Assembly: GCA_035489575.1 (NCBI GenBank)
Contig: DATHJY010000007.1
Span: 1,047 to 65,046, forward strand
Source of the DNA: Verrucomicrobiia bacterium
GTDB taxonomy: Bacteria; Patescibacteriota; Saccharimonadia; Saccharimonadales; JAGQNK01
Direction of reading: 5' to 3'
DNA length: 64,000 bases
Part shown: positions 1-64,000 of the stretch, piece after piece
How the letters are laid out: each line of letters begins with the position of its first letter
Position numbering within the stretch: position 1 is the first letter of the stretch
The notes under the pieces: model-generated
What the model was told of the DNA's origin: nothing
Seen by the model: only the letters and a program-made list of their open reading frames with translations
Databases searched by the model: none
Position numbers and translations under genes: made by a program

Positions 1-196
1 TGGCCAGAGCTGTTTGCCGGGCTGCGCCGCCCGAATCTGGACTTTGTACCACAAAGCCAATCACCAATGCTAAAAGAGCAAAGTTGGCAGCCAACAACCC
101 ATAACGAATGATTCGTTTACGAGATTTCTTGAAAGCCCGAGCGAATGAACGCGGGAGCAGTGTGCGCTTTGACTTTGAGTCGGCTTGGCGGCTCAA
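1..196 (-). CDS. partial CDS (5' end) of a membrane protein, continues past the left edge
   Basis: Minus-strand frame reads ...KKSRKRIIRYGLLAANFALLALVIGFVVQSPDSG (basic stretch plus TM helix) and stays open to position 1. Start codon not resolved; TTG at 196 is a guess. Confidence 0.3.
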   Translation of the reverse strand, partial: MSRQADSKSKRTLLPRSFARAFKKSRKRIIRYGLLAANFALLALVIGFVVQSPDSGGAARQTALA

Positions 197-467
197 TGTA
201 TGCGAAATGGTGCGAATACTAGTCTCCGGTTCCGTTATGTACGGAACGTGCCGATATATTGGTTCTTATTTGCTAAATACAAGAGTGTTCGACCAATCTT
301 GTGTATGCGAGTGTTAAGCCTGTTCAAAGCCTCACTCGGGAGGTTTTGGGATAGGTTTTTAAAAACAATATTCCGGGCAACTTAGGTTTGCCACTTAAGA
401 AAAGTGAGGCAGCCATTAGTTGCCCCCAGATACTACCAAAAAACTAACATTAAATCAATATTATCCA

Positions 468-507
468 CCCCTGTTACGTCTCTGTTATCATAATTTCGTT
501 AACGGGG
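468..507 (-). terminator. hairpin downstream of mltG
   Basis: CCCCTGTTACG (468-478) pairs with CGTTAACGGGG (497-507), just past the mltG stop at 518. Confidence 0.35.
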
Positions 508-517
508 GTCAGGGGCA

Positions 518-1564
518 CTAACGGTTGCAGAGCTTTTTGCAGTGCTGCTCGGTTAAGGCTTCGTGCTCGGTTAAGGTATTAGAGAAATAAGTCTTGCCAT
601 CGTCGCCCGCTACGAAAAACAGATAGGAGGTTCCCGCTGGGTTGGCCACTGCCTCTAAAGAAGATTTGCTAACATTGCTGATAGGTGTTGGTGGCAACCC
701 CCCGTGAGTGTAAGTATTGTAGGCCGAATCGTAGAACACGCTTGGCTCTTGGCCAGCCAGGATAGCCCCGTACTTGGCCGTGGGGTCAGATTCTAACCGG
801 CGGCCTTCGCGCAAGCGTCGCAAGAACACCTGGGCTACTACCTTGCGATCGTCAGGGTTACCGACCTCGCGTTCGATGATAGAGGCCAAGACAACTCCTT
901 CGTGCACCGTTAGCCCCTGGCGCACAATGCCCGCCCGAAGACCGGGGGTCAATGCCGATTGCATCTGGTCCAAAGAAGCTCGAATAATAGTCCCTGGACT
1001 GGTATCGGCTGTTTTCTGGAAAGACTCCGGGTACAGATAGCCTTCCAGGCTGGCGCCAGCCGGCTTGTCGGTCAAGGCCGGGTGGTTGGCATACAGGTCA
1101 GGCTTGAGCGCGGCGTCCACCGCAGTTGCCGTAAAGCCGTATTTCTCAATCAGGGCGCTGCGTATCTGATCTAGCCGTTGGCCTGGCAATACAGTCACCA
1201 GGTCAGTCGCAATCTTGCCATCGGTCAAAATAGCAGCAATCTCTGGGACCGATAGGCTGGGTCGCAGGCTGTAGGTACCAGCTTTTAGGTCGTCGTTGAG
1301 GCTCTGGTTACGAAAATACCACTCGAAGCTCCAGGCCGCACGGATCAAGCCCGCCTGTTTCAGTTGGCCAGCCACCTGTTTTACCGATGCGTCTTGTTCT
1401 ACCTTGATAAGCTGACTGCTCTGGGAAATACTGACTGGTTCTAGGTTTTGGTCGTAGGCCCGGCGAGTCACAAACGCACCGCCCACGGCCACCAGCACAA
1501 TCATGACAAACAGAATGGTGAGAATAATTGGCCACCTGGTTTTGCTTTTAGGTCTAGGCTGCAT
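518..1564 (-). CDS. mltG: endolytic murein transglycosylase MltG/YceG
   Basis: 348 aa with an N-terminal TM helix, a YceG-like body and the C-terminal motif YNTYTHGGLPPTPISN. Confidence 0.85.
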   Translation of the reverse strand: MQPRPKSKTRWPIILTILFVMIVLVAVGGAFVTRRAYDQNLEPVSISQSSQLIKVEQDASVKQVAGQLKQAGLIRAAWSFEWYFRNQSLNDDLKAGTYSLRPSLSVPEIAAILTDGKIATDLVTVLPGQRLDQIRSALIEKYGFTATAVDAALKPDLYANHPALTDKPAGASLEGYLYPESFQKTADTSPGTIIRASLDQMQSALTPGLRAGIVRQGLTVHEGVVLASIIEREVGNPDDRKVVAQVFLRRLREGRRLESDPTAKYGAILAGQEPSVFYDSAYNTYTHGGLPPTPISNVSKSSLEAVANPAGTSYLFFVAGDDGKTYFSNTLTEHEALTEQHCKKLCNR

Positions 1565-1973
1565 GATAGGTTTCTTGGCTCCGTAGATAATCTTCTAGTA
1601 TGTAGGTTGCTGCCAGGGCGTCAATATCAGCCTTGGCAAATTGCTTGCCCCGCGCCTGCAGCTCGGCCTCGGCCTGCCGCGACGTAAGAGCTTCGTCCTG
1701 AGTCTCTATGGGTACATCAGTATGTTGTCCCAACTCAGTAATAAATACTCGTGTGGCAGTAGTCTGGGCAGTATCGTCGCCGCTTAGGTTGCGTGGCAAC
1801 CCTACCAGTATGACACTGGGCTGCTCGATGGTGAGTAATTTTTCCAACTCCGGCCAAAAACTATCGTCACGTACCAGGGTAGTGAGCGGGTTGGCCAGTC
1901 GTGCCACCGTGTTGGCCGCTGCGACGCCCACCCTTTTTTCACCAACGTCTAATGCTATGAGATTAAACTCCAT
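1554..1973 (-). CDS. ruvX: YqgF/RuvX putative pre-16S rRNA nuclease (Holliday junction resolvase-like)
   Basis: MEFNLIALDVGEKRVGVAAA N-terminus. An AAGGAGGG SD precedes the ATG at 1973; the longer track ORF (to 2066) has no SD. Confidence 0.85.
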   Translation of the reverse strand: MEFNLIALDVGEKRVGVAAANTVARLANPLTTLVRDDSFWPELEKLLTIEQPSVILVGLPRNLSGDDTAQTTATRVFITELGQHTDVPIETQDEALTSRQAEAELQARGKQFAKADIDALAATYILEDYLRSQETYHAA

Positions 1974-2133
1974 CTCATAACCCTCCTTGAATGCACGGAT
2001 AACCTTGGCGAGCAAGATAGCGGTTTTCTTGTGACAAGGCATAACCGTAGTTATGGTGCGAAGCAAAAAACCGGTAGCTTGCCGTCAAGGTTGGTCGTGG
2101 GCCAAGATGGGTTTTGAGATGGAGTCCTATCAT

Positions 2134-3777
2134 TTACTCGGCTTTTTCGAAAACAAAGGTTATCTTACTGGTACTCTTGGGTGTCGATTGTACCCAAAAC
2201 GGACTGTAAGCCACCTCTACGTCGCGGACACCTGGCCGGTTTTTGAATAGTTCCTGTATTTCGCCCCGCTTTTTGCCAGCAATCTCTTGCTTCAGGGCGG
2301 TCTCGTCCAGTTGCGGGCCGGCTACCACGGTGGTCTGAATATTCATCTCTGTGCGAGTGTTGGGCTTTTTCTCGGCGGTAGATTTTATGGTGGCCTTGTC
2401 TATGCCGTTGTCTTGCACTCGTTGCTTTGAAGTGTCTAGCTTGGACTTGGCCTCTTCTTCGACCAGCTTCTTGAGGTCGTCCCTTTTGATACCCAACATG
2501 GTAAATACAGAGGTAGAAGTCACAGTGACTTCGCTCGCCTCGTCACCCACGTTTGGTGTGCTGGTGACCGTGGCGTTGCCCAAAGTCAAGGTGTCGGTCA
2601 GGGCCATTCGGCCCCCTTCTTCGAACTTTTGTTTGAGCTCATCCGGGGCTTCGCCGCCGGCTCGCTCATTGATACGCTGTTTGGCCAGGTCGACGTCCTC
2701 CTGGCGAATAATCTTTACGACCTTGCTGGTACCACCTGCAAAGGCTGCGGCATTTGTGCCGGATACGGCCGAATAACCAGACACGGCAAAAGTCTTGCCT
2801 ATCTCTACGTTGTATTGCTCACCTGCGCTAGTAGCCACGACATCGGCTGTACCCTGGAAACGGCACTGACCACCAACAACTGCTGGGGATAATGTCACCG
2901 GTGCGGCCGTACCATAACTGAGGTTGCCAGTACTAACCGTTGTGCCCGTAGGGATTGTTGGCACATTGGACGAACAGACGGTTGACAGCGTCACTTGCCC
3001 GGCAGCCCTGGTCCCTAAGTCTTTCTGGCCTGTAGCCGGCACTTTTTCAGTGTCGGTCTTGCGGAATTCTTCGTTTTTGGCAGGCAAGACTTTGGATTCG
3101 GTGTTAACCTCTTGGGCTGCAGGATCAGCCGCAAAGGCAAAGCTGGTGTCTATATTTTGAGTGTCGGTTTTAAGAATAACGGTGGCTTTTGGCAGCACAA
3201 AGAACGCTAGAATAACGCCGCCAATGAGAATAACTCCTGCGATAGCTCCCAGGATGAGCCGTGTCCGGAACTTTTCAAAATTGGGTATATTGAACTTTTT
3301 CTTGCCACCGTCAGCTCCTTTTTTGCCCTTTTTGCCCTTTTTCTTCTTGCCATTGGGGCCACTGCTGTCATCGGAGCTGTTGTCTACTTCTATAGATTCA
3401 TCGTCATCGTCCGCAGCCAAAGCACTCGCTGCCGCTGCCGAACGTTCCAGCGGCACATCGGCTTCATCGTCATCAGCTGGTGGGGTATCGTTGGGGCCAG
3501 CAGGAATCTCTGGTTTGCTCTGCAAAGACTTAGCTACGTACATACCAACTGCACCAGCCAGGGGTAGCAAATTGGCCTCAGAGGTAATAAGCACGACGCG
3601 CTTGCCTTGTTCGTCGGCGGTACGCTTGAGCAACTTCATATTCACCAAGCTCTGGAAGACCGCGGCACGCTTAGGCAAAACGAGGGCAACAATCTTTTGG
3701 CTGGAATCCTGAACCTTATCGATGATACCGGTTATCTCGTCATCGACATCGATGTAAATGGTGTCCTTATTGTTCAT
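2134..3777 (-). CDS. hypothetical single-pass membrane protein, Lys-rich linker
   Basis: 547 aa. Conserved-looking N-terminal cytoplasmic domain, acidic then GKKKKGKKGKKG low-complexity tract, one TM helix, large Thr/Val-rich ectodomain. ATGA overlap with ftsA. Confidence 0.6.
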   Translation of the reverse strand: MNNKDTIYIDVDDEITGIIDKVQDSSQKIVALVLPKRAAVFQSLVNMKLLKRTADEQGKRVVLITSEANLLPLAGAVGMYVAKSLQSKPEIPAGPNDTPPADDDEADVPLERSAAAASALAADDDDESIEVDNSSDDSSGPNGKKKKGKKGKKGADGGKKKFNIPNFEKFRTRLILGAIAGVILIGGVILAFFVLPKATVILKTDTQNIDTSFAFAADPAAQEVNTESKVLPAKNEEFRKTDTEKVPATGQKDLGTRAAGQVTLSTVCSSNVPTIPTGTTVSTGNLSYGTAAPVTLSPAVVGGQCRFQGTADVVATSAGEQYNVEIGKTFAVSGYSAVSGTNAAAFAGGTSKVVKIIRQEDVDLAKQRINERAGGEAPDELKQKFEEGGRMALTDTLTLGNATVTSTPNVGDEASEVTVTSTSVFTMLGIKRDDLKKLVEEEAKSKLDTSKQRVQDNGIDKATIKSTAEKKPNTRTEMNIQTTVVAGPQLDETALKQEIAGKKRGEIQELFKNRPGVRDVEVAYSPFWVQSTPKSTSKITFVFEKAE

Positions 3778-5078
3778 ATTCTAAGCATTCTATCAATTTT
3801 TTGGCGAACAGACCCAGTTGGTCTGTCGTTTTGTTGCTGGACCGTATCCAGCCCAACGCGCAGCAGACCCATGGCTGTTACAAAGGTATGATCTGTCACG
3901 TGACCAGTTTTATCAACCATACCCACCACTTGTTCGGGTTGAATATGCTGCACGACTGGTTTGCGGGTAAAGGGTAGTTCTTTGTACCAATCTGTCTTGG
4001 ACAGTTGCTCCATAAGCATGCCCAGGCTGGAGCCGCCGCCACACAGTAAAATCCTGTTAGGCAAGTGGTCTAGCTTGTCAAATTCACTCAGCGCTAGTTC
4101 GACACCGCTTGTCCATACGTCTAGTGTCTTACGCAGGCTCTTTTCTAGCACCTTTGCTTTGTGCTGGGGAACACGGCCGCTGCCGATGGCTAGCTTGAGC
4201 TCTTCGGCCTGAGCAAAATCAACGTCTAGGTCGCGCTCGATTGCCCGGGTGTACGCCCGGCCACCAATACCAAACATCTTGGTACCTTGCACACCGCCTT
4301 CGTTAATAACTGCAATGTCGGTAGTACCACCCCCGACATCCATAAGGATGGCACTCATGGTAGCATTCGGGTCATCACCAATAACTGAACGAGCTACAGC
4401 AAAGGGTTCGGCCGCGACGGCCAACAGATCAATATCCAATTCTTGAGCCGTTCGCTCCAGAGCACCAATATGTATCAGCGGCGCAAAGGCGGTATACAGC
4501 TGCACCAGGACGTCTTTGCCCTGAAAGCCCACCGGGTTGGTTACTTTGTAGCCGTCGATATCAATGCCTACGAGCGCACTGTTGACCAGCCGGATCTCTA
4601 CTTCTTTGCCACCCAACTCCCAGGCCAGTTCTTTTTTGGCCTTGGCCTCGGCCCGCCCCTGAACTAGCCCAATAATTCGCTCTAGCTCGGTTACGTCCAA
4701 GGGTTTGTTGGCATCTTTGCGCGTACACCGCACCGTGGTAGTGGTACCTTTTACAAGCTCGCCGGCTATGCCAATGACCGCTGTGCGGGCACTAACTCCG
4801 GCCTGTTGTTCGGCCTGGGCCAGCGCGGCATCGCAGTTACCCACCACGGCCGCAATATCCGAAATAGCGCCAGCCTGCATATCAGACAGCTCTTGGTGTG
4901 CGCGCCCGACGCCAATGATCTCTAGGGTGTCGTCCTCTGTAATTTTGGCCACCAGAGCTTTTACAAACTCGGTACCGATGTCTAGGCCCACTAAATAGTT
5001 CTGCGCATCAGCAGGCTCAGACTTTTTTCTTTTGAGGGCGGAGCTAGAAAGGCTCGAGAGTTTATCAAGCATAGGCAT
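3774..5078 (-). CDS. ftsA: cell division protein FtsA (actin-like ATPase)
   Basis: LVGLDIGTEFVKALV phosphate-1 motif, DVGGGTTDIAV phosphate-2 and LCGGGS adenosine motif. Start taken at MPMLDK (5078), not at the upstream ORF extension. Confidence 0.8.
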   Translation of the reverse strand: MPMLDKLSSLSSSALKRKKSEPADAQNYLVGLDIGTEFVKALVAKITEDDTLEIIGVGRAHQELSDMQAGAISDIAAVVGNCDAALAQAEQQAGVSARTAVIGIAGELVKGTTTTVRCTRKDANKPLDVTELERIIGLVQGRAEAKAKKELAWELGGKEVEIRLVNSALVGIDIDGYKVTNPVGFQGKDVLVQLYTAFAPLIHIGALERTAQELDIDLLAVAAEPFAVARSVIGDDPNATMSAILMDVGGGTTDIAVINEGGVQGTKMFGIGGRAYTRAIERDLDVDFAQAEELKLAIGSGRVPQHKAKVLEKSLRKTLDVWTSGVELALSEFDKLDHLPNRILLCGGGSSLGMLMEQLSKTDWYKELPFTRKPVVQHIQPEQVVGMVDKTGHVTDHTFVTAMGLLRVGLDTVQQQNDRPTGSVRQKIDRMLRI

Positions 5079-5170
5079 AATCCTTACTATTCTATCATGA
5101 GAAAGTGGGAGTCTTATCAGATATGCCGCTGGTGGTTGACTTTGACAGAGCGCTGTAGTTATGTGAGTGC

Positions 5171-8100
5171 ATGGGAAGCCGCTTGCCCGAAGCTTCCGAT
5201 GATAGTGAAAGAGGTATAGCATATCTGGCGGTTGATGATGTTATACCCGACATGACTTCGGGAGCAATCGAAGTCCCTTTTGCCACTGAGTTCTTCTTGG
5301 AACTGAGCGATGTAGATTCTAATGGCCACGGCTCGGATGATTATGACCCTTATGACGAAACACTTGCTGTCGGGCGTGGACACCGTGAGCTGCCTACCAA
5401 CAGGGATACTGAGTGGGATGACGGAATATCACTTGATAGTCTCCGGCAATTCCGCCAAACAATGGGGTACGACGCCATACCCCAACCCCAGCCCAAACTG
5501 AAACACGATCCAGTAGAGATGCCCGACGAGGAAGAAACAGAGGAAGAAGAGTTATCTGAATTTTTTATTCGTGACCTTCTGGCCAGCGTCGAGCTGCAAA
5601 ACGCCAGGACAGCCCCAAATACCGACATCCCACCCGCTCTTCAGGTAAGCACTGGCGAGCAAACGCTCTCTTATTGGGTTAAAGACCAAAACCCAGGCGA
5701 CCTAACCACAGAAGTCCTGGGAGAGCTATCACTTATTACGATCAGTGCCGTCAAAGATATGCTGGGCATAGCCAGTCATGCCAGGACAAAAACAGCTGAA
5801 TGGCTTATTGAAAATGGTCGCATCCCCAAACCAATTGGTATCGTGCCTTATGGTGACAAAAAACAAGGGCTGCCTGTCTGGAGCAAGCAGCAAATACTTA
5901 TCCCGCACGAAAAAACCATTCCCCAAGAAACTCCGAAAACAGAAAACGAGGCATGGCGGGCCCAGGCTGCCTGTCTGGGTTCTAGCGCCACAGAGTATTT
6001 CTTTGCGGAAAGAGGCGAAAACCAAGAGCCGGCCAAGAGTGTTTGCAGAGGATGTAGTGCACGCCAGGCTTGCCTAGAGTCGGCCCTTGCGCACAAGGAA
6101 AAGCATGGCATATGGGGTGGGACCAACGAACGAGAGCGTCGAGTAATCCGGAGAAGACGGAGCCTAATTGCCAAAAGAGCTGCAGCCGATGGAACGCTCG
6201 ACGGCCTGGACGATCACGACGAGCTCACCCTCAGAGGTCCGCTCGCCCCCGAAGTTCAGGCACTCGTAGACCAGAATCCCGCCCTCGAATCTATTGCTAT
6301 CAGTTTTGAATCGGCCGACCTGGAGGTTCGTGACGATCAGATCCAGGGAGTGCACGCGGTAGAGCAAGCAATAGAATCTGGCAAAGAGCGAGTGTTATAC
6401 CAAATGTATCCTGGTGGCGGCAAGACAAATATGGCGGCAATCATGGCCGACCGTTGGCTGAGCGAAAACCCCGAGAAGCGGGTGCTGTATTTGTGCCATG
6501 ACACACGCTTGCTCAGCCAAGCCCGCGCCCGATTCAAACACATCCTCGGGGACGAAGAGTACACCTATGGCACTTTTACTGGCGAAGAAAAGGACTGGGA
6601 CGATCCCACCTTTATGTTTGCGTCGTTCCAGACAATGCAACAGCAAAACTGGCAAGAATACTTTGCAGACCAAGAGTTCGACCTGGTCATAGTGGACGAA
6701 AGCCATCATTCCAAGGCAGCCACCTACGAAGCTGTGCTGGACCACTTTTTGCCACGCGCCATCAACAGCATAGCTATGAGTGGCACCATCAAGCGTCACG
6801 ACATGAGAGACATCCAAGAAATCTGGGGAGCACCCGTATACTCCAAGACATTTGCCGAAGCCATGGACGAGAAAAGACTGGTATGGCCCGAGTACATCGT
6901 CATGGAGGATCCCGATGAAGAAGAGACCTTTTTGACCGAAGGGATTGACCCCACCAAGCTCAATAGGCGAATCTTTATAGAAGCACGCGATAAGAAAATA
7001 GTTGCTGCCGCCCGCGAGGAAGTCAGAGCGTACGAGCTCAGACACGGCGTGAAGGCAAAGCCGCTGATATTTGATACAACCATTGCCCATGCCGACGTTA
7101 TCGCCCGGCTCTGGTCCGAGGCCGAAGCAGCAGAAAACGGCCAGACAGATATCACCGCCAACGCCGCCCGCACTCTCCACACACGCAGCAAGAACACCCT
7201 AGAAGCGTTCAGGAATAACGAGTTCCCTACGCTGGTTACAGTAAACATGCTGAACGAAGGTATCGACATAACAGACGTAAATGTCATCATTTTCTTGGCC
7301 GCTACCGATTCGGAGCCAAAATATATCCAGCAATTGGCGCGGGGCCTTCGCAAGAAAGCCGGCAAGCCATCGTGTTTAGTCCTGGATTTCCCTAATAACT
7401 GGGGGCATATCATGATGGGTAATCGAGCCGTCAAAGAGATCAAGGCCGGCCGCACACCTGCAACCCAATCAAAACAATGGGCCCAGACCGCCCTCCAGCC
7501 ACGAATGGTGCACCTGGATAATATCTTGTTTACTTTCCAGGCAACACGTGTGGACTTTGTGCAAAGAGTCAAAGAACTAGACAGAGACCCAATGTTACCC
7601 GATGCCATGAGTGTCAAGAAATATGCACGGGATCGCAGCCGCGACTTCAGAACAGTGGTCAGGTATATGCGAATTCTACACATGATCCCCCTCAGCCTAC
7701 CCAATCGCTACGGAGCATACTGGCTGCCGGTAGAGTACCAGCAAGAGCTAGATGCCCAGGCCGGGCTAGCCATTGAGTTTTTCAAACCAGGAGAAATACG
7801 GCTGCCCAAGGCCCTCAAGCAGCTTGGCGTAGGCCAAACAACCGTGGACAAGGCACTGAATGACGGCGACATACGTTTGCCCACGCGAAACTTTGATGAC
7901 GGCGGACCACCCGGACTGGCCGTAGATGAAGCCACCCTGGCGCTACTAGAAGCCAACCCCCGTGTCCAAAAGTACAAAGAGGTAGCTGCCGACGCCAACT
8001 CTCCTCTGGGCGAAGACGAGGAGAGCGTCTACGGCGCCGCACTATCCCTGAACGTGTCCAAGGAAGTTTTCATACACGCGCTTCAGATAGAACTTGGGAT

Positions 8101-8461
8101 ATCCCCCGATGACCTGCTGAACCGCAGCCGTTCTAAGGGCCAGCCATTCCAGGCGGTTAAAAAAGCCCATACGGCCTGGATAACTGGCTCGAAAATAATC
8201 GAGGAGGCCCAACCGGCGCCAACCGGCGCCGTATCGGTACACCAACTAGCAGTCGAGCTGGGCACAGCCGATAAAACACTGAAGGCCAAGGCCGCAGAAC
8301 TGGGTATCTTACCCAAGCGCAGAAAAGGTGCCCGCAACCACTACGATATGTTTTTTGTCGAAGACCTAGAACCCATTCGGGCCCACTCCTATTTCAATAA
8401 AAATGGCAGCAGCAAGTACCGAGGCCGAACAAAGAGAAAGCAGCAAGAATCGGTCACCTAA
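5171..8461 (+). CDS. WhiB-like [4Fe-4S] domain fused to an SF2 (DEAH / type III restriction Res-like) helicase, with a C-terminal tail of repeated HTH-like segments
   Basis: At ~5951-6160: AACLG...VCRGCSARQAC...GIWGG, i.e. C-Xn-C-X2-C-X5-C plus the G[IV]WGG turn. Helicase motif I is PGGGKTN (~6410) and motif II is VDESHH (~6693-6710). Start uncertain. Confidence 0.75.
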   Translation: MGSRLPEASDDSERGIAYLAVDDVIPDMTSGAIEVPFATEFFLELSDVDSNGHGSDDYDPYDETLAVGRGHRELPTNRDTEWDDGISLDSLRQFRQTMGYDAIPQPQPKLKHDPVEMPDEEETEEEELSEFFIRDLLASVELQNARTAPNTDIPPALQVSTGEQTLSYWVKDQNPGDLTTEVLGELSLITISAVKDMLGIASHARTKTAEWLIENGRIPKPIGIVPYGDKKQGLPVWSKQQILIPHEKTIPQETPKTENEAWRAQAACLGSSATEYFFAERGENQEPAKSVCRGCSARQACLESALAHKEKHGIWGGTNERERRVIRRRRSLIAKRAAADGTLDGLDDHDELTLRGPLAPEVQALVDQNPALESIAISFESADLEVRDDQIQGVHAVEQAIESGKERVLYQMYPGGGKTNMAAIMADRWLSENPEKRVLYLCHDTRLLSQARARFKHILGDEEYTYGTFTGEEKDWDDPTFMFASFQTMQQQNWQEYFADQEFDLVIVDESHHSKAATYEAVLDHFLPRAINSIAMSGTIKRHDMRDIQEIWGAPVYSKTFAEAMDEKRLVWPEYIVMEDPDEEETFLTEGIDPTKLNRRIFIEARDKKIVAAAREEVRAYELRHGVKAKPLIFDTTIAHADVIARLWSEAEAAENGQTDITANAARTLHTRSKNTLEAFRNNEFPTLVTVNMLNEGIDITDVNVIIFLAATDSEPKYIQQLARGLRKKAGKPSCLVLDFPNNWGHIMMGNRAVKEIKAGRTPATQSKQWAQTALQPRMVHLDNILFTFQATRVDFVQRVKELDRDPMLPDAMSVKKYARDRSRDFRTVVRYMRILHMIPLSLPNRYGAYWLPVEYQQELDAQAGLAIEFFKPGEIRLPKALKQLGVGQTTVDKALNDGDIRLPTRNFDDGGPPGLAVDEATLALLEANPRVQKYKEVAADANSPLGEDEESVYGAALSLNVSKEVFIHALQIELGISPDDLLNRSRSKGQPFQAVKKAHTAWITGSKIIEEAQPAPTGAVSVHQLAVELGTADKTLKAKAAELGILPKRRKGARNHYDMFFVEDLEPIRAHSYFNKNGSSKYRGRTKRKQQESVT

Positions 8462-8901
8462 AGGTACTCTTCTTTTGGCTCGACGGGAGTCACGCGCCCC
8501 TGGCTAAATCCACCATAGTGTTTGTCGGGCTTCTTGTATGGATTATGTGATCGTCGCTGCTGACGCTGTTCTGCCATTCGCCGCTCATAGATAGCCCGTC
8601 CATCTTGGACAATCATGCCCTTCGCCTCGGCTGCCTGGGGCAACCAGAGCATGCCGATAAAGGCTGCGTTGCCGAGCCGCACAATGGCAGGTGTCCAGCG
8701 CACAATAGCTACGTGCGGATCTTGCTCTTGCTCTTCTGGCGGAAGTGCCTCGTGGTAGGCGCGTACCTCCTGCTTAAAAGCTGTGTTGATTCTGCTCAGA
8801 TTGCCCGTAGCGGGGACCTCAATCTCTAGGCGAGTTCTGTCTTCTTCATCAATAGGAATTTCGTAGGCAATCAGTCCGTTAAGTATGGACTGTCCTTCCA
8901 T
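8458..8901 (-). CDS. hypothetical protein
   Basis: 147-aa ORF immediately downstream of alaS on the same strand, with backbone-like composition. Confidence 0.5.
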   Translation of the reverse strand: MEGQSILNGLIAYEIPIDEEDRTRLEIEVPATGNLSRINTAFKQEVRAYHEALPPEEQEQDPHVAIVRWTPAIVRLGNAAFIGMLWLPQAAEAKGMIVQDGRAIYERRMAEQRQQRRSHNPYKKPDKHYGGFSQGRVTPVEPKEEYL

Positions 8902-8904
8902 AAC

Positions 8905-10797
8905 CTAAGCCAGGACTGCCTTAATTCGGCGTACACCTGCGCTACTGGCTTCTTCTTTGGTGATTTTGAATTTCTTGCCGTCTTCAAAGAGTTGGAGCGT
9001 GTGGTCGACGTGGGGACCACCACAGATCTCAAAGCTAAAGGGTTTGTCTGCGCCGTCAGCAATCATCTTGTATACCTTGACCGTGTCACCGTAGCGGTCG
9101 CCAAACTGGCCCAAGGCGCCCTTTTCTTCACGCGCGACTTTTGTCGGGTATTCTTCCCAAGATACTTTGAGGTCTTTGGCGATCTGCTCGTTCACGATTT
9201 TCTCTACTTGGTCCAGCTGTTCCCGTGTTACTTTTTCGGGATGGCTAAAGTCAAAACGTAGGCGCTCTTCGGTAATATTGCTGCCGCGCTGAATGACATG
9301 ATCACCCAATACTTCGCGTAAGGCCTGGTACATCAGGTGCGTGGCGGTGTGGTATTTCTTGTGCTGCAGGGTTTGTCCGCCCAGGCCACCCTTGAAGGTG
9401 CCTTTGGCGGCCGTCTGTGAACGCTCGCGCTGTTCTTTCATTTTGGCGTCAAACTCTTTCTGCCACTCAGCAGAGACTTCGATACCCTGCATGGCCGCCT
9501 CTTCTACACTGAGCTCTAATGGAAAGCCGTAGGTATCATAGAGCGTAAAGATATGGCTGCCATCAAGCTTGCCAGCGCCGCCCATTTTTTGCAGTTCTTT
9601 TACGCCCTTGCGAAGGGTTTGGCGAAAGACCTTTTCTTCGCGAACCAGTATATCAACCACTTCCTGGCGCTTTTCGGCTACTTCTGGGAAGTCCTCGTGA
9701 TACAGATCGGCAATAGCGGGTACGATTTGTTCCAGGAAGTTCTGTTCGATACCCAGGTCAAAGGCAAAGCGGATAGCGCGACGCATCAGGCGACGCATAA
9801 CGTAGCCCTGCTCTTTATTGCTGGGCACCACACCGTCTACGGCCAGGAAAGTCGCGCTCCGCAAGTGATCTGCAATCACACGCATGCTGGTTGTGTGGCT
9901 ATCGTATTTTTTGCCAGACAGCTCTTCCAGCCGCTGCACAATTGGCCACATGATACTGATCTTGAACATATCGGGGCTATTAATAGCCGCCATGGCGATA
10001 CGCTCCAAGCCACCGCCAAAGTCGATGTTTTTCTTGGGCAGCTTTTCAAATCCTTGCTCGGTACGCCGATACTCCATGAGTACGTTGTTACCGATTTCTA
10101 CAAACCTGCCGCAATCGCAGTTGGGGTGACATTTTTCACCATATTCGGGATTGTGATCTACAAAATCAAACTCATAAAATATTTCGGTCGAGGGACCGCC
10201 CGGCTCACCCGGGGGCATGTCACTAATTTTGCCATTCCGGCACCACCAATTTTTGGCAGCATCATAAGCAAAGATACGCTGGCCAGGCTGCATGCCAGTT
10301 GCCGCGGCGTTTTCCTCGGACCCTAGGTCGGCCTCGGTGGCGTCGATGCCCTTAGCCTGGAATAGTTTTTTCCAGATGTCGGCAGACTCGGTGTCTTTAG
10401 GAATAGAAAACTCTTCACTACCAATAAAAGTAGTTACATAGAGTTTCTGCGGATCTAGCCCCACCACATCTGTGTAGAATTCAAAAATCCAAGGTAATTG
10501 CTCGGCCTTAAAATAATCCCCGAGTGACCAGTTGCCCAGCATCTCGAAGAAAGTATCGTGACGATTATCACCCACTTCTTCTATGTCTTGTACGCGAATA
10601 ACAGTTTGGCTGTCTACCAGTTTGGTGCCCTGTGGGTGCTCCTCGCCCAACAAATACGGGACCAGCGGCTGCATGCCGGAGCCCGTGAATAATGTAGTTG
10701 GGTCGTTTTGTGGCACCAGAAGTGCCCGCGGAATAACGGCGTGACCGCGTTCTTTGAAGAATTCAAGGTAGGCTTTTCTGATTTCTTGGGCATTCAT
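8905..10797 (-). CDS. alaS: alanine--tRNA ligase, short form (catalytic, tRNA-binding and editing domains; no C-Ala domain)
   Basis: MNAQEIRKAYLEFFKERGHAVIP...FTGSGMQP N-terminus and the HTATHLM editing motif; ends GGPHV...GVRRIKAVLA. Start at 10797; the track ORF extension to 11337 is antisense to a GC-rich ORF. Confidence 0.9.
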   Translation of the reverse strand: MNAQEIRKAYLEFFKERGHAVIPRALLVPQNDPTTLFTGSGMQPLVPYLLGEEHPQGTKLVDSQTVIRVQDIEEVGDNRHDTFFEMLGNWSLGDYFKAEQLPWIFEFYTDVVGLDPQKLYVTTFIGSEEFSIPKDTESADIWKKLFQAKGIDATEADLGSEENAAATGMQPGQRIFAYDAAKNWWCRNGKISDMPPGEPGGPSTEIFYEFDFVDHNPEYGEKCHPNCDCGRFVEIGNNVLMEYRRTEQGFEKLPKKNIDFGGGLERIAMAAINSPDMFKISIMWPIVQRLEELSGKKYDSHTTSMRVIADHLRSATFLAVDGVVPSNKEQGYVMRRLMRRAIRFAFDLGIEQNFLEQIVPAIADLYHEDFPEVAEKRQEVVDILVREEKVFRQTLRKGVKELQKMGGAGKLDGSHIFTLYDTYGFPLELSVEEAAMQGIEVSAEWQKEFDAKMKEQRERSQTAAKGTFKGGLGGQTLQHKKYHTATHLMYQALREVLGDHVIQRGSNITEERLRFDFSHPEKVTREQLDQVEKIVNEQIAKDLKVSWEEYPTKVAREEKGALGQFGDRYGDTVKVYKMIADGADKPFSFEICGGPHVDHTLQLFEDGKKFKITKEEASSAGVRRIKAVLA

Positions 10798-10845
10798 GGC
10801 ATGCATTATAACAGAGGTGAACAAAACTAGCCAATCAGACAAATA

Positions 10846-10874
10846 TTGATTTGTATATATTTTTATGTTATAAT
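10846..10874 (+). promoter_or_regulatory. sigma70-type promoter of cassette C1
   Basis: TTGATT (10846-10851), 17 nt, then TGtTATAAT (TATAAT at 10869-10874). Confidence 0.5.
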
Positions 10875-10962
10875 AGCAGAGCATGTGACTAGGGTGAAAA
10901 CTCGTTACCTGCGCCATTGACGCTGCAATCTCCCACAAGCCTCCAACCCAAGGAGACACCCC

Positions 10963-11394
10963 ATGTCCGACATTTCCAGCTCCCCCGTGGTCATCCGGCA
11001 TACCGACCTCGGCACCTACGTCGTCACGACCCCCGAGGACTTCGACTGCAACGACCCCTCCGCCAAGTGGGCGATCGACAAGGTCAACGCGGTGCTGAAC
11101 TTCCTGGCCCAGGCCGAGCCCCTCCTGCGTGACACCATGCAGGTCCCCCTGGTCGACGGCCAGCCCCCGCGAGGCACCCGTGCGCTCACCTACGGCGAGT
11201 CCTTCATGACGGACTACACGCTGGTGCACCACGACAACGGTGTGCACAAGCTGCTCATCAACATCGTGGTGTCCATGCCGACCATCAACGCCGCGGCGTA
11301 TCACGCAGTGGCCGTACTGACGCGCCACGCCCTGCATGGCGCAACGTCGCTCAACCAGCTGCTGATCAACGGCCTCCAGCTGATGAGCGCCTAG
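10963..11394 (+). CDS. cassette C1: GC3-rich hypothetical protein (143 aa)
   Basis: AAGGAGA SD at 10950-10956. 18 of the first 20 codons end in G/C, against 10 of 20 for the adjacent alaS. No recognisable domain. Confidence 0.7.
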   Translation: MSDISSSPVVIRHTDLGTYVVTTPEDFDCNDPSAKWAIDKVNAVLNFLAQAEPLLRDTMQVPLVDGQPPRGTRALTYGESFMTDYTLVHHDNGVHKLLINIVVSMPTINAAAYHAVAVLTRHALHGATSLNQLLINGLQLMSA

Positions 11395-11405
11395 GGGCCA
11401 TGATC

Positions 11406-11439
11406 GGGGCGAGCACTTCCACCATAAGGTGCTCGCCCC
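11406..11439 (+). terminator. GC hairpin 3' of C1
   Basis: GGGGCGAGCAC pairs with GTGCTCGCCCC 12 nt after the stop, followed by a C-run, a pyrimidine tract and TTATTTTTATT (to ~11497). Confidence 0.4.
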
Positions 11440-11559
11440 TCAGGCCTGCCCCCGCTCCGTCTCTGTCCGCCTATTGTTCTGTCTATTATTTTTATTCCAC
11501 GCTTAAAAAGTGATTATTTTAGCAGCTGTACTAAACCACCAGTATTATAGTTTTCGATT

Positions 11560-11940
11560 ATGGATACACTTATACCCCGAGACCGCTCCTCTTCACCAGC
11601 CCAAGACCTGTCTTTTCCCTTTCGGGTAGATGACGATGGTCTACATCTAGACCGGACAGAGGCCCAGCTCGTTTACGACGATCTGACCGATTCACGTATA
11701 AATGGTAACGACGCCCTTCTGGGGCATTTGCATACCGACCTTCAGGGTGCGCTAGAGGCTGATGAACTCCCTGATGCGCTTAGCCTCAGCAGAGAGCACA
11801 TTGTTGGGCTAAAGATATATTACGGCGAAATCGCTAACCAGATGGATCGCGCCGAACACAGGGGTGTCCGAGTCTACGGGCGCTACGTCACGATACTATC
11901 TGGCCTGATCCCACTGCCTTCCCCCGACGAAGTATCATAG
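11560..11940 (+). CDS. hypothetical acidic protein (126 aa), intermediate GC
   Basis: ORF between C1 and C2 on the same strand, with no recognisable domain. Confidence 0.5.
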   Translation: MDTLIPRDRSSSPAQDLSFPFRVDDDGLHLDRTEAQLVYDDLTDSRINGNDALLGHLHTDLQGALEADELPDALSLSREHIVGLKIYYGEIANQMDRAEHRGVRVYGRYVTILSGLIPLPSPDEVS

Positions 11941-11953
11941 TTCTTCCTGTGAA

Positions 11954-11982
11954 TTGATTTAAAACTAATTTTATGCTATAAT
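11954..11982 (+). promoter_or_regulatory. sigma70-type promoter of cassette C2
   Basis: TTGATT (11954-11959), 17 nt, then TGcTATAAT (11977-11982). Confidence 0.5.
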
Positions 11983-12171
11983 AATATAGTTAGCGTCTCT
12001 GGTATTTCTTGAGTCTCTAGCACTTTTATAACAGACAGAACGATATGATCCAGTTGAGCAGCAGGCCCGCTTTTACCATAAAAGTGAGTGTGCTGCTCAA
12101 CTGGCATCTTTTGGCAACCCAGCCAACAAGCAGCCGCTGACATCCTGCCCACCCCAAAGAATTGAGGCCTC

Positions 12172-12615
12172 ATGCCCACCGAACAACTCACCACCCTGCG
12201 CCGGATCGACACCCCTACGGTGCGGATCTCCCTGATGAGCAAGACCAAGAAGGAAGTCAACCCGGACGACCTGCCCGACTGGCTCGTAAGGCAGCTCGAC
12301 ACCCTGGAGCGGTTCCTGCGGCAGGTCGCACCCTACCTGGGAACGACCGACGACGATGAGGTCCGCACCTTCTCCTCGCCGCAGGCCATCCAGCCATGCT
12401 CGAACTACAACGGCTTCATCACGCTGCGTGATCCGGACAGCGACTTCCCCAAGTCCGAGGCCGAGGTGCATGTCGATGTGGAGCTGCCCTACGAGTACCA
12501 CGACAGCTTCGTCCCCCTCGTGTTCAGCGTCTGCAAGATGGCTCAAGACCACGTGGGTGGCACCTTCGGCTTCGTCGGCTTCGTCGTGAGCCAGATCCAC
12601 CGCTACGGCAAGTAG
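12172..12615 (+). CDS. cassette C2: GC3-rich hypothetical protein (147 aa), distant paralog of C1
   Basis: GC3-rich ORF. It shares a W-x3-(K/Q)-x5-FL-x-Q-x2-P-x-L segment with C1 (DWLVRQLDTLERFLRQVAPYL versus KWAIDKVNAVLNFLAQAEPLL). Confidence 0.7.
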   Translation: MPTEQLTTLRRIDTPTVRISLMSKTKKEVNPDDLPDWLVRQLDTLERFLRQVAPYLGTTDDDEVRTFSSPQAIQPCSNYNGFITLRDPDSDFPKSEAEVHVDVELPYEYHDSFVPLVFSVCKMAQDHVGGTFGFVGFVVSQIHRYGK

Positions 12616-12631
12616 CCACTCACGGTAACCA

Positions 12632-12665
12632 GGGGCGGGCGCCTACCATCATTGGCGCTCGCCCC
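12632..12665 (+). terminator. GC hairpin 3' of C2
   Basis: GGGGCGGGCGCC pairs with GGCGCTCGCCCC, followed by a C-run, pyrimidine tract, CTGTCT box and T-run. Confidence 0.4.
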
Positions 12666-12719
12666 ACGGCGTGCCTTTTTGCCCCCTTGTTGTCCGTTCT
12701 GTCTGTTATTTTTTATTAC

Positions 12720-13904
12720 TTACCGTGGCGAAATGCGAATAATCTTGTCCTGGCTGCTGCCATTATCGGTGGTTAGATACAGCTCTTCATTTGGGCCCAT
12801 AACTGCACTACGCAGCCGGCCAAATTCGCCCTCGAACAGTGTTTGCTGGGACACTACTTTGTCATTGATTATTTCCAGCAAGCGCACCTGCTTGTCCTTA
12901 AGGACCGCCATGGCCAAGCGACCATTGAAGTCCTTCCACTTAGCGCCAGAGACAAAGGTCATACCAGAGGGTGCGATAGTAGTCTCGCCCGAGTTCCACA
13001 CAGCATCCACGGCATCTGGAAACTTGGCCTTGTCTGTCATGGGAAAGTTCTCGTCGTAAGATGGCGGACCAGGACTCCACCCCATATTGCCTTTGATTAG
13101 TTTGTTCACCTCATCCTCCCGGTCCACGCCATGCTCTACGCTATAGCCATACACACCACCACGCGGCACCTGGTACATAGCCAACCCCTGTATATTGCGG
13201 TGCCCGTAGTTATAAATACGTGGGTCAAATGCACCGCCCAGATTATCCGAGACTGGCTTGCCGTCGCGGTCCACCCGCAACACCTTGCCAGACAGACTCT
13301 TTGGATCTTGCGGATTGGTGTAAATAGCTGAGTCACCGGTGCCTATCCATAGATTGCCATCGGCCCCAAACCGTGGACGACACCCCGAGTGACGTCGATT
13401 GGGCGTCTGTGGCGTAACCGGGTACGACTTGATGCCCGTCACAATATCTACCTTGTCAGTCAGACCGGTAACGTCAGCATTTACTTTCCAGCGGCTCACC
13501 CGAATATCTGGACGGGTATCGTAGCAGGCATAGATGTAGCGATTGTCTTTGAACTGGGGATCTATCGCCAAGCCCAATAGACCGCCCTCGCCCACAGCGT
13601 ATACATCTGGTAGTTTGTACACAATGGCTTTTTGCCCCTGCGCTAGCTTGCTAATGGTGCCCGCCCGTTCGGTAAATAGCATGGTGTCGTCGGGCAGAAA
13701 GGCCACATCCCAGACATTGTTCAGCTTATCCAGCACGATCTGGCGCTGCAGATCAGGGGCGCCCAATTTGCCTTCCTGAACCATCTGGGCGTCGTCGACC
13801 GCAGGGGCCAGCGCCTGGCGCACACGCACAGTCAGCCACAGGGCCACGCCTATGGCAAGTACACCGATGCCCAAGAGGAGCAACGTCCCACGCCTATTCT
13901 TCAT
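12720..13904 (-). CDS. PQQ-dependent sugar (glucose/sorbosone) dehydrogenase-like beta-propeller, secreted
   Basis: Signal/TM N-terminus MKNRRGTLLLLGIGVLAIG and YliI/GSDH-like motifs (HSGCRPRFGADGNLWIGTGD, YNYGHRNIQGLA). Confidence 0.75.
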   Translation of the reverse strand: MKNRRGTLLLLGIGVLAIGVALWLTVRVRQALAPAVDDAQMVQEGKLGAPDLQRQIVLDKLNNVWDVAFLPDDTMLFTERAGTISKLAQGQKAIVYKLPDVYAVGEGGLLGLAIDPQFKDNRYIYACYDTRPDIRVSRWKVNADVTGLTDKVDIVTGIKSYPVTPQTPNRRHSGCRPRFGADGNLWIGTGDSAIYTNPQDPKSLSGKVLRVDRDGKPVSDNLGGAFDPRIYNYGHRNIQGLAMYQVPRGGVYGYSVEHGVDREDEVNKLIKGNMGWSPGPPSYDENFPMTDKAKFPDAVDAVWNSGETTIAPSGMTFVSGAKWKDFNGRLAMAVLKDKQVRLLEIINDKVVSQQTLFEGEFGRLRSAVMGPNEELYLTTDNGSSQDKIIRISPR

Positions 13905-13976
13905 ACCTCTATGGTACCACGCCTCATAACTCAACAGCCCATCCCATATTCATCACCCTTTCCAAACCGCTCTCTC

Positions 13977-14023
13977 GCTCATTTCAGGGTCGAACCCTGA
14001 AACAGGGTTCGACCCTGAAATGA
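13977..14023. repeat. REP-like palindromic element (copy 1)
   Basis: CTCATTTCAGGGTCGAACCCTG, AAA, then CAGGGTTCGACCCTGAAATGAG: a perfect 22-bp inverted repeat. Related copies occur at 58734-58797. Confidence 0.8.
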
Positions 14024-14057
14024 GGACTCTGGATGAGGATCTCGCATAATATGGGTA

Positions 14058-14825
14058 TTATTTGATGATGAAGACTCCGAGTAGTGGCGAATGATCAGAG
14101 GGAGAGCGCGGCAGAACGTTGAACTCCTCTAAGTGCAGCTCGCCGTGTTTTGTCCAAAGTATATTGTCGTAGTTAGCAAGAGCAATCCGCCACTTTTGGC
14201 CATTCCAGCGCCAGGTGGGGTTTCGCAGCGAACCAGTGCGTCGCCCAAGGTGCTGGGGCATGCGAAGCCACGGTGCCATATATTTTGTTTCGTTAAAGTC
14301 ACCACCAATTATCACGCTCTTATGCGCGACGCTTTCCAGCAGCTTTTCGTAAGTTCGGCGGTGCTTAACATGCGTGGACCAGTTCATAAAGAACAAGGCA
14401 GCCAGATAATTTACGACGATGGCTACATCTTCTCCGCCGAATCGCAGGTGTGCCTCTATGGCTTTTACGTGGTAGCCTTGGTAGCCGCGCGCTTTGTTGG
14501 CCTGCGTATCCGGCCCCAGCCGGTGATCAACTATTTTGGTGGGCTTTTGTTTGGTTACCAGTGCGCTACCAATCATCCACTGATCTGACATAGGGCTAAA
14601 CGGTGCAAAGTGCGTTTTGTACCCCTGCTTCTTGAAATAGTCCAGCACCGGGGAGGCGTTGGTCTGACGATGGACCAGCACCTCATTTAGCCCAAATACG
14701 TCAGGGTCGTAGGCTTTTATAAAGTGGTCAAATTTTGCCTGCAGCTTGGAACCGTCGTCACGCCGGCCACTCTGTACCTGCTCCCAGATATTCCAAAAAA
14801 CAACAGTTACCTGTGTGTTTGCCAT
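14058..14825 (-). CDS. endonuclease/exonuclease/phosphatase (EEP) family protein
   Basis: VVFWNIW near the N-terminus, IIGGDFNE, and SDHSPLLGVF near the C-terminus. Start at MANTQVT (14825). Confidence 0.75.
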   Translation of the reverse strand: MANTQVTVVFWNIWEQVQSGRRDDGSKLQAKFDHFIKAYDPDVFGLNEVLVHRQTNASPVLDYFKKQGYKTHFAPFSPMSDQWMIGSALVTKQKPTKIVDHRLGPDTQANKARGYQGYHVKAIEAHLRFGGEDVAIVVNYLAALFFMNWSTHVKHRRTYEKLLESVAHKSVIIGGDFNETKYMAPWLRMPQHLGRRTGSLRNPTWRWNGQKWRIALANYDNILWTKHGELHLEEFNVLPRSPSDHSPLLGVFIIK

Positions 14826-14874
14826 GCAAATAACTATATCAAGTACAAAGCGCGACATGCATGATTGTCCAAAC

Positions 14875-14903
14875 TTGCAAAAAGTAGTTTTATATGCTAA
14901 AAT
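14875..14903 (+). promoter_or_regulatory. sigma70-type promoter of cassette C3
   Basis: TTGCAA (14875-14880), 17 nt, then TGcTAAAAT (14898-14903). Confidence 0.5.
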
Positions 14904-15062
14904 AGTTTTATCTCTATCAGAGGCTACGTCTCGTTAGAGTACCTTTATAAGCAGACAGGATCCTGTGGTCGGGTGTGAAATAAGCCTATCAACTATAGTG
15001 ATAGTTTTATTTCACATTCGACCAACCCCGACACGGGCACATGCCCGACACCAAGGAGAGAC

Positions 15063-15485
15063 ATGCTCCAGACCCTAACCCAGACGGCCAAGAACGGCGC
15101 GGACATCGCCATGCGACTGCTGGCGCCTTACGGCCTCGACATCGACTTCCGGAAGACCAGCTTCGGCTGCATCCTGTTCATCCTCGCAGAGAGGAAGTGG
15201 CACGCCGAGTGGAACCTGGCCCAGCAACGGGTCGAGGAACACTCCGAGCGAGTGAAGAGCCTGGAGGGCACCATCGGTGGCTTCGCACAGCACTTCAGCG
15301 GCAACGCCAGCTGGCATGCGATCAGGACCACCTTCATGGGTCATGACCTCAGCCTGTTCATCGCCATGGCCGAGGGCTACCACACGAACGCCGAACAGCT
15401 GGACTACCTCCTGCACTGGCTGAGCAACCCCCAGGCCGAGACCAGCCGCCTCGAGGAAGTCCTCAGGACGACGCGCCACCACTAG
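15063..15485 (+). CDS. cassette C3: GC3-rich hypothetical protein (140 aa)
   Basis: AAGGAGAG SD at 15053-15060 and a GC3-rich ORF. Distantly similar to C4b (KW-x-W/A, GH-E/D-L and DYLL-x-x-L segments in the same order). Confidence 0.7.
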   Translation: MLQTLTQTAKNGADIAMRLLAPYGLDIDFRKTSFGCILFILAERKWHAEWNLAQQRVEEHSERVKSLEGTIGGFAQHFSGNASWHAIRTTFMGHDLSLFIAMAEGYHTNAEQLDYLLHWLSNPQAETSRLEEVLRTTRHH

Positions 15486-15638
15486 CGGCCACTGACCCCG
15501 CAAGTCGACAGGACTGGACATAGGTTCAGGACACTGCTGGCTGCTGCCCGTGCTCCCCCTTTGTCCAGTTCCTGTCTGCTTGTTTTTCTTTTACGCCCCT
15601 CTGGGCTATTTTTTATACTATGCCCAGATGAAAGCGGG

Positions 15639-15666
15639 TTGATTTTTTATAATTTTATGGTAATGT
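15639..15666 (+). promoter_or_regulatory. promoter of cassette C4
   Basis: TTGATT (15639-15644), 16 nt, then TGgTAATGT. Confidence 0.4.
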
Positions 15667-15858
15667 ATACGCAACTCTAAGGTGCCGCTTGTGGCACCTC
15701 TATTAGAGTTCTTTTACAAGCAGACAGATGATGGATGAGTAGCAAGGCTATCTTTGCCCGGTAGTTTTGCTACTCATCCATGTCAAACGACAAAGGTTAG
15801 ATGCGACAATCGGTTGCGTCTAGAGTCCATGGACTCTGAGTTCCTTTTGGAGGCCATC

Positions 15859-16311
15859 ATGAAAGAAGGCGTCAAGAACTTCCTCCGTACCCTCTACAAC
15901 ACCCTCCGCACCATGCTCGACTCCACCCAGACCGAGGGCACTTCCGACCCCGAGCCCAGGCCCAACATTCCGGTTTACCGTGGCGCCCGTTGCTGCATCA
16001 GCATCGACGTGTTCGACGGCGACGAAGAACTGACGCGTCGGGCCGAGGCTTTCCTGGCCGCACTGGCCACGCATGACCTAGCCCTGGTGAACTACATAGA
16101 CCACTTCCCCGGAGGGATTCGTGTGTTCATCCGCCCCTTCCCGGGCGAGCACGATCTGGTAGTCAAGTACTACAAGCGCGGCAATTGTCTGGACCGTCGA
16201 GCCGCGACCTACCTGACCATCCTGGTCGAGGAGTTCTTCCGCGCCGACAACGTCGACGGACTGGCGATCGAACTCAGCAAGACAAGCTCCATCCCCGCAC
16301 ACATCCGCTAG
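15859..16311 (+). CDS. cassette C4a: GC3-rich hypothetical protein
   Basis: GGAGG SD at 15848-15852 precedes the ATG at 15859. An alternative in-frame ATG lies at 15829; the track start at 15754 falls inside the leader hairpin. Confidence 0.65.
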   Translation: MKEGVKNFLRTLYNTLRTMLDSTQTEGTSDPEPRPNIPVYRGARCCISIDVFDGDEELTRRAEAFLAALATHDLALVNYIDHFPGGIRVFIRPFPGEHDLVVKYYKRGNCLDRRAATYLTILVEEFFRADNVDGLAIELSKTSSIPAHIR

Positions 16312-16346
16312 TGCCGCGACACTCATTACAGACTGGAGATACCAGC

Positions 16347-16817
16347 ATGCTGGTTTCTGTCCTGAGCTTCCTGACTTGCTTCAAGGTGGAACACCTGGTC
16401 GATGAGTTCAGGAGACGGTTCGCCCCCGACCCCGAGCTCAACGTCATGGACAGCACCGCCCTCATTGGCATCGTGATCAGCTTCACCGCCGACCAGGAAA
16501 AGTGGCGCTGGCAAAGTGCCAGGCACGCAGTGCTACACCACTGCATCCGCCTACGCCGGATACACGAGGACATCCACTCCTTCCTGGAGCGCTTCGAAGA
16601 CTGCATCGGGAGTCGACCCGAGCTAGTGACGGACTACCGAGGCCACGAGCTGCGGACATGGTTCGACTGTAAGGGCGACACCGGGCTCTCCATGGCCGCC
16701 GCGGACTATCTGCTGCGAGTACTCGCCATGGTGGACGCCACCGACAAGCAACTCCGGAACGCTCTGCGCATCACCGAACTCCCCCAGGATGCCGCCATAG
16801 TGGCATCCGCGTCGTAA
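16347..16817 (+). CDS. cassette C4b: GC3-rich hypothetical protein (156 aa), second gene of the C4 unit
   Basis: GGAGA SD 7 nt upstream of the ATG, 35 nt after the C4a stop. Paralog-like to C3. Confidence 0.7.
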   Translation: MLVSVLSFLTCFKVEHLVDEFRRRFAPDPELNVMDSTALIGIVISFTADQEKWRWQSARHAVLHHCIRLRRIHEDIHSFLERFEDCIGSRPELVTDYRGHELRTWFDCKGDTGLSMAAADYLLRVLAMVDATDKQLRNALRITELPQDAAIVASAS

Positions 16818-16979
16818 CCGTAGCCCTCATGGGCCAAGCAGCAGGGCTGGACGAAGGCTCAGGATGTTGCTGGCTGATGCCGGTATCTCCCCCTTTGTCC
16901 AGTTCCTGTCTGCTTGTTTTACTTTTTATGCCACGCCCCTGTGGGCTTTTTTTATACCACCGCATAAGAAGGGGCAGGA

Positions 16980-17008
16980 TTGAATTTTATTAACTTTTAT
17001 GCTATAAA
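16980..17008 (+). promoter_or_regulatory. sigma70-type promoter of cassette C5
   Basis: TTGAAT (16980-16985), 17 nt, then TGcTATAAA (17003-17008). Confidence 0.45.
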
Positions 17009-17037
17009 ATTGATATAACGTACTCGCTTACTCCCTG

Positions 17038-19296
17038 ATGAGAAAGCTTTTTTTGTTTGCACCTTCCACTGAAGTGGACCGACAAAGGATCACGCACTTG
17101 AGGATCATCCACTCAAAGCAAAGTTTGCCCACCGAAATTGTCGGCCAGAAGTGCAACGGCTCCCTGTTCCTGGGAGGCGCACTGCCGCGGTCCGACAAGA
17201 TCAACCAGGAGCCTGCCCACTGGCGATCCGACGCCTACCGCTTTCTGGCCGAAAGGTTCGACGGCACCGTCCTGACACCCGAACGCCAAGAGGGCAGCCT
17301 GGCCTCCTACGTCAGCCAAGCCGACTGGGAGCAGGCTGCGCAGAACAGCGCAGACGTCATCTTCTACTACATGACCCGAACGGCCGACATCCTGGCCCTC
17401 AGCACCAACACCGAGGTTGGCCAGTACATCCGGTTCGGCCCCCAGCGTGTCGTGCTGTGTATTCCCGAGAACGCCGATTTGGCGATGAAGACCGAGTTCC
17501 AACAAACCGTTGCCAAAATGCAGGGCATCGAGCCGATCATCGGCCTCGAAGCCGGCCTGGAGCATGCCATCAGCCTGATCGGCGAAGGCGCCGAGCGACA
17601 TGGTGGCGAGTGCCAGGTACCCCTGTACGTATGGCGTACGCCCAGCTTCCAAGCCTGGAACAACGCCCTCAAGGCCGCCGGCAACCGGCTGGACAACTTC
17701 CACCTGGACATGACCCTCTGCCCCGTGCCAGCCTTTGTGCTGTTCTGGGCGGCAAAGGTCAGTATCTGGGTAGCCGGCGAGGAGCGTCACAAGGACAACG
17801 AGTGGGTCATTTCCCGCCCTGACATCTCGCACTGTGTGCTCGTATACCGCAAGGGACCGAAGACACACATAGTGGGTGTGCGGGAGTTTCGCAGCACTGT
17901 CCGCAACGCGGATGGCTACGTCTACGAAGCAGCGGGCGGCAGCTCTGCCAAACCCAGCCTGGACCCCATCCAGGTGGCGATCGACGAAGTTCGGGAAGAA
18001 ACCGGCCTACGGCTCCGCCCCGCGCAACTTCGCTTTGTGGCTTCCCGCCAGCTTGCAGCCACCACCACGGCACACCACGCCTACGTGACGGTTGCCGAGC
18101 TAACGGACGAGCAGTACCAGCAAGCGCTGGCCCAAGAGGGCACCTACGCCGGCGACCTGGCCGACAGCGAAATGACCGCTCTGACCGTGTCGACACTCAC
18201 CGAGCTGTTCGCCGGCGAAGAGCTGGACTGGTCCAACCTGGGCATGACCGCACAAGCGTTGCTCCAACTGGACGCCGAGCACAAGCCCAAGTACACCGTG
18301 GCCAGTTCGGCCGGCCAGACGTACGCCCTTGTCATATTGGACGCACTGACCGGCTCGGCCCTGGACACCATCCTGGGCATCATGGCCGCCGGGACCACCG
18401 TGGTCTATGCCGGACCCCAGCAGGGCAACCTCGGCTTCGAGCAACGCGTGGACATTGCGACCACACTTGGCTTGTTTGCTGACAAGCTGACCCAGCAGGG
18501 CATCGACGCCCAGTTCATCCACCTGGCCGGAGACGGCGAGGACCAGCTGAGGCGTTTGCAGGCACTGGTGGAGCCGGACAACCTGACCGTCTTCGCCTTC
18601 GTGGGCGACTACGGACTGAGTCCGGACGCAATCCGACAGGTCCAGCTGATGCGCCACCGTGGCGTCTCGGTCGTGGGCAGCTGGTGTGGCAGTACGCCGC
18701 AACCAGAGCTGTTGGTCGTGAATGGCTCGTTAGCCGCACCCGACATCGGGTATGTACCTTTTGCCAGGCAGTGGTCGCAGTCCGGCAGCGAAGTACAGAT
18801 CTGCACACCGCAGGACTGTGCCGTAGTGTCAGTCGGTCGGCTCACGCCAGCCGCCTACTACCGGTTGGCCGGATTGTTGATCGCCGGGACGCACCTCATC
18901 TACGGAGGAGCACCCGTCGACCAAGAAGCCCCCGAGGGCCGTATCCACCTGACTCGTTCGCTGAGACTGATGGCTGCCAAGCTTGGTGTTGCCGGCATCC
19001 CCGCCCGCGTCACCACGTTCGAGGAGCCAGACGTCGAGAGTCGTCGTCTGAAGTTGCTCGCGCTCGCGCAGCAACACTGCGCCCCGGTTCTGGCCTTTGT
19101 CGATGACCAAGGCTTGGCACCTGGCGTAGCCCAAGAATGTGCGTGGGCGCGCGACTGCGGCCTGCCGGTTACCGGCCTGTGGGTCGGATCGTCCGGGGGG
19201 TTCGAGCTCAGAACTCTGGGCGATGCCCTGGACGTGAACGAGGCCTCACTTCAGCCATTGGCGCAGATGCGTCAGCCAGGCCTGGTCCTGGCGTAA
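17038..19296 (+). CDS. cassette C5: GC-rich multidomain protein with a nucleoside 2-deoxyribosyltransferase-like domain, a Nudix domain and two Rossmann-like (SLOG/DUF2493-like?) repeats
   Basis: Nudix box GGSSAKPSLDPIQVAIDEVREETG (~17931-18006). The N-terminal LFLGGAL...ADVIFYYM...STNTEVGQY pattern resembles NDT/Rcl-type folds. Two similar ~140-aa C-terminal repeats each end in V(V/T)G(S/L)W. The true start is probably downstream of 17038, because the first ~20 codons are AT-rich leader. Confidence 0.65.
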   Translation: MRKLFLFAPSTEVDRQRITHLRIIHSKQSLPTEIVGQKCNGSLFLGGALPRSDKINQEPAHWRSDAYRFLAERFDGTVLTPERQEGSLASYVSQADWEQAAQNSADVIFYYMTRTADILALSTNTEVGQYIRFGPQRVVLCIPENADLAMKTEFQQTVAKMQGIEPIIGLEAGLEHAISLIGEGAERHGGECQVPLYVWRTPSFQAWNNALKAAGNRLDNFHLDMTLCPVPAFVLFWAAKVSIWVAGEERHKDNEWVISRPDISHCVLVYRKGPKTHIVGVREFRSTVRNADGYVYEAAGGSSAKPSLDPIQVAIDEVREETGLRLRPAQLRFVASRQLAATTTAHHAYVTVAELTDEQYQQALAQEGTYAGDLADSEMTALTVSTLTELFAGEELDWSNLGMTAQALLQLDAEHKPKYTVASSAGQTYALVILDALTGSALDTILGIMAAGTTVVYAGPQQGNLGFEQRVDIATTLGLFADKLTQQGIDAQFIHLAGDGEDQLRRLQALVEPDNLTVFAFVGDYGLSPDAIRQVQLMRHRGVSVVGSWCGSTPQPELLVVNGSLAAPDIGYVPFARQWSQSGSEVQICTPQDCAVVSVGRLTPAAYYRLAGLLIAGTHLIYGGAPVDQEAPEGRIHLTRSLRLMAAKLGVAGIPARVTTFEEPDVESRRLKLLALAQQHCAPVLAFVDDQGLAPGVAQECAWARDCGLPVTGLWVGSSGGFELRTLGDALDVNEASLQPLAQMRQPGLVLA

Positions 19297-19369
19297 ACGC
19301 GTTTGACGCAATCACCCGAGAGGGGGTCTTTTCGGGTCAAACCGATCTGACCTCCTCACGGGTAAATTT

Positions 19370-20425
19370 TTATACTACGATACCGCCGCCAAGCACTGTG
19401 TCTTTATCATAAATAACGGCGGACTGACCTGGAGTAATGGCCCGCACTTGCTCGTCCAAAATCAACCGTATACCCGTATCTGCCTGCTCAATTGTGCATG
19501 ACACCAATGGCGCTCGATAGCGCGTGCGCACTTGATACTTCTTATCCAAGTTTGGTTGGCCGTTTATCCAGTGCACATCTGTCAGGGCTAGCTCTTGCTT
19601 CCACAAGTTCTCATCATTCAGGTTGGTGGTCACATACACCTCGTTCTTGGCCATGTCTTTGCCGGTGACATAGTACGGCAAGCCACCACCCACGTTCAGG
19701 CCGTGGCGCTGGCCAATGGTGTAAAAAATAGCGCCGTCATGCTCGCCAATGGCTACACCATGCTGCTCTTTTATAACGCCCAGTTCGGTAGTGACATACT
19801 GGCTCAGAAAATCACGGATGCCGACCTTACCCACAAAACAAATGCCCTGGCTGTCTTTTTTCTCGGCCGTGGTCAGACCCAGCTTTTTGGCCAGTGCCCG
19901 TACCTCGGCCTTGGTTTTGTAGTCGCCAATGGGCATCAGGCTTTTTTTGAGCGCGTCCTCCGTAACTCGACATAAGAAATATGTCTGATCTTTTTCGGCA
20001 TTGGCCGCCACCAATAATTGCCCGTCTTGTATCCGAGCGTAGTGGCCTGTGGCAATCAAGTCTGCACCGTCTGCTAGGGCGGTGTCGAGGAACAACCTGA
20101 ACTTGACCTCTTGGTTACACATGATGTCTGGGTTGGGCGTACGGCCAGCCTGGTATTCGGCAATCATGTAGTCTACGACTTTTTGCTGGTACTCGACCTG
20201 GAAGTCGTACATCTTAAAGTCTATGCCCAGCTGCACCGCCACGCGCTTGGCGTCCTGGTAGTCTTCTTTCCACGGACAGGGCATACCGGGCAGGTCTTTG
20301 CTCCAGTTTTTCATGTACACGCCCACCACGTGGTAGCCCTGTTCTTTCAGCAAAGCAGCAGTAACGGAGCTATCTACTCCGCCACTCAATCCCACATAAA
20401 CAGTCTGCTTTTTCTGGGGCTTCAT
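19370..20425 (-). CDS. mnmA: tRNA 2-thiouridine(34) synthase MnmA
   Basis: VYVGLSGGVDSSV PP-loop with a full-length MnmA-like body. Confidence 0.9.
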   Translation of the reverse strand: MKPQKKQTVYVGLSGGVDSSVTAALLKEQGYHVVGVYMKNWSKDLPGMPCPWKEDYQDAKRVAVQLGIDFKMYDFQVEYQQKVVDYMIAEYQAGRTPNPDIMCNQEVKFRLFLDTALADGADLIATGHYARIQDGQLLVAANAEKDQTYFLCRVTEDALKKSLMPIGDYKTKAEVRALAKKLGLTTAEKKDSQGICFVGKVGIRDFLSQYVTTELGVIKEQHGVAIGEHDGAIFYTIGQRHGLNVGGGLPYYVTGKDMAKNEVYVTTNLNDENLWKQELALTDVHWINGQPNLDKKYQVRTRYRAPLVSCTIEQADTGIRLILDEQVRAITPGQSAVIYDKDTVLGGGIVV

Positions 20426-20497
20426 ATCCGATCTATTTTAACAGATTAGCTCATGTTTTTCATACACTAGCAAGTAATCGTCGGCTTCTATTTTTTA

Positions 20498-20506
20498 TGT
20501 TATAAT
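20498..20506 (+). promoter_or_regulatory. extended -10 promoter of cassette C6
   Basis: TGtTATAAT within the same TTTTTTATGTTATAAT context as C1; the -35 is poor. Confidence 0.4.
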
Positions 20507-20591
20507 ATATTAGTTAGGGTCTCTCTAATACTCGATCGTTGCTCTCGACCTGACCGAGCAACCCCTACGCACCCCGAAAGAGAGGTGGACC

Positions 20592-20912
20592 GTGGCAACC
20601 GCCACACCAACCCTACCCCAGCTCGCCGAAGACAAGACGCTGCTCTCCATGGTGCCCCGCACCGAGACCAGACCCTTCCTGCGGTTCTGGACCAAGTCCG
20701 TTGTGCTCCCCGGCGAGTACTACATCGAAGTAGACGGCCAACGCCTGTTCGAGTACGAGCTGATCAGCTCACGCTATGTGTTGGCACTAGCCACTATGCA
20801 GTGGCATGGCACCTGCGCACCGGTAGACAATCTGGACGCCCAGTACGAGATCCTCACCGAGCAAGCCTTCCCGGATCTCCGTCATCGGATCGTCGGCATC
20901 CGCCGTATCTGA
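20592..20912 (+). CDS. cassette C6: GC3-rich hypothetical protein (106 aa), GTG start
   Basis: GAGAGGTGG SD precedes the GTG start. GC3-rich ORF with no recognisable domain. Confidence 0.65.
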   Translation: MATATPTLPQLAEDKTLLSMVPRTETRPFLRFWTKSVVLPGEYYIEVDGQRLFEYELISSRYVLALATMQWHGTCAPVDNLDAQYEILTEQAFPDLRHRIVGIRRI

Positions 20913-21023
20913 GAACCGAAGCCACAGCTGGCCACCGAGGGGGCGATAGCCTCAAACCCTCACCGGCCATGCCTTGCTCACCCTCCATCTCTCTTTCTTT
21001 ACCTATGTGTTATACCCTAGTAT

Positions 21024-21054
21024 GGGCGACCCTTTTCATTTTTGAAAGTCGCCC
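21024..21054. terminator. bidirectional intrinsic terminator
   Basis: GGGCGAC..(loop)..GTCGCCC hairpin followed by GATTTTT, between convergent C6 and the 21082-24873 gene. Confidence 0.6.
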
Positions 21055-21081
21055 GATTTTTCTACCCAAAAATCTTATATT

Positions 21082-24000
21082 TTAGAATAGTTCGCTGTAG
21101 TTGCGGGTGAGCGTGGTGCTCCAATTGCCAGCCCTATCTTGGGTGCGCAGAAAGAAGTTATGCGAGGTGAAGAAGTTGCCGCTACCGGTATCGATGATGC
21201 CCGTGTACGTGCTGCCAGTGGTATGTGTTGCAGCCGTACCGCTGCCCTGTCCAGGGTCGGTATCAAAGTAGTATTCGACCCGGTTCACGCCTGACAGCGC
21301 ATCGGTTGCAGTGGTGCTGAAGTTTTGGCTTCCTACCACCAGGAAGAGCATTGCTGGTGTGAAGTTGCTTTGAGTGGGCGCTACTTTGTCCAGAGACACC
21401 TGGGCCGAACCGGTAGCACAGTTGCCAGCCAGGTCGCAGCTTTGGGCACTGGTGTAAGTAACGTTGGCGGCCTGCGTAGAAGCAACGGTGTTTGCTGGGT
21501 CAGTTGGCGAACCACTGCCCGTGTCAGTCGCCTGCCAGTCGATAGTTACATCGGCCTTGTGCCAGCCGTTGGCATTGGCGGGCGTACTGAGCGTCCGACC
21601 TACCACAGGCAGCGTGGCATCGTATTTAACAGTTACGCTTTGGTTGGCCGCACCACCAGCACTGGTGGCCGAGCAGAAATAGGCGTAGCTGCCGTCGGTA
21701 TTGACGGTAACTTGGGCGCAGCCCGTTTGACTAATTACGGTCGATTCGGCGTCTTGCACTGTCCAGTTTAGAGTGACCGGTGCTTTGTGCCAGCCATTGG
21801 CGTTAGGTGGTGTGCTAAAGGTATAGCTGATGACTGGTGCCGTGGTATCCAGCGGCAAGATAACTAGCTGGGTGTCGATCACCGTGCTCCAGTGGCCCAC
21901 GGCATCTTTGGCCCTGATGTGCACCGTATATGTACCGGGTGCTAGGCCGTCACCAAGGCTGGCAGTCAGTTCGTTAGCGTTCAGATTCATAGCCGTGGCG
22001 TTACCCTGGCCGGGATCGGTCCCCAGGTAGTATTCGCCAGCCGCTACACCACTAACGTTATCGGCAACAGGCACGGTAACGGTGGCATTGTTTCCTTCAA
22101 CAGCCGGATTGTTAAACCAGCTCGGGCTTCCCAGGGTTGGGCTGGTGGTGTCGTACGCAACATTGACCGGACCAGATTGTGCACTACACCCCACCTGATT
22201 GCAGGCGGACACGGTGTAGGCATAAGTGCTATCTTGGGCAAGTGCCGAATCTGTAAAGCCAGGAACGGCCGGGCTGCCCACCTCTACTCCATCACGAAAT
22301 ATCTTGAACGAGGACGCCGCTAGCACGGTGTTCCAGCCAAGCACGGGAGCACTGGCAGTGGGCGAAGGGCCAGCCAGCCCTGAAGGAACTGTGGGTACAG
22401 CGTCAGGGATCAGCGGCACCAGCACGGCTGCTGAATCAGTCATGTCCTGGCTTATGCCTGGTACATCTGTCTGATTGGCCGGTAATGAGTACCCGGCAGG
22501 TGGTGTGTTGAAATACACCAGCTTCAGTGGCACATTGGCCAAAACATCTAGTGGTACCAACCCATCACCACCCGAAGCAAGCAACCGCTGCAACGAGCCA
22601 GACAGAGAGGTCTGCAGGCCTGGCAATAGCTGGACACTCTGCGTTCCTGCGGTTGGCTGCTGGGTCATACCCACATTGACGCCCGTCGCTGGGCTGCCGT
22701 TTGGGTAGATTACTTTATATTTATACTTCACAAAGTTAACTACTAAATCTTGCGTGAGGTTACCTGTTAAATTTACCGTCGCGGCAGGACTCTGTATTCC
22801 AACAAAGCTAGAGAAGCCCGTCTGGCTATTCACGGTCACATTCACGCTGTACTGGCCGGGAAGTGCCTGCACGCTGAAAGCACCAGTCGCCGGATCGGTA
22901 TTAACCGGTGCAATACCACCAGCAGGGCCCTGCAGCTGGACACTGCCGCGCAGCGGATTGCCAGCTTGGTCTTTGAGGGTGCCCGAGTAAGTCACCGGCC
23001 CTATGAGCGTAGCCACCACTGCATCGCCATCTGTCATGTCCTGCGTGATCGCCGCAAGGTTACTGAGAGCAGGAGGGTTACCATAGCCTGGCTTGGTCCC
23101 AAAGTTTACTTGTGTAATAGGAGCGTTTGGCATCATGTCAAACGCAACAATACCGTTGGCATCGGTAGGTTGGTTTCTCTGCAGTGCGCCAGATAGCGTC
23201 ACCGTTTGTCCGGGTAACAGCTGGGTACTTTGATACGCTCCTGAGGAAAGCTGCTGAGTAATCTGTGTATCTACGCCCTGGGCGGGACTGCCGTCTGGGT
23301 ACACTACCTTGAACTTGTATTTCACAAAGTTGACCACTAGGTTCTGAGACATACTGCCCGTCAAGTCCACCACATCAGGCCCGCTCATCATGCCTACAGA
23401 GCTTGCAAACCCTATTTGGCTGTTGGCTGTTGCCACGATTCGGTACTGTCCGGCAGGAGCCTGCAGACTAAAAGCACCCGTGATTGGGTCGGTCGTAACT
23501 GGCGCAATACCACCGGCAGGACCCTGTAGCTGAACGGTACCACGCAGCGGATTGCCGGCCTGGTCTTTCAGTGTACCGGAATAGGTATATATGGGCGTAG
23601 GTTCGGCTGCAAGCTGGTAGACAAACAAGTCATTTAGCTGGTTGGTGTCACCGGGCTTTGGACCCACCGGATACTGACTGTAATAGTCTTGGGCAAAATA
23701 TGAAAAGCTATTGCCGGTGGCTGACATAGTGCCGCCCTCTGCGTTAGGCACGTACACCGTACTGGTGTTGGTCGTACGGTCATAGCGAAAAATATTGCTG
23801 TTATCTGCCAGCAAGTAGCGGCCATCTGCGGAAAAGTCAGTAGCGTTATTCATGCCGTTCACAACCGTCAGCGCAGAAGTCTGACGATCCAACAACGTAA
23901 CCTTGCCTCCCGTGCCCGTTGTGCACTGCTGGGATGAAAAGGCTACCCAACGGCCATCGTCAGAAATAGTTCCGCCCGCATAAGTTGACCCCATGGTCGC

Positions 24001-24873
24001 GCAGTCGGTAGGAGCAAAACGTTCGGTAGTACCAGTTTGCCGGTCGCGCAGAAAGACATCAATGGTGTTTCCATTTGGATCTGAGGCAACCAAGTTAGAG
24101 GCAGTGGAAGCAAACAATACATATCGTCCATCCGGAGAAATATCAAGCGCATCTGTATGCGGATAGTCTGTGTCAGCATTACCCTGGACTTCGTCGCTCG
24201 ACACGCTCACCAGTTCTACCGCCCCAGTCGCCAGGTTCTTTATAAAGAGGTCTATTCTGCCATTGGTGTCAGATGACACCAGATTCGTACCGGCCGAATA
24301 GAATACTACCCACTGACCATTGGCCGACAGCTTTCCAAAGTTGCTATGGGCATTTGCTACGACTCCGTTACCGTCGCTACTCACGATCTGTGTGGTAGCT
24401 GTTTGCCGGTCGCGCAGAAAGACTTGGTTTTTGTAATTAAATGATGGATAGCCCGTGAGGGCTGGCACTGCCGAAACAAACGTTACCAAGCGACCATCTT
24501 GGCTTATGGTAGGCTCACTGCCAACCCTGTCTGTGAAGTTACTAGCAGCACTCACTTGCTGGTCACTATCGTTGAGTGACACTCTTTCTGTGGCATTCGT
24601 AGATAGATTCTTAACAAACACATCCATCATGCTGTTCGTATCACCAGCAACCAGATTGTTTGCGTGCGATTGAAATGCCACAAAAGCTCCATTGGCAGAT
24701 AGAGCCGAACGAGTAGAGTCGCCATTGGATTCGGCACCGCTCAGTCCGTCCGATACCTTGACGGCTTGCGGGTAGGTTACTGCCCGAGCCTGCCCAGACA
24801 ACACCCCAAAGCTAAGAGCTAGCTGCGAGATTACAAAAATACCCGCCAGTATAAATGGTTTTACACGCTTCAC
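21082..24873 (-). CDS. giant secreted surface protein: TolB/PD40-like beta-propeller repeats, duplicated ~200-aa module and Ig/FN3-like repeats
   Basis: 1263 aa with a signal peptide. Recurrent S-x-DG-R/Q-x-V-x-F-x-S propeller-blade signatures, YSGTLKDQAGNPLRG module twice, and C-terminal repeats with NANGWHKA twice. Confidence 0.7.
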   Translation of the reverse strand: MKRVKPFILAGIFVISQLALSFGVLSGQARAVTYPQAVKVSDGLSGAESNGDSTRSALSANGAFVAFQSHANNLVAGDTNSMMDVFVKNLSTNATERVSLNDSDQQVSAASNFTDRVGSEPTISQDGRLVTFVSAVPALTGYPSFNYKNQVFLRDRQTATTQIVSSDGNGVVANAHSNFGKLSANGQWVVFYSAGTNLVSSDTNGRIDLFIKNLATGAVELVSVSSDEVQGNADTDYPHTDALDISPDGRYVLFASTASNLVASDPNGNTIDVFLRDRQTGTTERFAPTDCATMGSTYAGGTISDDGRWVAFSSQQCTTGTGGKVTLLDRQTSALTVVNGMNNATDFSADGRYLLADNSNIFRYDRTTNTSTVYVPNAEGGTMSATGNSFSYFAQDYYSQYPVGPKPGDTNQLNDLFVYQLAAEPTPIYTYSGTLKDQAGNPLRGTVQLQGPAGGIAPVTTDPITGAFSLQAPAGQYRIVATANSQIGFASSVGMMSGPDVVDLTGSMSQNLVVNFVKYKFKVVYPDGSPAQGVDTQITQQLSSGAYQSTQLLPGQTVTLSGALQRNQPTDANGIVAFDMMPNAPITQVNFGTKPGYGNPPALSNLAAITQDMTDGDAVVATLIGPVTYSGTLKDQAGNPLRGSVQLQGPAGGIAPVNTDPATGAFSVQALPGQYSVNVTVNSQTGFSSFVGIQSPAATVNLTGNLTQDLVVNFVKYKYKVIYPNGSPATGVNVGMTQQPTAGTQSVQLLPGLQTSLSGSLQRLLASGGDGLVPLDVLANVPLKLVYFNTPPAGYSLPANQTDVPGISQDMTDSAAVLVPLIPDAVPTVPSGLAGPSPTASAPVLGWNTVLAASSFKIFRDGVEVGSPAVPGFTDSALAQDSTYAYTVSACNQVGCSAQSGPVNVAYDTTSPTLGSPSWFNNPAVEGNNATVTVPVADNVSGVAAGEYYLGTDPGQGNATAMNLNANELTASLGDGLAPGTYTVHIRAKDAVGHWSTVIDTQLVILPLDTTAPVISYTFSTPPNANGWHKAPVTLNWTVQDAESTVISQTGCAQVTVNTDGSYAYFCSATSAGGAANQSVTVKYDATLPVVGRTLSTPANANGWHKADVTIDWQATDTGSGSPTDPANTVASTQAANVTYTSAQSCDLAGNCATGSAQVSLDKVAPTQSNFTPAMLFLVVGSQNFSTTATDALSGVNRVEYYFDTDPGQGSGTAATHTTGSTYTGIIDTGSGNFFTSHNFFLRTQDRAGNWSTTLTRNYSELF

Positions 24874-24969
24874 CCCGAACCCCCTAAAGCTTAGTTTCCA
24901 ACACTAATTATCAGCCTATTTTCAGCAAATACAATACCGATCGTAGCTTTTGCAACCTCTCTCATCGGG

Positions 24970-25845
24970 CTAGAACGGGCGTTCGCCGCGTTCTATCTTT
25001 TTCTTGAGGTATTTCAGCTCATACTTGCGACCCAGCCAAAAGGTAGACAGCATCATAGGTATCAGTATGGCTGCCGGTTGCCACAGTATAACTGTCTTGG
25101 TTTCACCGGTTTTATCTTCTTCTTTATTTTGCCCCTGGTCCTGGCTGAGTGGACCATTAGCTACTGCCACCAGCTGCAAGAAGGCGGTACCACCGTCACG
25201 GTCTACTGCCTTGACTACTACGTTGTAAACACCGGCAGAATCATAGGCATGCTTAATATTGAATGGCCCCGGAAAGCCCAGGCTCATAAGATCTGGTGGC
25301 TTGCCGTCACCCCAATCTACGCTAATGGCGTATGGCCCAGAACCGCCGGATAGCACAATGGGCCAGACCAGTTCTTGCTTGGGATTAACGCCGCGCTTGG
25401 CAAAGTTACTGGTCAGGGTAGGCCGAGTAGTCACGTTGGCCCGAGCGTCTACAAATGTCACACTCACTGTATTAGAATCCGGGCCAGGTTGGTCCAAGGC
25501 GTCATACACCCGAGCGACCAGTTCGTTTGCACCCGTAAACAAGTCTAGGATCACCGAATAGCTGCCATTTCTACACTGCGCAGAACCGGCAAAGACATTG
25601 TTCTTGAAAATCTTTACCAATAAATCACCGGGGCACAAGCCGCTGACGGTAATAGGAATCTGGCTAAAAGATTGCCCGCTGCTAGGCACACTGATAGTGG
25701 CCCCACGGGTGGGTGGCGGCTGCGAAATGGTACCCTGCATACCCACGGCACCACTCTGTGGGTTCTCTACCTGCGCAAATGCCGTAGCAGGAACTGCTAG
25801 GAGCAGACAGCCCAGAGCTGCAACAAAGGTCTTAAATCCACGCAT
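24970..25845 (-). CDS. secreted PKD-domain protein with C-terminal TM anchor
   Basis: Signal peptide MRGFKTFVAALGCLLLAV, a PKD-like segment (WGDG...HAYDSAGVYNVVVKAVD) and a C-terminal TM helix. Confidence 0.65.
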   Translation of the reverse strand: MRGFKTFVAALGCLLLAVPATAFAQVENPQSGAVGMQGTISQPPPTRGATISVPSSGQSFSQIPITVSGLCPGDLLVKIFKNNVFAGSAQCRNGSYSVILDLFTGANELVARVYDALDQPGPDSNTVSVTFVDARANVTTRPTLTSNFAKRGVNPKQELVWPIVLSGGSGPYAISVDWGDGKPPDLMSLGFPGPFNIKHAYDSAGVYNVVVKAVDRDGGTAFLQLVAVANGPLSQDQGQNKEEDKTGETKTVILWQPAAILIPMMLSTFWLGRKYELKYLKKKIERGERPF

Positions 25846-25888
25846 GTTACTAACTAGTGTACGGTTAGAGCCAGATAAGCTCAAGCGT

Positions 25889-26914
25889 TTAGAAACGTCT
25901 GACTGATGGAGAATGAGGTGTATTCACACCGCGACCCCGGCGCCCACGCCGACCACCACCGCCACGGAATTTCACAAAGTACAGCACCGCGCCCACAATT
26001 GCCAGAATCAGGACCACTATCAGGATCAGGAACCAAGTAGGCAAGTACCAAAACGTCTTGGTAGTAGAAATCAAGTCGCCGCTGCCCTGGCTATAGCCAA
26101 TATTGGCAGCTATGGTGTAGCGACCAAACCAACCCCGCCCTGGTTTTTCAATAGCGTCTTCAAACTTACGGGTACTGTCTGGCAAGATGTTTGCTCGTGG
26201 GTCGGTTGCGTTCAGCTCGAACTCTTTAACTGTTTTGCCAAACATGCTTTTTATAGTGACTTTACCGAATGGCTGAACATGGATGTCGCCGACGTTTTTC
26301 AGGCGTGTCAGTACGGTAACGTTTCCGCCCCTCATAAAGCCTTTGACCTTACCACCCTGCGCTGCACCCAGTTGCACCAGGCTGAGTTTTTCATTTAGGT
26401 CGCCAGGCACCTTGACCAAAATAATAGTACCTACGCTCGCCGTCAGGCCAACGTTACCGCTGCCTGCCGTACCAGCCGGCACAAACCGAACGGCGCCATA
26501 GTAACCACCGGCATTGCCGCCTTTAGGTACCGAGATATTCACTTGCAGATCTTTCTTTTGGCGTGGACCTAGCTGCAAGTCTGGCAGGTTTCTGACCAGG
26601 TCCTTAAAGCTGTTGCGTGGCTTTGGCGCCTTGTCGTCCAGAATCAGCCGAGGCTCGCCGTCTTCTTTATCACTGGCCACAAAATCGTTCACAATAGGCT
26701 TAGCTATGACCGTGCCGTCGGTGGGGTTTTCGACTGTAATGGTCATACTTTCGGTAGCACCCTTGTCGATCACAAACTCGCTGCGTACCGGCGACACCCG
26801 AAAACCGTTACCTGCCGATCCAGCCGTTTGGGCTGTCGCCAGGCCGCTTCCCAGCCCCAGTATCATAACCAGTCCGGACACGAACAGAAGTCCGCGCTTC
26901 AGTACTCCCCTCAC
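25889..26914 (-). CDS. cell-surface protein with DUF916/DUF3324-like architecture (signal peptide, two beta-sandwich-like domains, TM helix, Arg-rich tail)
   Basis: The architecture and the GFRVSPVRSEFVIDKG..ESMTITVENP segment resemble WxL-locus accessory proteins. Family assignment is tentative. Confidence 0.5.
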   Translation of the reverse strand: MRGVLKRGLLFVSGLVMILGLGSGLATAQTAGSAGNGFRVSPVRSEFVIDKGATESMTITVENPTDGTVIAKPIVNDFVASDKEDGEPRLILDDKAPKPRNSFKDLVRNLPDLQLGPRQKKDLQVNISVPKGGNAGGYYGAVRFVPAGTAGSGNVGLTASVGTIILVKVPGDLNEKLSLVQLGAAQGGKVKGFMRGGNVTVLTRLKNVGDIHVQPFGKVTIKSMFGKTVKEFELNATDPRANILPDSTRKFEDAIEKPGRGWFGRYTIAANIGYSQGSGDLISTTKTFWYLPTWFLILIVVLILAIVGAVLYFVKFRGGGGRRGRRGRGVNTPHSPSVRRF

Positions 26915-26990
26915 TTAGTCATCCCTTTTAGCTTATTCACTGTTAAAAGTATCTTAACATAAGAGTTACCCTGAAGGGTATACCCCCTTT

Positions 26991-27150
26991 AGAGCCTCTC
27001 CACATCTCCCTGTCGGCTAAAATCCCAAGTTCTGCCACTTTGTACCTGTTTTTTGTTTTCGGTTCGTACCGATGGGTACGACCAAAAGCCAAGAAAACAG
27101 GTACAAAATCATGGCAGCTGCTTGGGATTCGCTCGTCACAGGGAGACGTG
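26991..27150. repeat. 160-bp long imperfect hairpin (CCGTACC-core family)
   Basis: AGAGCCTCTCCAC...TCGTACCGATGGGTACGA...GTGGAGAGGCTCT. The arms pair end to end with internal loops; located in an intergenic gap. Confidence 0.75.
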
Positions 27151-27159
27151 GAGAGGCTC

Positions 27160-28230
27160 TTAGAAATTGGCCAGCGCAATAAAAGTGATGGTCGTAGCAT
27201 AGATACCAGCACTTTGCTGAGCACTGACGTTGGCAACATAACTAACAGTAAATTTGCGGTTGTCGGTCGTAGTGGTCGAGGTTACGACGTTGTCTGCCTG
27301 CGTAAACCTATACTGATTTGGCGTGTTGTACTCCGGCGTTGGCGCCGACACCCCAGGTCCTACCGGCTCGGCGCCAATACTGGGATTGGTGTTTGCTCGC
27401 AGGTTCAGCCCAAACTGGCTGTTGCCTGGGCTGGACGGTGCCTGCACGGCGAGTGACGGGATAAAATTGTTACCAGATGTCAGGGTAGTTCCCGCCAGAG
27501 CAATACTAAACCCAAACGAGGCATTGGTGGCCACCACCATCTCGGACGAAGCAAAGCGCGCTTGCGTGCGTGAAAATTCACCAAAATCTATAAAAAAGCT
27601 GGTAGCCGTAGAGCAATCAAAGGCAGTAACAGTCACCGACGCGCAAAACCGCAGGTAGGGCGGGACCTCTGCCGACACGTCAAACATATCATTCATAACG
27701 AACACCACTCCACCTTCTTCTAGAGCGGTCCCCGTGCCGTCGCTACTGCCAAAAGTTTGCAGGCGAACATAGTAGCTTCCCTCTGCGTCAGGATTGGTAA
27801 TGTTATTAAAATGGTACTCAGATACCGCGTTAGCCGGCGTGGGCGTAACAGGCCCCCGATTGATCACCAATTTGTTAGGCGTGGTAGCTGCCCCGTTTAT
27901 GTTAAAGCCCGTCAGCCCTGCCTGCGTAAAAAGTACCGCGTTGTCCACGTCCAAACCGGTTGGTACTGTGCAAGGCAAGGCAGTTAGTGGACTGTTAGAA
28001 CAAAATTCAAATACCACCGACCCTACCGGGTTACTCAGATCGTTGTATGTAAACCCAAACTTATGGATAGCCACCGAGCTAACAGTAGAGTCAGAGATCA
28101 TGTCATAACGCTCGGACATCTGCAAAATCTGCGCATGCCCTGTTACCGGCACCAAGAAAGTGCACGCGTAACCAATGGCTACCACCATGTAATGCCAAGC
28201 CTTACGCCTGTCCTTATATAGAAACCGCAT
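27160..28230 (-). CDS. secreted surface protein, paralog family member 1
   Basis: Shares FCSNSP...C-x-PTG-x-D, QFG-x-N/C and the C-terminal YATTITFIALANF pattern with 28249, 30120 and 31556. Confidence 0.6.
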   Translation of the reverse strand: MRFLYKDRRKAWHYMVVAIGYACTFLVPVTGHAQILQMSERYDMISDSTVSSVAIHKFGFTYNDLSNPVGSVVFEFCSNSPLTALPCTVPTGLDVDNAVLFTQAGLTGFNINGAATTPNKLVINRGPVTPTPANAVSEYHFNNITNPDAEGSYYVRLQTFGSSDGTGTALEEGGVVFVMNDMFDVSAEVPPYLRFCASVTVTAFDCSTATSFFIDFGEFSRTQARFASSEMVVATNASFGFSIALAGTTLTSGNNFIPSLAVQAPSSPGNSQFGLNLRANTNPSIGAEPVGPGVSAPTPEYNTPNQYRFTQADNVVTSTTTTDNRKFTVSYVANVSAQQSAGIYATTITFIALANF

Positions 28231-28248
28231 ATGCTAATTGTAACGTAA

Positions 28249-29526
28249 CTAGTAGGTGCCGGTGGCGACAAATGTCAGTGTCGTCGTATAGATACCGGCC
28301 TCGGTAGTGTTACTGATGTTGCCGATGAACACCATGGTACCTGTAGAGTAGTCCCCCGCTATCTTACTGGCAATGTCGTCGCCGTAGGTAGAGGTCGTAC
28401 CGGAGCCGCTCGTGTCATAGGCAAAGTCTGTAGTGCCCGCACCGCCAGTCGTACCCGTGCCTGCGCTTTGGGTAGTGCCCGTGCAGTCGGCCGGGTTACT
28501 GCCTACTGAATCGCCGTCGTAAACAGGGTCTGCAGTTAGACCGCTACCTGCGGATTGGTAGGTACAGAATCCAAACTGCTCAGTAGTAGCGGCGCTAGCC
28601 ACAGGCGTACCACCAATAGCGTCTATGGTGTTACTGCCACTCGTGAGCGTCACCCCCTTCAGGCGAATCACCGCACCCCCGGACGCGTTAGTCGTTATGG
28701 AGTATTTGGCACTTTTATCTACATAGGGGCCAGTTGGATCAAGCACACCATTGGTATCCCCTAGCGTGACCGTAGTGCCGGACTTGGTCGTACAGTTGTT
28801 GCCGACACCAGTCGTGTAGACACAGAAGAACAAGCGTTCCTGCACCTTGGAGGTCACGACAATCTGTGCAGCAGTACTGAGTGCTATACCACCGGCGTCT
28901 ATCACAGGAGGCTCGGCACCAGGATTATTGACGTTACCTGGTCCAGGGGTAGCAGAATCGTAGTTTTCGGCCCCTGCAGCCGTAGTAAAGGTGATGATAC
29001 GTGCATAAAAAGTGGTGTTCGAGTTGGTTGGGTTAGTTACGCCGTCACTAACGGCGCCAGTTCCCAGCGTAAACACCTGGGGAGCAGCCGCACCAGGGTT
29101 GTAGGGAGTTACGGCATTTGTGAATACCAGCGTGTTAGCGTCACTGTCACCAGTATCTTTCGTGAAACCCGTCAGACCAGACGAAATGTTTATGGCCAGG
29201 TTAGTAATATTCAGGTCAAAACCCGTAGGAGCAGTACAACTGTCGCCAATAATAGGGGTGTTAGAACAAAAATCTACTACCACACCAGAGATATCCTGAG
29301 CATCGGTGGCAACGTTAAAGCTAACTTCATAAGTAACGTCTTGGCCGGCTGCGGCAGAACCAGTAGCCGAGCTGCTCATGGTAATCTTGCGTGATGTTAT
29401 GGAGCCGTAGGCTTCAGCTTTTTGCGGTCTCAGCAAAGGCAGTATGCTCGCAACAACGAGTACACTTGCTATTACCAAAGTGCCCGATTTTTTCACCCTC
29501 GCGAACACTGTTTTCTCCCCTGTCAT
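28249..29526 (-). CDS. secreted surface protein, paralog family member 2
   Basis: 425 aa with a signal peptide, closely similar along its length to 30120-31367. Ends TTEAGIYTTTLTFVATGTY. Confidence 0.65.
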   Translation of the reverse strand: MTGEKTVFARVKKSGTLVIASVLVVASILPLLRPQKAEAYGSITSRKITMSSSATGSAAAGQDVTYEVSFNVATDAQDISGVVVDFCSNTPIIGDSCTAPTGFDLNITNLAINISSGLTGFTKDTGDSDANTLVFTNAVTPYNPGAAAPQVFTLGTGAVSDGVTNPTNSNTTFYARIITFTTAAGAENYDSATPGPGNVNNPGAEPPVIDAGGIALSTAAQIVVTSKVQERLFFCVYTTGVGNNCTTKSGTTVTLGDTNGVLDPTGPYVDKSAKYSITTNASGGAVIRLKGVTLTSGSNTIDAIGGTPVASAATTEQFGFCTYQSAGSGLTADPVYDGDSVGSNPADCTGTTQSAGTGTTGGAGTTDFAYDTSGSGTTSTYGDDIASKIAGDYSTGTMVFIGNISNTTEAGIYTTTLTFVATGTY

Positions 29527-29763
29527 TTTGTTTTTTAAATGAATGTAACTAGGTGAAGATTAGCATAAGCAAAGGGGCAGCACAAGCTTTTTGTACAACG
29601 CGAATAAGCACTGTGGATTTCTCAGTGCGGATTATACAGGCCTACTCACAAACGGGGGGCGTATATGCAAACATGGCCCTAGCGGTTACCCGCTCGTCCA
29701 TAAGCAAACAAGCCACTACACGTGGGTAGCTGCCTTATTCAGATGACATACATTTGCACTTGA

Positions 29764-29853
29764 GCGCACAGTGCATTTTCTCAGCGAGGAACGGACCGAG
29801 CCGTACCAAAGTACGGTGAAGGGAGTACCACAGCTGAAAAATGTGCTGGGTGC
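29764..29853. repeat. long hairpin (CCGTACC-core family)
   Basis: Core GAGCCGTACCAAAGTACGGTGAAG; flanking arms pair with two G-U wobbles when read on the + strand. Confidence 0.55.
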
Positions 29854-30119
29854 CAAGAAGACAGCAGGGTCACGAGCTCTGCTCGGGAGCCGGCTGGCTG
29901 GTGCACATGTATGTTAGAGCGGTCAGTCACGATTGCTCTTAACCCTATTTCATCCACTGCCCGTTAGCGTAAAACCAGTAGCACTTTTAGCAGCTCATCG
30001 ACTATACTGAGTAAGAACCTTGGGAGGTCCGAATACTCATTCTGCGAAAGTGAGCGTCTTTGTTAGTGCATACTCCTTTTTGTTTTAGCTTAAGCTGGGG
30101 GATAAAATAGGCTGTTGTT

Positions 30120-31367
30120 TTAGTAAGTACCGGTGGCAATAAAGGTCAGTACGGTCGTGTATATGCCGGCTTCGGTAGTGTTGGCGATGTTAGCCGCCAG
30201 GACGATGACGCCGGTCGAGAAGTCGCCGGCAGGCTTGCTGGCAAAGGGGTCGCCGTAGGTAGACATAGTTCCGTCGGTACCGTTGGTGTCGAAGGCGAAT
30301 TGGGCTGTACCGACACCACCAGTAGAGGCCGTACCGGCCGTTTGGGTCGTGCTACTGCAAGGAGCAGAGTCATATGGAGTCGTAGCGGTTAGTCCGGCTG
30401 CGCCGCCACCCGCATCGCGGTAGGTACAGAATCCGAACTGCTCGGTATTTGCAGCACTACTGGCTGCAGCTGCGCCGAACGGTGCGATGTCGAATGACCC
30501 GGTCTTGAGCGTGTCGCCCTTTATACGTATGGCAGCACCCTGCGAAGCATTGGTAGCTACATTATATTTAGTCGTCTTATCAACATATGGTCCGGCAGTA
30601 TCTAGCACGCCGTTGGTATCACCCAAGATGACCGCCGTGCCACTCACCGTACAGTTGGCGTAGTTAACAGCAGAAGTATAGACGCAGAAGGTCAGTTTTT
30701 CCTGCACCTTAGAGGTTACCGTGATCTGGGCAGCCGTACTCATGGCGATACCACCAGCATCTACCACAGGTGGCTCGGCACCAGGGTTGTTGACGTTGCC
30801 TGGTCCGGCAGTGGCAGAGTCGTAGTTGTCAGCACCAGCAGTAGTTGTAAAGGTCAGGATACGTGCATAAAAGGTGGTGTTGGCATTCTCTGGGTTGTCT
30901 ATGCCGTCGTTAACAGCTGCTGTTCCAAGCGTAAAGGTAGCACTGTCGTTGGCCGTTGCAGACCAAGGTGACGAGGCGTTTAGTACCAAGGTGTTAGCGT
31001 CACTCTCGCCCGTGTCTTTTGCAAATGACGTCAGACCGGCATTGATAGTGACTGCCAAGTTGGCGGCATCAATATCAAACCCGGTCGGGGGCGTACAAGC
31101 CTCGCCAACGATAGGTGAGTTAGCGCAAAAATCTACCACCAGGCCGTTTAGGGTCGAGGTAGTGGCAACGTCAAAGTCAACTTCATAGGTAACATCCTGA
31201 CCGGCAGTGAGGGTACCATTGGCCGAACTACTCATAGTAATTTTGCGGAGTCCAATCAGTCCATACGCGTGGGCGTCTTGGGTAAAAATTGGAACAGCGC
31301 TAGCCAGAATCAAGAGAGCAGCCGCAGCAAGAGCTTTAGGCCGTTTTAGCTTGTGTGCTAAAACCAT
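30120..31367 (-). CDS. secreted surface protein, paralog family member 3
   Basis: 415 aa with a signal peptide. ITMSSSANGTLTAGQDVTYEVDFDV...FCANSPIVGEACTPPTGFD; ends TTEAGIYTTVLTFIATGTY. Confidence 0.65.
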   Translation of the reverse strand: MVLAHKLKRPKALAAAALLILASAVPIFTQDAHAYGLIGLRKITMSSSANGTLTAGQDVTYEVDFDVATTSTLNGLVVDFCANSPIVGEACTPPTGFDIDAANLAVTINAGLTSFAKDTGESDANTLVLNASSPWSATANDSATFTLGTAAVNDGIDNPENANTTFYARILTFTTTAGADNYDSATAGPGNVNNPGAEPPVVDAGGIAMSTAAQITVTSKVQEKLTFCVYTSAVNYANCTVSGTAVILGDTNGVLDTAGPYVDKTTKYNVATNASQGAAIRIKGDTLKTGSFDIAPFGAAAASSAANTEQFGFCTYRDAGGGAAGLTATTPYDSAPCSSTTQTAGTASTGGVGTAQFAFDTNGTDGTMSTYGDPFASKPAGDFSTGVIVLAANIANTTEAGIYTTVLTFIATGTY

Positions 31368-31555
31368 AGACTGGTTCTCCTTTTTAATTGGTACCTGACT
31401 AATTTGACTCAGGTATATTTTTGTTTTTTGGATTTACTCATTCAAATTACCATGCCATTTAATCAAGCACAAGCACTTTTTGGGTACAATTATCCACAGA
31501 TTGTGAAATATTTCGTAGATTACCCTGTTAGGCCTGGTTAAGGTTTATTTAAGTT

Positions 31556-32335
31556 CTAGTAGGTAGCCGTGGCGACTAGCACGTGGTTGAAGTTGTACTG
31601 GCCCGATGTCGTGTCGTCGTCGATATTAAATATATAAGACAGAGTATATATAGTCACGCTGGTGCTTTTGGGTGACTGCGCAACGATATCACCCTTTATA
31701 TACTTAAAAGAATTAGCCACGTCGTAGCCCGTAGCTGCCACACCGAACGAGAAGGTATTGTCTGGAACCTGCTGAGGCACCGCCCCAAAGGTAGCAGGAG
31801 CAGTGTTAGCCACCAGATTCATGCCAAACTGCTCAGTGCCTACCGACGAGGCAGCAGGAGTGACCATGGGGTCTATCTGCTCGGCAGGAAAGGTTAGGTT
31901 AGTGGGCGGATCAGACTCAGTAGTTACCACATATCCGTTGGCCTGCCAGGCGCGTATATAAAAGTTGCCGTTGGCTGTTTTGGTCTGCCCCACATCTAGA
32001 TAATCTAGGTCTACATTGTTGCCGGTTACTACAAACTCCAGGTACGGCTCGTCCGTGGTATTAAAACCAGCATAGGCCTGGTAGTTCAGGCTAGACGTAT
32101 TGCCCACTCCTAAATCGCCTAATGTGGCCTGAGCTTTATACTGGCCAGACTGCAAGTCTTGTTCGCTGCCGGTGCTAAATATTGTTTGATCTACTTTGTA
32201 ATTACTAGAGGACGAGGACTGGGCAGCGACAGGTACCGGCACCCATAGCAGACTTGCCAGCAGCATAGTCCAAAGACGCTTTATTTTCCTAAGAGCCTGT
32301 TCCAGATCTCGCTTTTGATGCCAAAAGTGATCCAT
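31556..32335 (-). CDS. secreted surface protein, divergent paralog family member 4
   Basis: Start taken at MDHFWHQK...RKIKRLWTMLLASLLWVPVPVAAQ (signal). Contains GTEQFGMNLVANT and ends VLVATATY. The upstream part of the track ORF overlaps a hairpin repeat. Confidence 0.55.
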   Translation of the reverse strand: MDHFWHQKRDLEQALRKIKRLWTMLLASLLWVPVPVAAQSSSSSNYKVDQTIFSTGSEQDLQSGQYKAQATLGDLGVGNTSSLNYQAYAGFNTTDEPYLEFVVTGNNVDLDYLDVGQTKTANGNFYIRAWQANGYVVTTESDPPTNLTFPAEQIDPMVTPAASSVGTEQFGMNLVANTAPATFGAVPQQVPDNTFSFGVAATGYDVANSFKYIKGDIVAQSPKSTSVTIYTLSYIFNIDDDTTSGQYNFNHVLVATATY

Positions 32336-32342
32336 TTCGAGT

Positions 32343-32407
32343 GACAATTCGTTCTGGGTTTTGAACCGTACCCATAGGTACGGCTCGGAAGCCAAGGCGA
32401 ATTGACG
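32343..32407. repeat. hairpin (CCGTACC-core family)
   Basis: GAACCGTACCCATAGGTACGGCTCGG core (reverse orientation relative to the 29.8 kb and 40.8 kb copies), with CAATTCG/CGAATTG outer pairing. Confidence 0.5.
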
Positions 32408-32563
32408 CCGGAAGGGGCGGTTTTGGCGCGAAATTGGAGATCTGGAATAGGCTCGAACCCTCATGTCATGAATATTTTGTCCTACTTTACACCTTTTCGC
32501 AATCTGTTTATGCTTCACGGCCCGTGGTATCATAAACGTAAAGAGATCAACGAAAGTTTAGGC

Positions 32564-33556
32564 ATGGAAGAACCGGTACAAGACCCGAATGAGGTAAATT
32601 CGCTGGAAGGCCCTGCGGATGGCGACTCGGCTGGCGGCAGCGAGCCTGCTTCTTTGGGTGCCGAGCCCAAGCCTGACGCAGCTGCCCCCAAACCTGAAAA
32701 ACCCAAAAAAACAGGCTCGTTACTACAACGCCTAGTCAGCCACATCAACATTTATCTGTTGCTGTTTATGCTGATTATTATCATTGCCGCAGTCGTGGTG
32801 TTCGTGGGCATGCAGCGCAACAAAAAAGCACTAGAAACACCAACCATTGCCACCCAAGAGCTTACCCAGGAAGCCCTAGACACCATAAGCAACAGCGAGA
32901 CAAAAGTAGGCGACCCCAAACAAACACTGTCCATAGAATCCAACGCCATCTTTTCTGGCAAAGTACTCATCCGCGACAGCTTGGACGTGGCTGGTACCAT
33001 CAAAGTTGGCGGTGCCCTGAGCCTGCCAGGCCTGACCGTAGCCGGTACCAGCAACTTTGACCAGTTGCAGGCCAACAAGCTCTCCATAGCCGGCGACACC
33101 AATGTGCAAGGCACCCTGACCGTTCAGAAGAACGTGGCCGTCAGTGGCGGTGCAACTTTTGGCGGACCTATCTCGGCACCGCAGATCACTGCTCAGAGCC
33201 TGCAGCTTAACAGCGATCTATCCCTCATCAGACACATCGACGCCGGCGGACCCACACCCGGACGCACCAATGGTACCGCCCTGGGCAACGGTGGCACCTC
33301 ATCCATCAGCGGCACCGACACGGCCGGAACACTCACCGTTAATACTGGTGGGGCACCCGGTGCGGGCTGCTTTGCAACCGTTACCTTTGCCGTCAAATTC
33401 AATTCGACGCCCCACATCATCATTACGCCCGTAGGCTCTGCGGCTGCCGGACTCAACTACTACATCAACCGCAGTACTACCGACTTCTCAGTATGCACCA
33501 CCAACCCCGCACCAGCCGGGCAAAACTTTGCCATTGACTATATCGCCATCGACTAA
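32564..33556 (+). CDS. membrane-anchored protein with beta-helix-like repeats
   Basis: Start at MEEPVQDP. One TM helix (INIYLLLFMLIIIIAAVVVFVGM), then repetitive V/L-x-G-x-L/T segments. Confidence 0.55.
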   Translation: MEEPVQDPNEVNSLEGPADGDSAGGSEPASLGAEPKPDAAAPKPEKPKKTGSLLQRLVSHINIYLLLFMLIIIIAAVVVFVGMQRNKKALETPTIATQELTQEALDTISNSETKVGDPKQTLSIESNAIFSGKVLIRDSLDVAGTIKVGGALSLPGLTVAGTSNFDQLQANKLSIAGDTNVQGTLTVQKNVAVSGGATFGGPISAPQITAQSLQLNSDLSLIRHIDAGGPTPGRTNGTALGNGGTSSISGTDTAGTLTVNTGGAPGAGCFATVTFAVKFNSTPHIIITPVGSAAAGLNYYINRSTTDFSVCTTNPAPAGQNFAIDYIAID

Positions 33557-33927
33557 CTGAGTCCCGTCCCAATCCACGCCACAGCTATCGCATCGGGCAC
33601 AATAGACCATACCACCAGTCGCCCCAGCTCAATCTGCGCGGCCTCATGCTCTTGAGCATCTATATAAGAGTCAACAAATTCGATGGGATCACCCTCATCA
33701 AAGTTATCACCACCAATTTTCTGTCCTCCGGGAACGCCGTCTTCCATGCACTCAACCATTTTCTTGCTAATGGTATCCTGTTGCTCGTTCTCCAGATCCC
33801 GGCATGTCTCGGCCGTAATAATTTTGCCTTCTGCAATCTCGTTCGTATGATTTTCAACCGCCGCACCAAGCCCTACACCAACTGCAAGCGAAAGACCAAA
33901 CCCAGCCACCGCTTCATATGCCCGCAT
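33553..33927 (-). CDS. hypothetical small membrane protein
   Basis: Start at MRAYEAVAGFGLSLAVGVGLGAAV (TM helix); acidic middle region and hydrophobic C-terminus. Confidence 0.45.
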   Translation of the reverse strand: MRAYEAVAGFGLSLAVGVGLGAAVENHTNEIAEGKIITAETCRDLENEQQDTISKKMVECMEDGVPGGQKIGGDNFDEGDPIEFVDSYIDAQEHEAAQIELGRLVVWSIVPDAIAVAWIGTGLS

Positions 33928-34032
33928 GTATCGCTCCTTATATATTACGATACAAAGTATACTAGATTGCACAAAGCTTGTGTTAAAAATAAAACATCGA
34001 TGACATGTAAAGAAGTGCTTACCTCTCCTGCG

Positions 34033-34417
34033 CCAGACAGGCGATTGCAGAAACATGACTGTCCAGCCAGCGAGATACTATCTGGCTCCTGCGGAACTCC
34101 CTACGGTCAAACATCCTCGGACCGCAGGTATCATCTCGCTGGCTAGCCAATCAGTTTCCACAAAGCCTGATCTGGTCGCAGGAGAGGTAAGCCGCACCGC
34201 TAGACCTTGGAGAGCGGACTGTCTTCTTGGGAGTGCTCAGCGTGAGCGGCTTGCGCCTCATACCCTCAGATCAGGCTTTGAAAAACTGATTGAACAAAAT
34301 AACCAAATCTAACCGCGTGGTGAGGACCAGCCCCTTGCGGGCCGACTGAAAGGAGTTCCGGAGGCACCGGTGATTTGGTTATTTTGGGCAGTCCTGTTTT
34401 TTCAACCGCCTGTCTGG
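34033..34417. other. ~385-nt ORF-free nested-helix element (candidate structured RNA or composite palindromic repeat)
   Basis: An outer stem (34033-34064 with 34386-34417) encloses three long hairpins: 34065-34146, 34149-34302 and 34307-34385. Confidence 0.4.
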
Positions 34418-34450
34418 GGGTGTGGGGCACAAGCACTTAAAATAACGAGC

Positions 34451-34744
34451 CTATACGTCTAGGAATACAACCACGCGATCGGCTTTGACGTGCATGATGC
34501 CGCGCTGGATAGCTACTTTTTCTTCGCCCTTGTCGCTGCGCACAATAATATCGCCCGCACTCAGCAACGTCATGAAGTTATGGTGCCGTGGCAAAATATC
34601 AAAAGGCCCCGTGTCATTAGTAGCCGAGATACTGTCAGCAATGCCATCGTAATAAGTTTTGAACGGCGCATACACTTTGACATGCATTTTCCCCTTTGGA
34701 ATTTCCACTTCCTTCTTGGGAATGACCATCTTTTCTTCTTGCAT
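34451..34744 (-). CDS. atpC: F1 ATP synthase epsilon subunit (short, beta-sandwich domain)
   Basis: FDILPRHHNFMTLLSAGDIIV matches the epsilon signature (G-x-F-G-I-L-P-x-H). Lies downstream of atpD. Confidence 0.7.
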   Translation of the reverse strand: MQEEKMVIPKKEVEIPKGKMHVKVYAPFKTYYDGIADSISATNDTGPFDILPRHHNFMTLLSAGDIIVRSDKGEEKVAIQRGIMHVKADRVVVFLDV

Positions 34745-34824
34745 AAGCAGTATTATAAACCAAGCAGCTGCTTGGTGTTGCCGAGTTTATGCCTCCAAAC
34801 TCTGAGCGAGCTAGATCATATCGA

Positions 34825-35090
34825 TTACTTATAAAGTTGAGCGTGAGTTCCGATAGCCACAAAAAGCACATGGTTTTCGCCTTGCAGCAAATAGTGCGCC
34901 CGCCAGTCACCCCCAAAAAAGCAATAGAGCGATGACCCCTCCACTTGCCCAAGAGTGCATGATTATACAAATCGGGATGATGAGGCTCGATTTTAAATAA
35001 TGCAATTGCCTCTTCGAAACGTCTCTTTTACGCCAGTCTTAGATCTTTATACTGCTTATCAAACGACTCATGAAAGGTAGTTGTTATCAT
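34825..35090 (-). pseudogene. RelE/YafQ-family toxin pseudogene (in-frame TAA plus a frameshift at a T6G5 run)
   Basis: MITTTFHESFDKQYKDLRLA*KRRFEEAIALFKIEPHHPDLYNHALLGKWRGHRSIAF, then after a frame change GGDWRAHYLLQGENHVLFVAIGTHAQLYK*. ATGA overlap with the antitoxin stop. Confidence 0.7.
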
Positions 35091-35362
35091 AACGACCTAA
35101 GGTGCTCAAGCGTCTCCTCCACTGTGGTAGTAGTGGTACTATTGCGGCCAGCTTTATAGTCTGCTTCTGCCTCCTTGATGATCTCTTCCAGATAGGGAGT
35201 AGGTTCAAGGCTGGAGGTAAGCCGTACTTCGCCCGTGCGCACGGCTTGCATGGTGGCCGCCAGCATGAGGCTGGTAGTAGACAAACCAACAGAGGCAGCA
35301 AAGTCTGCTATCTGCTGTTTAGTTTTAGCGTCGGTTCTAATAGTTACAGTTGCATTACTCAT
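35087..35362 (-). CDS. RelB/DinJ-family antitoxin (intact)
   Basis: MSNATVTIRTDAKTKQQIADFAASVGLSTTSLMLAATMQAV is RHH/DinJ-like. Start at 35362. Confidence 0.7.
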   Translation of the reverse strand: MSNATVTIRTDAKTKQQIADFAASVGLSTTSLMLAATMQAVRTGEVRLTSSLEPTPYLEEIIKEAEADYKAGRNSTTTTTVEETLEHLRSL

Positions 35363-35372
35363 AATACCTACT

Positions 35373-35401
35373 ACTGTACTGCAAGTGACTGCAGTATGCA
35401 A
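35373..35401 (-). promoter_or_regulatory. promoter with operator-like palindrome for the antitoxin-toxin pair
   Basis: On the minus strand: TTGCAT, 17 nt, TACAGT. The spacer holds the inverted repeat ACTGCA-N6-TGCAGT (35378-35395). Confidence 0.45.
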
Positions 35402-35422
35402 GCTTTTAACTGCAATGTGCAA

Positions 35423-36781
<1,359 letters not shown>

Positions 36782-36890
36782 TTATCGGTGAGAAAGGGTA
36801 CCGGGCGTACACCGCCGAGACGAGAAGTATTTTTGGCGGCTTGGGCGAGCCCGCAGCGCAAAGAGAGGTGCAAATATGAGTACACGGACA

Positions 36891-37760
36891 TTAGCTTGCT
36901 GTCCCCACTTGAGCCTTCTTTAGGCCGTTGATAATTTCCTTCAGGCGTTCATCTTTGATACCGCGCTTGGCTCGGTTATAAGCCAGGTGCAGATCTGCCT
37001 TAGCCTCGTCAGCCCGCTGGTGCGAGGCGCTCATAGCCCTAAAGCGGCTGGCATACTGGGCCAGCTTAGATTCCAAAATGAGCTGGCTAACCGCAATCTG
37101 CATCATCGAGCGTTCCAGGTGATCGACGACGTCATAGGTAGTTGGCTCAAATATATAGTTGGTCTCGGTGATCAACTCATCAGCCTTTTCGGCATTGGTG
37201 CCCTTCTGCTGCACCGCGGCTGATAGCTCGATCCTCTTGACGTCTTGGCTCATAAGCGATAGATATTCCTGCGAAAAGACACTGGTAGATTTGTATCTTT
37301 GGGCTTCGCGAATGATAGGCATGACATTGATATTTTGGTCGCGGGTTGGCAACTTAAAGTATTTTTTGTACATGATACCGCGCTGGGCCAACTGGATAGC
37401 ACCGTGGTGGCCAATCACAATGATATCGTTTTGGTCAGCGTTAAAGGTTTGCAACATAAGAGCAATCAGCTTTTGGTCAATGTCACCGCTAAAGCCACCC
37501 TCGGCAGTGATAATAACGTACAGTTCTTTTTGAATGATCTCGGCCTGCTCTGCCTGGGAGCGACCAAAGCCAAAGTAGCTACCCACGCGCAGCTGCGAAT
37601 AAATAGCCCACAGCTCGTTAAAGAATTGAGTCGCCTGCAGCACCTGGTTTTTGATCTGCGCAATACGCATACTGGCAATACCCTCGAACACGCTGGTTAG
37701 TTCTACCAGAGTGCCCATGGCCATTTCTTCGCGTTCTAGCTCGTTTGGCCGCTTACTCAT
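36891..37760 (-). CDS. atpG: F1 ATP synthase gamma subunit
   Basis: 289 aa, positioned between alpha and beta, with gamma-like N- and C-terminal helices ([15 protein letters not shown]...[12 protein letters not shown]). Confidence 0.75.
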
Positions 37761-39346
37761 TTTTTAACCTCTGTTTTCTCGGCGGACTTTTCTTCTTTCT
37801 TTTCCTCTTTTTTGTCGTGTTTTTTGTCTTCCTTGGAATTCTTTTGGTCTTTGGCGGTGACTGGGGCGGGTGCCACACTGGGCATGGCAGGTGCGCTGGT
37901 CACTTTGGCCTTTAGTTCGTCACGGACTTTGTCGTAATCTTCGTCGGCCTTGATCTTGGCAGCAAATTCTTTGACGTTCAGCTTCATAGCCGCTACGTCC
38001 AGTGTGCTACCGACTTCGTTGTTCAGCACCAGGTCCAGCATAAGCTGCTGGCAGATGAGCGAAAAGGTATCGGTGGGCGCCTGAGTGACCAGCTCAAAGA
38101 CTTGCTTACCCACACTCAGGGCGCGCTTAGCTTCGGCGGCCAGTTCGGTACCAAAGTGGCTGAACTCTTCAGCCTGACGGTAGTCTGCCAACAGTTTCAG
38201 CGTTTGTGAAGCCAGGGCCTTTTGGCGCTTGTTATGGCCAATACCACCGGCACGCGTCACACTCAGTCCAATGTTCAGGGCAGGACGAATACCATTGCGG
38301 AAGATGTCCATGTCCAATATCCACTGACCATCTGTAATAGACATAATGTTAGTAGGTAAATAAGCGGTAATATCACCACCAGCCGCATTTACCACCGGAA
38401 TGCTCGTCAGATGCTTGCCATTGCGATCCAGCCGGCCAGCTCGCTCTAGCAAGCTAGAGTGGGCATAGAACATGTCACCAGGATAGCTGTCGCGACCAGG
38501 CGAGACACCAGATAGCAACGCAACCTCGCGGTAGGCATGGGCATGACTGGTCAGATCGTCATAGATAATAATGGTATCTTGGTCACACTTCTGCCACAGG
38601 TATTCAGCCATGGCACAGCCCACATAGGGCGCCAAATAGCTCATGATAAGCGACTCGAACATGGTGCTCACAATCACAATGGCCTTTTCCATACCACCCG
38701 TCTCGTTCAGGCGGGTTAGCAGCGTGTCTACATCGCTGCGACGCTTGGCAATCAGCACATACACCACCACTTGGTCGGTGTTCTTCTGGTTCATGGTCAG
38801 CTGGGTTACCAGCGTACTTTTGCCCGACTTGCTGTCCCCCAGCAAGGCCATGCGCTGTCCGCGAACAATCGGGAATAAGGCGTCTATAGTGGTCACGCCG
38901 CTCTCTAACTGGTCACTCAGCAGCTTGCGTTCGTACAGAGGTGGCGCTGTATTAAAGACAGGCCAGACAGAATCAGCCGCAACTGGCCCCTTGCCGTCCA
39001 ACGGTTCGCCGGTGACAGAGATCACCCGTCCTACAAAATCCTTGCCCACCTTGCTCACCAGCTCTTGGTGTTGAATAACACCTACCATACCAATGCGTAA
39101 GGTCTTGCTGCCTAAGTGCAAGATAACGATATGGTCAGTGTGTACCTGGTGCACAAAGCCCTTGCTGCCGTCCTCGAACATGATGAGGGCGTGCACAGCA
39201 CAGGGCTGTAAGCCACTGGCCTTAACCAAAAACTTATCAACGGCGATAACTTCGCCAACCGGATTGCCAGCCACCACCAAGCGATCAAAGTGCTGGTTGC
39301 CGCTGGTGGTAGGGGCTGGTGGTGTCGTAGGCGTAGGGGCTGTCAT
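37757..39346 (-). CDS. atpA: F1 ATP synthase alpha subunit with Pro/Thr-rich N-terminal and Lys/Glu-rich C-terminal extensions
   Basis: GDSKSGKST Walker A and an alpha-like body. ATGA overlaps with atpH and atpG. Confidence 0.85.
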
Positions 39347-40104
39347 GCGGAGTGCTCCGTTGGTGGTGGCGCGGGGGCCGGAGTTGTTGTTGCTGGGGCT
39401 GGGGCCTGGGGCGCAGCCTGGACTAGCGCCGGGGCTACAGCTGGGACCACCTGTGGCTGCTCCAGCTGGGCAATGGCTGATTCGACTATCTGGGCCAATT
39501 GTTCGGAAGTCTCACCGCCTGTGGGTATCGCAGGCACTGCAGCAGCTGGAGCTGGCGGAGCCAGAACGGTGTCAGGAGCGCTTGCAACTGCCGTAGCCAC
39601 AACCGGAACCGGCGTATCACTCATAGCATGCAGGCGCTGGACCAAGGTATCTCGTTGTTTCTTGAAGCGGTGTCGCAGGCTAAAGTCAAACTGCTTGTTG
39701 GTGGTACGCATGATCATGCCCGCCCCAATGTTGGGCTGCAGTCCTACTTGCAATAACACCTGGGGGTGGATTTCTGCCCGCAGCCAAGTCATCAGTTTGG
39801 ACAAAAACAGTGGCGAAGGATCTGCCCCAAAACTCATATGCAGCACCGGCGACCGAGCTTTTACGGCCGTCAGAAAGGTCAGCAGCTGTTTGCGATCTTG
39901 CTCGTGTAGCATGTTCAGCTGGCTACCGGCCAACATCTCATCCATAAGTCGGCTGGTTTTGGGCATTTTCAGAGGAGTACCAGGCTGGCGGATAGCTGCC
40001 TGCTGCATGAAATTATCCAACCCCTCTACTTCACGCAACAATCGGCCCACGTCTACGCGGCCGACTACCTGTACGGGCAAGGATATGGTGGTCGTCTTAT
40101 CCAC
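39343..40104 (-). CDS. atpH: ATP synthase delta (OSCP)-like subunit with Ala/Pro-rich C-terminal tail
   Basis: Operon position. The [31 protein letters not shown] segment resembles the delta C-terminal domain. ~90-aa A/P-rich extension. Confidence 0.55.
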
Positions 40105-40750
40105 TGCGTCCTGCTCCTTCGGTGATGTCTTTTATGATAGCTTCTTTGTTTTCTTGCAGGTCGGCCAGGATGTATTCCAGCTGGTCATTCAGGTCTATTT
40201 GGTCGCCTATGGCAGACAGTACGTAGTGGTTGATAATATCGGCCATATTTTCTTCGAACCGCTTGGTCAGTCGAGCTTTTTCGTCACCCAGCTCTTTGGC
40301 AATCTGGGCGCTCATGGCCTTGCGCTGCTCTTCAATGGCTACCTGGGTTTTGTTAATAGAATCTATAGCCAGCTGCTTGGCGTCGGTTATAGATTCTTCG
40401 TACTTGGCAAATTCTTCCTGCAGCTTCTTGGTGATCTCGGTCTTCATGAACTCGTTCAGCTGCGAGGTCGTCAGACGCAGATCTTGCTGCAAGAACATGG
40501 CATTTTCACCAATAATTTTCTCGAAGTGTAGGCGGCCACGGTTGCGCAGCTCTTCGCGGAAGGTCTCGTTAAAGATGTGCTCGACATCTTGTTCGGCCAT
40601 CTCGGTATAAGGGTCTTTGGTGTCTTTCTTGCCCTTTTTAGAGCCACCACCGCCACTGATGGCCATCCAAATAAATGCCAACGTGGCAGCCAATAGGCTC
40701 CCGAGTATGAGTGCTAGTTCCCACAATTCCACTATGCTAGTTCCCACCAA
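40097..40750 (-). CDS. atpF: ATP synthase Fo subunit b-like
   Basis: N-terminal TM helix followed by a long charged coiled-coil, and operon position. Confidence 0.55.
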   Translation of the reverse strand: MVGTSIVELWELALILGSLLAATLAFIWMAISGGGGSKKGKKDTKDPYTEMAEQDVEHIFNETFREELRNRGRLHFEKIIGENAMFLQQDLRLTTSQLNEFMKTEITKKLQEEFAKYEESITDAKQLAIDSINKTQVAIEEQRKAMSAQIAKELGDEKARLTKRFEENMADIINHYVLSAIGDQIDLNDQLEYILADLQENKEAIIKDITEGAGRSG

Positions 40751-40760
40751 TTCCTTTTTA

Positions 40761-40882
40761 AGGACTTTTCACAAAATAGTGCAGCTTGGTTTCCGAGCGA
40801 GCACCGCAAGTGAGCCGTACCAGAGGTACGGTGAACGCGAAGCGCAGATCGGGGGCCAAGATGTGCATTTTGTGAAAGTCCT
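40761..40882. repeat. 122-bp long hairpin (CCGTACC-core family)
   Basis: AGGACTTTTCACAAAAT...GAGCCGTACCAGAGGTACGGTGAA...ATTTTGTGAAAGTCCT. Confidence 0.75.
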
Positions 40883-41729
40883 AAAGCTTTAGTAGTAAAT
40901 ATACTCCAAAAAGCCCTAATATGAAAATAATTAACCCCGAGATAATAACCTGTAACATGCCCCGGATGATGATCTTTTTGCCCAAGGGGTTGCGCCCCAT
41001 AGAAGTCATACCGCTGCGAATACCACCGTACATGAGAATGCCAGCCACAAGCGTCGATATAGCCAACACTACCAACCCTATGTACACCCGAACAGCTGCC
41101 ACCGGCTTGCCGGCAATAGCCTCTGTTGCGCGCTGCAAGAACTGAGGTAGGTCCGGCTCGTGCCCTTTCATGAGCGGGTTGCGCGAGATACCGATCTCGA
41201 CAGCAATACGCCCCATCTTTACGTCGCGTTCGGCCCCAGCACTATCCTTGATCTTGGTCGAGCCTATCACTACGCTGCCGCCGTCGAAGGCCGCCAGGGC
41301 TTTGCCGACTACCATGGGTTCTTTGTCGGTCGCCTTGGCTCCCACCCCTGTAATGGCAGATAGGGTTACATAATCACCCGCTTTGATGTCACCGTTTTGC
41401 GAACTGACCACCACGTCGTAACGCCCAGCCGTGGCCACAAAGGCTTTCTGGCCATCACTCGACAGCGTTACAGCGGCATCGTTAGAGTTCACCACCACGC
41501 CATGCATCTTGTCCATCTCCCCCAGCTTCAGTGGAGTGACCTTATTCACATCGTCCTGCTTCAGCCGAACAATCAAGCCCAGCTGCAGAGGTTGGTCAGT
41601 CGCATATCCCTGTATAAAAGCCGTCTGAGCACCCAAAGGATTGGTCAAACCCAGCCACACCAAAAAAACCAAGCCTGTGGCAGCCAGCAGCCTTGGAAGA
41701 GAGATGAGATTCTTGATCTTTGTCTTCAT
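40881..41729 (-). CDS. hypothetical membrane protein (signal/TM N-terminus, two C-terminal TM helices)
   Basis: 282-aa ORF with backbone composition and no recognisable domain. Confidence 0.5.
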   Translation of the reverse strand: MKTKIKNLISLPRLLAATGLVFLVWLGLTNPLGAQTAFIQGYATDQPLQLGLIVRLKQDDVNKVTPLKLGEMDKMHGVVVNSNDAAVTLSSDGQKAFVATAGRYDVVVSSQNGDIKAGDYVTLSAITGVGAKATDKEPMVVGKALAAFDGGSVVIGSTKIKDSAGAERDVKMGRIAVEIGISRNPLMKGHEPDLPQFLQRATEAIAGKPVAAVRVYIGLVVLAISTLVAGILMYGGIRSGMTSMGRNPLGKKIIIRGMLQVIISGLIIFILGLFGVYLLLKL

Positions 41730-41774
41730 GTTTCTGTAATAAAACCATAATCATTATAAGTCTAAACTACTCCC

Positions 41775-42926
41775 CTACACAACCAGAGAGGCAAGAGCTT
41801 TGACTGTGGTATCTACATCTTCTGCGGTGGTTGCTACGCCCATAGTAAAGCGCAGGGAGGCTTGGGCATCCTGCTCGCTCAATCCCAAAGCGCGCAACAC
41901 ATGCGACGGCTCGTCGTTGCTAGCGCTGCAAGCCGAGCCCGCCGCAGCTTGAATACCTGCTTCATCTAAGGCCATAATCAGCCGCTCGTTATCCTGGCCC
42001 GGAATAGTCGCATGCACATTGTTTGGCAAACGGTGCTTTTTACTACCGTTAATCACCGCCCCCAGAATAGACCGCTCAAGTTCTTTCATAAATTGCTGCT
42101 GCAAAGCCTGTAACCGATGCGTCTCATCGTGCCGACGGGCCTGGGTCAATTCCAGCGCCTTGGCTAGACCCATGATGCCAGCTACGTTTTCGGTGCCGCT
42201 GCGCAGCCCACGTTCTTGCCCACCGCCCAAGGTCTGGGGTGCCAGTTGTACGCCCGCCCGCACATAGAGCAACCCACTTTGTTTGGGGCCATAGATTTTG
42301 CCACCGTTAACGGTCATCAGATCCACGCCCAGCCGGCTGATATGCAGGTCTAAATAATTGGCTGCTTGGCAGGCGTCGGTATGAACATAGAGAGGTAGAT
42401 TGTTGCCAGCCTGCTGACGCTGCTTGCGCACCGTCTCTACCAGCTGTGTAATCTGGCGAATAGGCTGAATCGTACCAATCTCGTTGTTGGCATACATAAC
42501 GCTCACCAAAATCGTGTTGCTGTCTATCAATTTCTGCAAAGCGTCCAGGTCCACCCGGCCGTCGGTGGCTACCGGCGTCTCTTTACAAGCGTACTGGTGG
42601 GCTGGCCGCAGGACCGACTCGTGTTCGATGGCACTGACCACCACATTGGCCTCTGGGAACTCATGCATAATGCCCTGGATGGCCAAATTATTAGCCTCGG
42701 TACCGCCAGCTGTAAAGAAAATCTCGGCCGGTCGGGTACCCAAAATACCAGCGATACCAGCCCGCGCAGTGGCAATATCTTTAGCCACAGCCTTGGCCGA
42801 CAAATAAAGAGCCGAGGGATTATAAAACTGCTGCATAAAGTACGGCTGCATAGCCGCCAACACCGCAGGGTCCATGGGCGTAGCCGCCGCATAATCCATA
42901 TAAATCAATTTCATCTCTTTGGTCAT
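41775..42926 (-). CDS. cysteine desulfurase (class V aminotransferase, NifS/IscS-like)
   Basis: YMDYAAATPMDP N-terminus, a PLP-lysine region, and a GSACSA active-site Cys loop. Confidence 0.85.
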   Translation of the reverse strand: MTKEMKLIYMDYAAATPMDPAVLAAMQPYFMQQFYNPSALYLSAKAVAKDIATARAGIAGILGTRPAEIFFTAGGTEANNLAIQGIMHEFPEANVVVSAIEHESVLRPAHQYACKETPVATDGRVDLDALQKLIDSNTILVSVMYANNEIGTIQPIRQITQLVETVRKQRQQAGNNLPLYVHTDACQAANYLDLHISRLGVDLMTVNGGKIYGPKQSGLLYVRAGVQLAPQTLGGGQERGLRSGTENVAGIMGLAKALELTQARRHDETHRLQALQQQFMKELERSILGAVINGSKKHRLPNNVHATIPGQDNERLIMALDEAGIQAAAGSACSASNDEPSHVLRALGLSEQDAQASLRFTMGVATTAEDVDTTVKALASLVV

Positions 42927-43134
42927 AAGTTTTACCAGTATATTTTACAAAAACTTTCTGGATTCACTCCAGAAAGTTTTTATCTGATTGAGGGAAGAAC
43001 AGCCCGAGAACTTGTTTCTCGGCGCGTTAGGAGGTGAGAAATGCCAGTGGCATTTTGCAAGGCAATCTTCTCTTGAAAACTTTGTTTTCAAAGATGAAGT
43101 TGCGGGCCCGCTGAAAGTGGGAAATCATCCCCTC

Positions 43135-43503
43135 CTAAACTACAAATGCATACAATTCAGAACGAACCCGCTGCTGGTACTGTTCCATAGCATTCTGCAG
43201 GTTGATAGCCTCTTGGCGAGTCAGCGAACGGTATTGACCACCCTGTGACTTGATAATGCCATTGGGACGGATGTCGTAGCGAGTAGTAGCAGCTTGGTGC
43301 TGACCATTTTCGTCAACCCACTCTTCGTGCCATACCCACGTGCGCTCATCTAGGCAGAAGAACTCGCGGCGGCCGCCCTGGGCAACCGGACCGAATAGCT
43401 CGCCACCAATACGCGCTTCGTGGCGGATAAGGTTGCGGTACAAATCAGCTCGTCGCTGAGCTTCTTTTTGGGCGATAACGCCTTTAACCAGTTTGGAGAT
43501 CAT
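43135..43503 (-). CDS. hypothetical protein
   Basis: Start at MISKLVKG (43503). Conserved-looking RREFFCLDERTWVWHEEW core with no family recognised. Confidence 0.45.
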   Translation of the reverse strand: MISKLVKGVIAQKEAQRRADLYRNLIRHEARIGGELFGPVAQGGRREFFCLDERTWVWHEEWVDENGQHQAATTRYDIRPNGIIKSQGGQYRSLTRQEAINLQNAMEQYQQRVRSELYAFVV

Positions 43504-43843
43504 GGTAATCCTCATACTCTGCAGTTGGGACAGCTGCGTCGTTAGCTGCACGAAGGCTGCGTTGAGCGTCTAGGTCAATGACGGGCGCAGGTGCTGCAAC
43601 TCGTTCATCCACATACATAGCTTGCTGGGGTACTTCTGGGGTCTGTGGCTGGTCGGTACGATTTTGGCGGTATGTTTCCATATCTACCACGATACCCATT
43701 TTTTCAAAAGCAGCCGCACTCCGCCGTCTGGTTTCATCCAGGTGTGCTACTCGGGCAGCACCAACAATCTCGGCCCCTGTTCTAGGGCCAAACTGCTCAC
43801 GCGAAATTTCTGCCGGATCAACCGGCTGTTGTTGGAAAGACAT
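43484..43843 (-). CDS. hypothetical protein
   Basis: 119-aa ORF overlapping the next gene by 20 nt. Confidence 0.4.
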   Translation of the reverse strand: MSFQQQPVDPAEISREQFGPRTGAEIVGAARVAHLDETRRRSAAAFEKMGIVVDMETYRQNRTDQPQTPEVPQQAMYVDERVAAPAPVIDLDAQRSLRAANDAAVPTAEYEDYHDLQTG

Positions 43844-43850
43844 GTAACTC

Positions 43851-44618
43851 CTAAATGTTGAATAGATCTATTGCATTGTGCGTTGTAGCGGTTGCCAAAT
43901 CTTCAAGGCGTTCGCCCCGAAGCTTTGCCAAAAACTCCGCGGTTACTCGCACATGCTTTGGCTGGCACATTGTACCACGGAATGGAACAGGGGTCAAGTA
44001 CGGAGCATCAGTTTCTAGTAATAATCTATCAATTGGCACTTTCTGGGCCGCCGTTAGCTGTTCCTGCTGCTTAGAGAACGTCACAATGCCATTTATCCCC
44101 ACATACAGCCCTCGTTTTAGTATCTGTGCCAATTCCACCTCTGTTGCAGTAAAGCTGTGGATGACTCCCCGCAACCCCTTGTAGCTGTCAAAAATGGGCC
44201 AAAAGTCCTCAAATGCGTCGCGCACATGGAAAATAACCGGCAATTTGTGCTCTGTTGCGATATCTAGCTGAAATTTCAGCATTTTCTTCTGAGATTCGCG
44301 TGGCGAGTGTTCATAGTAATAATCCAGCCCTACTTCCCCTATGGCCACCACCTTGGGCTTACGCGCCAGATCATGGAACTGTTGCAGCGCCTGGTGATCG
44401 TCCACATATGTTGCCGCCTCGTGCGGATGCAGCCCAATAGTTGCCCATACGTTATCTCTGCCGTAGGCAAACTTTATGGCCGCCTGGCTGTCCTTCAGCG
44501 TACAGCCCACACATAAAACTTTCGTGACGCCGTCAGCGGCCGCGGCCGCCAAAACATCGTCAGGATCAAGCTGATAGTCCGAGAACTGGACATGGCAATG
44601 AGTATCAACCAACTGCAT
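43851..44618 (-). CDS. tatD: TatD-family metal-dependent hydrolase (DNase)
   Basis: MQLVDTHCHV N-terminal motif and a full-length TatD-like body. Confidence 0.85.
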   Translation of the reverse strand: MQLVDTHCHVQFSDYQLDPDDVLAAAAADGVTKVLCVGCTLKDSQAAIKFAYGRDNVWATIGLHPHEAATYVDDHQALQQFHDLARKPKVVAIGEVGLDYYYEHSPRESQKKMLKFQLDIATEHKLPVIFHVRDAFEDFWPIFDSYKGLRGVIHSFTATEVELAQILKRGLYVGINGIVTFSKQQEQLTAAQKVPIDRLLLETDAPYLTPVPFRGTMCQPKHVRVTAEFLAKLRGERLEDLATATTHNAIDLFNI

Positions 44619-44622
44619 GATC

Positions 44623-45216
44623 TTATTGTACCGTGTGGTACAACCCTAGTCGGAAAATACAGTCCAAGACTGCTTTGCTCACAAGACCGTCTATAGCCTG
44701 TCCAGCGCCCACTGCTTGGCGCACTTTGGTAGAAGATGCACACATGTCCAGGACCTCTTGCGGCAAAGGCACGTGACGCACCACAGCAGAGGCTGGTGGG
44801 CAACTATCACCGTGACGTTCCACAACCAGCATCGGCAGCGTTGCTTGCAACTGTTTTCCGCCCCGCCAGGTTGGCATAGCCCGATAGCTATCCGCCCCAA
44901 ACACGAACCAAAAGTCATGCTGGGGATACGTTGCTTGCAAGACCTGCACGGTAGTGATTGTCTCTGTTGGGCGCGGCAACTGCATTTCGAAATCGGTAAT
45001 CACCAGACGTGAATTATCACCAAATACCTGCTGACCAATACAAGCCAATAATTCTAGACGAGACGCGTCACTGCTCATCCCTGGTTTATCTTCTCGTACG
45101 CCAGACGGCATGATCCAGATTTGATCAAAATCTGACATGGCCAGGCAGGCAGCAATGATCGCTTCATGGGTAAGGGTCGGTGGATCAAAGGTACCGCCAA
45201 AGAGGGCAATTTTCAT
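44623..45216 (-). CDS. nadD: nicotinate-nucleotide adenylyltransferase
   Basis: MKIALFGGTFDPPTLTHEAII ((H/T)xxH motif). AAGGA SD upstream of the ATG at 45216. Confidence 0.85.
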   Translation of the reverse strand: MKIALFGGTFDPPTLTHEAIIAACLAMSDFDQIWIMPSGVREDKPGMSSDASRLELLACIGQQVFGDNSRLVITDFEMQLPRPTETITTVQVLQATYPQHDFWFVFGADSYRAMPTWRGGKQLQATLPMLVVERHGDSCPPASAVVRHVPLPQEVLDMCASSTKVRQAVGAGQAIDGLVSKAVLDCIFRLGLYHTVQ

Positions 45217-45319
45217 AAGAGGGTCCTTTTTCATGTTGTAAGTGTTATATTGACACTTACTATGCAATACTGTATTCTACGAAGTAATTATTGTCAACGT
45301 AACACTAACCAGAAGGGAA

Positions 45320-47230
45320 GTGACCCTGGAAAAATCAGCCGATAGCAACTATATACGCGTAGCAACTGCCTGCCCCGAGGTAGCCCTAACCGACGTTGCC
45401 ACTAACACGCAGCATATCAAGGACCTCTATAGCGATGCTATCGACGCAGATGCTGCTCTGGTGGTCTTTCCAGAGATGTCGGTAACTGGTTATTCCATCG
45501 GTGACCTAGTCCAAAATAATCAGCTTTTGGCCAACGCCCGAACTGGATTGACGCAGTTGGCCGAGGCCACCGCCAATAAGCCGACCGCCATGGTAGTCGG
45601 TCTACCCCTGGCAGTCGGCAGCGCTATCTATAACTGTGCGGCTGTTTTAGCAGATGGCCAGGTTAAGGGCATCGTCCCCAAGTCCAACATGCCCACTTAT
45701 GGCGAATTTTATGAAAAACGCTGGTTCCAAGCCTGGGATCAGCCAAATATAGAGGTGGAAGTAGCCGGAAAAGCAGTTCCCTTTGGTACTGATTTGCTGC
45801 TTGACATCAATGGCACCAAGGTTGGCGTGGAAATCTGTGAAGATTTGTGGGTTGCCGATCCGCCCAGCCGCAAACTGGCCGAAAATGGCGCCCACATCAT
45901 AGCCAACCCCTCCGCTTCGCCGGAGCTGATCGGCAAGGCTGATTATCGCCGACAACTCGTAGCCCAACAGTCAGCCCGGCTGGTAATGGCCTACCTATAC
46001 GCCGGCTGCGACCCGTCCGAGTCGACCATGGACATTGTCATGAGCGGTCACCAGTTGATTGCCGAAAGCGGCCGCATTGTGGCCGAACGCACGCCACTAT
46101 CAGACGAAAGCCGGCTGCAAATTGCCGACATAGACATTCAACACCTGGAGCACGACAAGCGCAAAGACACCAATACTGTGGTAAAAACAGGGGCGCAGAT
46201 CATCCGCTGTGGTATAGATCCCAACCGTTTCACCCCTGATCTCAAGCTCAATAAATATCCATTTTTGCCCCCAGAAGACAGTGCCGAGCGCGAGCAACGA
46301 TTGGACCGTGTCATTGCCATTCAGGCCACTGGTCTGGCGCAGCGCGCCAAAAGTAGCCACCAGGAACGAGTTGTCCTGGGGCTGTCAGGGGGACTGGATT
46401 CCACCCTGGCGTTGCTGGTGGCCGTAGAGGCAGCCAAGCGCCTTGGCAAGGAACCAAAAGATTTTATCCATACCATCACCATGCCTGGCGAGGCCAGTTC
46501 TGACCGTACCCAAAGCAACGCCGTCAAACTGGCACAGAGTCTGGGCGTACCTAACACCCAAATCCCTATCGGCAAGCTCAGCCAGGAACAGCTTTTGGCC
46601 CTCGGCCACGATGGTGAAACGCAAGATATCACTTACGAAAATGTCCAAGCCCGCCTGCGCACCAGCATTTTGTTTAATTACGCCAATAAAGCAGGCGGCA
46701 TGGTGCTAGGAACAGGCGACCTAAGTGAAATTGCCCAAGGGTGGTGCACCTACAATGGCGACCACATGAGCCACTACAACGTCAACGCCAGTATTCCTAA
46801 AACACTCGTGCGACATCTGGTCGCTCATCTGACCACCAAGCCATCACACGAAACAAGCAAAACTACCCTAGAAGACATTCTGCAGACACCCGTATCGCCA
46901 GAGCTGGTAAGCGCGCAGCCAGGCCAAATCAGCCAAGAGACCGAAGCAATCATCGGCCCCTACGCCCTGACCGACTTCTTCCTGTATTACCTCATCCGCT
47001 GGGGTGATGCGCCCAACAAAATCCAGTTCCTAGCCGAGCAAGCGTTTAAAGACGATTACTCACCAGAGGAAATCAGTAAGTGGCTCGGTTCATTCCTCAA
47101 GCGCTTCACCCAGAACCAATTTAAACGCTCAGCCATGCCCGACGGACCAAAGGTGGGCTCAGTAGCCCTCAGTCCCCGTGGTGACTGGCGCATGCCGTCT
47201 GATATTCCCTCTACAGCCTTGTGGTCCTAA
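45320..47230 (+). CDS. nadE: glutamine-dependent NAD+ synthetase (nitrilase-like domain plus NadE domain)
   Basis: The N-terminal CN-hydrolase domain includes GVEICEDLW (catalytic Cys). The C-terminal domain has LGLSGGLDS (PP-loop). Confidence 0.9.
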   Translation: MTLEKSADSNYIRVATACPEVALTDVATNTQHIKDLYSDAIDADAALVVFPEMSVTGYSIGDLVQNNQLLANARTGLTQLAEATANKPTAMVVGLPLAVGSAIYNCAAVLADGQVKGIVPKSNMPTYGEFYEKRWFQAWDQPNIEVEVAGKAVPFGTDLLLDINGTKVGVEICEDLWVADPPSRKLAENGAHIIANPSASPELIGKADYRRQLVAQQSARLVMAYLYAGCDPSESTMDIVMSGHQLIAESGRIVAERTPLSDESRLQIADIDIQHLEHDKRKDTNTVVKTGAQIIRCGIDPNRFTPDLKLNKYPFLPPEDSAEREQRLDRVIAIQATGLAQRAKSSHQERVVLGLSGGLDSTLALLVAVEAAKRLGKEPKDFIHTITMPGEASSDRTQSNAVKLAQSLGVPNTQIPIGKLSQEQLLALGHDGETQDITYENVQARLRTSILFNYANKAGGMVLGTGDLSEIAQGWCTYNGDHMSHYNVNASIPKTLVRHLVAHLTTKPSHETSKTTLEDILQTPVSPELVSAQPGQISQETEAIIGPYALTDFFLYYLIRWGDAPNKIQFLAEQAFKDDYSPEEISKWLGSFLKRFTQNQFKRSAMPDGPKVGSVALSPRGDWRMPSDIPSTALWS

Positions 47231-49392
47231 CGAACTGCTAGCAGGCCTAGGTCGCGAGCGACCGCATATGCCGGCCCATGGTAATCAACCGGCCCCTCAA
47301 CGCCCTTTTGAGCGTTGAGCATATCAGCAATTCGATGGTTCATATCAAAGGGCCGATAGGTCACAGGCTTGCCACGCTCACGCATCTTGGCAATACTCAC
47401 GGCCGTAATATTACCGCCACCGTATGCTGCGATACTATCACTAGCACCAAGGAATGTGCGAGTGGTAGGCGAAAGCAGTCCACTTGCCCGCTGTTCATAG
47501 CGATACCCGCCCCATCCCTGATCTTTGACCACTACCAGCTCATCCACACCGTCGGTGACCTCTTCGTTACGGCCAACAGCCGTGCTGGCAACGATTCCCA
47601 AAGTATGAAAACCAAGTTCTTTTATAACCGGATACAATCGGCCAATGCCGTAAGGAGTAGCGCCGATGGCAATAGCCGTTTCCTCTGGATCAAGCGCCTC
47701 CAGATCCTCTACCACCGCATCAACCAGTCCGTCCGGATCTTCGTACTCTAGCAGCGAGTAACCAAACAGAGCGTGGACCTGCATGCCGTGTTCTCTGGCC
47801 TTGCGTATGGCGCTTATAACTCCCAGCGGCTTGACGACCCCCATCTTGAGCCGGTTCTTTCCGGAACCGTCTGCGTTAATGATGTTGGCCATGTTGCCAA
47901 TAAAAGCATCTGTAAAATATTCGTCTGTCGACACTAGGTCGCGACAAGTGGCCAGCAAGTCCTCCTGCGAGATCTGATCGTCCGAGACCAGCCGATACAA
48001 ATCAGCCGCACCCTGAGCAATAGCCAGCCTAGTTCTGGCAAAGTCGCTGCCCAGGGTCGTACTACGCCTTCCTGGCAGGTCAAAAAAGTTGCCAGACAGC
48101 TTACGGAAGACGTGAGCCAGCACAGTGGCACGCTCACCCATAAAGTGCTCGACCACCGTGCCGTCAGTGGCTTCAAACGGCATACGCTCGCCAGGGGTGC
48201 GCATGATGGCGTCTGCGATTGTGTCACGGGTGGGATCGTAGGCGTCTTCGTGCAGAATCTCGAACAAAATCATACGCATGGCAACTCGACGATCCCACTC
48301 CTCACCGGCGGCTATGCCCTCTAGGTCAACTGCCGGTAACAGCGTCTCGTGTATAAGCTTGGTGGCATCTTCACAGTATTTGCGCATACTCACGCCTTCA
48401 CGTTCGGCACCTAGCAGCAACTCTTCATACAGCCTGCGAGTATGGTTGACATCATGATGGAAGAATTCATAAGGTGTCTGCGGGCGACCATCGACCGTCA
48501 GCGTATCTGTTGAAGCCCCGACAATTCCTATCGGCACGCCGCGAACCTTCAAAAGATCAAAGGCCGTCAGGCCGGCCGTTGATGGCAGCACAAAATAATC
48601 ATCTTCGCGCGGCAGAGTGTGCCAGTCATACTCGAACCGTTTGGTGTGGTAAATCGGTGGCGAGTCTGGCTCGTTCACCCGGGCAACGACGTCAAAAAAT
48701 GCAACCGTGTCTTCTATCAGATCAAGCGTGCTGGTATATCCAAAGGTTCCTTCGTCAATCTTATCCTGAACATTTCGAATAACACGATCGCGCATCTTGC
48801 TTGTCGCAGGAGAGAGATCGCAAGCAGCCAGGACTTGCTGCTTGTTAACCAAGTCATAATAGAGCGTCTTCAGGGTAGCACCGAACTCTGGGAATAATGC
48901 CTCCATGCCGCCTTCTGTCCGACGCTTGTTGAACTCATCGTATACCGCTAGCGGATCACTCAGCAGGCGGTCCATAGCAGCCTGTTCTTCGGCCTTCGCT
49001 TCGACCTTATAGGATTCTGGCAGTTCCTCACGGCGCCACTCAGCTGGCTCGCCGTCGTCTAGAACCACCTCTGTAAAGTACGTGGCCTTATCTAGGGCGC
49101 GGCTGGTAGGCTGTTCGGGATACGCTTCGGTTCGGCGCAACTCGTACGGAAAATCATCGCTGTCGGCCGCAACCTGAAAGCTATACGTAACGTGTGCCAG
49201 GTGATTCTCTGCCTGCGTAAGTATGGGCATGAGCCCCGGATCACTGGACTGATCAGGGTATAACGCCGCAAACTCCTCGGGGTTTTCGGCTATGTCGTGT
49301 AGACGGTCCAGAAAATAACCGACTTGTTCGCGGTTTTCTGCCTCTGCACCATCATATACACCGTCTCTCTCAATAGATACTGACACGTCCAA
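47227..49392 (-). CDS. large hypothetical protein; the C-terminal ~170 aa look Rossmann/LOG-SLOG-like
   Basis: 721-aa ORF with backbone composition. The C-terminus AIGATPYGIGRL...LGIVAST...AYGGGNIT resembles LOG/DprA-type nucleotide-binding folds (tentative). Confidence 0.55.
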   Translation of the reverse strand: MDVSVSIERDGVYDGAEAENREQVGYFLDRLHDIAENPEEFAALYPDQSSDPGLMPILTQAENHLAHVTYSFQVAADSDDFPYELRRTEAYPEQPTSRALDKATYFTEVVLDDGEPAEWRREELPESYKVEAKAEEQAAMDRLLSDPLAVYDEFNKRRTEGGMEALFPEFGATLKTLYYDLVNKQQVLAACDLSPATSKMRDRVIRNVQDKIDEGTFGYTSTLDLIEDTVAFFDVVARVNEPDSPPIYHTKRFEYDWHTLPREDDYFVLPSTAGLTAFDLLKVRGVPIGIVGASTDTLTVDGRPQTPYEFFHHDVNHTRRLYEELLLGAEREGVSMRKYCEDATKLIHETLLPAVDLEGIAAGEEWDRRVAMRMILFEILHEDAYDPTRDTIADAIMRTPGERMPFEATDGTVVEHFMGERATVLAHVFRKLSGNFFDLPGRRSTTLGSDFARTRLAIAQGAADLYRLVSDDQISQEDLLATCRDLVSTDEYFTDAFIGNMANIINADGSGKNRLKMGVVKPLGVISAIRKAREHGMQVHALFGYSLLEYEDPDGLVDAVVEDLEALDPEETAIAIGATPYGIGRLYPVIKELGFHTLGIVASTAVGRNEEVTDGVDELVVVKDQGWGGYRYEQRASGLLSPTTRTFLGASDSIAAYGGGNITAVSIAKMRERGKPVTYRPFDMNHRIADMLNAQKGVEGPVDYHGPAYAVARDLGLLAVR

Positions 49393-49485
49393 AACATCCT
49401 TATTTTAATTTATAATAACATTTTTGTGCAATTTGTGCAATACTTTAGTGTACAATATACAATAATCTGGTATAGTGAGTCTATC

Positions 49486-50166
49486 GTGAAGTATGCTACC
49501 GAATATGTGCCCCCGATCCTTGTAGTCGATAGCGTCATCTTTCAGTTGGTCGATAACCAGCTGTGCGTATTGTTAATCCGCCGATCCCAAGACCCATTCA
49601 CAGGCGTCCGTGCCCTTCCTGGTGGATACAACGCCCAAGGTCAAACCACTAGAGACGCTATGGCACGCGTCCTCAAAACTAAGACCGGCTTGAACACAAA
49701 AGACCTGCCCTTGATCGAGCAGCTCTATACCTTTGACACCGTAGCCCGTGACCCCCGTGGTCACGCCGTATCAGTCACCTACATGGGACTGGGTAAAGAC
49801 CTCGTGCCCGTCAGCAGTACCACTACGCAAGAGCCAGAGTTCTTTCCTGTAAAACAACTGCCTGACCTTGCCTATGACCACGGCAGCATCATCCAGTACG
49901 CCCACGATCGCTTGCAGGCCAAGGTGACCTATACCAACGCCGTATTCTCGCTATTGCCAGAGTTCTTTACCCTTACCCAGTTACAATCTGCCTACGAGGC
50001 CATCTTGGGCCGCGAGCTAGACAAACGCAATTTCCGCAAGAAATTCCTCAGCCTAGACCTTATTCACGCCACCAACGAATACCGCCGCGAAGGTGCCCAC
50101 CGACCCGCACAGCTGCACACCTTTAATAAACAATCACTCGAGACCCTCGTCCGCAGCTTTGATTAA
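49486..50166 (+). CDS. nrtR: NrtR-like regulator (Nudix-like domain plus C-terminal winged helix)
   Basis: Nudix-fold N-terminal half, then a C-terminal half YDHGSIIQYAHDRLQAKVTYTN..F..LP..FTL.QLQ..YE.ILG...DKRNFRKK typical of NrtR. GTG start at 49486 assumed. Confidence 0.7.
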   Translation: MKYATEYVPPILVVDSVIFQLVDNQLCVLLIRRSQDPFTGVRALPGGYNAQGQTTRDAMARVLKTKTGLNTKDLPLIEQLYTFDTVARDPRGHAVSVTYMGLGKDLVPVSSTTTQEPEFFPVKQLPDLAYDHGSIIQYAHDRLQAKVTYTNAVFSLLPEFFTLTQLQSAYEAILGRELDKRNFRKKFLSLDLIHATNEYRREGAHRPAQLHTFNKQSLETLVRSFD

Positions 50167-50388
50167 CAAGTAATAAATATTTCACATGGCGGGAAGGAGG
50201 ATGGGCTAAAGAGCCTTTCTACTGTTACTTCCGCGCCATGACCTGGCAGGCATATATACATGACTGTAAGGATTTATACTCCACAGAGAAAAAGAGAGCT
50301 TACGGGAAGGACCGGGTGGTTGAAGGGCCGAAGCCACATTGACATGCCGTCAATCTCCAACCACCCGGTCCTGGCATCACCCGTCAGA

Positions 50389-50634
50389 TCAGGCGAGCAC
50401 CTTGGCGGTCACCGGCTGGCCGGCGGCCATGGCACCGAAGTTGAACTCGTCGTTCTTGACGCCCTCCACGAAGGCATCCCACTCGCCGCGGGTGAAGGTG
50501 AGGGTCGGACCCTGCCGATCCTTCGTGTCGCGCACGACGACGTTGCCGTCGACGACAGCTGTCTCCACGCACTGCATGCCGTCGCTGAACGAACTCGTCA
50601 GCCAGTCGATGGTGCTGTCCTGGTGCTGTGACAT
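50389..50634 (-). CDS. cassette C8: DUF397 domain protein (GC3-rich)
   Basis: DWLTSSFSDGMQCVETAVVDGNVVVRDTKDRQGPTLTFTRGEWDAFVEGVKNDEF matches the DUF397 pattern (W..SS.S....CVE.A....V.VRDSKD..GP.L.F....W..F..G.K.GEF). AGGAGAGG SD. Confidence 0.8.
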   Translation of the reverse strand: MSQHQDSTIDWLTSSFSDGMQCVETAVVDGNVVVRDTKDRQGPTLTFTRGEWDAFVEGVKNDEFNFGAMAAGQPVTAKVLA

Positions 50635-51024
50635 TGATATTGCCTCTCCTGTAGCTGTCGACTACACCCTGGTGGGTGAGCCTCCCGGTTTCCTGAGTAA
50701 ACTACCTCAAGGTGGGATGGCTACACGCTACTAAAGCGTGCACCTATCCCACCTTGAACTTTCTCTTATGAAGGTACAAATGGCCCTTAAAATAAGGGTC
50801 ATTCATGTAACGTCCCCCATCTGCCATGCAAATGAGGGGTGCCGAACAAGTCTAAGATGTAAGGGGCTTGGGTTCTGTTAAAAATCACACAATGGCAGTT
50901 CATTTTTTGTTGCATGTAGCCTCAAACTTCTTGGGGGCTCAGTACAAAAGTTCATATACTTAGTAGAGCAGGCGCAAAGGAAAAATGAGTATGGGCGTCG
51001 CATCCGTTCACCTCTTATAAATTA

Positions 51025-51053
51025 TTGACAAATATTAAGTATTAAAGTATAAT
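51025..51053 (+). promoter_or_regulatory. consensus sigma70 promoter of the C9 three-gene unit
   Basis: TTGACA (51025-51030), 17 nt, then TATAAT (51048-51053). Confidence 0.6.
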
Positions 51054-51185
51054 AAACATATTCTCAGGTGGTCGCACTTGCGTATCATTTGAGCACTTTG
51101 ACATGTCAGGCAAATCGTTTGGGATATGGATACGAGCCATCTTGTGATGTTTCATATCCATACCCCAACCGAGAAACGAGATTCC

Positions 51186-51392
51186 GTGATCCCCAAGTCC
51201 GTCCGCAAGTGGACGCTCCGTCTGATGGTCGTCGGTGTCGGCGTCGTGGCTTACATCACCAAGCCCTGGTGGCGTGGTGAGAAGCTCGACCTGCCCTCGC
51301 GACATGTCCTCGACACGTCGACCCGCCAGATCGCCAACGAACGCCACGTCGGCTTCGACGAGGCCCAGCGCCTGGAAGCAACACCACGATGA
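51186..51392 (+). CDS. cassette C9a: GC3-rich small membrane protein
   Basis: GTG start assumed. One TM helix (LRLMVVGVGVVAYI). ATGA junction with the next frame. Confidence 0.5.
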   Translation: MIPKSVRKWTLRLMVVGVGVVAYITKPWWRGEKLDLPSRHVLDTSTRQIANERHVGFDEAQRLEATPR

Positions 51393-51469
51393 TCGAACGA
51401 GTCCGGAGAGTCTTCGGCCTCACCCGAGCCATCGTCGCGTTTCGCAACCCCCAGCAACAGGAGACATCC

Positions 51470-51682
51470 ATGATCAAGAAGATCTTCGTCGGAACCGTCC
51501 TCGCGGCCGTTGGTACCATCGGTGCCATCATGGCCTACGACGCCGCCAGCGCCGACCGCGACCAGCGCATCGTCCGCGGCATCAGGACCATGGCCCGCAC
51601 TCCGTGGACCCCGGTCAACAACGTCCGCGACCGCTACCAGCGGCGTGCCCGACGGCAGCAGGAAGTCACATCCCCCACCTGA
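51470..51682 (+). CDS. cassette C9b: GC3-rich small membrane protein
   Basis: AGGAGA SD then the ATG at 51470. MIKKIFVGTVLAAVGTIGAIMAY TM helix and an Arg-rich tail. Confidence 0.6.
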   Translation: MIKKIFVGTVLAAVGTIGAIMAYDAASADRDQRIVRGIRTMARTPWTPVNNVRDRYQRRARRQQEVTSPT

Positions 51683-51698
51683 CCCCGGAGGTCAGATC

Positions 51699-51863
51699 AT
51701 GAGCCAGACCCTCAAGCGCCTCATCATGGCACTCGGTGTCCTCGGCATCGTTGCCCTCATCACCGAGGTCGTGACGCTCGACGTCAAGATCGACTGGACC
51801 AACATCGGCGGCTCCACCGGAGACACCGCGCCCCAGGACGATCACGACGTGCAGCAGAGCTGA
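51699..51863 (+). CDS. cassette C9c: GC3-rich small membrane protein (54 aa)
   Basis: GGAGG SD then the ATG at 51699. TM helix LIMALGVLGIVALI. Confidence 0.55.
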   Translation: MSQTLKRLIMALGVLGIVALITEVVTLDVKIDWTNIGGSTGDTAPQDDHDVQQS

Positions 51864-51870
51864 ACCAGTT

Positions 51871-51909
51871 GGGGTGCCTCGTGGCGCTAGTATTGCCACG
51901 AAGCACCCC
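51871..51909 (+). terminator. GC hairpin ending the C9 unit
   Basis: GGGGTGCCTCGTGGC pairs with GCCACGAAGCACCCC, followed by a pyrimidine tract, a second small hairpin and TATTTTTATATA. Confidence 0.5.
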
Positions 51910-52081
51910 GCTGGCCTCGGCCTCTTCTCTCGTTCCGCCTGACATGTCATATCACTTATTCGAAAACCACAGCCACCCACCTGGTGGTATTTTTATATAT
52001 AAAATTAGACCCCCATCCCTGCATCTTCCATACCATGAGGCACGAAAGAAGAGAAATGGGGGCCAGGGCCTCTTGTCGGAA

Positions 52082-52549
52082 CTACTCCTGTGCTGGCTCG
52101 AGACGCCTCGCCCCTTGGGGTTGCGTGGTCTCGAGTGGCGCTGAGATGCTAGAAATCACTAAGGTCTCTGAGCCAAAGAAACTGGCACATATCACCATCT
52201 GGCGGCGGAAGCCATCGTCACCGGTGGCGCGCACCGTAAACTGGGCATCGTCGAACTTTCCTTTGCAAGTACTGTTCCCAAAGCCCCACACCGTTGCCTT
52301 GTCAATGACCTCAACGTCCGAGTATTCGGCTCGTTCAGTGGCATCGATGGCTACCTGGTCAGAGATCATGGCAGCCTGCACAGGTATGGACAACAGAACA
52401 AGAACGATCAAAGCCGCCACTACGCCGACAATAACTACACCCAGGTGCTGATCCGTCAGCTTCCAGGGGAACCAAGGCTTCTGTGGAGCGGGCTCGTAGG
52501 CACTGAGGTCAGCTGGTATGTAGGGGGGATATGGATCGTAAGGTGGCAA
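52082..52549 (-). CDS. Pro/Tyr-rich N-terminus, single-TM membrane protein (intermediate GC)
   Basis: GGAGG SD 5 nt before the TTG at 52549. PPYDPYPPYIPADLSAYEPAPQKPW, then a TM helix and a ~95-aa ectodomain. Confidence 0.55.
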   Translation of the reverse strand: MPPYDPYPPYIPADLSAYEPAPQKPWFPWKLTDQHLGVVIVGVVAALIVLVLLSIPVQAAMISDQVAIDATERAEYSDVEVIDKATVWGFGNSTCKGKFDDAQFTVRATGDDGFRRQMVICASFFGSETLVISSISAPLETTQPQGARRLEPAQE

Positions 52550-52680
52550 GATGACCTCCAAGGTCACAGAGTAAGTACGGATAGAAAAAAACGCACTGTA
52601 TGCGCTTATCTCTAGCCGTACTATCTGACAAGAAGCTGTAAAGGTACCCTGGAGCAAAAAGCTCTACAAAAGTAGAATAT

Positions 52681-52709
52681 ATTATACTATTTATATTGTA
52701 TTGAGTCAA
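52681..52709 (-). promoter_or_regulatory. sigma70 promoter for the 52082-52549 gene
   Basis: Minus strand reads TTGACT, 17 nt, TATAAT. Confidence 0.5.
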
Positions 52710-53009
52710 CAACGAGTCCAGGCCAACTCTTTTGGCCAGACGGTCGCGCTTGAGCTACAATGTGCATACGCTAACCGTCTAACAAAGACAAAGACAGCGC
52801 TCGGACCAGACCTCGGAAAGACCGTCACCGTAGAAAAAATAGTCCGTAACCTTGCCGCCAAAGACTACGACGCAATCATAGCCCAGTAAGCAGTTCGTGC
52901 TCCGTAGAAAGCATCGTGAATTGTGTCTTGCACACACTACCTCTTGACGAAACCAGCAATTCCATGTGATGCTGAGGCATCCCTTGCCGTTGACACCTTC
53001 GGAGGAACA

Positions 53010-53501
53010 GTGACGGAACATCCGGGAAGCACTACAACACCACACACGGCTCGCACCATACTGGCCTTTATGGCTACTACCGAGCAGCTCGAGCTCGCCT
53101 GCGCCCAGCTACTAGATGACCCGCTGATTACCGCAGTAGGAGCATCGAGCAAGCCTTCAGCGATACTGACCATTACCAAATCACCACGTGTGATGTGGCA
53201 TGTGATCCAGCCAACTATAGAAAAAGTGCTCAGCAGCATTATGGATGGACCGCTGAACATCAGCATCGTTGCAAGCGGCTACACTGGTGGGGTCGCATTC
53301 TTTGTTACCAAGTCCCACGCTCAGCGACATACGCTCACCATCAGCATAGAGGGAGGGGTTTATGAGGAGCTGCTGTTACTCTGTGAAGAGCAAGGCATCA
53401 CCATCACCGACCTCGTAAGGCGTGGCGTCGTCCTTCACAAGTTCTTGTGGGAACATCGTGACAAGAAGCTCAACGAACTGCTCCGGCTGCTTGGGATGTA
53501 G
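53010..53501 (+). CDS. cassette C10: protein with C-terminal ribbon-helix-helix (CopG/Arc-like) domain
   Basis: GGAGG SD then the GTG at 53010 (alternative ATG at 53070). C-terminal HTLTISIEGGVYEELLLLCEEQGITITDLVRRGV has a beta-alpha-alpha pattern. Confidence 0.55.
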   Translation: MTEHPGSTTTPHTARTILAFMATTEQLELACAQLLDDPLITAVGASSKPSAILTITKSPRVMWHVIQPTIEKVLSSIMDGPLNISIVASGYTGGVAFFVTKSHAQRHTLTISIEGGVYEELLLLCEEQGITITDLVRRGVVLHKFLWEHRDKKLNELLRLLGM

Positions 53502-53587
53502 AAATCAGTGCAACGTGCCAGGAGCGTGCGAATGTTACGCGGCAGCTTAGCCGGGCATTCGCCGCTCACTGGTACTATTTATTTTGC

Positions 53588-53621
53588 AAAAAAGAACCCC
53601 ATACACAGGGGTTCTTTTTTT
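53588..53621. terminator. bidirectional intrinsic terminator
   Basis: AAAAAAGAACCCC-loop-GGGGTTCTTTTTTT. Confidence 0.65.
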
Positions 53622-53725
53622 GAACAAGCATCATACAGTAAGTGTTGACAAGACACTAAGGTTGCGTTAGTATCAGAGCAATACTTACTTAGTGTATTTA
53701 GAACAATAACTAATCAAACAGGACA

Positions 53726-54973
53726 GTGAAGATGGAAAACTCGCCCATAACCTACGGACCAGAACTGGAGAGATCTTACATCACCTCCGGCCTAGACTAT
53801 TACAAGCCCACGATGAGCCAGTTGGCGCACGAGATAGAGCCAGACGCCGAGGTCACCTTCACCCTAAAAAACAGAGGTGAACAGAGGTTGGTGGAATACA
53901 TCGAGCCAGAGCAGTTGCAGGCCCGGTTAGACACTATCCAGGGGCGTGGCTTTAACCAAACCGAACTAGACTACATGGCCAGTCTGCATGACAGCCAGGG
54001 CGTACGCGTCTTTGCTGATTCGTTCCTGCAACACATTGCCGACACTCCCCTGCCAGAAGCAACCGTCACTATAGAAGACAACGACATAGCCGTACATACC
54101 ACCGGCGAGTGGAGCATGGCCACCTACTGGGAAACCGTGGTCATGAGCGAAGTCAACGAACTGTATTTTGAAAGCTATGTGACCAAAAACGGCCTGGATA
54201 TCTTCGAAGTCTACGACGAAGGCGACCGCCGCTTGAGCGAAAAGATCGAGATACTGCAACAAAACCCAGACATCAAAATTGTCGACTTTGGTACCCGCCG
54301 TCACTTCTCGCACCGCTGGCAACGGCACGTGACAGAACGCCTGGTCAACGAGTACCCGGACAATATGGTAGGTACCAGTAACGTCGCCCTGGCTAATGCC
54401 CTGGACATCAAGCCCATCGGCACCTTTGCCCATGAAATGCCCATGGTCTACGCCGGCCTGGCCGACAGCCGTGGCCAAGACATCCGGGCTTCGCATCATC
54501 AGTTCTTAGAGGATTGGCACGACCGCTACGGCGAAGACCTGTCTACCGTCCTGACCGACACTTTCACCACCAACTTCTTCTTTTCAGACTTTACATCAGA
54601 GCAAGCCGCCGAGTGGCGGGCCCTGCGTCATGATTCGGGCGATCCCATAGAATTTGGCGAACGCGCCCTGGCCTTTTACGAACAACATGGCATAGACCCT
54701 ACCACCAAAACCATTGTTTTTAGCGACGGTCTAAATATCGAAGAAATCGTGAAACTACACAATCATTTCAAGGATCGCGTTGGTGTCATCTTTGGCTGGG
54801 GCACCACACTGACCAACGACCTCGGCATTCCGCCATTGAATATCGTTATGAAAGCCACCGAGGTCGATGGCACGCCCACCGTCAAGCTGAGTGACAACCC
54901 CGGCAAACACACCGGCCCTGCCGGAAAAATAGCCCTGTACCAACACATTTTTCAAGAGGAGATCACAGCATGA
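53726..54973 (+). CDS. pncB: nicotinate phosphoribosyltransferase
   Basis: 415 aa with NAPRTase-like motifs (FGTRR, SDGL) and NAD-salvage gene context. Confidence 0.8.
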   Translation: MKMENSPITYGPELERSYITSGLDYYKPTMSQLAHEIEPDAEVTFTLKNRGEQRLVEYIEPEQLQARLDTIQGRGFNQTELDYMASLHDSQGVRVFADSFLQHIADTPLPEATVTIEDNDIAVHTTGEWSMATYWETVVMSEVNELYFESYVTKNGLDIFEVYDEGDRRLSEKIEILQQNPDIKIVDFGTRRHFSHRWQRHVTERLVNEYPDNMVGTSNVALANALDIKPIGTFAHEMPMVYAGLADSRGQDIRASHHQFLEDWHDRYGEDLSTVLTDTFTTNFFFSDFTSEQAAEWRALRHDSGDPIEFGERALAFYEQHGIDPTTKTIVFSDGLNIEEIVKLHNHFKDRVGVIFGWGTTLTNDLGIPPLNIVMKATEVDGTPTVKLSDNPGKHTGPAGKIALYQHIFQEEITA

Positions 54974-55782
54974 GCCCCGAAATGCGTAATGCCGAACCAC
55001 CCCACCCCGAAGAGATTATCCGCCGCGGCAGCATAGAGCTACTGGCCCAACGCGTCAAAGATCAGGCTTGGCCTGGCTATCCGCCATACGAAGAACGCAT
55101 CCAGGCAGACAACCTGCTGTATGTACCAGAACAACACAACGTGCTGCTACCCACCGACTATGGCTGGGTCAACCAAGCTGACCTAGCTGACGCTAGTTTT
55201 CGTAAGGAATATCCGGACACCGTCACCCAGTTTGATGCTGAGGGGCGCCCCTTGCACCCCTGGTTCTGGGACATGCTCCAGAGCGAAGCCGGTGTGCTAG
55301 GTGGCAAAGGTGCCTACTGGGAATGGGGACCGAATTACACCGCCGACCCCATCATCGTTCGTCACGACCTAGAAGAGCCGCATGTACTGCTCATTCAACG
55401 CTCGGATACGCACGGCTGGGCGCTGCCCGGTGGCTTTGTAGATCCTGGCGAAACCGGATTCTATGCGGCCATGCGCGAAGCTGGGGAAGAAACTGGTCCA
55501 GATATACAAATGGCCCTCCGCCGACCCGGCGTGGGTATGCACCTGGTATATCAGGGCCCCGTAGCCGACCTGCGAGCGACCGCCCATGCCTGGCCCGAAA
55601 CTACAGCAGTGCGATTTGATATCCCCGATCATGTAGCCACCGAACATTTACTAGAGATGCAGTGGGAAGGCAACGATGAAGCAGGCGAAATCGAAGCCGT
55701 CGCCTGGGTGCCTCTGAGCGAGATTGGCAACCGACTGCATGGCTCCCACCGCTTTCTTATCGAGACTGCTCTGGCTGCTTGA
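54970..55782 (+). CDS. Nudix hydrolase (ADP-ribose pyrophosphatase-like)
   Basis: Nudix box GGFVDPGETGFYAAMREAGEETG. ATGA overlap with pncB. Confidence 0.75.
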   Translation: MSPEMRNAEPPHPEEIIRRGSIELLAQRVKDQAWPGYPPYEERIQADNLLYVPEQHNVLLPTDYGWVNQADLADASFRKEYPDTVTQFDAEGRPLHPWFWDMLQSEAGVLGGKGAYWEWGPNYTADPIIVRHDLEEPHVLLIQRSDTHGWALPGGFVDPGETGFYAAMREAGEETGPDIQMALRRPGVGMHLVYQGPVADLRATAHAWPETTAVRFDIPDHVATEHLLEMQWEGNDEAGEIEAVAWVPLSEIGNRLHGSHRFLIETALAA

Positions 55783-55824
55783 CCAGCAGCCGTGAAGCCA
55801 AGAACTTCACTGAGTCCTGTCACC

Positions 55825-55995
55825 TTAACGTCGGTAGACTTCTCGACGGTGCTGTAGGTGCAGAATTACAATGTTTTGTGCATCCACGTCAAAAAGAATT
55901 CGGTAGGTACCCACCCGAAAACGATACTGAGCGTCCGCTGGTTTGTTAAAGGTTCTGCAAAAGTGGTTGCATGCGAACGTCAATGAGTCATAAAA
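55825..55995 (-). pseudogene. 5'-truncated RelE/ParE-family toxin remnant
   Basis: Minus-strand frame ...FNKPADAQYRFRVGTYRILFDVDAQNIVILHLQHRREVYRR* is a typical RelE/ParE C-terminal half. A TGA blocks the frame upstream and there is no N-terminal half or antitoxin. Confidence 0.55.
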
Positions 55996-55996
55996 T
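55967..55996 (+). promoter_or_regulatory. candidate promoter of cassette C7
   Basis: TTGCAT, 18 nt, then TAAAAT (55991-55996); CGTCTC follows at 56003-56008 as in the other cassettes. Confidence 0.35.
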
Positions 55997-56078
55997 CATA
56001 AGCGTCTCGTTCAAAATCCGAGCGAGGCTTTTGCAGTGGGGAGGCGTTAAAACCACCCCATATACAAGGAGCATGTTC

Positions 56079-56507
56079 ATGACACACAAGCTAAAGATCA
56101 GGGTTCCTGCAGAACACCGCACGGCGTTCTCGGGCACCAACGGCAGCAGCTTCACCTTCGATGAGGCCGCCCATCCCGAGAAGGGCATCCATGGCGTTGC
56201 CATGTCAAGCAATGCCATGGCACCGGCAGACCAAGATCGGGTGCTGTGGGTCAACCAGGAGCAGTTCGAGGCACTGTCACGGTACGTGTTGGCTCACCCC
56301 CAACTTCCGCAGGCTGGGACGTACTCCGTCCGCGGTACGGACCTGGTGCTGACCATCAGCGACGACCAGATCTTGTTCATCCACGGAGATGGCACAACCG
56401 TGTACGACCCAGATCTCAGCGCCTGGTCGGGCATGGTCCAGCACTTCCGTGACGGTCGTCGGCCCGGCCAACCCGTCACCGACGGACCGATTCTGGCCGT
56501 CGCCTAG
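56079..56507 (+). CDS. cassette C7: GC3-rich hypothetical protein (142 aa)
   Basis: AAGGAG SD at 56066-56071, 7 nt before the ATG at 56079. No recognisable domain. Confidence 0.65.
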   Translation: MTHKLKIRVPAEHRTAFSGTNGSSFTFDEAAHPEKGIHGVAMSSNAMAPADQDRVLWVNQEQFEALSRYVLAHPQLPQAGTYSVRGTDLVLTISDDQILFIHGDGTTVYDPDLSAWSGMVQHFRDGRRPGQPVTDGPILAVA

Positions 56508-56623
56508 CGAGTCACAGCAATACGGGTTTGGCTCGGACTGTCTGTCTTTTTATGGCAGTCCGGGTCACACTCGATCGAACATATCCCTTACTCCCCACTG
56601 CCCTTAACCTGCCTTAAACATTT

Positions 56624-58078
56624 CTACGCAGACTTGGCAGCAGCTACTTCTTTCCGGGGAAACAGCGTGCCTTCTATGGGCTGGATAACACCCTGTTCGA
56701 ACACATGACGCATCTTAAGCGCGGTTTCGGGCATGAATGGTTGCAGCATTTGGGCAATTTCTAGCAAGCAGCCGACTTGGTAAGCAAGCACTTCGGCCAA
56801 GTGTTCTTTGTCACCTTCCTTGGCAATTACCCATGGTTTTTGTTCGTCAATATACTGGTTGAGGCCACGGACTTGCTCCCAGACTTCCTCCAGTGCACGG
56901 TCAAATCGGAAGTTATCGAGCGCCTCTAGGTACTGTGATGTATCGTGTTCGGCTCCAGGGATATTACCGATAATGCCGTTTTGGTATTGTTTGATCATAG
57001 CGGCGGTACGCTGCACAGCGTTGCCCAACTCGTTCGCGAGCTCACTGTTATAGACCTCCAGCAATCGGTTGGCGCTGAACTCGCCATCACCATAGCTGGG
57101 GATATGGCGCAGCAGGTAATAGCGGAGGACATCGGCCGAATATTCGTTGATGATATCCATAGGGCTGATCACATTGCCGAGGCTTTTGCTCATCTTGACA
57201 CCGCCAGAGGCATTGATAAACCCGTGCACATACAGAGTTTTGGGCAAAGACACGCCCAGGCCCAACAATATGGCGGGCCAGATAGCTGCGTGGAAACGAA
57301 TGATATCTTTGCCAATCACTTGTACGTTGGCGGGCCAGAACTTTTTAAAATCTTCGTGTTCGGGATAGCCCAGAACCGTCAGGTAGTTCATGAGCGCCTC
57401 GAACCAGACATACATGACCTGCGTGTCATCGCCTGGGGCCGGGATACCCCACGATATCTTGTCTTTAGGTCGAGAAATACTGATGTCTGTCAGGCCATCT
57501 TTGATAACATTCAAGATCTCGTGCTTGCGGGTGGCAGGCACAATCCGGAAACTACCACTTTCTATGGCGGTCTGAATTTGTGGCGCGTATTTGGTCAGTT
57601 TGAAGAAGTAATTCTCTTCTTCTATCGTCTCGTATGGTTTGTCATGGTGGGGACATACGCCCTTGTTGTCTTTGGCCTGAGCCTCGGTCACAAACGCTTC
57701 GCAGCCGGTACAGTACAATCCACTGTAGTTGCCTTTGTAGATGTCACTAGCCAGGGCTTTCCAGATCAGCTGGGCCCGCTGCTCGTGTCCGGCGTCTGTC
57801 GTGCGAATGAAACGGTCGTTGCTGATGTTTAGCGCTTTGGCCAAATCCCGAAAGTTCTGGCTCATCTTCCCAGCAAACTCTTGGGGGGACAGTTTTTGTT
57901 CGGCTGCCTTTTCGGCAATCTTGCCGCCATGTTCGTCGGTGCCAGTACTAAAGATAACCGGCCTCTTTTGCACACGTGCGTGTCGAGCCAGTACGTCAGC
58001 CATGATAATTTCCATAGCAAAGCCAATATGCGGCTCGCCATTAACATACGGAATAGAGGTAGTAATGTAATAATTCAT
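56624..58078 (-). CDS. metG: methionine--tRNA ligase (short form)
   Basis: YITTSIPYVNGEPHIGF (HIGH region) and KMSKS present. Confidence 0.9.
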   Translation of the reverse strand: MNYYITTSIPYVNGEPHIGFAMEIIMADVLARHARVQKRPVIFSTGTDEHGGKIAEKAAEQKLSPQEFAGKMSQNFRDLAKALNISNDRFIRTTDAGHEQRAQLIWKALASDIYKGNYSGLYCTGCEAFVTEAQAKDNKGVCPHHDKPYETIEEENYFFKLTKYAPQIQTAIESGSFRIVPATRKHEILNVIKDGLTDISISRPKDKISWGIPAPGDDTQVMYVWFEALMNYLTVLGYPEHEDFKKFWPANVQVIGKDIIRFHAAIWPAILLGLGVSLPKTLYVHGFINASGGVKMSKSLGNVISPMDIINEYSADVLRYYLLRHIPSYGDGEFSANRLLEVYNSELANELGNAVQRTAAMIKQYQNGIIGNIPGAEHDTSQYLEALDNFRFDRALEEVWEQVRGLNQYIDEQKPWVIAKEGDKEHLAEVLAYQVGCLLEIAQMLQPFMPETALKMRHVFEQGVIQPIEGTLFPRKEVAAAKSA

Positions 58079-58216
58079 ACGGTTTAAGTGTACCTGTTTA
58101 TGAGTGATAAGAGAAAACTAAGAGAATAAGAATATCTACGCCCGCCCGGGCATCATAGTCATAGACTGGCGGTAGATATGTGTCATAAGTATTATTATAA
58201 CACCTTCTAAAAGATA

Positions 58217-58507
58217 CTAGCCGTTCTGCTCTTCGTCGGATCTAAAGCTTTCTAATAATTCCGGAGGATATTTCTCGGAGCCAAAGAATGGGAAGAGCCG
58301 ACCCTTCACTTCAGCGATATACCTTCCTTCGTACAAGTCACTAGTCAAAGTCTCCACATCCTTGTACAAAAGCTTCACTTCAGTAGCGTCAGCCCATTGG
58401 CACATAAAAGCCAATACTGCTTGTTCGTCATTATAGTCACCCGAATCCTCCGAAAAACTAAATTCACAGTACTTACGACCCATACCATAACGACCAACAC
58501 CGTACAA
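58217..58507 (-). CDS. hypothetical protein (TTG start), possibly the 3' part of a frameshifted gene with 58510-58695
   Basis: Two same-strand ORFs are separated by a TGA and a 2-nt frame offset. Confidence 0.35.
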   Translation of the reverse strand: MYGVGRYGMGRKYCEFSFSEDSGDYNDEQAVLAFMCQWADATEVKLLYKDVETLTSDLYEGRYIAEVKGRLFPFFGSEKYPPELLESFRSDEEQNG

Positions 58508-58733
58508 AGTCAGCCTATTGTAAAGCCCCCAGCTTGTTCGTATTTTATGACCGCTAGCTCTGGTGGATCTGCCTCGTCAAACGAGAGTCCTAAGTTAAAT
58601 AGGTCAGAAAACTTCTTCAGGTTCTTGTAGAATTCCATATGTCGTATTAAAACATAGCCATCGAAGTTAAGCGACCGAGACGCGACAACTCCCAACCCCT
58701 ACGCCAACGTTACCCATCCTGCTTGCAGAGCAC

Positions 58734-58797
58734 TATTTCAGGGTCGCATTTCAGGGTCGAACCCTGTTTCACTATTTCAGGGTTCGACCCTGAAATA
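58734..58797. repeat. REP-like palindromic element (copy 2, with an extra partial unit)
   Basis: CTATTTCAGGGTCG, CATTTCAGGGTCGAACCCTG and CTATTTCAGGGTTCGACCCTGAAAT share the same core as 13977-14023. Confidence 0.8.
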
Positions 58798-58912
58798 TGC
58801 TAGAAGAGGCAGGCTTGCCGGGGTAGCTCTTATGGCTCCCGCGCTGTCGGCTTAACTGAAAGCCATTTGTCTGCAAGACCCGAATCAACTGACGAGCGGT
58901 TAATGCTTTCAT
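58772..58912 (-). pseudogene. HicA-family toxin, 3'-truncated and fused into the REP-like element
   Basis: MKALTARQLIRVLQTNGFQLSRQRGSHKSYPGKPA, then the reading frame runs into the repeat and stops. Confidence 0.6.
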
Positions 58913-58921
58913 GTAGTCGGA

Positions 58922-59161
58922 TTAAGCCAGGATCACCTCTGCGATGATTGGATGGGTAGCATGATCAGGGATTGCTTGGTGGGTTGCTTTTAGCTCTTCC
59001 AGCCACAACCCTCAGACCTCGGCAGCCTTTTCCTGAGCCTATTCAAATGTGTGACCAAACGTAACGCACCCCGGGAAGTCCGGGAAAGATACCTCAAAGC
59101 CTCCGTCAGAACTAGGATTAAATAGAGCGATATAACCAGCCGTGACATGAGCCTGTTTCAT
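58922..59161 (-). pseudogene. HicB-family antitoxin pseudogene (in-frame TAG and TGA)
   Basis: MKQAHVTAGYIALFNPSSDGGFEVSFPDFPGCVTFGHTFE*AQEKAAEV*GLWLEELKATHQAIPD. Confidence 0.6.
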
Positions 59162-59232
59162 ACCAACAGTATACCATCCACCTGTGGCAAAAGAATTCAA
59201 CACGTGCCGGTAGGGGTGGGAGGCCGCCAGAG

Positions 59233-59733
59233 CTAGAACAGAGATGCTTGCTGGGGTGGTTTTTCTGTCTCGATGCCAAGCGCCTTGAGCAGCCGCTCGA
59301 CAAAGGGTGCTTGGGCGGGGTGGAGTTTTTGCATTGCTTTGTCTGGCGTGAACCAGCCAGCTTTATCTACTTCTCTGAATTCTTGCTCTTTGCCGCTTTT
59401 GGGCGGCCACTCTATCATCATGCTATTACTGTTGAGTTTTGTAATATCCATGTCGCCCTGGACCGCCCAGCCATATATGGTCTTGCCACTTTTATTCTTG
59501 ACGGTGCCCAGTTCTAGATATTCGCCTGCGGGCAGGGGTTGGCCGGTTTCTTCCTGAAATTCTCGTTTGGCTGCGTCCAGGGCCTCTTCGGTGTCGTTGA
59601 ACTCGCCTTTTGGCAGCGTCCAGGCCCCTTTGTCTTTCTTTGCCCAAAACGGACCACCAGGGTGCACGATCAGCACCTCGACCCCACTTGGCTTTTTCCG
59701 ATACACCAGCACACCAGCACTTTGTTTTGCCAT
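59233..59733 (-). CDS. Nudix hydrolase
   Basis: 166 aa with Nudix box LPKGEFNDTEEALDAAKREFQEETG. Confidence 0.8.
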   Translation of the reverse strand: MAKQSAGVLVYRKKPSGVEVLIVHPGGPFWAKKDKGAWTLPKGEFNDTEEALDAAKREFQEETGQPLPAGEYLELGTVKNKSGKTIYGWAVQGDMDITKLNSNSMMIEWPPKSGKEQEFREVDKAGWFTPDKAMQKLHPAQAPFVERLLKALGIETEKPPQQASLF

Positions 59734-59751
59734 AGTTCAGAGTATAGCGCG

Positions 59752-60468
59752 CTAGCCATCCAAGCTAAAGGTTGTATTGATACCCGCCCGCTGCAGATCT
59801 TCATGATAGGCAATAACCGCCTCTACATGCCCATTGTCGATCCGCTCATGGTCGCGAAGAACAGGAACAGCCCGACTCAGTGAAGTCACGGCGTTCATTT
59901 CGTAGCCCAGTGCCTCCAGATTTGCCCGTGCGTCTTCCTCGCGATCAAAGCCGACCGTCAGACTAACCGCCTGCAGCCCAACCTTCAACAGCACGTTAGC
60001 CCCCTCGATCTTGGATGCTCCGTTGGTCGTATTATCATCCCCTAGATGCACCAGCTGGCCACTTTCGTAATGACCTTCTATCAGCTCCTGGTGCGCACCA
60101 TAGTGCAGCTTGTTTGGGTCTGGGACACGCTCCCACAGATATGACATGCCTGCCTCGTAAGCAGCCACCGCCATCGGGGCCGTGGCTGCTTGGGCCTTAC
60201 CAAATACATGGTCAAACCGCGCATTAATCTCCATAAACCGTTGGGCATAACCAGCGATAGTATTACGAATAAGGTCCTGCTGCTGCTCGATAGGCATGCT
60301 GCCGTCCCTAATCCGACGCTGATCATACGAGAGCAGTGACCGCATGTTGTGGTAGTACGGTGTAACCCTGCCCGACTTCAGGGCAAGACCTCCCTCCGGA
60401 AAGCCCAGCACGCCGCGGTCAAACATGCCGACTATGTATTTCTCCTCATCAAATACTCGCTCCGTCAT
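59752..60468 (-). CDS. phosphoribosyltransferase, orotate-PRT-like
   Basis: LALKSGRVTPYYHNMRSLL resembles the OPRT F-x-L-x-SG-x-x-S-P-Y-Y segment, and VHLGDDNTTNGASK resembles a PRPP loop. Confidence 0.5.
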   Translation of the reverse strand: MTERVFDEEKYIVGMFDRGVLGFPEGGLALKSGRVTPYYHNMRSLLSYDQRRIRDGSMPIEQQQDLIRNTIAGYAQRFMEINARFDHVFGKAQAATAPMAVAAYEAGMSYLWERVPDPNKLHYGAHQELIEGHYESGQLVHLGDDNTTNGASKIEGANVLLKVGLQAVSLTVGFDREEDARANLEALGYEMNAVTSLSRAVPVLRDHERIDNGHVEAVIAYHEDLQRAGINTTFSLDG

Positions 60469-60498
60469 GCCGCCCTCCTGGTTTATGGCTATTATAGC

Positions 60499-62256
60499 TT
60501 AAGCGGCGATTGGCCCCATGGTGTCGGACGTTCGCCAGCGATGGTCACCTTGGTACATACCCTTCGTGGCTCGGTTGTAGTGCATGTAGGTCCTAAAGCC
60601 GGCATACAATGTAGAGAACTCACGGTAGTTGTGAGTAAAGCGCAAGACGTCAATCTGGCGAGCCATGTCAGCTTTTAGACCACGGTCGATAGATAGTTGA
60701 GTCATACGCACCGCCCACGCTTCTGAATTATGAGCGTCCTCGACAAAGCCTGACCGTCCCGGAATAACTTGCAGCGGCATGCCACCCCTCGCAGCTACAA
60801 TGACCGCCTTGTTGTGCCAGATCCACTCCGAAACGCGGTTCTCGAACCCTTCACGCCTGGACGGCTGCAGACCGAACTCGGCCTCGTGCATCAGGACATT
60901 GATAGCCAGGTCGTCATGAGGAACGCGTACTACCTTTATATCGTCCTTGAAGGCTTGGTACTTAGTGGCGCGGGCATGCATGACCAACGCCAACATGTCA
61001 TCACCGTCAGGGTCGTCAATAGACCCATTGCCAGCAATAACTAACGGCCTGATCTGGTCTTTTTTACCCTGGGCAATCATGATCTCTCTGTACCGAGCAT
61101 AGTGTTCGAGGATAGAAGGATTGCCGTCTATATCTACCAGATTTTTGGCCGCATCAAAACGGGCCACAACCGCCATAAATGGTCGATCCCAATCCATCTC
61201 GGCCTGTGTCCAATCCTCGCGGTCCCAGTCTGTGGATGCCGGTATAACATCTGGTCTTCTTTCTGGTTTGCGCTGTTCACTGGTCTTAAGCTGGTCGTCC
61301 CAAAAATCGCGTTTTGCCATCCCCTCTTGCTCGGTAATTCTGCGGTTTAGGTCGTCACCCGCTTCAAAGGGTGCAGGCGCAAAACCCAAGGACGCTTCGG
61401 GGACAACGTCGGGCACAAAAGAGTCTACGGGATGAAAAAGATGCACCTGAGCACGCTCGGCCTTGCCCTCCCAAAAATACTTCCAAATCTGGTGCTGGAT
61501 GGTGTTTGAGTCGGCCACAAGTTCGCGCCTGTTTTCGATATGACTCTGCCATATAGTGGGCATGCCGGGAGGCAAGAAATCGTACAGGCCATGTGGTTGC
61601 GGATCGTGCAAATACGCCAGGTCTACCTGGGCCAGCGAATTCCGCAGAGCTGGCTCTACCTCATCACGAATCCAAGCTTCATACACAGTGATACCAGCCC
61701 GAAATTCCCCACGAGTCATCTCCGGCACGGCAACTCCCTGGCTGTTGTTGTGCCAGTCTTTGGTCACCCTAAAAGCAGTCTCGCTCTCCGGCATCAGCGG
61801 CCATCGTTCGTCTACGCCCAGGTCACGGGACAAAGGCACACGGTTCATCAACCAGTACTGCACCCCGCCACCATTGGCCGTAGGATTTACATTACCAACG
61901 ATCAATCCACGTGACTGGTCGGCTTCGGCCGCCACCCGCTCCAAGTCCCTGACTGCCCATGGTCCGATTTCTTCAGCAAAACGTACTCGGTCAGCAAAAG
62001 TTATATCGCTCTGCACGATAACCTCGCGCGTCTGAGTATCCAGTAATTTACGAGTGACATCTGTTGGATGAGAATAAGACACATAACGATCCGGATCGCC
62101 CGGATCAGGCACAGTGGTAGGCAGTGCTACCTGGCCCACTCTGGTAATAACGTCTTCTGCAGACACCAGGACACTGTTGGCAGCCTCCGTGCTTGCATGA
62201 TCCCCGCTGTCTCCACTAGCAAATCTTTCGCCGGTTTCGGCATCTGGTATTGTCAT
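60499..62256 (-). CDS. GT-B glycosyltransferase, trehalose synthase (TreT)-like
   Basis: C-terminal EGFENRVSEWIWHNKAVIVAARGGMPLQVIPGRSGFV matches the GT4 E-x7-E region. Adjacent to the trehalase gene. Confidence 0.55.
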   Translation of the reverse strand: MTIPDAETGERFASGDSGDHASTEAANSVLVSAEDVITRVGQVALPTTVPDPGDPDRYVSYSHPTDVTRKLLDTQTREVIVQSDITFADRVRFAEEIGPWAVRDLERVAAEADQSRGLIVGNVNPTANGGGVQYWLMNRVPLSRDLGVDERWPLMPESETAFRVTKDWHNNSQGVAVPEMTRGEFRAGITVYEAWIRDEVEPALRNSLAQVDLAYLHDPQPHGLYDFLPPGMPTIWQSHIENRRELVADSNTIQHQIWKYFWEGKAERAQVHLFHPVDSFVPDVVPEASLGFAPAPFEAGDDLNRRITEQEGMAKRDFWDDQLKTSEQRKPERRPDVIPASTDWDREDWTQAEMDWDRPFMAVVARFDAAKNLVDIDGNPSILEHYARYREIMIAQGKKDQIRPLVIAGNGSIDDPDGDDMLALVMHARATKYQAFKDDIKVVRVPHDDLAINVLMHEAEFGLQPSRREGFENRVSEWIWHNKAVIVAARGGMPLQVIPGRSGFVEDAHNSEAWAVRMTQLSIDRGLKADMARQIDVLRFTHNYREFSTLYAGFRTYMHYNRATKGMYQGDHRWRTSDTMGPIAA

Positions 62257-62414
62257 TTTATTCTTTCGTTAGAACGTTAAGAGCTTTAAAACCACAAAAA
62301 TGCGCAAACTGGTTATTAAAATAAAAGCCCCCTTGCCCAAAAGGACGGTGAGCTTACAAAGACAAAAAGCTTGTGTTATTCCTCCACAAGTATGATACAC
62401 CCAATTACATAAGC

Positions 62415-62597
62415 TTAGTCTGTAAAATTGGTGCTAGACAAATGCCACAAACTGCAATGCTGGCAGTGGTAGACCCTTACGCGCGTACCGTGCTGCCACT
62501 CGGTCACCGTGGCGGTCGCCTCGGCTTGTTCCTTGGTATCAAAAGCCAGCTTGTCTGCACATGGCAGACTACTGCTTTGACTCTGGTCCGATTCCAT
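62415..62597 (-). CDS. small Cys-containing (zinc-ribbon-like?) protein
   Basis: MESDQS...CADKLAFDTKEQAE...YHCQHCSLWHL. Overlaps the trehalase 3' end by 29 nt. Confidence 0.35.
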   Translation of the reverse strand: MESDQSQSSSLPCADKLAFDTKEQAEATATVTEWQHGTRVRVYHCQHCSLWHLSSTNFTD

Positions 62598-63855
62598 CAA
62601 TATAATCTTTACAAAAGCGCTCAAAAACAGCGTTAGTCCAGCCAAAGCCTGTTTGTGATGGATAGAGTCCCTTCACGGGTGGCTTGTCAGGAGACACAAC
62701 ATTGTACTTCTCCAAAAATACGCCGTGTTCTTTGTACCAATCTAGGTTGGTTTTGATCCATTTTGTAGCAATGCGCTTGGCATCTTCGTGGTAGCCATAG
62801 CGCTCCAACCCCTGCACCACAACCAGGTGCAATGGAGCCCAGCCATTCGGATAAGCCCACTGAGTGGGCACGGTGGGTATACCAGGCACTCGCTTGGCTA
62901 GTTGCGCCACATCAGTAGTCGCCAGGCCACCCTTGTTCTCGAACCGCTTTAGGGCTTTGACCAACTGTTCGGCTTCTTTTTTGGTGACCATACCGGCCCA
63001 CATAGGAAAATAGGTAGCCAATGAGCTGACCGCACCACGTTTTTCTTTCTTAAAATCATAGTCATAATACAAACCCTTGAGCTTGCTCCACATCAGCCCG
63101 TCCATAACCCGCTTGCGATACTTGGCGGCATCCTGCCATTTGGTTACTTGGTCTTTTTTGCCAATCAATTCGTAATACTTGGCAAAATCCATTTCGTATT
63201 TATACAGCAGGGCGTTCAGATCTACAGGCACAAAGTGGAGAGCCTTGCGTCCAAAACGTGGCGTCATGTCCCAGCCGCTCTCGGCCTCGGCGATATCATG
63301 CAGATAATTAAAGTCGTAGTAACGGCTGAGGCCCTTGTATACCTGGCGAGCATGCGGCTTGCGCGTGCCCATCCATACGGTGTGATATTCGGCCTCGGCA
63401 ACTTTGAGCATTTTGCCCAGCCACTTCTTGTCCATGTTGTAGGCCTCGTAGACGTCCCAAATAAAGCTGCTCAAAAACGGTGGCTGCGAGCGGCTAGTCA
63501 GATACAGGCGGGAGGCGTTGGGAATAATCTTGAACCGCTGGAATAAATAGACCAGGTCTTCGAGGATACCCAGCACCAGGTCTTTGTGCTCGGCGTCTAG
63601 CATGCCCTGCACCATAAAGTAGCTGTCCCAATAGTACAGCTCGTTATAGTCAAACTCGTGACCTTCTTCGTACGATGGCACCAGAAACGGCTTGGGCAGA
63701 CCCACTAGACTTTCGTCGTCTTTGGGGTGATAGCGCTCCACTTTGTGCCAGTAACTGTGAATGTGATCCAGCGCCGGCAGCACGTCTTTGGCGGTTATGT
63801 TGTGGTCGCGCTTCAGCGGACCAAATTTTAATAATTTATCAGTAATACTAATCAT
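62569..63855 (-). CDS. alpha,alpha-trehalase (GH37)
   Basis: GH37 signature-like segments: RSQPPFLSSF, DLNALLYKYE and QWAYPNGWAPL. Confidence 0.8.
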   Translation of the reverse strand: MISITDKLLKFGPLKRDHNITAKDVLPALDHIHSYWHKVERYHPKDDESLVGLPKPFLVPSYEEGHEFDYNELYYWDSYFMVQGMLDAEHKDLVLGILEDLVYLFQRFKIIPNASRLYLTSRSQPPFLSSFIWDVYEAYNMDKKWLGKMLKVAEAEYHTVWMGTRKPHARQVYKGLSRYYDFNYLHDIAEAESGWDMTPRFGRKALHFVPVDLNALLYKYEMDFAKYYELIGKKDQVTKWQDAAKYRKRVMDGLMWSKLKGLYYDYDFKKEKRGAVSSLATYFPMWAGMVTKKEAEQLVKALKRFENKGGLATTDVAQLAKRVPGIPTVPTQWAYPNGWAPLHLVVVQGLERYGYHEDAKRIATKWIKTNLDWYKEHGVFLEKYNVVSPDKPPVKGLYPSQTGFGWTNAVFERFCKDYIDGIGPESKQ

Positions 63856-63904
63856 TACTATTCAGCCTATAAGCCCTGAGTGTTAGCGTCAACCCACGTC
63901 ATAC

Positions 63905-63928
63905 ATTTTCTTAACAAGTTAAGAAAAT
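63905..63928. promoter_or_regulatory. operator-like palindrome upstream of the trehalase gene
   Basis: ATTTTCTTAAC-AA-GTTAAGAAAAT, a perfect 11-bp inverted repeat 50-70 nt upstream of the start codon at 63855. Confidence 0.45.
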
Positions 63929-64000
63929 ACTCGTGACAACATAAGCACATCAGTGTCTACCATGATTCATACTCTTCATCGATAGGAACAAGCTCGATCC

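Follow-up and report, generated by a model that had tools for sequence, protein, structure and literature searches.

A single open reading frame on the plus strand of the window, by which we mean the whole 64-kb stretch of DNA that was analysed, encodes a protein in which a WhiB-like (Wbl) domain is joined to an SF2 helicase core and an array of C-terminal repeats. The gene is flanked by an ftsA-like gene and, beyond a second, convergent ORF, by alaS; its neighbours are housekeeping genes, ruvX among them. The features of the locus are as follows:

5079..5170, no strand: divergent intergenic region (92 bp) separating the fusion gene from the ftsA-like gene
5171..8461, plus: Wbl-helicase fusion gene with putative winged-helix repeats, complete (1096 aa, stop codon within the coordinates)
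5171..5929, plus: N-terminal acidic region, predicted to be disordered (aa 1-253; pLDDT mostly <50)
5942..6181, plus: Wbl domain with a predicted [4Fe-4S] cluster (aa 258-337; Pfam Whib)
6182..6319, plus: linker between Wbl domain and motor (aa 338-383), partly helical and different among relatives
6320..7405, plus: SF2 helicase/translocase core (aa 384-745; Pfam ResIII and Helicase_C)
7592..8395, plus: four putative winged-helix (MerR/excisionase-like) repeats of ~60 aa each (aa 808-1075; repeat HMM and AlphaFold), placed by the repeat HMM at about aa 811-870, 874-929, 948-1010 and 1016-1072
8414..8440, plus: basic C-terminal tail KYRGRTKRK, kept in three orthologues, with low pLDDT
8458..8901, minus: co-inserted 147-aa ORF, starting 4 bp past alaS, convergent with the fusion gene and overlapping its end by 4 bp

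The frame from 5171 to 8461 is uninterrupted over its 1096 codons, with no stop codon or frameshift, and the three Pfam domains Whib, ResIII and Helicase_C all lie in it. The orthologues P0002 (74% identical) and P0003 (58%), which stem from other assemblies, show the same Pfam architecture in one ORF, supporting the sequence-only reading that this is one gene and not two. The ATG at 5171 is favoured as the start because the N-terminus (MGSR-PEAS) is kept in all three orthologues; the start annotated by NCBI lies four codons downstream. The intergenic region 5079..5170 is presumed to contain the promoter: a TTGACT/TTGACA pair can be read from the sequence ~25-35 bp 5' of the ATG, and a promoter-consensus scan gave nothing above chance.

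Analysis of the host AlaRS and the local gene order assigned the contig to Candidatus Saccharibacteria/Saccharimonadales (Patescibacteria, TM7), contrary to the verrucomicrobial label at NCBI. The fusion gene and the 147-aa ORF occupy the gap between alaS and ftsA in a gene cluster that is otherwise conserved among Saccharibacteria; this gap measures ~90-250 bp in many sister genomes and contains other cargo in some. The fusion gene is a clade-specific insertion between alaS and ftsA, and its earlier description as a backbone gene does not hold for the lineage as a whole. Its composition is backbone-like, as had been claimed, with a GC content of 52.9% and a GC3 of 56.8% (54-63% GC3 in most neighbouring genes checked; 52% in the Wbl segment by itself). 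The 147-aa ORF adjoins the fusion gene in all three orthologue contigs, is missing from the alaS loci of the other Saccharibacteria compared, and returned no match in Pfam, PADLOC and PHROG searches. No primary sigma gene was found within the window or at any other locus examined.

The Wbl domain

Pfam Whib (PF02467) matched aa 262-324 with 66.3 bits (E 3.5e-18, profile positions 1-63 of 65), almost three-fold above its cut-off of 23.6 bits, and every element of the Wbl signature recognised at first sight was located: four cysteine ligands (C268, C292, C295 and C301; C-X23-C-X2-C-X5-C, nt 5972-6073), a GIWGG turn (aa 313-317) and the basic stretch RERRVIRRRR (aa 321-330). The whole protein contains six cysteine residues. 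An aromatic patch is formed by W262, F277, F278 and W315, with W262 placed six residues ahead of the first cysteine, the same spacing as in WhiB1. The four cysteines and GIWGG are unchanged, and the four aromatic residues invariant, in the alignment of the three orthologues (58-74% identity). AlphaFold modelled four helices and the turn, the turn being followed by the helix at aa 320-340, with moderate confidence (pLDDT 60-83).

The domain shares C-X2-C-X5-C, G[I/V]WGG, the aromatic patch (AP1-4) and the basic C-terminal helix with actinobacterial and actinophage Wbls (WhiB/WhiB2, WhiB1, WhiB3, WhiB4 and WhiB7). Unlike canonical Wbls, which are stand-alone monomers of about 80-130 aa, it forms an inner segment (aa 258-337) of a Saccharibacteria protein of 1096 aa, which we therefore regard as a Wbl-domain protein and not as a canonical Wbl. 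A 2026 paper still restricts Wbl proteins to Actinobacteria and the phages of that phylum (PMC13013590), a confinement that does not extend to this domain, as its host belongs to the Saccharibacteria; the earlier claim of a Wbl domain in a non-actinobacterial genome, sharing a single ORF with an SF2 helicase and HTH repeats, was upheld.

The closest matches point to the actinobacterial gene pool. The domain scored 80 bits against phrog_472 (WhiB) of PHROG and 59.8 bits against its best solved structure, Streptomyces venezuelae WhiB (PDB 8dy7_H); identities are 54-57% with Rhodococcus plasmid Wbls and 49% with a Gordonia phage WhiB, and nearly all of the matches from the plasmid and phage collections are actinobacterial. 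Judged from these similarities, the module most likely came from an actinobacterium, its plasmids or its phages, long ago. The old, ameliorated capture proposed previously is consistent with the host-like composition and has a plausible source, but its direction and donor are matters that we only infer. The label "redox-sensing" likewise derives from family membership only.

The motor and its flanking regions

The two helicase motifs picked out earlier, motif I (PGGGKTN, aa 414-420) and motif II (DESHH, aa 509-513), were confirmed within matches to ResIII (aa 384-542, 99 bits) and Helicase_C (aa 627-728, 43 bits), and a motif III-like MSGT (aa 536-539) and a motif VI-like QQLARGLR (aa 720-727), resembling QxxGRxxR, were identified. 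The AlphaFold model of this region consists of two lobes with pLDDT >90. The motor is an SF2 enzyme of the ResIII/Helicase_C type, with two RecA-like lobes and motifs I, II, III and VI. The core matched phrog_16 of PHROG with 195 bits and SauUSI (PDB 7clg) with E 4e-29, and Foldseek retrieved RadD, SauUSI, HsdR, LlaBIII and XPB as structural neighbours (top E 1.5e-17); known double-stranded-DNA translocases are among its solved relatives.

SauUSI/DUF3427-type and HsdR-type ResIII motors provide the best sequence match of the core and a similar fold. Only the motor is common to the fusion protein and these restriction enzymes: the fusion protein lacks a nuclease domain (PLD or other) and a target-recognition domain, and it has neither a methyltransferase nor a specificity partner. 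Pfam detected no nuclease domain in the protein, and its surroundings contain no gene for methylation or specificity. PADLOC matches to Type IV (SauUSI-like; mREase_IV, 99 bits), Type I and PbeA systems concern the helicase core, alignment being confined to the motor core (profile positions 238-561 of 953). RadD and XPB/Rad25 are top structural neighbours but weak sequence matches, with NCBIfam scores (74 of a required 720 bits for RadD, 17.5 of 610 for XPB) far below the equivalog thresholds. The flanking domains also differ, and neither the zinc-finger and C-terminal domains of RadD nor the damage-recognition and thumb elements of XPB were detected. RapA and Mfd were weak NCBIfam matches.

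At the C-terminus, AlphaFold predicted four beta-helix-helix-beta-beta-helix units, and the repeat HMM gave two clear scores (E 2e-15 and 5e-6) and two weak matches. The repeat consensus scored slightly below the cut-off against each of HTH_29 (27.4 bits), HTH_17 (26.3 bits) and MerR (22 bits) of Pfam, and Foldseek returned weak similarities (E of at least 0.02) to MerR-family proteins, DdrC-N, RacA and RdfS. These weak structural and sub-threshold consensus-sequence matches suggest winged helices of the MerR/excisionase type. Two of the HTH-like stretches pointed out earlier (aa 882-896 and 1023-1045) fall inside true repeats, but the third (aa 191-212) has no repeat-HMM match and sits in a low-confidence region of the model. 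That N-terminal region is acidic (48 Asp and Glu against 21 Lys and Arg in aa 1-250), gave no Pfam match over aa 1-253, and is kept only in P0002 and P0003 as a narrow-clade trait.

Across the three orthologues, which retain the entire architecture in one ORF, dN/dS is ~0.14 overall, ~0.08 in the helicase, ~0.12 in the Wbl domain and ~0.25 in the acidic region, and every part of the protein is under purifying selection.

Fused and unfused relatives

A survey for the fusion elsewhere, as suggested on first inspection, established that it is not private to this genome but forms a small, deep family of at least five clusters at 50% identity. Four further, divergent Wbl-helicase fusions group with that of the window in the helicase tree, suggesting one old fusion event. 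The distant fusions P0019, P0041 and P0042 retain the four cysteines and the aromatic patch (WxxxAxC, F-Y and GVWGG), and P0019 and P0042 are located among housekeeping genes. No description of a Wbl-helicase fusion was found in the literature searched. The Wbl-helicase fusion is real and conserved.

Unfused metagenomic helicases (P0008-P0018 and others) share the motor (39-42% identity) and the repeat family, in 4-9 copies. They differ from the fusions in lacking the Wbl domain and the long acidic N-terminus, form separate clades in the helicase tree, and are accessory genes, which share an operon with a sigma-70-family gene in two of the four cases with readable upstream genes. These two (L085 and L170/L171), with 39-41% identity in the core and the same repeat array, are on unrelated contigs, and their sigma proteins share 38% identity; no such upstream gene was found at L172 and L174. 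Unfused relatives also adjoin serine recombinases, in one case together with Fic and PLD genes, so that the family may serve a different role as cargo of mobile elements. WhiB and helicase occurred in one place in none of 50,697 phage genomes, and no Wbl was found near the helicase at 66 IMG/VR helicase loci.

Possible functions of the fusion protein

Based on homology and the predicted structure, it is tentatively proposed that the protein acts in Saccharibacteria as an Fe-S-gated, sigma-tethered DNA translocase and transcription factor with a Wbl module that was likely captured, a reading that we find plausible while stopping short of calling it probable. C268, C292, C295 and C301 would hold the predicted [4Fe-4S] cluster, and W262, F277, F278 and W315 would dock on region 4 of a sigma-70-type factor in the RNA polymerase holoenzyme. 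The corresponding patch of WhiB1 (W3, F17, F18 and W60), together with H516 and P517 of sigma-A, mediates sigma binding in the Mycobacterium tuberculosis Wbls tested, and the same contact operates in the three Wbls of actinophages that were tested (PMC13013590; PMC6954389). The putative winged-helix array may, along with the basic stretches, fix the protein to DNA, on which the ATP-driven motor could translocate, remodel the DNA or strip proteins at or near promoters, until O2 or NO causes loss or nitrosylation of the cluster and so releases the sigma contact. The operons of L085 and L170/L171, in which the unfused helicase is accompanied by a sigma-70-family gene, support a link to sigma factors. 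We know of no helicase for which a Wbl-sigma contact serves as a tether. RapA/HepA, Mfd and XPB of TFIIH are analogous in the proposed action only, as DNA motors held on the transcription machinery; they show no homology to the fusion protein past the generic SF2 core, and the tether proposed here is instead the Wbl-sigma contact.

Alternatively, the protein may be a RadD/XPB-type helicase for DNA repair or recombination, in which the Wbl domain would make no sigma contact and would act only as an accessory, of the Fe-S or DNA-binding sort, for sensing DNA or redox state. Fe-S clusters are accessories in XPD, DinG and AddB. RadD and XPB are the closest solved folds of the motor, RadD also being its 74-bit NCBIfam match, and ruvX is among the neighbouring genes; moreover, RERRVIRRRR is present, and apo or nitrosylated Wbls can bind DNA directly through basic C-terminal residues (PMC6954389). 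We consider this role unlikely, if still a serious candidate. All NCBIfam repair-helicase scores are far under their cut-offs, the two unfused relatives with an operon partner are linked to sigma-factor genes and not to repair genes, and the residues that are invariant beyond the cysteine ligands are exactly those of the sigma-binding patch (PMC13013590), although these also stabilise the cluster.

The variable cargo of the alaS-ftsA gap in other Saccharibacteria, the best PHROG matches of core and Wbl domain to phage families (phrog_16 and phrog_472), the PADLOC hits to restriction-like and PbeA helicase cores, and the serine recombinase, Fic and PLD genes beside unfused relatives would all fit a domesticated mobile-element remnant or an anti-phage or anti-plasmid defence gene that is now accessory cargo, its helicase descending from a replication or restriction-like module of a phage or island and its Wbl domain being a phage-style regulator. 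This origin appears rather improbable, given that the protein and the genes adjacent to it lack a nuclease, a methyltransferase, a recombinase and any other defence partner, that PADLOC recognised the core only, and that the phage genomes and IMG/VR loci yielded no such pairing. The gene has also kept its site across 58-74% protein identity under purifying selection, and P0019 and P0042 reside among housekeeping genes.

It is very improbable that the protein, or its Wbl part, is an effector delivered into an actinobacterial host to hijack host sigma-A, as supposed for actinophage WhiBs. Cultivated Saccharibacteria are epibionts of Actinobacteria (PMC12369343), the Wbl domain is as near to actinobacterial Wbls (54-57%) as to any sequence found and retains the full patch that binds actinobacterial sigma-A, and the long disordered acidic N-terminus is unexplained. 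However, no recognised signal peptide or secretion-associated domain was apparent on inspection, a 1096-aa helicase is an unlikely cargo, and the gene has housekeeping neighbours and no tie to a secretion system. A chimeric assembly or sequencing error joining two genes, for which the conflicting NCBI taxonomic label is the only argument, is effectively refuted by the recurrence of the one-ORF architecture in independent NCBI, Logan and JGI assemblies, an identical 1096-aa product on a 254-kb contig, the conserved flanking gene order and the four distant fusions.

In Actinobacteria, Wbl proteins have a central part in regulating development, the stress response, virulence and antibiotic resistance. 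The Saccharibacteria include known epibionts of that phylum, and many of the group live attached to its members. Gene flow out of the actinobacterial pool would thus have left a concrete trace in the conserved Wbl domain of Saccharibacteria, and the fusion is a natural experiment on how this domain functions outside its usual format, where it may recruit an ATP-driven DNA motor to RNA polymerase or subject that motor to Fe-S (O2/NO) control. In its broadest form, which we regard as doubtful, the sigma-tethered reading is that Saccharibacteria, whose cells are ultra-small, took a Wbl module from the actinobacterial gene pool and wired it to a motor, creating a new class of sigma-tethered, Fe-S-gated translocases that would work at promoters and be the functional counterpart in bacteria of XPB, the TFIIH motor; at its boldest, the protein would act on sigma-A of an actinobacterial host. 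If the sigma contact is true, this would be, to our knowledge, the first helicase recruited via the Wbl-sigma interface, and would offer a handle on transcription control in Patescibacteria, a field that is almost unstudied.

Architecture and conservation of the fusion protein

The gene at 5171-8461 on the plus strand is an uninterrupted frame of 1096 codons, in which the Pfam models Whib, ResIII and Helicase_C all match in one common frame:

Domains and motifs of the fusion protein (residue numbers)
aa 262-324: Whib (PF02467), Pfam 66.3 bits (gathering score 23.6), E 3.5e-18
aa 313-317: GIWGG, Wbl signature
aa 321-330: RERRVIRRRR, basic stretch of the Wbl signature
aa 384-542: ResIII, Pfam 99 bits
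aa 414-420: PGGGKTN, helicase motif I
aa 509-513: DESHH, helicase motif II
aa 536-539: MSGT, helicase motif
aa 627-728: Helicase_C, Pfam 43 bits
aa 720-727: QQLARGLR, helicase motif

The sequence-only reading had placed a WhiB-like (Wbl) domain and an SF2 helicase in this ORF, and both were recovered: the Whib score lies above its gathering score, with the cysteine set (C268-X23-C292-X2-C295-X5-C301, in a protein of six cysteines), GIWGG and the basic stretch all found, and the two helicase models are accompanied by motifs I and II. Comparison with solved structures gave Streptomyces venezuelae WhiB (8dy7_H, 59.8 bits) as the top match of the Wbl segment, followed by WhiB4, WhiB3, WhiB1 and WhiB7, and the SauUSI helicase core (7clg, E 4e-29) as that of the motor. 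The NCBI product name (HTE57716.1) is "DEAD/DEAH box helicase family protein" and nothing more. GC content (52.9%) and GC3 (56.8%) are the same as in the adjoining housekeeping genes, in agreement with the backbone-like codon usage described earlier; the Wbl segment by itself has a GC3 of 52%. Promoter and terminator scans of the fusion-gene region gave no excess over chance.

Searching an index of 5.8 billion proteins recovered the identical NCBI protein and two orthologues, P0002 (Logan) and P0003 (JGI), with 74% and 58% identity to the window protein, respectively. Both have the same five-Pfam architecture, each within one ORF, arguing against two genes separated by an overlooked stop or frameshift. 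A same-cluster member of 1096 aa is on record in a 254-kb contig, and an assembly artefact is effectively excluded. The four cysteines, W262, F277, F278 and G313-T318 are invariant across the three-way alignment. Nei-Gojobori analysis of the window gene and its L001 orthologue gave a dN/dS of ~0.14 for the whole gene, with 0.25 for the N-terminus, 0.12 for the Wbl domain, 0.08 for the helicase core and 0.15 for the C-terminus, all of them approximate values given that dS (~1.06) is close to saturation.

An AlphaFold2 model of the protein, built from 74 sequences (mean pLDDT 71), has the following layout:

Regions of the AlphaFold2 model
aa 1-253: modelled as disordered; acidic (D+E 48 vs K+R 21 in aa 1-250)
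aa 258-340: four helices and a turn, the Wbl layout; pLDDT 60-83
aa 384-745: two-lobe motor, confidently modelled; pLDDT above 90
aa 796-1076: four beta-helix-helix-beta-beta-helix units

Foldseek analysis returned RadD, SauUSI, HsdR, LlaBIII and XPB as structural neighbours of the motor. A repeat HMM iterated from repeat 4 detected 4-9 copies in the closest relatives, and two significant and two weak copies in the window protein. The repeat consensus, APEGWVSVSQLAKELGISRKTLRKLIEELGIEPTRYRFGGRVARGLSPEQQEQIREH, matched HTH_29, HTH_17 and MerR in Pfam, each slightly under threshold, and the C-terminal model alone displayed weak similarities in the PDB (E of at least 0.02) to MerR-family regulators, DdrC-N, RacA and the excisionase RdfS. 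The HTH-like repeats of the sequence-only reading could be retained at the C-terminus; its N-terminal example (aa 191-212), by contrast, lies in a low-confidence region of the model and has no repeat-model match. HNH_repeat arrays stand in place of the C-terminal repeat array in more distant relatives.

Host lineage and the alaS-ftsA insertion site

The MAG contig is labelled "Verrucomicrobiae bacterium" in NCBI. Its alanyl-tRNA synthetase (AlaRS), a short form of 630 aa in which Pfam detected nothing beyond tRNA_SAD, is 75-84% identical to hundreds of relatives, some of them on contigs of ~0.9-1.05 Mb, and the sole organism-named relative among the matches listed, besides the window's own, is Candidatus Saccharimonadales. 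Matches at 59-73% identity among GTDB species representatives are mostly Candidatus Saccharibacteria, Saccharimonadales and Saccharimonas aalborgensis, with a few generically labelled sequences and two partial Rhodococcus matches, and the AlaRS of most other Patescibacteria-type loci are 45-54% identical to that of the window. Moreover, yceG, ruvX, a 547-aa ORF and the ftsA-like gene beside the fusion are syntenic with Saccharibacteria genomes. Judged from the AlaRS matches and local gene order, the host belongs to Saccharibacteria (TM7), and the Verrucomicrobiae label is probably a mis-binning or naming error.

The catalytic region of this AlaRS (aa 1-465) shares 62-63% identity with Rhodococcoides/Rhodococcus AlaRS (loci L040, L050 and L083), as much as with many other Saccharibacteria (57-69%) and clearly more than with most other Patescibacteria-type loci (42-53%). 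Actinobacteria and Saccharibacteria may thus have exchanged alaS long ago, although the sample was biased by the peptide patterns of the scan. The 64-kb window yielded neither a tRNA gene nor an Rfam match at gathering threshold. A trehalose synthase-like glycosyltransferase, a trehalase and a glutamine-dependent NAD synthetase are encoded at 60499-63855 (minus strand) and 45320-47230 (plus strand), a metabolism richer than usually expected for a reduced Patescibacteria genome. An ORF of 752 aa (17038-19296, plus strand), whose product starts with a nucleoside 2-deoxyribosyltransferase-like domain, has 62.9% GC and 77% GC3, compared to a gene background of ~50-55% and ~54-63%, respectively, and the surrounding 4 kb (16001-20000) has 59-60% GC; this ORF may have been acquired from a foreign source more recently.

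The one-strand order alaS, ftsA-like, p547 (the 547-aa ORF), ruvX and yceG is found in ~25 Saccharibacteria species representatives, and the alaS-to-ftsA gap is ~90-250 bp in 12 loci (L005, L012, L013, L015, L016, L018, L020, L023, L025, L027, L029 and L082). The same gap in the window (5079-8904) spans 3.8 kb and accommodates a 147-aa ORF as well as the fusion gene, the latter encoded on the opposite strand:

Features at the alaS-ftsA site
Window 8458-8901, minus strand: 147-aa ORF, starting 4 bp after alaS and overlapping the fusion stop codon by 4 bp
Window 8905-10797, minus strand: alaS
L008 11920-18477: alaS-ftsA gap with different cargo
L010 11908-15185: alaS-ftsA gap with different cargo
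L019 11896-19235: alaS-ftsA gap with different cargo

In 80 fetched loci, the fusion gene and the 147-aa ORF are both missing from this site and from all sequence up to 10 kb away from alaS. In other genomes the gap is filled by an AsnB-like gene, by an ABC transporter together with a protein that has a sigma-70 region 4 domain, or by beta-propeller and fn3/GDPD proteins. From this absence and the differing cargo, the alaS-ftsA gap is taken to be a variable insertion spot in Saccharibacteria and the fusion a clade-specific cargo there, which corrects the earlier description of the fusion as a backbone gene. The fusion has been kept at this site throughout the divergence of the window, P0002 and P0003, and the 147-aa ORF, which has zero matches in Pfam, PADLOC and PHROGs, is co-inserted and co-conserved with it in all three contigs.

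Distant fusions and the origin of the Wbl module

Searching 1.84 billion cluster representatives exhaustively with HMMER (E <= 1e-30) gave 433 relatives, with the alignment confined to the motor in nearly all of them. The survey of relatives for the fusion yielded, besides P0002 and P0003, four further representatives with an N-terminal Wbl domain among the best 150 of the 433, namely P0019, P0041 and P0042 (Pfam Whib, 57-63 bits) and P0048 (33 bits), all sharing the order Wbl, motor and repeats with the window protein. P0019 and P0042 lie among housekeeping genes on small-genome-like contigs of ~50% GC (loci L003 and L004), the former downstream of a rpsK-rpsD-rpoA-rplQ-rplM-rpsI cluster and both followed by a class-I tRNA synthetase gene; the ribosomal proteins of these loci best match other Patescibacteria-like loci at ~50% identity.

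Neighbour-joining analysis of the motor core placed the seven fused proteins together in a single clade that is separate from the 65 unfused relatives, and we therefore favour one old fusion event behind all seven, provisionally in view of the long branches. Two independent fusions had been suspected from domain identities, with the helicase of the window protein showing higher identity to unfused relatives and its Wbl domain being nearer to actinobacterial Wbls, such as those of Rhodococcus plasmids (54-57%), than to those of P0019, P0041 and P0042 (34-38%); this was set aside since the tree unites all fused proteins. WhiB of Gordonia phage Asapag is 49% identical to the window Wbl domain.

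No phage donor was found, as none of 50,697 phage genomes has WhiB and a helicase in one place. A contig scan of 185,579 species representatives with the three-orthologue alignment returned no relative, which is weak evidence of absence because two narrow peptide patterns were used. Scans of metagenomes and IMG/VR with the seven-fusion alignment returned nothing but distant helicase-only loci (22-33% identity), with a Wbl nearby in none. A word-index search with the Wbl domain, with four candidates scored, gave two stand-alone Wbls, P0006 and P0007. P0006 (57% identity to the window Wbl domain) is one of a tandem pair of Wbl-like ORFs at 1657-2259 of L002, a 25-kb contig of 43.6% GC, where they are surrounded by rpiB, fmt, tatD, dcd, thyA and folA. 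The source could be a low-GC actinobacterium or a member of Patescibacteria, so P0006 is not taken as evidence of stand-alone Wbls in Saccharibacteria.

Possible function and novelty

Wbls of Mtb that have been tested, and three tested ones from actinophages, bind the primary sigma factor at its region 4 through an aromatic patch beside the cluster, the WhiB1 patch being W3, F17, F18 and W60 and the sigma-side contact centring on H516 and P517 (PMC13013590; PMC6954389). All four patch residues (W262, F277, F278 and W315) are present in the window protein with the spacing of WhiB1, invariant in the orthologues and kept in the distant fusions. As an independent link to sigma, a sigma-70-family gene lies in a conserved operon with each of two unfused helicase relatives, P0008 and P0011 (41% identical to each other), on unrelated metagenome contigs:

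Sigma-helicase module
L085 5902-13304: module with P0008
L170/L171 2764-9207: module with P0011

The layout is p305/319, sigma, (p363/370) and helicase, with products of ~310 aa for the first gene, ~381 aa for the sigma-70-family factor (38% identity between the two) and ~365 aa for the third gene, and with 7-9 winged-helix repeats in the SF2 helicase. This gene set may represent a mobile or regulatory module not described before, and a large serine recombinase follows it in L085. The sigma operon is absent around two other unfused relatives with readable upstream sequence.

Based on the retained patch residues and the sigma-gene operon, we tentatively favour a possible role of the fusion protein as a DNA-binding protein and DNA translocase tethered through sigma and gated by an Fe-S cluster, of which we infer everything beyond domain identity. 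A primary sigma factor, wanted for the His-Pro pair, was not found in the window or any fetched locus, where the sigma-like proteins are one alternative sigma and small proteins that are sigma-70 region 4-like at the N-terminus. Two loci titled Candidatus Saccharibacteria (L058 1018-2091 and L060 5868-6902) encode ~350-aa proteins with such an N-terminus (…GITRERVRQIE…) followed by a long unrelated C-terminal domain.

A repair helicase carrying the Fe-S domain as an accessory is somewhat unlikely. Mobile-element or defence cargo is unlikely, though with some support: phage families phrog_16 and phrog_472 score highest and serine recombinases adjoin relatives. PADLOC, used to test the defence-system reading, matched the motor core only, and the reading is weakened by the lack of a nuclease and of a partner gene. 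An effector against sigma-A of an actinobacterial host is highly improbable.

Wbls are said to be exclusive to Actinobacteria and actinophages (PMC13013590). The literature searched contained no Wbl in Saccharibacteria or Patescibacteria and no Wbl-helicase fusion, although domain-architecture databases may already list the combination. Both modules belong to known families, and what we rate as new are the phylum and the architecture in which a Wbl domain is found here.

Follow-up and report, generated by a model that had tools for sequence, protein, structure and literature searches.

The window analysed here is a 64-kb stretch of DNA (64,000 nucleotides) from the genome of a soil-dwelling member of the Saccharibacteria. 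In this genome, several genes that are rich in GC and look foreign form one transcription unit each, and the 5' and 3' untranslated regions (UTRs) of such a unit carry 12-16 bases that are complementary to each other. This raises the question of whether the two boxes of a unit pair in the transcript, act as sites on the DNA, or do neither. Most likely the boxes join the ends of the mRNA in a loop and are not sites of DNA recombination, because the complementarity is kept though the sequence changes. It is fairly probable that they are the two strands of a selected long-range 5'/3'-UTR RNA helix of 12-16 bp, situated within a conserved UTR frame, with a putative role in protecting the ends and insulating the message.

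Layout of the boxed units

Three box pairs reported in an earlier note on this DNA, in units C2, C3 and C4, are present as perfect complements of 15, 12 and 12 nt, respectively. The same layout was found in three further units, C8 in the window and L027 and L046 in other Saccharibacteria, giving six complete boxed units. A truncated seventh copy, L128, has the same leader. The promoters, transcription starts and 3' ends described below are all predicted, and the features of C2, C3, C4 and C8 lie on the forward strand.

The C2 promoter (11954-11982) reads TTGATT-17-TATAAT with a TG extension and matches 10 of 12 consensus positions. The leader has a 5'-terminal hairpin (11990-12020), followed by the 5' box ATAACAGACAGAACG (12028-12042), which is unpaired when the leader is folded by itself, and, directly 3' of the box, a long hairpin with 26-nt arms (12050-12104). 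The cargo ORF (12172-12615, GC3 0.89) encodes an orphan protein of 147 aa. Beyond a GC-rich 3'-UTR hairpin (12633-12666) lies the 3' box CGTTCTGTCTGTTAT (12695-12709), 80 nt beyond the stop codon (12615), which together with a T6 run spans 12695-12715. All 15 pairs are present in the minimum free energy (MFE) fold, with a probability of 0.98. C2 has no canonical terminator; there is only a weak hairpin, and its T-run is 10 nt away.

The C3 promoter (14875-14903) is TTGCAA-17-TAAAAT, also with a TG extension. The 5' box (A)(U)AAGCAGACAGGA (14947-14960) forms 12 Watson-Crick pairs, then U.G and A-U, so that the perfect 12-nt match of 14949-14960 with 15570-15581 extends to 14 bp with one U.G (14947-14960 with 15570-15583). 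A long leader hairpin (14966-15024) precedes the cargo ORF (15063-15485, 140 aa, GC3 0.90), whose product is a distant paralog of the C4b protein. The 3'-UTR hairpin CAGGACTGGACA...TGTCCAGTTCCTG (15509-15574) is kept in C4 and in L128, with a compensatory change. The 3' box TCCTGTCTGCTTGT (15570-15583) is followed by T5CT4 and by a small GCCC/GGGC hairpin with T6, which was identified by eye.

The C4 promoter, TTGATT-16-TGgTAATGT (15639-15666), was likewise recognized by eye and falls under the scanner threshold. The 5' box ACAAGCAGACAG (15716-15727) is the perfect 12-nt complement of the 3' box CTGTCTGCTTGT (16906-16917), which lies within a 34-nt block identical to that of C3. Between them are a long leader hairpin (15731-15781) and a cargo region of GC3 0.80 (15859-16817) with two ORFs of 150 aa (15859-16311) and 156 aa (16347-16817). 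The scanner found a terminator-like hairpin with T7 after the 3' box (16931-16944).

The C8 promoter (51025-51053) matches the consensus at 12 of 12 positions. Its 5' box TGACATGTCAGGC (51099-51111) is unrelated to CAGACAG and has the usual position, 46 nt after the -10. The cargo (51186-51863, starts approximate) consists of three small GC-rich ORFs for putative membrane peptides. The 3' box GCCTGACATGTCA (51937-51949) is followed by a terminator-like hairpin (51972-51988), again found by the scanner.

In each unit the 5' box starts 44-50 nt downstream of a strong -10 of sigma-70 type, a distance estimated earlier at about 45-60 nt, and this holds for the non-homologous C8 box. The 5' box sits in a single-stranded gap, with the 5'-terminal hairpin on one side and the long hairpin on the other. 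The 3' box is found after the 3'-UTR hairpin and before a U-run or terminator; in C2, C3 and C4 the T-run follows it directly, as had been noted. Both boxes fall between predicted promoter and predicted terminator. The terminator-like hairpins downstream in C4 and C8 and the smaller one in C3 place the 3' box, by prediction, within the transcript. The proposed frame would run from a strong promoter through a 5'-terminal hairpin at the predicted start, a short spacer, the single-stranded 5' box and the long hairpin to a Shine-Dalgarno sequence and the GC-rich cargo ORF or ORFs, and then through the 3'-UTR hairpin, a C-rich tract and the 3' box to a U-run or small terminator.

The box sequences are of three unrelated types that share one position. 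C2, C3, C4, L027 and L128 have boxes of the CAGACAG family, to which the L027 box is homologous; the L046 box TGUAACGAAAAGUUC and the C8 box are unrelated to it.

Position, covariation and folding

Exact inverted repeats of at least 11 nt, 200-3000 nt apart, number 59 across the window versus about 35 in shuffles, and the repeats of shuffled windows reach 12-16 nt. The length of the boxes alone is therefore not significant, since window-wide inverted repeats of such length arise by chance. Copies of the motif CAGACAG number 24 across the window, with 8.8 +/- 2.8 expected, and only six of them are in UTR context. The non-random feature of the boxes is their position. The longest complementary runs between cognate 5' and 3' UTRs are 15 nt in C2, 12 nt in C3, 12 nt in C4 and 13 nt in C8, lengths that were reached by 0, 0, 1 and 1 of 500 shuffles, respectively. 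Non-cognate UTR pairs give 5-9 nt, with the exception of C3 and C4 combined, which have one common box.

These results bear on the suggestion that the complementarity has no function and is a passive leftover of the origin or duplication of the UTR module, carried along with the cassettes. The adjacent C3 and C4 have nearly identical modules, C1 keeps a 3' box without a partner, and repeats of this length do occur by chance, as would fit such a leftover. However, the contrast between cognate and non-cognate pairs is strong, and C8 and L046 have unrelated boxes at one position. Furthermore, double substitutions that compensate each other, and an indel present on both sides, occur among C2, C3/C4 and L027, and the UTR blocks outlast the coding sequence in genomes whose MnmA is about 70% identical. 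A functionless origin is very improbable.

The compensatory pattern that the earlier note had seen is right: there are three unrelated boxes, and compensatory substitutions inside the homologous ones. Judged from the sequences of other genomes, it is stronger than could be seen in the window alone. In a homology-registered alignment of the four complete homologous copies (C2, C3, C4 and L027), 87% of the cells pair, compared with 32-44% when the partner is slid by 1-3 columns, counts that lean towards structure because the register was set by hand with the proposed helix known. Four pairs have changed on both sides, one of which (columns 19/40) is, in C4 and L027, no more than an isolated pair lying past mismatches. 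The observed value was reached by 7 of 500 shuffles. The substitution series across the boxes include U-A / U.G / C-G, G-C to A-U and A-U to G-C, and in C2 one G-C pair is missing on both sides.

The same compensatory pattern would be expected of a single-stranded-DNA helix under selection. In C3, L027 and L046, internal G.U pairs make the helix longer, and they do so only on the transcribed strand; the L027 helix has 16 bp in the sense strand versus 12 bp in the antisense strand. The count of three internal G.U against zero internal A.C is only weak evidence as to the strand.

Folding of the full transcripts, which had been proposed as a check, showed that each of the six complete units (685-1258 nt) has the helix in its MFE fold, with a mean pair probability of 0.95-0.99. 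When the leader is folded by itself, the 5' box is largely unpaired between two hairpins in C2, C3, C4, C8 and L027. The L046 box is also unpaired, with a different flanking structure. The predicted pairing is backed by both structure prediction and covariation, as expected of the class of the hbs, icaR and hok-fbi mRNAs. The complementarity is specific for cognate UTRs, fixed in position, kept through turnover and compensation, and thermodynamically dominant. Rfam 15 gave no match at gathering thresholds in the window, and at E<=1 the region 10800-17100 yielded no relevant hit.

Possible recombination at the DNA level

Two readings of the boxes had been offered, a transcript panhandle and attC or terminal inverted repeat (TIR) sites; the evidence favours the first and speaks against the second. 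In the wider form considered here, the boxes would be DNA-level recombination sites: attC-like, TIRs of a mobile cassette, or repeats of an invertible segment that flip the ORF relative to an external promoter. This is improbable, but several features resemble what such sites would produce. Cassettes accumulate in a single alaS-mnmA hot spot of variable length, and homologous frames enclose cargo that is unrelated or has diverged extremely. The sites of attC also conserve structure, not sequence, and the repeats leave the promoter outside, as would be needed for a switch that flips the ORF.

Nevertheless, the ORFs tested across the 64-kb window gave no integrase, invertase or transposase domain (Pfam). 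The attC R''/R' consensus RYYYAAC/GTTRRRY is absent from the boxes, with no GTTRRRY at the edge of ATAACAGACAGAACG, AAGCAGACAGGA or TGACATGTCAGGC. No target-site duplications or direct repeats flank the boxes of C8, L027 and L046. Each unit brings a consensus-like promoter of its own, and C9 has the inverted orientation. Since no integrase, attC cores, target duplications or promoterless arrangement were found, the attC/TIR reading finds no support.

The geometry also argues against recombination. The arms of a pair are 600-1200 nt apart, far over the span of an attC-type hairpin, and both boxes are present in the isolated single cassettes L027 and C8. Homology between frames does not start at the edge of the 3' box but some 60 nt upstream of it, and it runs past the boxes on both sides. 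G.U-type positions interrupt the repeat at the DNA level. All assembled copies recovered (two from Logan, and from ENA and JGI) are oriented as in the window.

Across cassette junctions the box arms are 132-538 nt apart, with a promoter between them. The imperfect palindrome of about 150 bp that had been likened to attC at the C3/C4 junction is present as a by-product of adjacent cassettes having one box type, not as an attC-like site. As in an integron, unrelated small genes form an array at one locus and each unit has a complementary pair whose structure is kept. The array differs from an integron in having no intI, attI or Pc in the window, no core-site consensus, mixed orientation, and a promoter outside the repeat in each unit; its arms flank an ORF at 600-1200 nt, whereas attC is one palindrome of 57-141 bp. 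The tests for an integron cassette were negative, the window lacking IntI/attI/Pc and core sites and the units being neither promoterless nor uni-oriented. Those for a TIR transposon or MITE were also negative, there being no target-site duplication or transposase, homology beyond the boxes, and no paired copies in viral contigs. In the latter, used as a negative control, the leader pattern had 38 chance matches, none with a complementary partner within 3 kb.

Proposed function and distribution of the frame

If the boxes pair as an RNA helix, the whole coding region would become one closed domain, and the leader hairpin and the 3' hairpin would meet at a multi-way junction. The helix probably forms in vivo. 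By analogy with Bacillus subtilis hbs, its likely role would be to protect the leader and the two ends of the mRNA against ribonucleases, and to keep the folding of coding sequences of foreign composition insulated.

In hbs mRNA, a 14-bp interaction of the 5' UTR with the 3' UTR modulates RNase Y cleavage (Braun, Durand & Condon 2017, PMC5737220). The likeness consists of a helix of about 14 bp between a highly structured leader and the 3' UTR of one mRNA, which in hbs modulates ribonuclease access (PMC5737220). However, hbs is a single housekeeping gene, whereas here many unrelated genes of foreign type have interchangeable boxes in a conserved modular frame.

The icaR mRNA of Staphylococcus aureus similarly pairs its own UTRs, a pyrimidine-rich motif of the 3' UTR binding a purine-rich sequence of the 5' UTR (Ruiz de los Mozos et al. 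2013, PMC3868564). The target in icaR is the Shine-Dalgarno region, so that translation is blocked and RNase III recruited. In contrast, the 5' box in C2, C3, C4, C8 and L027 is 100-140 nt upstream of the Shine-Dalgarno sequence, which is left free. The Shine-Dalgarno region is touched only by a 9-nt helix in C6 (GAAAGAGAG/CTCTCTTTC) and by a secondary helix in C8.

In hok/sok-type toxin mRNAs, an fbi (fold-back inhibition) element pairs the 3' end with the 5' end and the message is stable. These mRNAs encode small membrane toxins and are controlled by antisense RNA and 3' trimming. As in full-length hok mRNA, pairing of the ends here would close the whole message. However, most cargo proteins are 140-270 aa long, small hydrophobic peptides occur only in C8, and no toxin signature was found in the cargo proteins. 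The term fold-back inhibition is used in PMC3562002.

The helix might also be real and act as a processing or termination signal rather than in protection, which is possible but rather unlikely. For termination, the long-range stem before the U-run would be the stem of an intrinsic terminator. For processing, the helix stacked on the 20-26-bp leader hairpin would be an RNase III target setting the mRNA level. The helix does end straight at the U-run in C2, C3 and C4, with C2 lacking a canonical terminator apart from the weak hairpin, and a near-perfect long hairpin abuts the box in every boxed leader; in icaR, the 5'/3'-UTR pairing makes an RNase III site (PMC3868564). However, no U-run directly follows the 3' box in C8, L027 and L046, separate small terminator-like hairpins lie farther downstream in C3, C4 and C8, and 12-16 bp is short for RNase III unless stacked. 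To our knowledge, there is no precedent for a terminator stem around a loop of 600-1200 nt, which counts against termination.

The frames surround actinobacterial-type or orphan genes that gather at one hot spot of soil Saccharibacteria, between alaS and mnmA, the length of which varies across genomes from about 20 nt to 8.6 kb. The proteins of C3 and C4b are 26% identical, and their 3' UTRs have the common 34-nt block. Diverged family members have a GC3 of 0.8-0.9 versus about 0.58 for the genome's genes. One speculative and rather doubtful view of the frame is that of a dedicated expression-and-exchange chassis for fast-diversifying genes with actinobacterial codons at this hot spot. The panhandle and flanking hairpins would provide one standard mRNA architecture, resistant to nucleases, for any cargo, and the near-invariant frame would provide homology arms with which cargo could be swapped by natural transformation and recombination. 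A chassis would also have to explain why frames are far better conserved than proteins and why deeply diverged members keep their high GC3.

Bacterial long-range 5'/3'-UTR pairing has so far been a matter of a handful of single genes; here it would be a reusable module. The module surrounds many unrelated genes, orphan or acquired horizontally, of an epibiotic bacterium of ultra-small size, and the sequence of its frame is more conserved than the proteins. If the protective helix acts in the proposed way, it would amount to a simple design rule, independent of sequence, for stabilizing or insulating foreign mRNAs and would give a handle on the domestication of actinobacterial-type genes by Saccharibacteria. 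The frame architecture could also serve synthetic expression cassettes.

Not every unit has the panhandle. It is absent from C1 and C5, and the match is just 7-11 nt long in C6, C7 and C9 (opposite strand, 50389-50634). About 13 other GC3-rich ORFs, several of them doubtful gene calls, were flagged in related loci, and two have a panhandle. The degenerate 3' copies that had been listed at 11475-11488 and 56538-56547 are present, neither with a convincing 5' partner; the first is in the C1 3' module GTTCTGTCTATTATTTTT (11472-11489), which is homologous to that of C2, and the C1 leader has no 5' partner. The string listed at 52781-52797 is also present and is probably unrelated, because no match beyond 8 nt occurs downstream of the neighbouring ORF. 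L128 carries a very distant family member (E 3e-15 versus the profile); its leader and 3' UTR are nearly identical to those of the frame, and its 3' hairpin has a compensatory G-C to A-U change.

Architecture of the boxed units

The GC-rich cassette units C2, C3 and C4 each carry complementary boxes in the 5' and 3' UTRs, at the coordinates reported in the earlier note. The C2 pair (12028-12042 and 12695-12709) is perfect over 15 nt. The C3 pair (14949-14960 and 15570-15581) spans 12 nt, or 14 bp when extended with one U.G pair, and the C4 pair (15716-15727 and 16906-16917) spans 12 nt. A further unit, C8, has the box TGACATGTCAGGC (51099-51111), which is complementary to GCCTGACATGTCA (51937-51949). 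This box is unrelated to the CAGACAG family of C2-C4 and starts 46 nt past a 12/12 promoter, a distance like that in the other units. Of the degenerate copies that had also been proposed, the one at 52781-52797 has no 3' partner. At 56538 the sequence CTGTCTGTCT is present, but it forms part of a local hairpin loop, and the 11-nt pair of C7 (56033/56591) is doubtful.

In the boxed units, an AT-rich sigma-70 promoter resembling the consensus is followed by a hairpin, which begins at the predicted transcription start. The 5' box comes after a spacer of some 7 nt. A long, near-perfect hairpin, the sequence of which varies from unit to unit, is situated directly 3' of the box. Next come a Shine-Dalgarno sequence and the GC-rich ORFs, of which there are one to three. 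The 3' UTR then has, in this order, a hairpin, a C-rich tract, the 3' box and a U-run. C3 and C4 have an extra small terminator-like hairpin beyond the U-run.

The window has 59 exact inverted repeats of at least 11 nt at a spacing of 200-3000 nt. Since shuffling yields about 35 such repeats, reaching 12-16 nt, box length by itself is no departure from chance, and the signal is positional. Upon comparing the 5' UTRs of all cassettes with all 3' UTRs for exact runs, the longest complementary runs between cognate UTRs were found to be 15 nt (C2), 12 nt (C3), 12 nt (C4) and 13 nt (C8). Non-cognate combinations gave 5-9 nt, except for C3 with C4, which have a common box. Shuffled 3' UTRs matched the cognate run lengths of these four units in 0-1 of 500 cases. 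These matrices, together with folds of full transcripts, replaced RNAduplex, which was uninformative on entire UTRs because large interior loops raise all scores.

The helix formed by the two boxes (the panhandle) is missing or weak in C1, C5, C6, C7 and C9, about half of the GC-rich units. Of about 13 further ORFs with high GC3 that were flagged in related loci, 2 have it, and several of these ORFs are doubtful gene calls. The panhandle thus characterises only some of the frames, the conserved UTR sets surrounding the cargo ORFs, and not all acquired genes.

Covariation, folding and the probable function of the boxes

Complete boxed units were found in two other Saccharibacteria. In the first (L027), mnmA and alaS are separated by a single cassette, and MnmA is 69% identical to that of the window. 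The leader of this cassette, CCTTTACAAGCAAACAGGGA, is homologous to the C3 and C4 leaders and pairs with the 3' box, TCCTTGTTTGCTTGTA, over 16 bp including one G.U pair. A G-to-A change in the core is answered by a C-to-T change in the partner. The second (L046) has a box that is distinct again, TGTAACGAAAAGTTC / GAGCTTTTCGTTACA, forming 15 bp including one U.G pair and followed by a second helix, CAAGAGAAAGG / CCTTCTCTTG.

C2, C3, C4 and L027 were aligned by homology, with the register set by hand using N placeholders, which favours the structure. In this alignment 87% of the pairing cells can pair, as against 32-44% when the 3' partner is shifted by 1-3 columns. Two-sided changes occur at four pairs, compared with 0-2 in the slid controls, although for one of these (columns 19/40) the pairing is isolated, past mismatches in C4 and L027. 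The observed value was attained by 7 of 500 shuffles. One box position is U-A in C2, U.G in C3 and C-G in C4 and L027; two others change from G-C to A-U and from A-U to G-C, and in C2 one G-C pair is gone from both strands simultaneously. Internal G.U pairs extend the helices on the sense strand only. The compensatory pattern claimed earlier is borne out by the two-sided changes at four pairs in the hand-set register and by the unrelated boxes of C8 and L046.

Folding of full transcripts, the check suggested in the earlier note, placed the box helix in the minimum free energy structure of all six complete predicted transcripts (685-1258 nt), with mean pair probabilities of 0.95-0.99. When the leaders were folded alone, the 5' box was largely single-stranded between two stable hairpins in five of the six (C2, C3, C4, C8 and L027), as would be expected of an interaction site. 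The box is also unpaired in the lone L046 leader, where the flanking structure is different. The complementarity of the 5' and 3' UTRs is fixed in position, independent of sequence, covarying, thermodynamically dominant and set among conserved hairpins.

The earlier note had offered two readings, a transcript panhandle and attC/TIR-like sites. Position, covariation and folding support the former, whereas the latter is not supported. Were the boxes DNA-level sites (attC, TIR or inverton), they would have to be reconciled with several observations. The window yielded no domain of an integrase, invertase or transposase, the attC core consensus is absent from the boxes and there are no target duplications. 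The promoter of each unit lies outside its repeats, one unit is in inverted orientation, and isolated cassettes have both boxes. Homology of the frames begins about 60 nt 5' of the 3' box and not at the box edge, and every assembled copy has the orientation seen in the window. An inverton is still a possible, though improbable, reading. The "palindrome" at the C3/C4 junction proves to be a mere consequence of two neighbours having one box type. Retron a1/a2 and DGR readings were dropped, as the window has no reverse transcriptase and the repeats have an ORF between them.

As a transcript panhandle, the box helix would form in the mRNA and enclose the coding region in a single domain. The likeliest effect would be to shield both ends and the leader from ribonucleases, and to insulate the folding of the foreign GC-rich coding sequences. 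This effect is proposed by analogy with the hbs mRNA, which has a 14-bp helix between its 5' and 3' UTRs (PMC5737220). Other roles at the RNA level are possible. The helix might be a long-range terminator stem, in agreement with the U-runs that abut it in C2-C4, but no U-run abuts it in C8, L027 or L046. It might also stack on the leader hairpin to form an RNase III target. The frames with boxes are a modular, previously unseen form of a feature known from bacterial mRNAs, and the lineage that has them is poorly studied.

Frames, cargo and the mnmA-alaS gap

The proteins of C3 and C4b (the second ORF of C4) are 26% identical (pairwise E = 1e-6), and the identity of their coding DNA is near random. 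Nevertheless, their 3' UTRs (15509-15625 and 16842-16960) have an identical 34-nt block, in which both the C-rich tract and the 3' box lie. L128, a contig of 1 kb that comes from another sample, encodes a very distant protein of the same family, preceded by the leader GTTCTTTCACAAGCAGACAGGAT and a long hairpin. The L128 3' UTR (940-1007) differs little from that of C3, and the contig ends at the 3' box. The block that is identical in C3 and C4 is almost unchanged here although protein identity is about 26% or less, and the 3' hairpin has a compensatory G-C to A-U change. Because the 3' UTRs match where the C3, C4b and L128 coding sequences scarcely do, the frame is far more constrained than the proteins, or is undergoing homogenisation.

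The boxed cargo proteins are orphans or members of a tiny family. A word-indexed search of 5.8 billion proteins with C2, and with a C3 + C4b profile, found no relatives beyond the queries. An exhaustive profile search found four distant relatives of the C3/C4b family (P0013-P0016), all on one 49-kb contig; P0013 is the protein encoded by L128. The array on this contig, [144][152] GSDH [157][150][125][142][144][197][274] mnmA, occupies the same hot spot. Among 72,556 plasmid records, relatives of the DUF397 protein (Pfam E = 1.4e-18) and of the Nudix / deoxyribosyltransferase-like cargo were found on actinomycete replicons only.

The GC3 of the cassette ORFs is 0.73-0.92 and that of host genes 0.53-0.63, but GC1 and GC2 do not differ between the two. 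High GC3 is found at 10963-11394, 12172-12615, 15063-16817, 17038-19296, 20592-20912, 50389-50634, 51186-51863 and 56079-56507. Cargo family members at about 25% identity all retain it, which is not what simple amelioration after transfer would lead one to expect. Highly conserved frames contrast with hyper-diverged, high-GC3 cargo.

The synteny of mnmA and alaS is kept across about 55 related loci (window 8905-20425; L009-L088). The gap is an insertion hot spot, because it measures anything between about 20 nt and 8.6 kb and the long gaps contain GSDH, an EEP-family gene and GC-rich cassettes. In 80 related metagenome loci, L027 was the only one with a CAGACAG-type 3' module. An unbiased helix scan of the gaps, with G.U pairs allowed, was noisy. 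The leader pattern gave 38 chance matches in coding regions of viral contigs, none of them paired. When genome contigs were scanned for the EEP protein, the only matches were in two distant Saccharibacteria (41-51% identity), both without cassettes at the EEP locus. Another related locus, L019, has on its minus strand two direct copies (11050-11120 and 11720-11790) of a 3' module that measures about 80 nt and consists of the hairpin CCGCATGAG...CTCATGCGG and a T-run. The copies flank a two-ORF GC-rich cassette that adjoins mnmA. Terminator modules are therefore common to neighbouring cassettes in other genomes too.

Host and other features of the window

The window is chromosomal DNA of a soil Saccharibacterium, and one of the flanking genes has its closest relatives in Candidatus Saccharibacteria MAGs. 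The source MAG is named "Verrucomicrobiae bacterium" at NCBI (locus tags VK694_...). The bin was probably given a wrong taxonomic label, because gene content and closest relatives point to Candidatus Saccharibacteria. Look-ups of exact protein matches lengthened the window by no more than 1.5-2.8 kb. The longest AlaRS ORF (8905-11337, minus strand; 810 aa) starts about 180 codons before the Pfam domain and overlaps C1 on the opposite strand. The true start is near 10797 (MNAQEIRKAYLEFF...), as confirmed by alignment with relatives. In a 1096-aa protein (5171-8461, plus strand), Pfam labels place a WhiB domain at the N-terminus, joined to a DEAD / SNF2-type helicase. Elsewhere, WhiB is typical of Actinobacteria and their phages.

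No Rfam family matched the window at gathering thresholds, and E-value mode gave nothing relevant at 10800-17100 and 33900-34560. There is no tRNA or tmRNA in the window. An intergenic region of about 390 nt (34030-34420, plus strand) has a multi-branched fold of exceptional stability, with a minimum free energy of -194 kcal/mol (z = -9.8 against shuffles). The structure is closed by CCAGACAGGCG / CGCCUGUCUGG, the core of which is identical to that of the cassette boxes. Rfam gave no match to it even at E<=1, and an 85-aa ORF within it has a GC3 of 0.45 and is non-coding in appearance. This region is perhaps a structured RNA that is either very divergent or not yet described. A perfect 22-bp palindrome with a 3-nt loop, CTCATTTCAGGGTCGAACCCTG / CAGGGTTCGACCCTGAAATGAG, separates the GSDH gene from the EEP gene at 13978-14024. 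Its weak matches to miRNA families in Rfam are spurious, and it is probably a bidirectional terminator.

Follow-up and report, generated by a model that had tools for sequence, protein, structure and literature searches.

A repeated trailer module predicted to combine an intrinsic terminator with an mRNA-closing element in neighbouring GC-rich cassettes of a Saccharimonadales genome

Base pairing of a bacterial message's 5' UTR with its own 3' UTR has been documented for few genes, namely icaR and the hok and aapA toxin families. In the icaR mRNA of Staphylococcus aureus, the 5'-3' UTR pairing covers the Shine-Dalgarno site and forms an RNase III substrate (PMC3868564). In type I toxin mRNAs (hok/sok; Helicobacter aapA/IsoA, PMC6733600), the ends of the full-length message pair into a closed form, and local co-transcriptional hairpins are later replaced by the long-range helix. 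On the DNA side, the PeSL (promoter-early stem-loop) elements of T4-like phages, motifs that combine a promoter with a stem-loop, flank ORFans and mediate their shuffling (PMC2839356, PMC4122927). In integrons, each cassette ends in an imperfect hairpin, the attC site, within a fixed locus of variable content, and phage morons are single genes or small operons of deviant G+C that carry their own promoter and terminator between resident genes. Here we analysed a 64,000-nt stretch of DNA (the window) from an uncultivated, host-dependent lineage, in which 5'-3' UTR pairing appears as a design common to a set of cassettes, fused to a predicted terminator.

As in icaR, complementary 5' and 3' UTR segments are predicted within one mRNA, in cassettes C3 and C4; of the units studied, only cassette F and an operon of another Saccharimonadales genome (L014) have their Shine-Dalgarno site within the paired stretch. 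Unlike in icaR, the leader partner in C3 and C4 sits 100-130 nt upstream of the ribosome-binding site, so that direct translational control is not evident there, the 3' partner doubles as a terminator arm, and the design recurs over a set of cassettes rather than in one gene. The likeness to hok and aapA lies in full-length ends that are predicted to pair into a closed form, and in local co-transcriptional hairpins that would later give way to a long-range helix. In contrast to these toxin systems, the products are not small hydrophobic toxic peptides but soluble-looking proteins of 140-156 aa, the long-range helix leaves the C3/C4 ribosome-binding site free, and no antisense RNA gene is evident, with no antisense promoter called opposite C3 or C4. 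The locus shares with PeSL a terminator stem-loop and a sigma-70-type promoter between ORFs of unknown function in a variable region, with a module that outconserves the genes; it differs in lying on a bacterial chromosome, in having no match in the phage collection, in its much longer stem-loop and in its leader-trailer complementarity, which is not part of the PeSL description, and recombination of the module is suggested here only indirectly, by the insertion hot spot and by the different cassette content of a relative. The cassettes also resemble morons in composition and layout; unlike morons, they do not lie in a prophage, and their control regions are common to the units, conserved and mutually pairing.

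The neighbouring units C3 and C4 end in a common trailer. The perfect 34-nt identity reported for it was borne out: CTCCCCCTTTGTCCAGTTCCTGTCTGCTTGTTTT occurs at 15553-15586 and 16887-16920 on the + strand, in exactly two copies, with no further copy in the window at up to three mismatches and no match in 100 shuffles. The flanks align as originally described, from GCTGGCTG(C/A)TGCC through ACGCCCCT(C/G)TGGGCT, the T-run and ATAC, but the module begins further 5' than had been proposed, at ~15497 and ~16830, and its alignable length is ~120 nt. Between the two copies, identity amounts to 76% in the left arm plus loop, 100% in the 34-mer, 73% in the stretch running from the 34-mer through the T-run (with a 6-nt indel) and 53% in the next promoter region downstream. 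The ORFs upstream, described as distant paralogs, are just that (15063-15485 versus 16347-16817; 26% protein identity over 102 aa, pairwise E = 1e-6), and the trailer is indeed far better conserved than the coding sequence, which shows 53% nucleotide identity against 48% for shuffled ORFs. The proposal that the trailer itself, as an RNA or DNA site with a function of its own, is under selection or was recently copied gains support from the fold, a foreign copy, the leader complementarity and the strand bias set out below. As to a generic dispersed repeat, every copy found within the window sits directly 3' of a GC-rich ORF, including a diverged copy at 12680-12719 (repeat family D2) and another at 11472-11489 (seen by eye and as an 18-nt match of repeat family D20). 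ENA, JGI and Logan contigs match the window at 100% identity in all parts of the region that they cover, and k=31 Logan contigs stop at 15582 and resume at 16891, 30 nt into each copy, where a true repeat should break them. An assembly artefact is thereby excluded. The source samples are ERZ27268082, SRR7026570 and JGI 3300020034.

A further copy lies on a 1-kb contig of a related organism from another sample, where the leader TTCTTTCACAAGCAGACAGGAT and the same trailer surround a distant homologue with 23-32% protein identity to the two window ORFs. No near-identical DNA was found in E. coli, phage or plasmid collections, a 22-mer search of viral contigs found no match, and a 20-mer searched against JGI metagenomes returned one chance match only, in an unrelated AT-rich context. 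Rfam families gave no match in the window or the module, and the window contains no tRNA. A covariance model built from the three module copies found no others in 1.09 Mb, and both the module and the cassette proteins are absent from the mnmA loci of relatives (80 loci, 59 of them by covariance model). The genome sequence recovered beyond the window amounts to 1-2.7 kb.

RNAfold folds the trailer into a long, branched hairpin whose 3' arm is the 34-mer; a U-tract, a small second hairpin and a T-run come next (Table 1). The long hairpin ends at 15583 and 16917 and runs into the U-rich TTTTTCTTTT and TTTTACTTTTT, respectively, the hairpin-plus-U-tract arrangement of a terminator, and it is placed between the stop codons, which end at 15485 and 16817, and the next promoter-like sites, from ~15639 and ~16980. 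By this anatomy the module is predicted to be an intrinsic terminator, which would set the predicted 3' ends of the messages. When the two window copies and the foreign copy are aligned, 96.8% of hairpin cells pair, against 38-53% with the partner slid, and one pair has changed on both sides from G:C to A:U, the comparison comprising three copies only and this single compensatory pair; one bulged U of the window hairpins is missing from the foreign copy. For 17 of the 22 hairpins in leaders and trailers, the sense strand gives the more stable fold, and it offers 39 G.U pairs against 16 on the antisense strand; sense folds being both more stable and richer in G.U pairs, this argues for an RNA rather than a DNA function. 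Conservation of the hairpin is asymmetric, with 100% identity in the right arm against 76% in the left arm plus loop, which fits an additional partner for the right arm. Within the left arm of C3, conservation is poor in the basal part (15500-13), unlike in the distal, conserved part CTGGACATAGG (15514-24).

A conserved leader segment, X (ATAAGCAGACAGGA), complements the 3' half of the 34-mer, X' (TCCTGTCTGCTTGT), without a mismatch; X sits between the 5'-terminal hairpin and the long second leader hairpin. X' of copy 1 (15570-83) could pair with either the basal left arm or leader X at 14947-60. In C3 and C4, X:X' comprises 12-14 perfect pairs. In whole-transcript folds, it belongs to the minimum-energy structure with a mean pair probability of 0.97-0.99, as computed by thermodynamic folding, which is unreliable for RNAs of 0.7-3 kb and takes no account of ribosomes or of folding during transcription. 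With X blocked, the folds of C, C3, H, I and F lose 11-23 kcal/mol; in C4 the local hairpin is a near-equal alternative to the X pairing. For the 5' half of the 34-mer, no leader partner was found beyond chance in comparison with shuffled controls, and since this half is equally invariant, double pairing does not account for the whole 34 nt. We also considered the C-rich 5' half as an anti-Shine-Dalgarno element and rejected it, its leader pairing being no better than shuffled.

Leader-trailer pairing is also present in four other cassettes of the window, C, F, H and I, with different sequences; X and X' vary among the cassette families yet remain complementary. The longest perfect leader-trailer complements measure 15 nt in C, 12 nt in each of C3 and C4, 13 nt in H and 11 nt in I, and non-cognate pairs reach at most 9 nt, except for C3 with C4, which have the module in common. 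Cognate matches of 11-15 nt are found in five of the nine cassettes; among 2685 control ORFs, 1.6% show a match of at least 11 nt. Cassettes A, E and G gave no convincing pairing with their own leaders. L014 provides an independent case, as the full-length fold of a 3.1-kb GC-rich operon there pairs 32 nucleotides of the leader with the trailer.

Table 1. Predicted elements of the cassettes in window coordinates
Feature	Coordinates	Strand	Basis or remark
Cassette A trailer, X'-like TATTGTTCTGTCTATTAT and T-run	11472..11489	+	complements leader of C, not own leader
Cassette C leader X ATAACAGACAGAACG	12028..12042	+	diverged member of C3/C4 leader family
Cassette C trailer X' CGTTCTGTCTGTTAT, then T-run	12695..12709	+	diverged module core, 60% identical to reference 40-mer
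C3 sigma-70-like promoter (putative) TTGCAA, 17 nt, TAAAAT, TG upstream	14875..14903	+	consensus scan
C3 5'-terminal hairpin 1 (CTCTA...TAGAG)	14912..14940	+	just after putative transcription start
C3 leader X ATAAGCAGACAGGA	14947..14960	+	complement of 15570-83; blocking X costs 11.2 kcal/mol
C3 leader hairpin 2	14966..15024	+	26-nt arms, 85% complementary; directly 3' of X
ORF C3, 140 aa	15063..15485	+	GC3 0.89; orphan family
C3 trailer left (5') arm of long hairpin	15500..15524	+	RNAfold, alignment, pair counts
C3 hairpin inner branch	15525..15552	+	stem S3 15535-41:15546-52; S2 5' strand 15529-31
34-mer copy 1, 3' arm	15553..15586	+	15554-56:15529-31 (S2); 15558-68:15514-24 (S1)
C3 U-tract TTTTTCTTTT, first terminator tail (predicted)	15583..15592	+	sequence, fold; directly 3' of hairpin
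C3 second small hairpin GCCC-CTCT-GGGC, then T-run	15595..15614	+	conserved in copy 2
C4 putative promoter TTGATT, 16 nt, TG-n-TAATGT	15639..15666	+	by eye; below scan threshold
C4 5'-terminal hairpin 1	15673..15710	+	fold
C4 leader X ACAAGCAGACAG	15716..15727	+	complement of 16906-17; blocking X costs 3.8 kcal/mol
C4 leader hairpin 2	15731..15781	+	20-nt arms, 90% complementary
ORF C4a, 150 aa	15859..16311	+	GC3 0.80; first gene of C4 unit
ORF C4b, 156 aa	16347..16817	+	GC3 0.80; distant paralog of C3
C4b trailer left arm CAAGCAGCAGGGCTGGACGAAGG	16835..16857	+	fold, alignment, pair counts
34-mer copy 2, 3' arm	16887..16920	+	X' 16906-17 pairs with leader X 15716-27
C4b U-tract, second small hairpin (CCACG/TGTGG), T-run	16917..16953	+	16931-16944 scored terminator-like
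Cassette F leader segment over Shine-Dalgarno site, just before GTG start	20576..20589	+	pairs with 20984-20997
Cassette F trailer partner TCCATCTCTCTTTC	20984..20997	+	whole-transcript fold
Cassette H leader X TGACATGTCAGGC	51099..51111	+	complement comparison, fold
Cassette H trailer X' GCCTGACATGTCA	51937..51949	+	complement comparison, fold
Cassette I leader X GCAGTGGGGAG	56033..56043	+	complement comparison, fold
Cassette I trailer X' CTCCCCACTGC	56591..56601	+	complement comparison, fold

The cassettes occupy an insertion hot spot between mnmA and alaS, a gap of 50-120 nt in many relatives versus 8.6 kb here. Their neighbours, alaS, mnmA, ATP synthase genes and others, stand in a gene order common to Saccharibacteria genomes, and a related genome fills the same hot spots with other numbers and kinds of cassettes. 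A promoter-like site is present for each cassette, with that of C4 (putative) 25 nt 3' of the C3 module, and housekeeping genes lie in between. Among the called genes of the stretches covered (~1-49300 and 52569-64000), none is assigned to an integrase, invertase or transposase family. The leader and trailer repeats are points at which assemblies break, in the source genome as well as in the relative's contig. GC-rich islands by mnmA in two other genomes (L027, L031) were rejected as cassettes, as they encode low-complexity proteins on the other strand.

With moderate confidence, we interpret the module as a terminator combined with an mRNA-closing element, which would form the structured 3' UTR of the two neighbouring transcription units. 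During transcription, the 34-mer would pair with the left arm ~30-55 nt upstream to give a branched hairpin with a main stem of ~23-26 bp and an inner stem-loop; the U-tract, then the small hairpin and T-run, would complete an intrinsic terminator of tandem build and so shield each cassette from the promoter 25-50 nt downstream. In the finished transcript, X' would switch to leader X, AyAAGCAGACAGG, and X:X' would displace the poorly conserved base of the local hairpin, closing the whole mRNA as a panhandle. With both of its ends structured, the message may be stabilised and/or its translation or processing gated. We infer termination, the pairing switch and these effects on stability and translation from the folds and comparisons above. 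The invariance of the 34-mer would then have two components, as its 5' half would keep the distal hairpin and its 3' half would fit two alternative partners, and occasional gene conversion between copies 1.3 kb apart may add to the identity. The conserved modules may also serve as homology arms for cassette shuffling.

Such a DNA role could even be the principal one: a possible, though unlikely, explanation is that the module is mainly a portable terminator-promoter junction offering homology for recombination, much like PeSL. The perfect 34 nt would then stem from recent gene conversion or unequal crossing-over between neighbouring cassettes, and recombination, possibly after natural transformation, would insert, delete and swap GC-rich ORFs. 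The weak homology of the two junctions extends through the next promoter, and the filled mnmA-alaS hot spot, the different cassette content of the relative's hot spots and the assembly breaks at leader and trailer repeats in both organisms all point the same way, as does the precedent of PeSL motifs that flank ORFans and mediate shuffling (PMC2839356). However, identity drops to 73-76% right beside the 34-mer on both sides, so that any conversion tract must be very short, and homology alone leaves unexplained the sense-strand bias in G.U pairs and stability, as well as why leader and trailer complement each other in a cassette-specific way in H, I, F and L014. Nor was any polymorphism or excised circle seen, as the ENA, JGI and Logan contigs match the window across the cassettes. 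The length of the repeat would suit recombination, for which ~34 nt is the minimum for efficient RecA-type exchange. The junction role is compatible with the RNA explanation, and both can hold. A plain long intrinsic terminator, duplicated with the ancestral gene, maintained by ordinary selection on termination and complementary to the leader only incidentally, would give the same hairpin and U-tract between stop codon and next promoter, and the trailers of the paralogs C3 and C4b probably share ancestry; we nevertheless regard it as rather unlikely, since both arms should then be equally constrained, yet show 76% versus 100% identity, since cognate matches occur in five of nine cassettes against 1.6% of control ORFs, and since the leader segment is itself conserved across organisms.

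Two further alternatives concern what might recognise the module. If the conserved arm were bound in trans, as a 3' UTR-derived small RNA or as a site for an RNA-binding protein or a nuclease such as RNase III, invariance of all 34 nt would be accounted for, including the half without a leader partner; leaders and trailers do hold nearly perfect stems of 20-26 bp, and the 5'-3' UTR pairing of icaR creates an RNase III substrate (PMC3868564). With no Rfam family matched and no small-RNA target found, we judge this highly unlikely. Site-specific recombination or transposition, with an attC-like hairpin or with X and X' as the ends of a non-autonomous mobile cassette or an invertible segment, is the most improbable of the readings, and we rejected its attC, transposon-end and inverton forms. 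The imperfect 3'-end hairpin with bulged bases does resemble attC, X and X' bracket each cassette as inverted repeats, and cassette content differs among relatives. But the hairpin base, GCAAGT...GCTTGT in C3 and CAAGCAG...CTGCTTG in C4b, lacks the RYYYAAC and GTTRRRY core sites, the single GTT there runs on into TTTT, and a bulged U is absent from the foreign copy. Unlike in integrons, each cassette has its own promoter, housekeeping genes are interspersed, and no recombinase family was found among the called genes given above. X and X' differ among C/C3/C4, H, I and F, which rules out recognition of every pair by one enzyme, and, in contrast to a MITE, no flanking direct repeats or target-site duplications were visible by eye. 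The strand asymmetry likewise points to RNA.

Beyond the terminator and mRNA-closing reading, we envision a broader scenario that we consider speculative and unlikely, in which Saccharibacteria keep an expression and capture scaffold at fixed hot spots, with GC-rich foreign or host (actinobacterial)-type genes slotted in. The scaffold would consist of a conserved promoter, 5' hairpin and X upstream, and of X' with the terminator downstream; as DNA it would provide homology arms (e.g. after natural transformation), and as RNA an end-protected loop. In its extreme form, the closed, GC3-rich messages would be suited to use in a GC-rich host cell. If the mRNA-closing reading is true, it offers a testable model of how newly gained or rapidly evolving genes are expressed and stabilised in Patescibacteria. 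The cassettes also supply natural promoter-leader-terminator parts for genetic systems in these organisms, which are still young. The leader and trailer repeats explain why such genomes fragment here during assembly, and the two motifs provide a sequence handle on variable cassettes and insertion hot spots in metagenomes.

As to the encoded proteins, searches with C3 alone and with C4a alone matched only themselves, and no homologues of the cassette ORFs were found outside the lineage. A profile of C3 and C4b recovered four homologues, all on one 49-kb JGI contig (metagenome 3300078620), where ten cassettes lie between alaS, GSDH and mnmA, and the resulting six-member profile returned no further members. 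The predicted structure of C4b (pLDDT 77) gave no significant PDB match. The 140-156 aa ORFs are predicted to adopt a mixed alpha/beta fold, and cassette ORFs reach 752 aa.

The 3' trailers of the neighbouring GC-rich cassettes C3 and C4 share, as the original prediction had it, a perfectly identical 34-nt core (the 34-mer); in the window this core is present in exactly two copies (15553-15586 and 16887-16920; 0 matches in shuffled sequence). The flanks are likewise alignable, and the two 3' regions can be followed from ~15497/16830 through the T-run at 15614/16953, with identities of 76% in the left part, 100% in the 34-mer, 73% between the 34-mer and the T-run's end (with a 6-nt indel) and 53% in the next promoter region. 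The ORFs upstream were correctly described as distant paralogs, C3 and C4b being 26% identical in protein over 102 residues (pairwise E = 1e-6), and the module is indeed far better conserved than this coding sequence, which reaches 53% at the nucleotide level (shuffled, 48%). Where ENA, JGI and Logan assemblies have contigs spanning the region, these match the window at 100% identity, and the Logan k=31 contigs break 30 nt into each copy of the 34-mer, as expected of a genuine repeat. The proposal that selection or recent copying acts on the trailer itself, as a functional RNA or DNA site, is supported and can be sharpened: the module is most likely a terminator hairpin at the transcript end whose 3' arm would double as the 3' partner of a helix closing the mRNA, a model built on predicted folds.

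Folded alone, each trailer gives a long hairpin with the 34-mer as its 3' arm. Directly 3' of the copy-1 hairpin stands TTTTTCTTTT, followed by a small hairpin (GCCC/GGGC) and the T-run; a terminator scan detected the counterpart of this small hairpin in copy 2. The next promoter starts 25-50 nt downstream of the module, whose anatomy is that of a predicted tandem intrinsic terminator.

Coordinates of the upstream ORFs and of the stems predicted in the copy-1 trailer hairpin
Feature	Position	Basis
ORF C3	15063-15485	
ORF C4b	16347-16817	
Stem S1, copy 1	15514-24 with 15558-68	fold of trailer
Stem S2, copy 1	15529-31 with 15554-56	fold of trailer
Inner stem S3, copy 1	15535-41 with 15546-52	fold of trailer
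Basal stem, copy 1	15500-13 with 15570-83	fold of trailer

Over its 3' half (TCCTGTCTGCTTGT), the 34-mer complements ATAAGCAGACAGGA of the C3 leader (14947-60) without a mismatch, and 12 bases of this half are complementary to ACAAGCAGACAG in the C4 leader (15716-27). We refer to such a leader segment as X and to its trailer complement as X'. Perfect complements between the leader and trailer of a single cassette reach 15 nt in C, 13 nt in H and 11 nt in I, and cassette F forms 14 pairs, wobble pairs included. Matches to foreign trailers do not exceed 9 nt, with the sole exception of C3 with C4, which share the module, and a match of at least 11 nt occurs in 1.6% of 2685 ordinary ORFs from related loci. 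The paired sequences are unrelated among C/C3/C4, H, I and F; between C and C3/C4, a G insertion in the leader is matched by a C insertion in the trailer. The units follow a common order of promoter, 5'-terminal hairpin, short U-rich spacer, X, a long second hairpin (20-27 bp, distinct in sequence in each unit), ribosome-binding site and ORF(s), 3' hairpin, X' and U-rich tail.

The long-range folds are predictions; in all six units the minimum-energy fold of the whole predicted transcript (0.5-1.3 kb) contains the leader-trailer helix, whose mean pair probability is 0.73 in F and 0.97-0.99 in the other five. The penalty for barring X from pairing is 11-23 kcal/mol in C, C3, H, I and F and only 3.8 kcal/mol in C4, where a local full-length hairpin is thus a near-equal alternative. 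Comparison of leaders with trailers found no convincing own-leader pairing in cassettes A, E and G. The A trailer contains an X'-like element (11472-11489) that complements the C leader (12028-12045) over 18 nt at 89%, rather than its own leader; these two elements bracket ORF B, which has a resident-like GC3 of 0.52.

Two further loci bear on the pairing. A 1007-nt contig from another JGI sample (L090) encodes a 274-aa protein (P0003), a tandem duplication of the C3/C4b family domain with 23-32% protein identity to the two window ORFs. Its leader has the sequence TTCTTTCACAAGCAGACAGGAT with a long hairpin behind it, and its trailer the sequence AGCAAGCGATAGGACTGAACAAAGG-TTCAGGACGTTGCTGGCTTCGCCGGTG-CTCCCCCTTTGTTCAGTCCT, where the contig ends. 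Relative to the window, CTGGAC in the left arm has become CTGAAC and GTCCAG in the right arm GTTCAG, a compensatory G:C to A:U change. In the alignment of the two window copies with L090, the only three copies of the C3/C4 module available and a number too small for statistics, 96.8% of cells are paired, a share that drops to 38-53% when the partner is slid. Across these copies leader and trailer are far better conserved than the proteins they flank. Because the L090 contig both starts and stops within the leader/trailer motifs, these are suggested to be repeated in its genome too. In another Saccharimonadales genome (L014), the interval between mnmA and alaS holds a 3.1-kb GC-rich operon (11395-14535, minus strand) on the opposite strand. 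It encodes about 12 tiny proteins, predicted to be membrane proteins, and every one of these genes has its own ACGGAGG-type ribosome-binding site. When the full transcript is folded, 32 leader nucleotides, part of the ribosome-binding site among them, are predicted to pair with the trailer directly after the last stop codon, which would make this operon an independent case of leader-trailer pairing.

Several observations bear on the choice between an RNA and a DNA element. The sense-strand RNA is more stable than the antisense in 17 of 22 leader and trailer hairpins, which hold 39 G.U pairs in sense versus 16 in antisense, an asymmetry expected of RNA structures and not of DNA cruciforms or protein-binding palindromes. 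In every case X is placed 3' of the promoter and 5' of the ribosome-binding site, and X' precedes the U-rich tail; both therefore fall within the predicted transcript. A reading as attC sites was rejected, the hairpin having no attC core sites, and a single recombinase or transposase is argued against by the differences in X/X' between cassettes; among the called genes in window ~1-49300 and 52569-64000, none has a recorded integrase, invertase or transposase family. The combination of a perfect right arm with a variable left arm fits a second partner for the right arm, since selection on the hairpin alone would constrain both arms equally. This reasoning applies to the 3' half only, and for the 5' half of the 34-mer no leader partner beyond chance was found against shuffled controls; we therefore expect a further contribution from gene conversion between the copies, which are 1.3 kb apart, or from protein recognition. 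The modules may in addition provide DNA homology for cassette turnover, by analogy with the PeSL motifs of T4-like phages (PMC2839356), which would fit the insertion hot spot described below and the differing cassette sets in relatives, but no recombination event was observed.

For the closing helix, we infer a role by analogy. Pairing between the two UTRs of icaR prevents initiation and also generates an RNase III site (PMC3868564); the toxin mRNAs hok and aapA are kept stable and inert at full length by 5'-3' pairing until the 3' end is trimmed (PMC6733600). The ribosome-binding site is uncovered in C3/C4, so that we favour end protection or stability there over direct translational control; in F and L014 it is covered by predicted pairing. 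The element so proposed joins an intrinsic terminator to a 5'-3' UTR interaction, both of known kinds, possibly with a PeSL-like shuffling role. Rfam returned no family matches, and a targeted full-text literature search found no comparable Saccharibacteria UTR or stem-loop element.

By sequence, the window comes from the chromosome of a member of the Saccharibacteria (TM7, Saccharimonadales): identity of its MnmA to that of many Saccharibacteria genomes reaches 78%, and the order ORF341-ORF304-mnmA-alaS is shared with them. Marker identity and gene order make the 'Verrucomicrobiae' bin label look wrong. An NCBI protein identical to C4a (15859-16311) is annotated as hypothetical on a 254-kb contig of a 'Verrucomicrobiae bacterium' MAG. 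The small units (A, C, C3, C4a/C4b, E, F, G, H and I) lie between resident genes, mostly on the opposite strand, with a GC3 of 0.76-0.92 versus 0.53-0.63, and most have an upstream sigma-70-like promoter, often TTGATT-17 nt-TATGyTATAAT.

In a comparison of window 8905-20425 with loci L002-L081, the mnmA-alaS gap measures 50-120 nt in many relatives, 8.6 kb in the window and 7.5 kb in L014, which marks it as an insertion hot spot in Saccharimonadia. In the window it holds A, B, C, a sugar dehydrogenase gene, a nuclease/phosphatase-family gene, C3, C4 and E. Between the dehydrogenase and nuclease/phosphatase-family genes, a perfect 22-bp palindrome (CTCATTTCAGGGTCGAACCCTG, 3 nt, CAGGGTTCGACCCTGAAATGAG; 13978-14024), with only chance microRNA matches in Rfam, is probably a terminator. 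The mechanical alaS ORF (8905-11337, minus strand; 810 aa) runs ~540 nt too far upstream, through the antisense of cassette A; the real start lies near 10795, and public gene calls are equally over-extended. The ORF304-mnmA interval has also gained cassette F and a 1263-aa surface-type protein (21082-24873, minus strand), in which a JGI assembly (L088) differs by a 28-nt indel and has two genes called (667 and 596 aa), a difference that may reflect frameshift variation at the strain level.

The family of C3 and C4b is an orphan one: a profile search of 1.84 billion representative proteins returned only four other members, all on a single 49-kb JGI contig whose framework matches that of the window (three small ORFs between alaS and the dehydrogenase gene, seven between the latter and mnmA). 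The six known members all lie within these cassette arrays. The predicted alpha/beta fold has no PDB match, and GC3 is 0.8-0.9 in this lineage-confined family versus near 0.6 in the genome. Cassette G (50389-50634, minus strand; GC3 0.89) encodes a DUF397 protein (Pfam E = 1.4e-18), a family typical of Actinobacteria, which fits gene flow from GC-rich hosts; both its leader and its trailer carry long hairpins. Cassette E (17038-19296, plus strand; 732-752 aa) has a nucleoside 2-deoxyribosyltransferase-like domain and a Nudix-like motif, and its N-terminal 400 aa, about half, are 37% identical to Bacillus phage G gp334. Elsewhere in the window, precomputed Pfam hits place a WhiB-like domain, mainly a family of Actinobacteria and their phages, in fusion with a DEAD/ResIII/SNF2-type helicase in a 1096-aa protein (5171-8461, plus strand).

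Follow-up and report, generated by a model that had tools for sequence, protein, structure and literature searches.

The window, by which we mean the whole 64-kb stretch of DNA that was analysed, carries an atp operon on its minus strand, which the list of open reading frames (ORFs) gives in the order atpF, atpH, atpA, atpG, atpD, a small inserted module, and atpC. Its source was assigned through the atpC product, as nearly all of the best 80 genomic matches came from metagenome-assembled genomes of Saccharibacteria or Saccharimonadales. The element described here lies downstream of atpC, as originally predicted, in a 523-nt gap between that gene and a small, membrane-like minus-strand ORF with no Pfam match (33553-33927). 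A conserved convergent gene of 384 amino acids (32402-33556) follows beyond this ORF. Only 13 nt separate the atpC stop codon from the base of the nearer hairpin of the element (unit R, below), and just past the farther one (unit L) on the minus strand is a promoter-like site, a candidate by its match to the consensus. Saccharibacteria genomes are tiny and densely packed, so 400 nt of non-coding hairpin behind an ATP synthase operon needs explaining.

34451-34744, minus strand: atpC, the last gene of the atp operon (PF02823 in homologues)
33959-33986, minus strand: promoter-like site TTAACA-16-TAGTAT, from a consensus scan alone, serving ORF 33553-33927

The module inserted between atpD and atpC (34748-35422, minus strand) is toxin-antitoxin-like. 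Its antitoxin-like ORF (35087-35422) has no Pfam match. The YafQ/ParE-type toxin gene behind it has decayed, with a frameshift and an in-frame stop; once repaired, its sequence matches PF15738 (E 5e-8), and an intact YafQ-type gene occupies the same position in a relative whose atpC is 88% identical.

The gap behind atpC holds a real, non-coding and strongly structured element. The original prediction had described it as about 385 nt long and in the range of large structured RNAs, with an outer stem enclosing three helices in a four-way junction, and all four of the inverted repeats behind that description are present:

34033-34065 / 34385-34417: outer stem, 33 nt, 85% complementary
34056-34084 / 34125-34153: helix H1
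34161-34195 / 34246-34280, plus 34148-34157 / 34283-34292: helix H2
34296-34309 / 34372-34385: helix H3

The arms of all these repeats are unique within the window. Folding of 34025-34425 gave -196.5 kcal/mol on the plus strand (z -9.6) and -193.9 kcal/mol on the minus strand (z -10.3), that is, z about -10 on both, and none of 100 shuffles folded as well. The single ORF inside the element is also the one predicted (34055-34312, 85 amino acids), and it is probably a spurious call made of hairpin arms. A similar case was seen elsewhere, where a 57-amino-acid gene is called in the public record over a hairpin unit (L179, 14065-14238) and is probably again a spurious ORF from hairpin arms.

The junction itself was not the best fold. 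The structure is wider than had been thought (34013-34438), with additional pairing of 34017-34032 with 34177-34192 (100% complementary) and of 34249-34285 with 34398-34434. On both strands, the minimum free energy (MFE) fold of 34010-34440 consists of two side-by-side hairpins, L and R, with -221.1 kcal/mol on the plus strand and -222.2 on the minus strand. When the outer stem and H2 were forced, the same segment reached -209.8 and -206.9 kcal/mol, respectively, so that the four-way junction costs 11 kcal/mol (plus) or 15 kcal/mol (minus) relative to two hairpins. The junction fold owes its existence to L and R being inverted copies of each other that have diverged: the left half, aligned to the right half in reverse complement, scored 83, compared with -9 ± 10 for shuffles. 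The parts of the two hairpins are as follows:

34033-34065: left outer arm, pairing alternatively with 34385-34417 (junction) or 34160-34192 (unit L)
34385-34417: right outer arm, pairing alternatively with 34033-34065 (junction) or 34262-34292 (unit R)
34013-34196, minus strand: unit L, a hairpin of ~184 nt that belongs to the unconstrained MFE fold and carries a type-1 module at its apex
34074-34134, minus strand: type-1 apical module of unit L, C-GAGGAUGUUUGA-CC(GUA)GG-GAGUUCCGCAG with its closing stem; core at 34092-34118
34197-34242, no strand: central spacer between the units, equal to the inner part of H2
34243-34438, plus strand: unit R, a hairpin of ~196 nt with a type-2 module at its apex; arms 34249-34285 / 34398-34434
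34306-34378, plus strand: type-2 apical module of unit R, GAGGAC-CAG(hairpin)CUG-AAAGGAGUUCCGGAG; core at 34322-34360

Of the helices listed above, H1 falls within unit L and H3 within unit R. H2 is divided, its 5' arm in L and its 3' arm in R, as is the outer stem, whose left arm belongs to L and whose right arm belongs to R. The central spacer folds weakly by itself (34193-34245, -13.7 kcal/mol plus and -7.3 minus) and had no homologue in the other inverted pairs that were compared.

The two units prefer opposite strands. Unit L reached -118.9 kcal/mol with 8 G-U pairs on the minus strand versus -100.8 kcal/mol with 2 G-U pairs on the plus strand, whereas unit R reached -104.1 kcal/mol with 8 G-U pairs on the plus strand versus -90.0 kcal/mol with 4 on the minus strand. 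The advantage is therefore 18 kcal/mol on minus for L and 14 kcal/mol on plus for R. This mirrored preference argues against a single RNA made from one strand, and it also argues against a strand-biased mutation process acting over two adjacent segments. Most likely, selection has favoured folding of each unit on a single strand, which for L is the strand of atpC and for R the other.

What is conserved in the units is the apex. Read on the better-folding strand, the type-1 module is 5'-C GAGGAYGUUUGA (Pb) GAGUUCCGCAG-3'. Stem Pa closes it, GGA pairs with UCC in a helix of 3 bp, the internal loop is invariant, and Pb is the distal stem. Pb varies in length, from a minimal GC-GNA-GC (2 bp and a triloop) up to 9 bp; the minimal form GCGAAGC is an unusually stable DNA mini-hairpin. 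The second type, GAGGAC-CAG(hairpin)CUG-AAARGAGUUCCG, is common to unit R, where it is also written GAGGAC-CAG(hairpin)CUG-AAAGGAGUUCCG, and two units of one Saccharimonadales contig. Aligned together, these three have 38 invariant columns, and a 19-nt stretch of the unit R module (CCGACTGAAAGGAGTTCCG) is 95% identical to locus L169. Our covariance model R1 found unit L as the top match in the window (61.2 bits, E 1.5e-15) and unit R as a weak second (11.7 bits, E 0.37), with no further pair in the 64 kb. By eye, a kink-turn did not fit the module, as bulge length and flanking pairs are unsuitable, nor did a hammerhead core, as it lacks the CUGA box and the essential A14. A CsrA site or Shine-Dalgarno mimic was set aside on the same by-eye basis, one copy (L146b) having GAGCA for GAGGA with a compensating change, and 5S rRNA loop C, the 23S GTPase-centre RNA and the 16S 3' end had just 6-8-nt words in common with it.

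Related sequences were found both behind atpC and at unrelated loci. A profile search of 80 Saccharibacteria atpC loci returned one related sequence, in L079, directly downstream of atpC; at the H1 tip it has a 33-nt stretch in common with the window. When metagenome contigs were scanned for the exact pattern of 21 specified bases from this stretch, a 27-nt core turned up in 36 contigs, and in 34 of these the core lies at the tip of a long hairpin whose arms are complementary and unrelated to those of other copies. The remaining two matches (L142 and L157) are inside coding sequence and look like unrelated matches. With a relaxed pattern, further copies appeared in which a longer hairpin replaces the tiny central one, in L059, L153, L161 (four copies), L169 and H3 of the window. 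Units adjoin unrelated housekeeping genes, and they can be numerous locally: L161 has four in 12 kb, and the Saccharimonadales contig L169/L179 has four in 21 kb, namely a type-2/type-1 pair, inverted and flanked by pyrG and the gene for a peptidase, together with one single type-1 unit and one single type-2 unit. No transposase, reverse transcriptase or recombinase was present among the annotated neighbours of the copies examined. Outside the short word CAGACAGGCG, which it shares with L079, the window's outer arms are not common to other family members, and no clear direct repeat flanks 34013 or 34438.

A large and homogeneous subfamily (L139-L173) is found on contigs that are Aminicenantes-like by the best matches of a neighbouring protein. 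We refer to these Aminicenantes-type copies as family B and to the Saccharibacteria-type copies as family S. Family B copies are near-identical, ~253-270 nt long and bounded by terminal inverted repeats (GGTTCTCTTCC.../...GGAAGAGAACC), so that the repeat looks like a MITE of about 260 nt; its flanks are A+T-rich, which leaves the borders ambiguous for target-site duplication. Four of these loci (L141, L166, L170 and L172) have a nested insertion of ~170 nt at the same internal point, with different flanks.

Changes among the copies preserve pairing in the module. Across 36 copies, Pa and Pb were 89.6% paired, with double changes in 7 of 11 pairs, and the covariation score was reached by none of 500 shuffles. 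In a set of 15 diverse copies, 11 of 15 pairs showed double changes and both Pb pairs were 100% paired. L146b carries a compensatory change within the 3-bp helix (GAGCA...UUGCG). Outside the module, the arms are wholly different between copies yet complementary, around a conserved tip. Unit L has both features that define the family, the module GAGGAYGUUUGA-(Pb)-GAGUUCCGCAG and a covarying closing stem. The element is best read as an inverted ('<- ->') pair of units of a dispersed hairpin-repeat family. The prediction was to fall if the structure proved to be a stack of ordinary palindromic repeats, each found elsewhere. The region does break down into palindromes that occur independently, although these are not ordinary ones: their apical module is conserved and covaries.

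Known RNA families do not account for the element, and RNase P, tmRNA, SRP and 6S RNA, to which the first description could not match it, gave no match here either. Rfam 15 covariance models at gathering threshold gave no matches in the whole window, and in E-value mode (E up to 10) only chance-level matches (E ≥ 1.5) in 33850-34550. On L079 and 33 related loci, Rfam returned tRNAs or chance-level matches only. BLAST of the element against phage and plasmid collections gave no match, and neither did two pattern scans of viral contigs; a loose pattern gave 55 matches in viral contigs, which we assumed to be chance. Searches of the literature for the core sequence, on either strand and in either alphabet, found unrelated primers only, and topical searches found no description of the element. 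Judged from these sequence comparisons, the family appears to be new, uncatalogued and absent from Rfam.

Strand preference was also seen across the family. We tested it with the core forced unpaired, and the strand with GAGGA...GAGUUCCG folded better in 29 of the 34 other copies (10 of 11 in family S, 19 of 23 in family B), with 69 G-U pairs on the favoured strand of family S versus 35 on the other. On the favoured strand of several copies, the core is followed after 56-58 nt by a tract rich in T, such as TTTTGSTTCTTT. The A-rich mirror on the other side is weaker, with mean maxima of 8.2 (T) and 6.6 (A); T exceeded A in 12 units and fell below it in 5, although this tally is a crude windowed count rather than one taken from detected hairpin bases. 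Together, the strand bias and T tracts support selection at the single-strand level, which RNA and single-stranded DNA would fit alike, and the tracts are suggestive of transcription termination. In the window, the core of L is followed, 95 nt on, by a weak U-rich stretch (TGTTTTATTTTT) that starts about 30-45 nt beyond the base of the unit, and unit R is without a U tract. A scan of 33500-34900 for intrinsic terminators found none, within a search limited to stems of ≤20 bp with loops of 3-8 nt and thus blind to long hairpins. Most single units in the family lie directly behind a co-oriented gene, whereas those of L150 and of L179 at 6.7 kb are antisense to both neighbouring genes.

Pairs also have a fixed geometry. 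Inverted pairs in the window, L146, L161, L169/L179 and, weakly, L153 have the same relative orientation, with their favoured strands pointing outward. From whichever side a transcript enters, it would therefore cross the nearer unit in the weaker orientation and the farther unit in the favoured orientation. Such an arrangement suits a two-way transcript-end module, where the transcripts from the two sides each include both hairpins. The pair of L146 (3950-4460) has a canonical bidirectional terminator at its centre, and its right unit is the GAGCA...UUGCG variant. The same pair is flanked on each side by two or three copies of a TTTCTTTTG box.

Presence of the element behind atpC is patchy. 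In 601 kb of Saccharibacteria atpC loci, model R1 found it only in L079 and L059, which are distant Saccharibacteria carrying it at the orthologous spacer, here ~400 nt long between atpC and a convergent gene orthologous to the window's 384-amino-acid gene. In the closest relatives of the window (atpC 87-88% identical), the spacers are 33-61 nt and have no element, and most other relatives likewise have atpC spacers of 3-100 nt without it. A relative with 81% atpC identity has a 556-nt gap at this spacer. Two histories would account for the pattern, namely insertion more than once at sites of the same kind, or the presence of an old element followed by many losses. The window and L079 have extra similarity at the hairpin base, which, on sequence grounds, slightly favours common descent or a shared subfamily for these two.

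The reading that we prefer, with moderate confidence, is that the inverted pair of hairpin-repeat units has an RNA-level role at transcript ends and has spread between loci. Each unit, a hairpin of ~180-190 nt whose stems are free to vary around a conserved two-helix apex, would act in RNA. A transcript running out of atpC would cross R in its weaker orientation and then form L, after which come the U-rich stretch and then the promoter-like site of the next gene. The pair might thus form transcript ends and insulate in both directions while also protecting 3' ends, with the invariant apical module as a putative docking site for a conserved factor, and the family may spread between loci like a non-autonomous repeat. 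The reading presumes transcription of the element, a part in termination or stabilisation, a binding partner and a mode of spread. Several observations count against it. The antisense single units of L150 and L179 imply that co-transcription with an upstream gene is not general, and with a terminator between the units of L146, flanking transcripts may never reach the favoured orientation. In the window, the U stretch after L is weak, none follows R, and the simple scan for short-stemmed terminators found none. An RNA-specific role also has to reckon with folding that tolerates G-T pairs, which would suit single-stranded DNA equally. As a more tentative extension, the apical module of ~30 nt may be a new class of structured RNA, protein-binding or catalytic, that is found across phyla (Patescibacteria and Acidobacteriota/Aminicenantes) as the payload or mobility signal of hairpin repeats. 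One example would be recognition of the module by a putative system for mobilisation or 3'-end processing that depends on RNA or ssDNA.

The main rival is a DNA-level mobile element, MITE- or REPIN-like, whose hairpins would form in single-stranded DNA, with the apex as the recognition hairpin of a putative transposase or recombinase and any RNA effects as a by-product. We consider this possible but unlikely. The patchy presence among close relatives, the copies at unrelated loci and the consistently inverted pairs all speak for it, as do the near-identical family B copies with terminal inverted repeats and a nested-insertion variant at several flanks; the stability of the minimal Pb as a DNA mini-hairpin also fits. 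However, conservation of the apex and not of the termini is the reverse of MITEs and REPINs, the annotated neighbours include no transposase, reverse transcriptase or recombinase, searches of phage, plasmid and viral collections turned up no copy, and transcription accounts more readily for a U-rich tract on one side only. Returning to an RNA-level role, each unit might instead be a stand-alone sRNA gene with its own promoter and terminator, the module acting as a protein sponge or a target-pairing loop. The antisense units of L150 and L179 would suit such genes, L150 has a TATAAT box ~30 nt upstream of its hairpin on the favoured strand, and U-rich tracts follow hairpins. We nevertheless find this improbable, since the 46-nt centre in the window is G+C-rich without a promoter-like site, most single units are directly behind a co-oriented gene, and the GAGGA to GAGCA change of L146b keeps the pairing while destroying a Shine-Dalgarno-like or GGA-type word.

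The reading first put forward, one structured RNA of ~385-420 nt made from one strand with an outer stem round three helices, now seems very unlikely. Its attractions are the very low fold energy and the 33-nt outer stem, and a transcript crossing the pair would hold both units and could take up the junction as an alternative fold. The region is indeed structured, non-coding and partly conserved with compensatory changes, but a single RNA of this size does not agree with a junction 11-15 kcal/mol less stable than the side-by-side hairpins, the opposite strand preferences of L and R, or homologous units that occur alone without an outer-stem partner. The centres of other pairs are moreover unrelated, one of them holding an ordinary terminator, and no Rfam family matched. 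Least probable by far is an invertible DNA switch, in which a recombinase would flip a 319-bp segment between 33-bp inverted repeats. The repeats are of suitable size, and in L079 the best-conserved module is turned the other way with respect to atpC, but this difference follows from which unit is present. The segment contains no promoter-like site, a non-exhaustive screen of the neighbouring ORFs listed no recombinase, and units exist singly elsewhere.

Several known kinds of element resemble the family in part. Like the ERIC or IRU sequences of Enterobacteriaceae (127-bp imperfect palindromes located in intergenic regions that are transcribed), the units are non-coding, dispersed between genes and present or absent at orthologous sites, with sequence conserved across genera, a long hairpin that folds better on one strand, and variants with internal insertions. 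Unlike ERIC, with which there is no sequence similarity, the conserved part is the apex while stems differ wholly between copies, and the units span two phyla and often form inverted pairs. REP, BIME and REPIN elements, which are mobilised by RAYT transposases, are also short palindromes that occur singly or as inverted pairs with long hairpins, are located where genes end and have a proposed role in stabilising the mRNA upstream. There, however, the REP sequence is a conserved stem with a variable loop, whereas here the stems vary and the loop is conserved, and no GTAG-type 5' signature or RAYT gene was seen within the stretches examined. The Aminicenantes subfamily resembles bacterial MITEs (Correia, BOX, RUP, Nezha and the like) in its terminal inverted repeats, length of ~260 nt, lack of an ORF, near-identical copies and nested insertions. 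The copies of the window and other Saccharibacteria differ from MITEs in sharing no terminal repeats with that subfamily, no clear target-site duplication and no parent insertion sequence was found, and the shared part is central rather than terminal.

Intrinsic (Rho-independent) terminators are similar in their position after the last gene of an operon or between convergent or tandem genes, and in a G+C-rich hairpin base that in many family members is followed by a U-rich tract. The hairpins here are 5-10 times longer and have a conserved 30-nt apical module, and the window copy has no canonical U tract directly after its stem. Large non-coding RNAs (RNase P, tmRNA, 6S, SRP, OLE, GOLLD, ROOL, HEARO and raiA) are comparable in overall size and predicted stability, but the element has no covariance-model match, is multi-copy, shows opposite strand preferences and lacks a conserved multi-helix core. 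Three further systems were rejected. An integron attC site would have R''/R' core sites (GTTRRRY) at the hairpin bases, which are absent; the units are also inverted rather than arrayed, and no Rfam attC match was obtained. A retron msr-msd has an adjacent reverse transcriptase, and the neighbours here are atpC, a small ORF without a Pfam match and the 384-amino-acid gene. The end hairpins of IS200/IS605 elements (PATE or omega-RNA) lie on one strand, and their Rfam models missed the element.

In place of a one-off "large ncRNA" there is now a definable family: it has modules of two types, its pairs have a fixed geometry, it spans phyla, and a covariance model describes it. If the module binds a conserved factor or directs mobility, the family would offer a route to RNA biology or to mobile-element mechanisms in uncultivated lineages. 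If it is merely a selfish hairpin repeat, it would still matter for annotation, as spurious ORFs are called on units, and such repeats might affect assembly.

The window contains other repeats. The outer stem had been thought to share words with "cassette boxes", probably the 40-nt direct repeat CTCCCCCTTTGTCCAGTTCCTGTCTGCTTGTTTTTCTTTT at 15553-15592 and 16887-16926; the overlap came down to the 8-mer CCTGTCTG (8 occurrences in the window, 2.4 expected), and the element has nothing else in common with these boxes. The two copies of the 40-nt repeat are 98% identical and 1334 nt apart, and after each comes a similar promoter-like stretch rich in A+T. A perfect 22-bp palindrome (CTCATTTCAGGGTCGAACCCTG / CAGGGTTCGACCCTGAAATGAG), with copies 44.7 kb apart at 13973-14024 and 58747-58804, is another dispersed palindromic repeat of this genome and is unrelated to the units described above. 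Two paralogous minus-strand genes for secreted or surface proteins of ~420 amino acids (28249-29526 and 30120-31367) have long stretches of 72-77% DNA identity, with further related genes beside them (27160-28230 and 31556-32533). Finally, the word GGCTGCCTGTCTGG occurs twice, 97 nt apart, at 5871-5978, in a coding region just upstream of what is by eye a WhiB-like cysteine motif.
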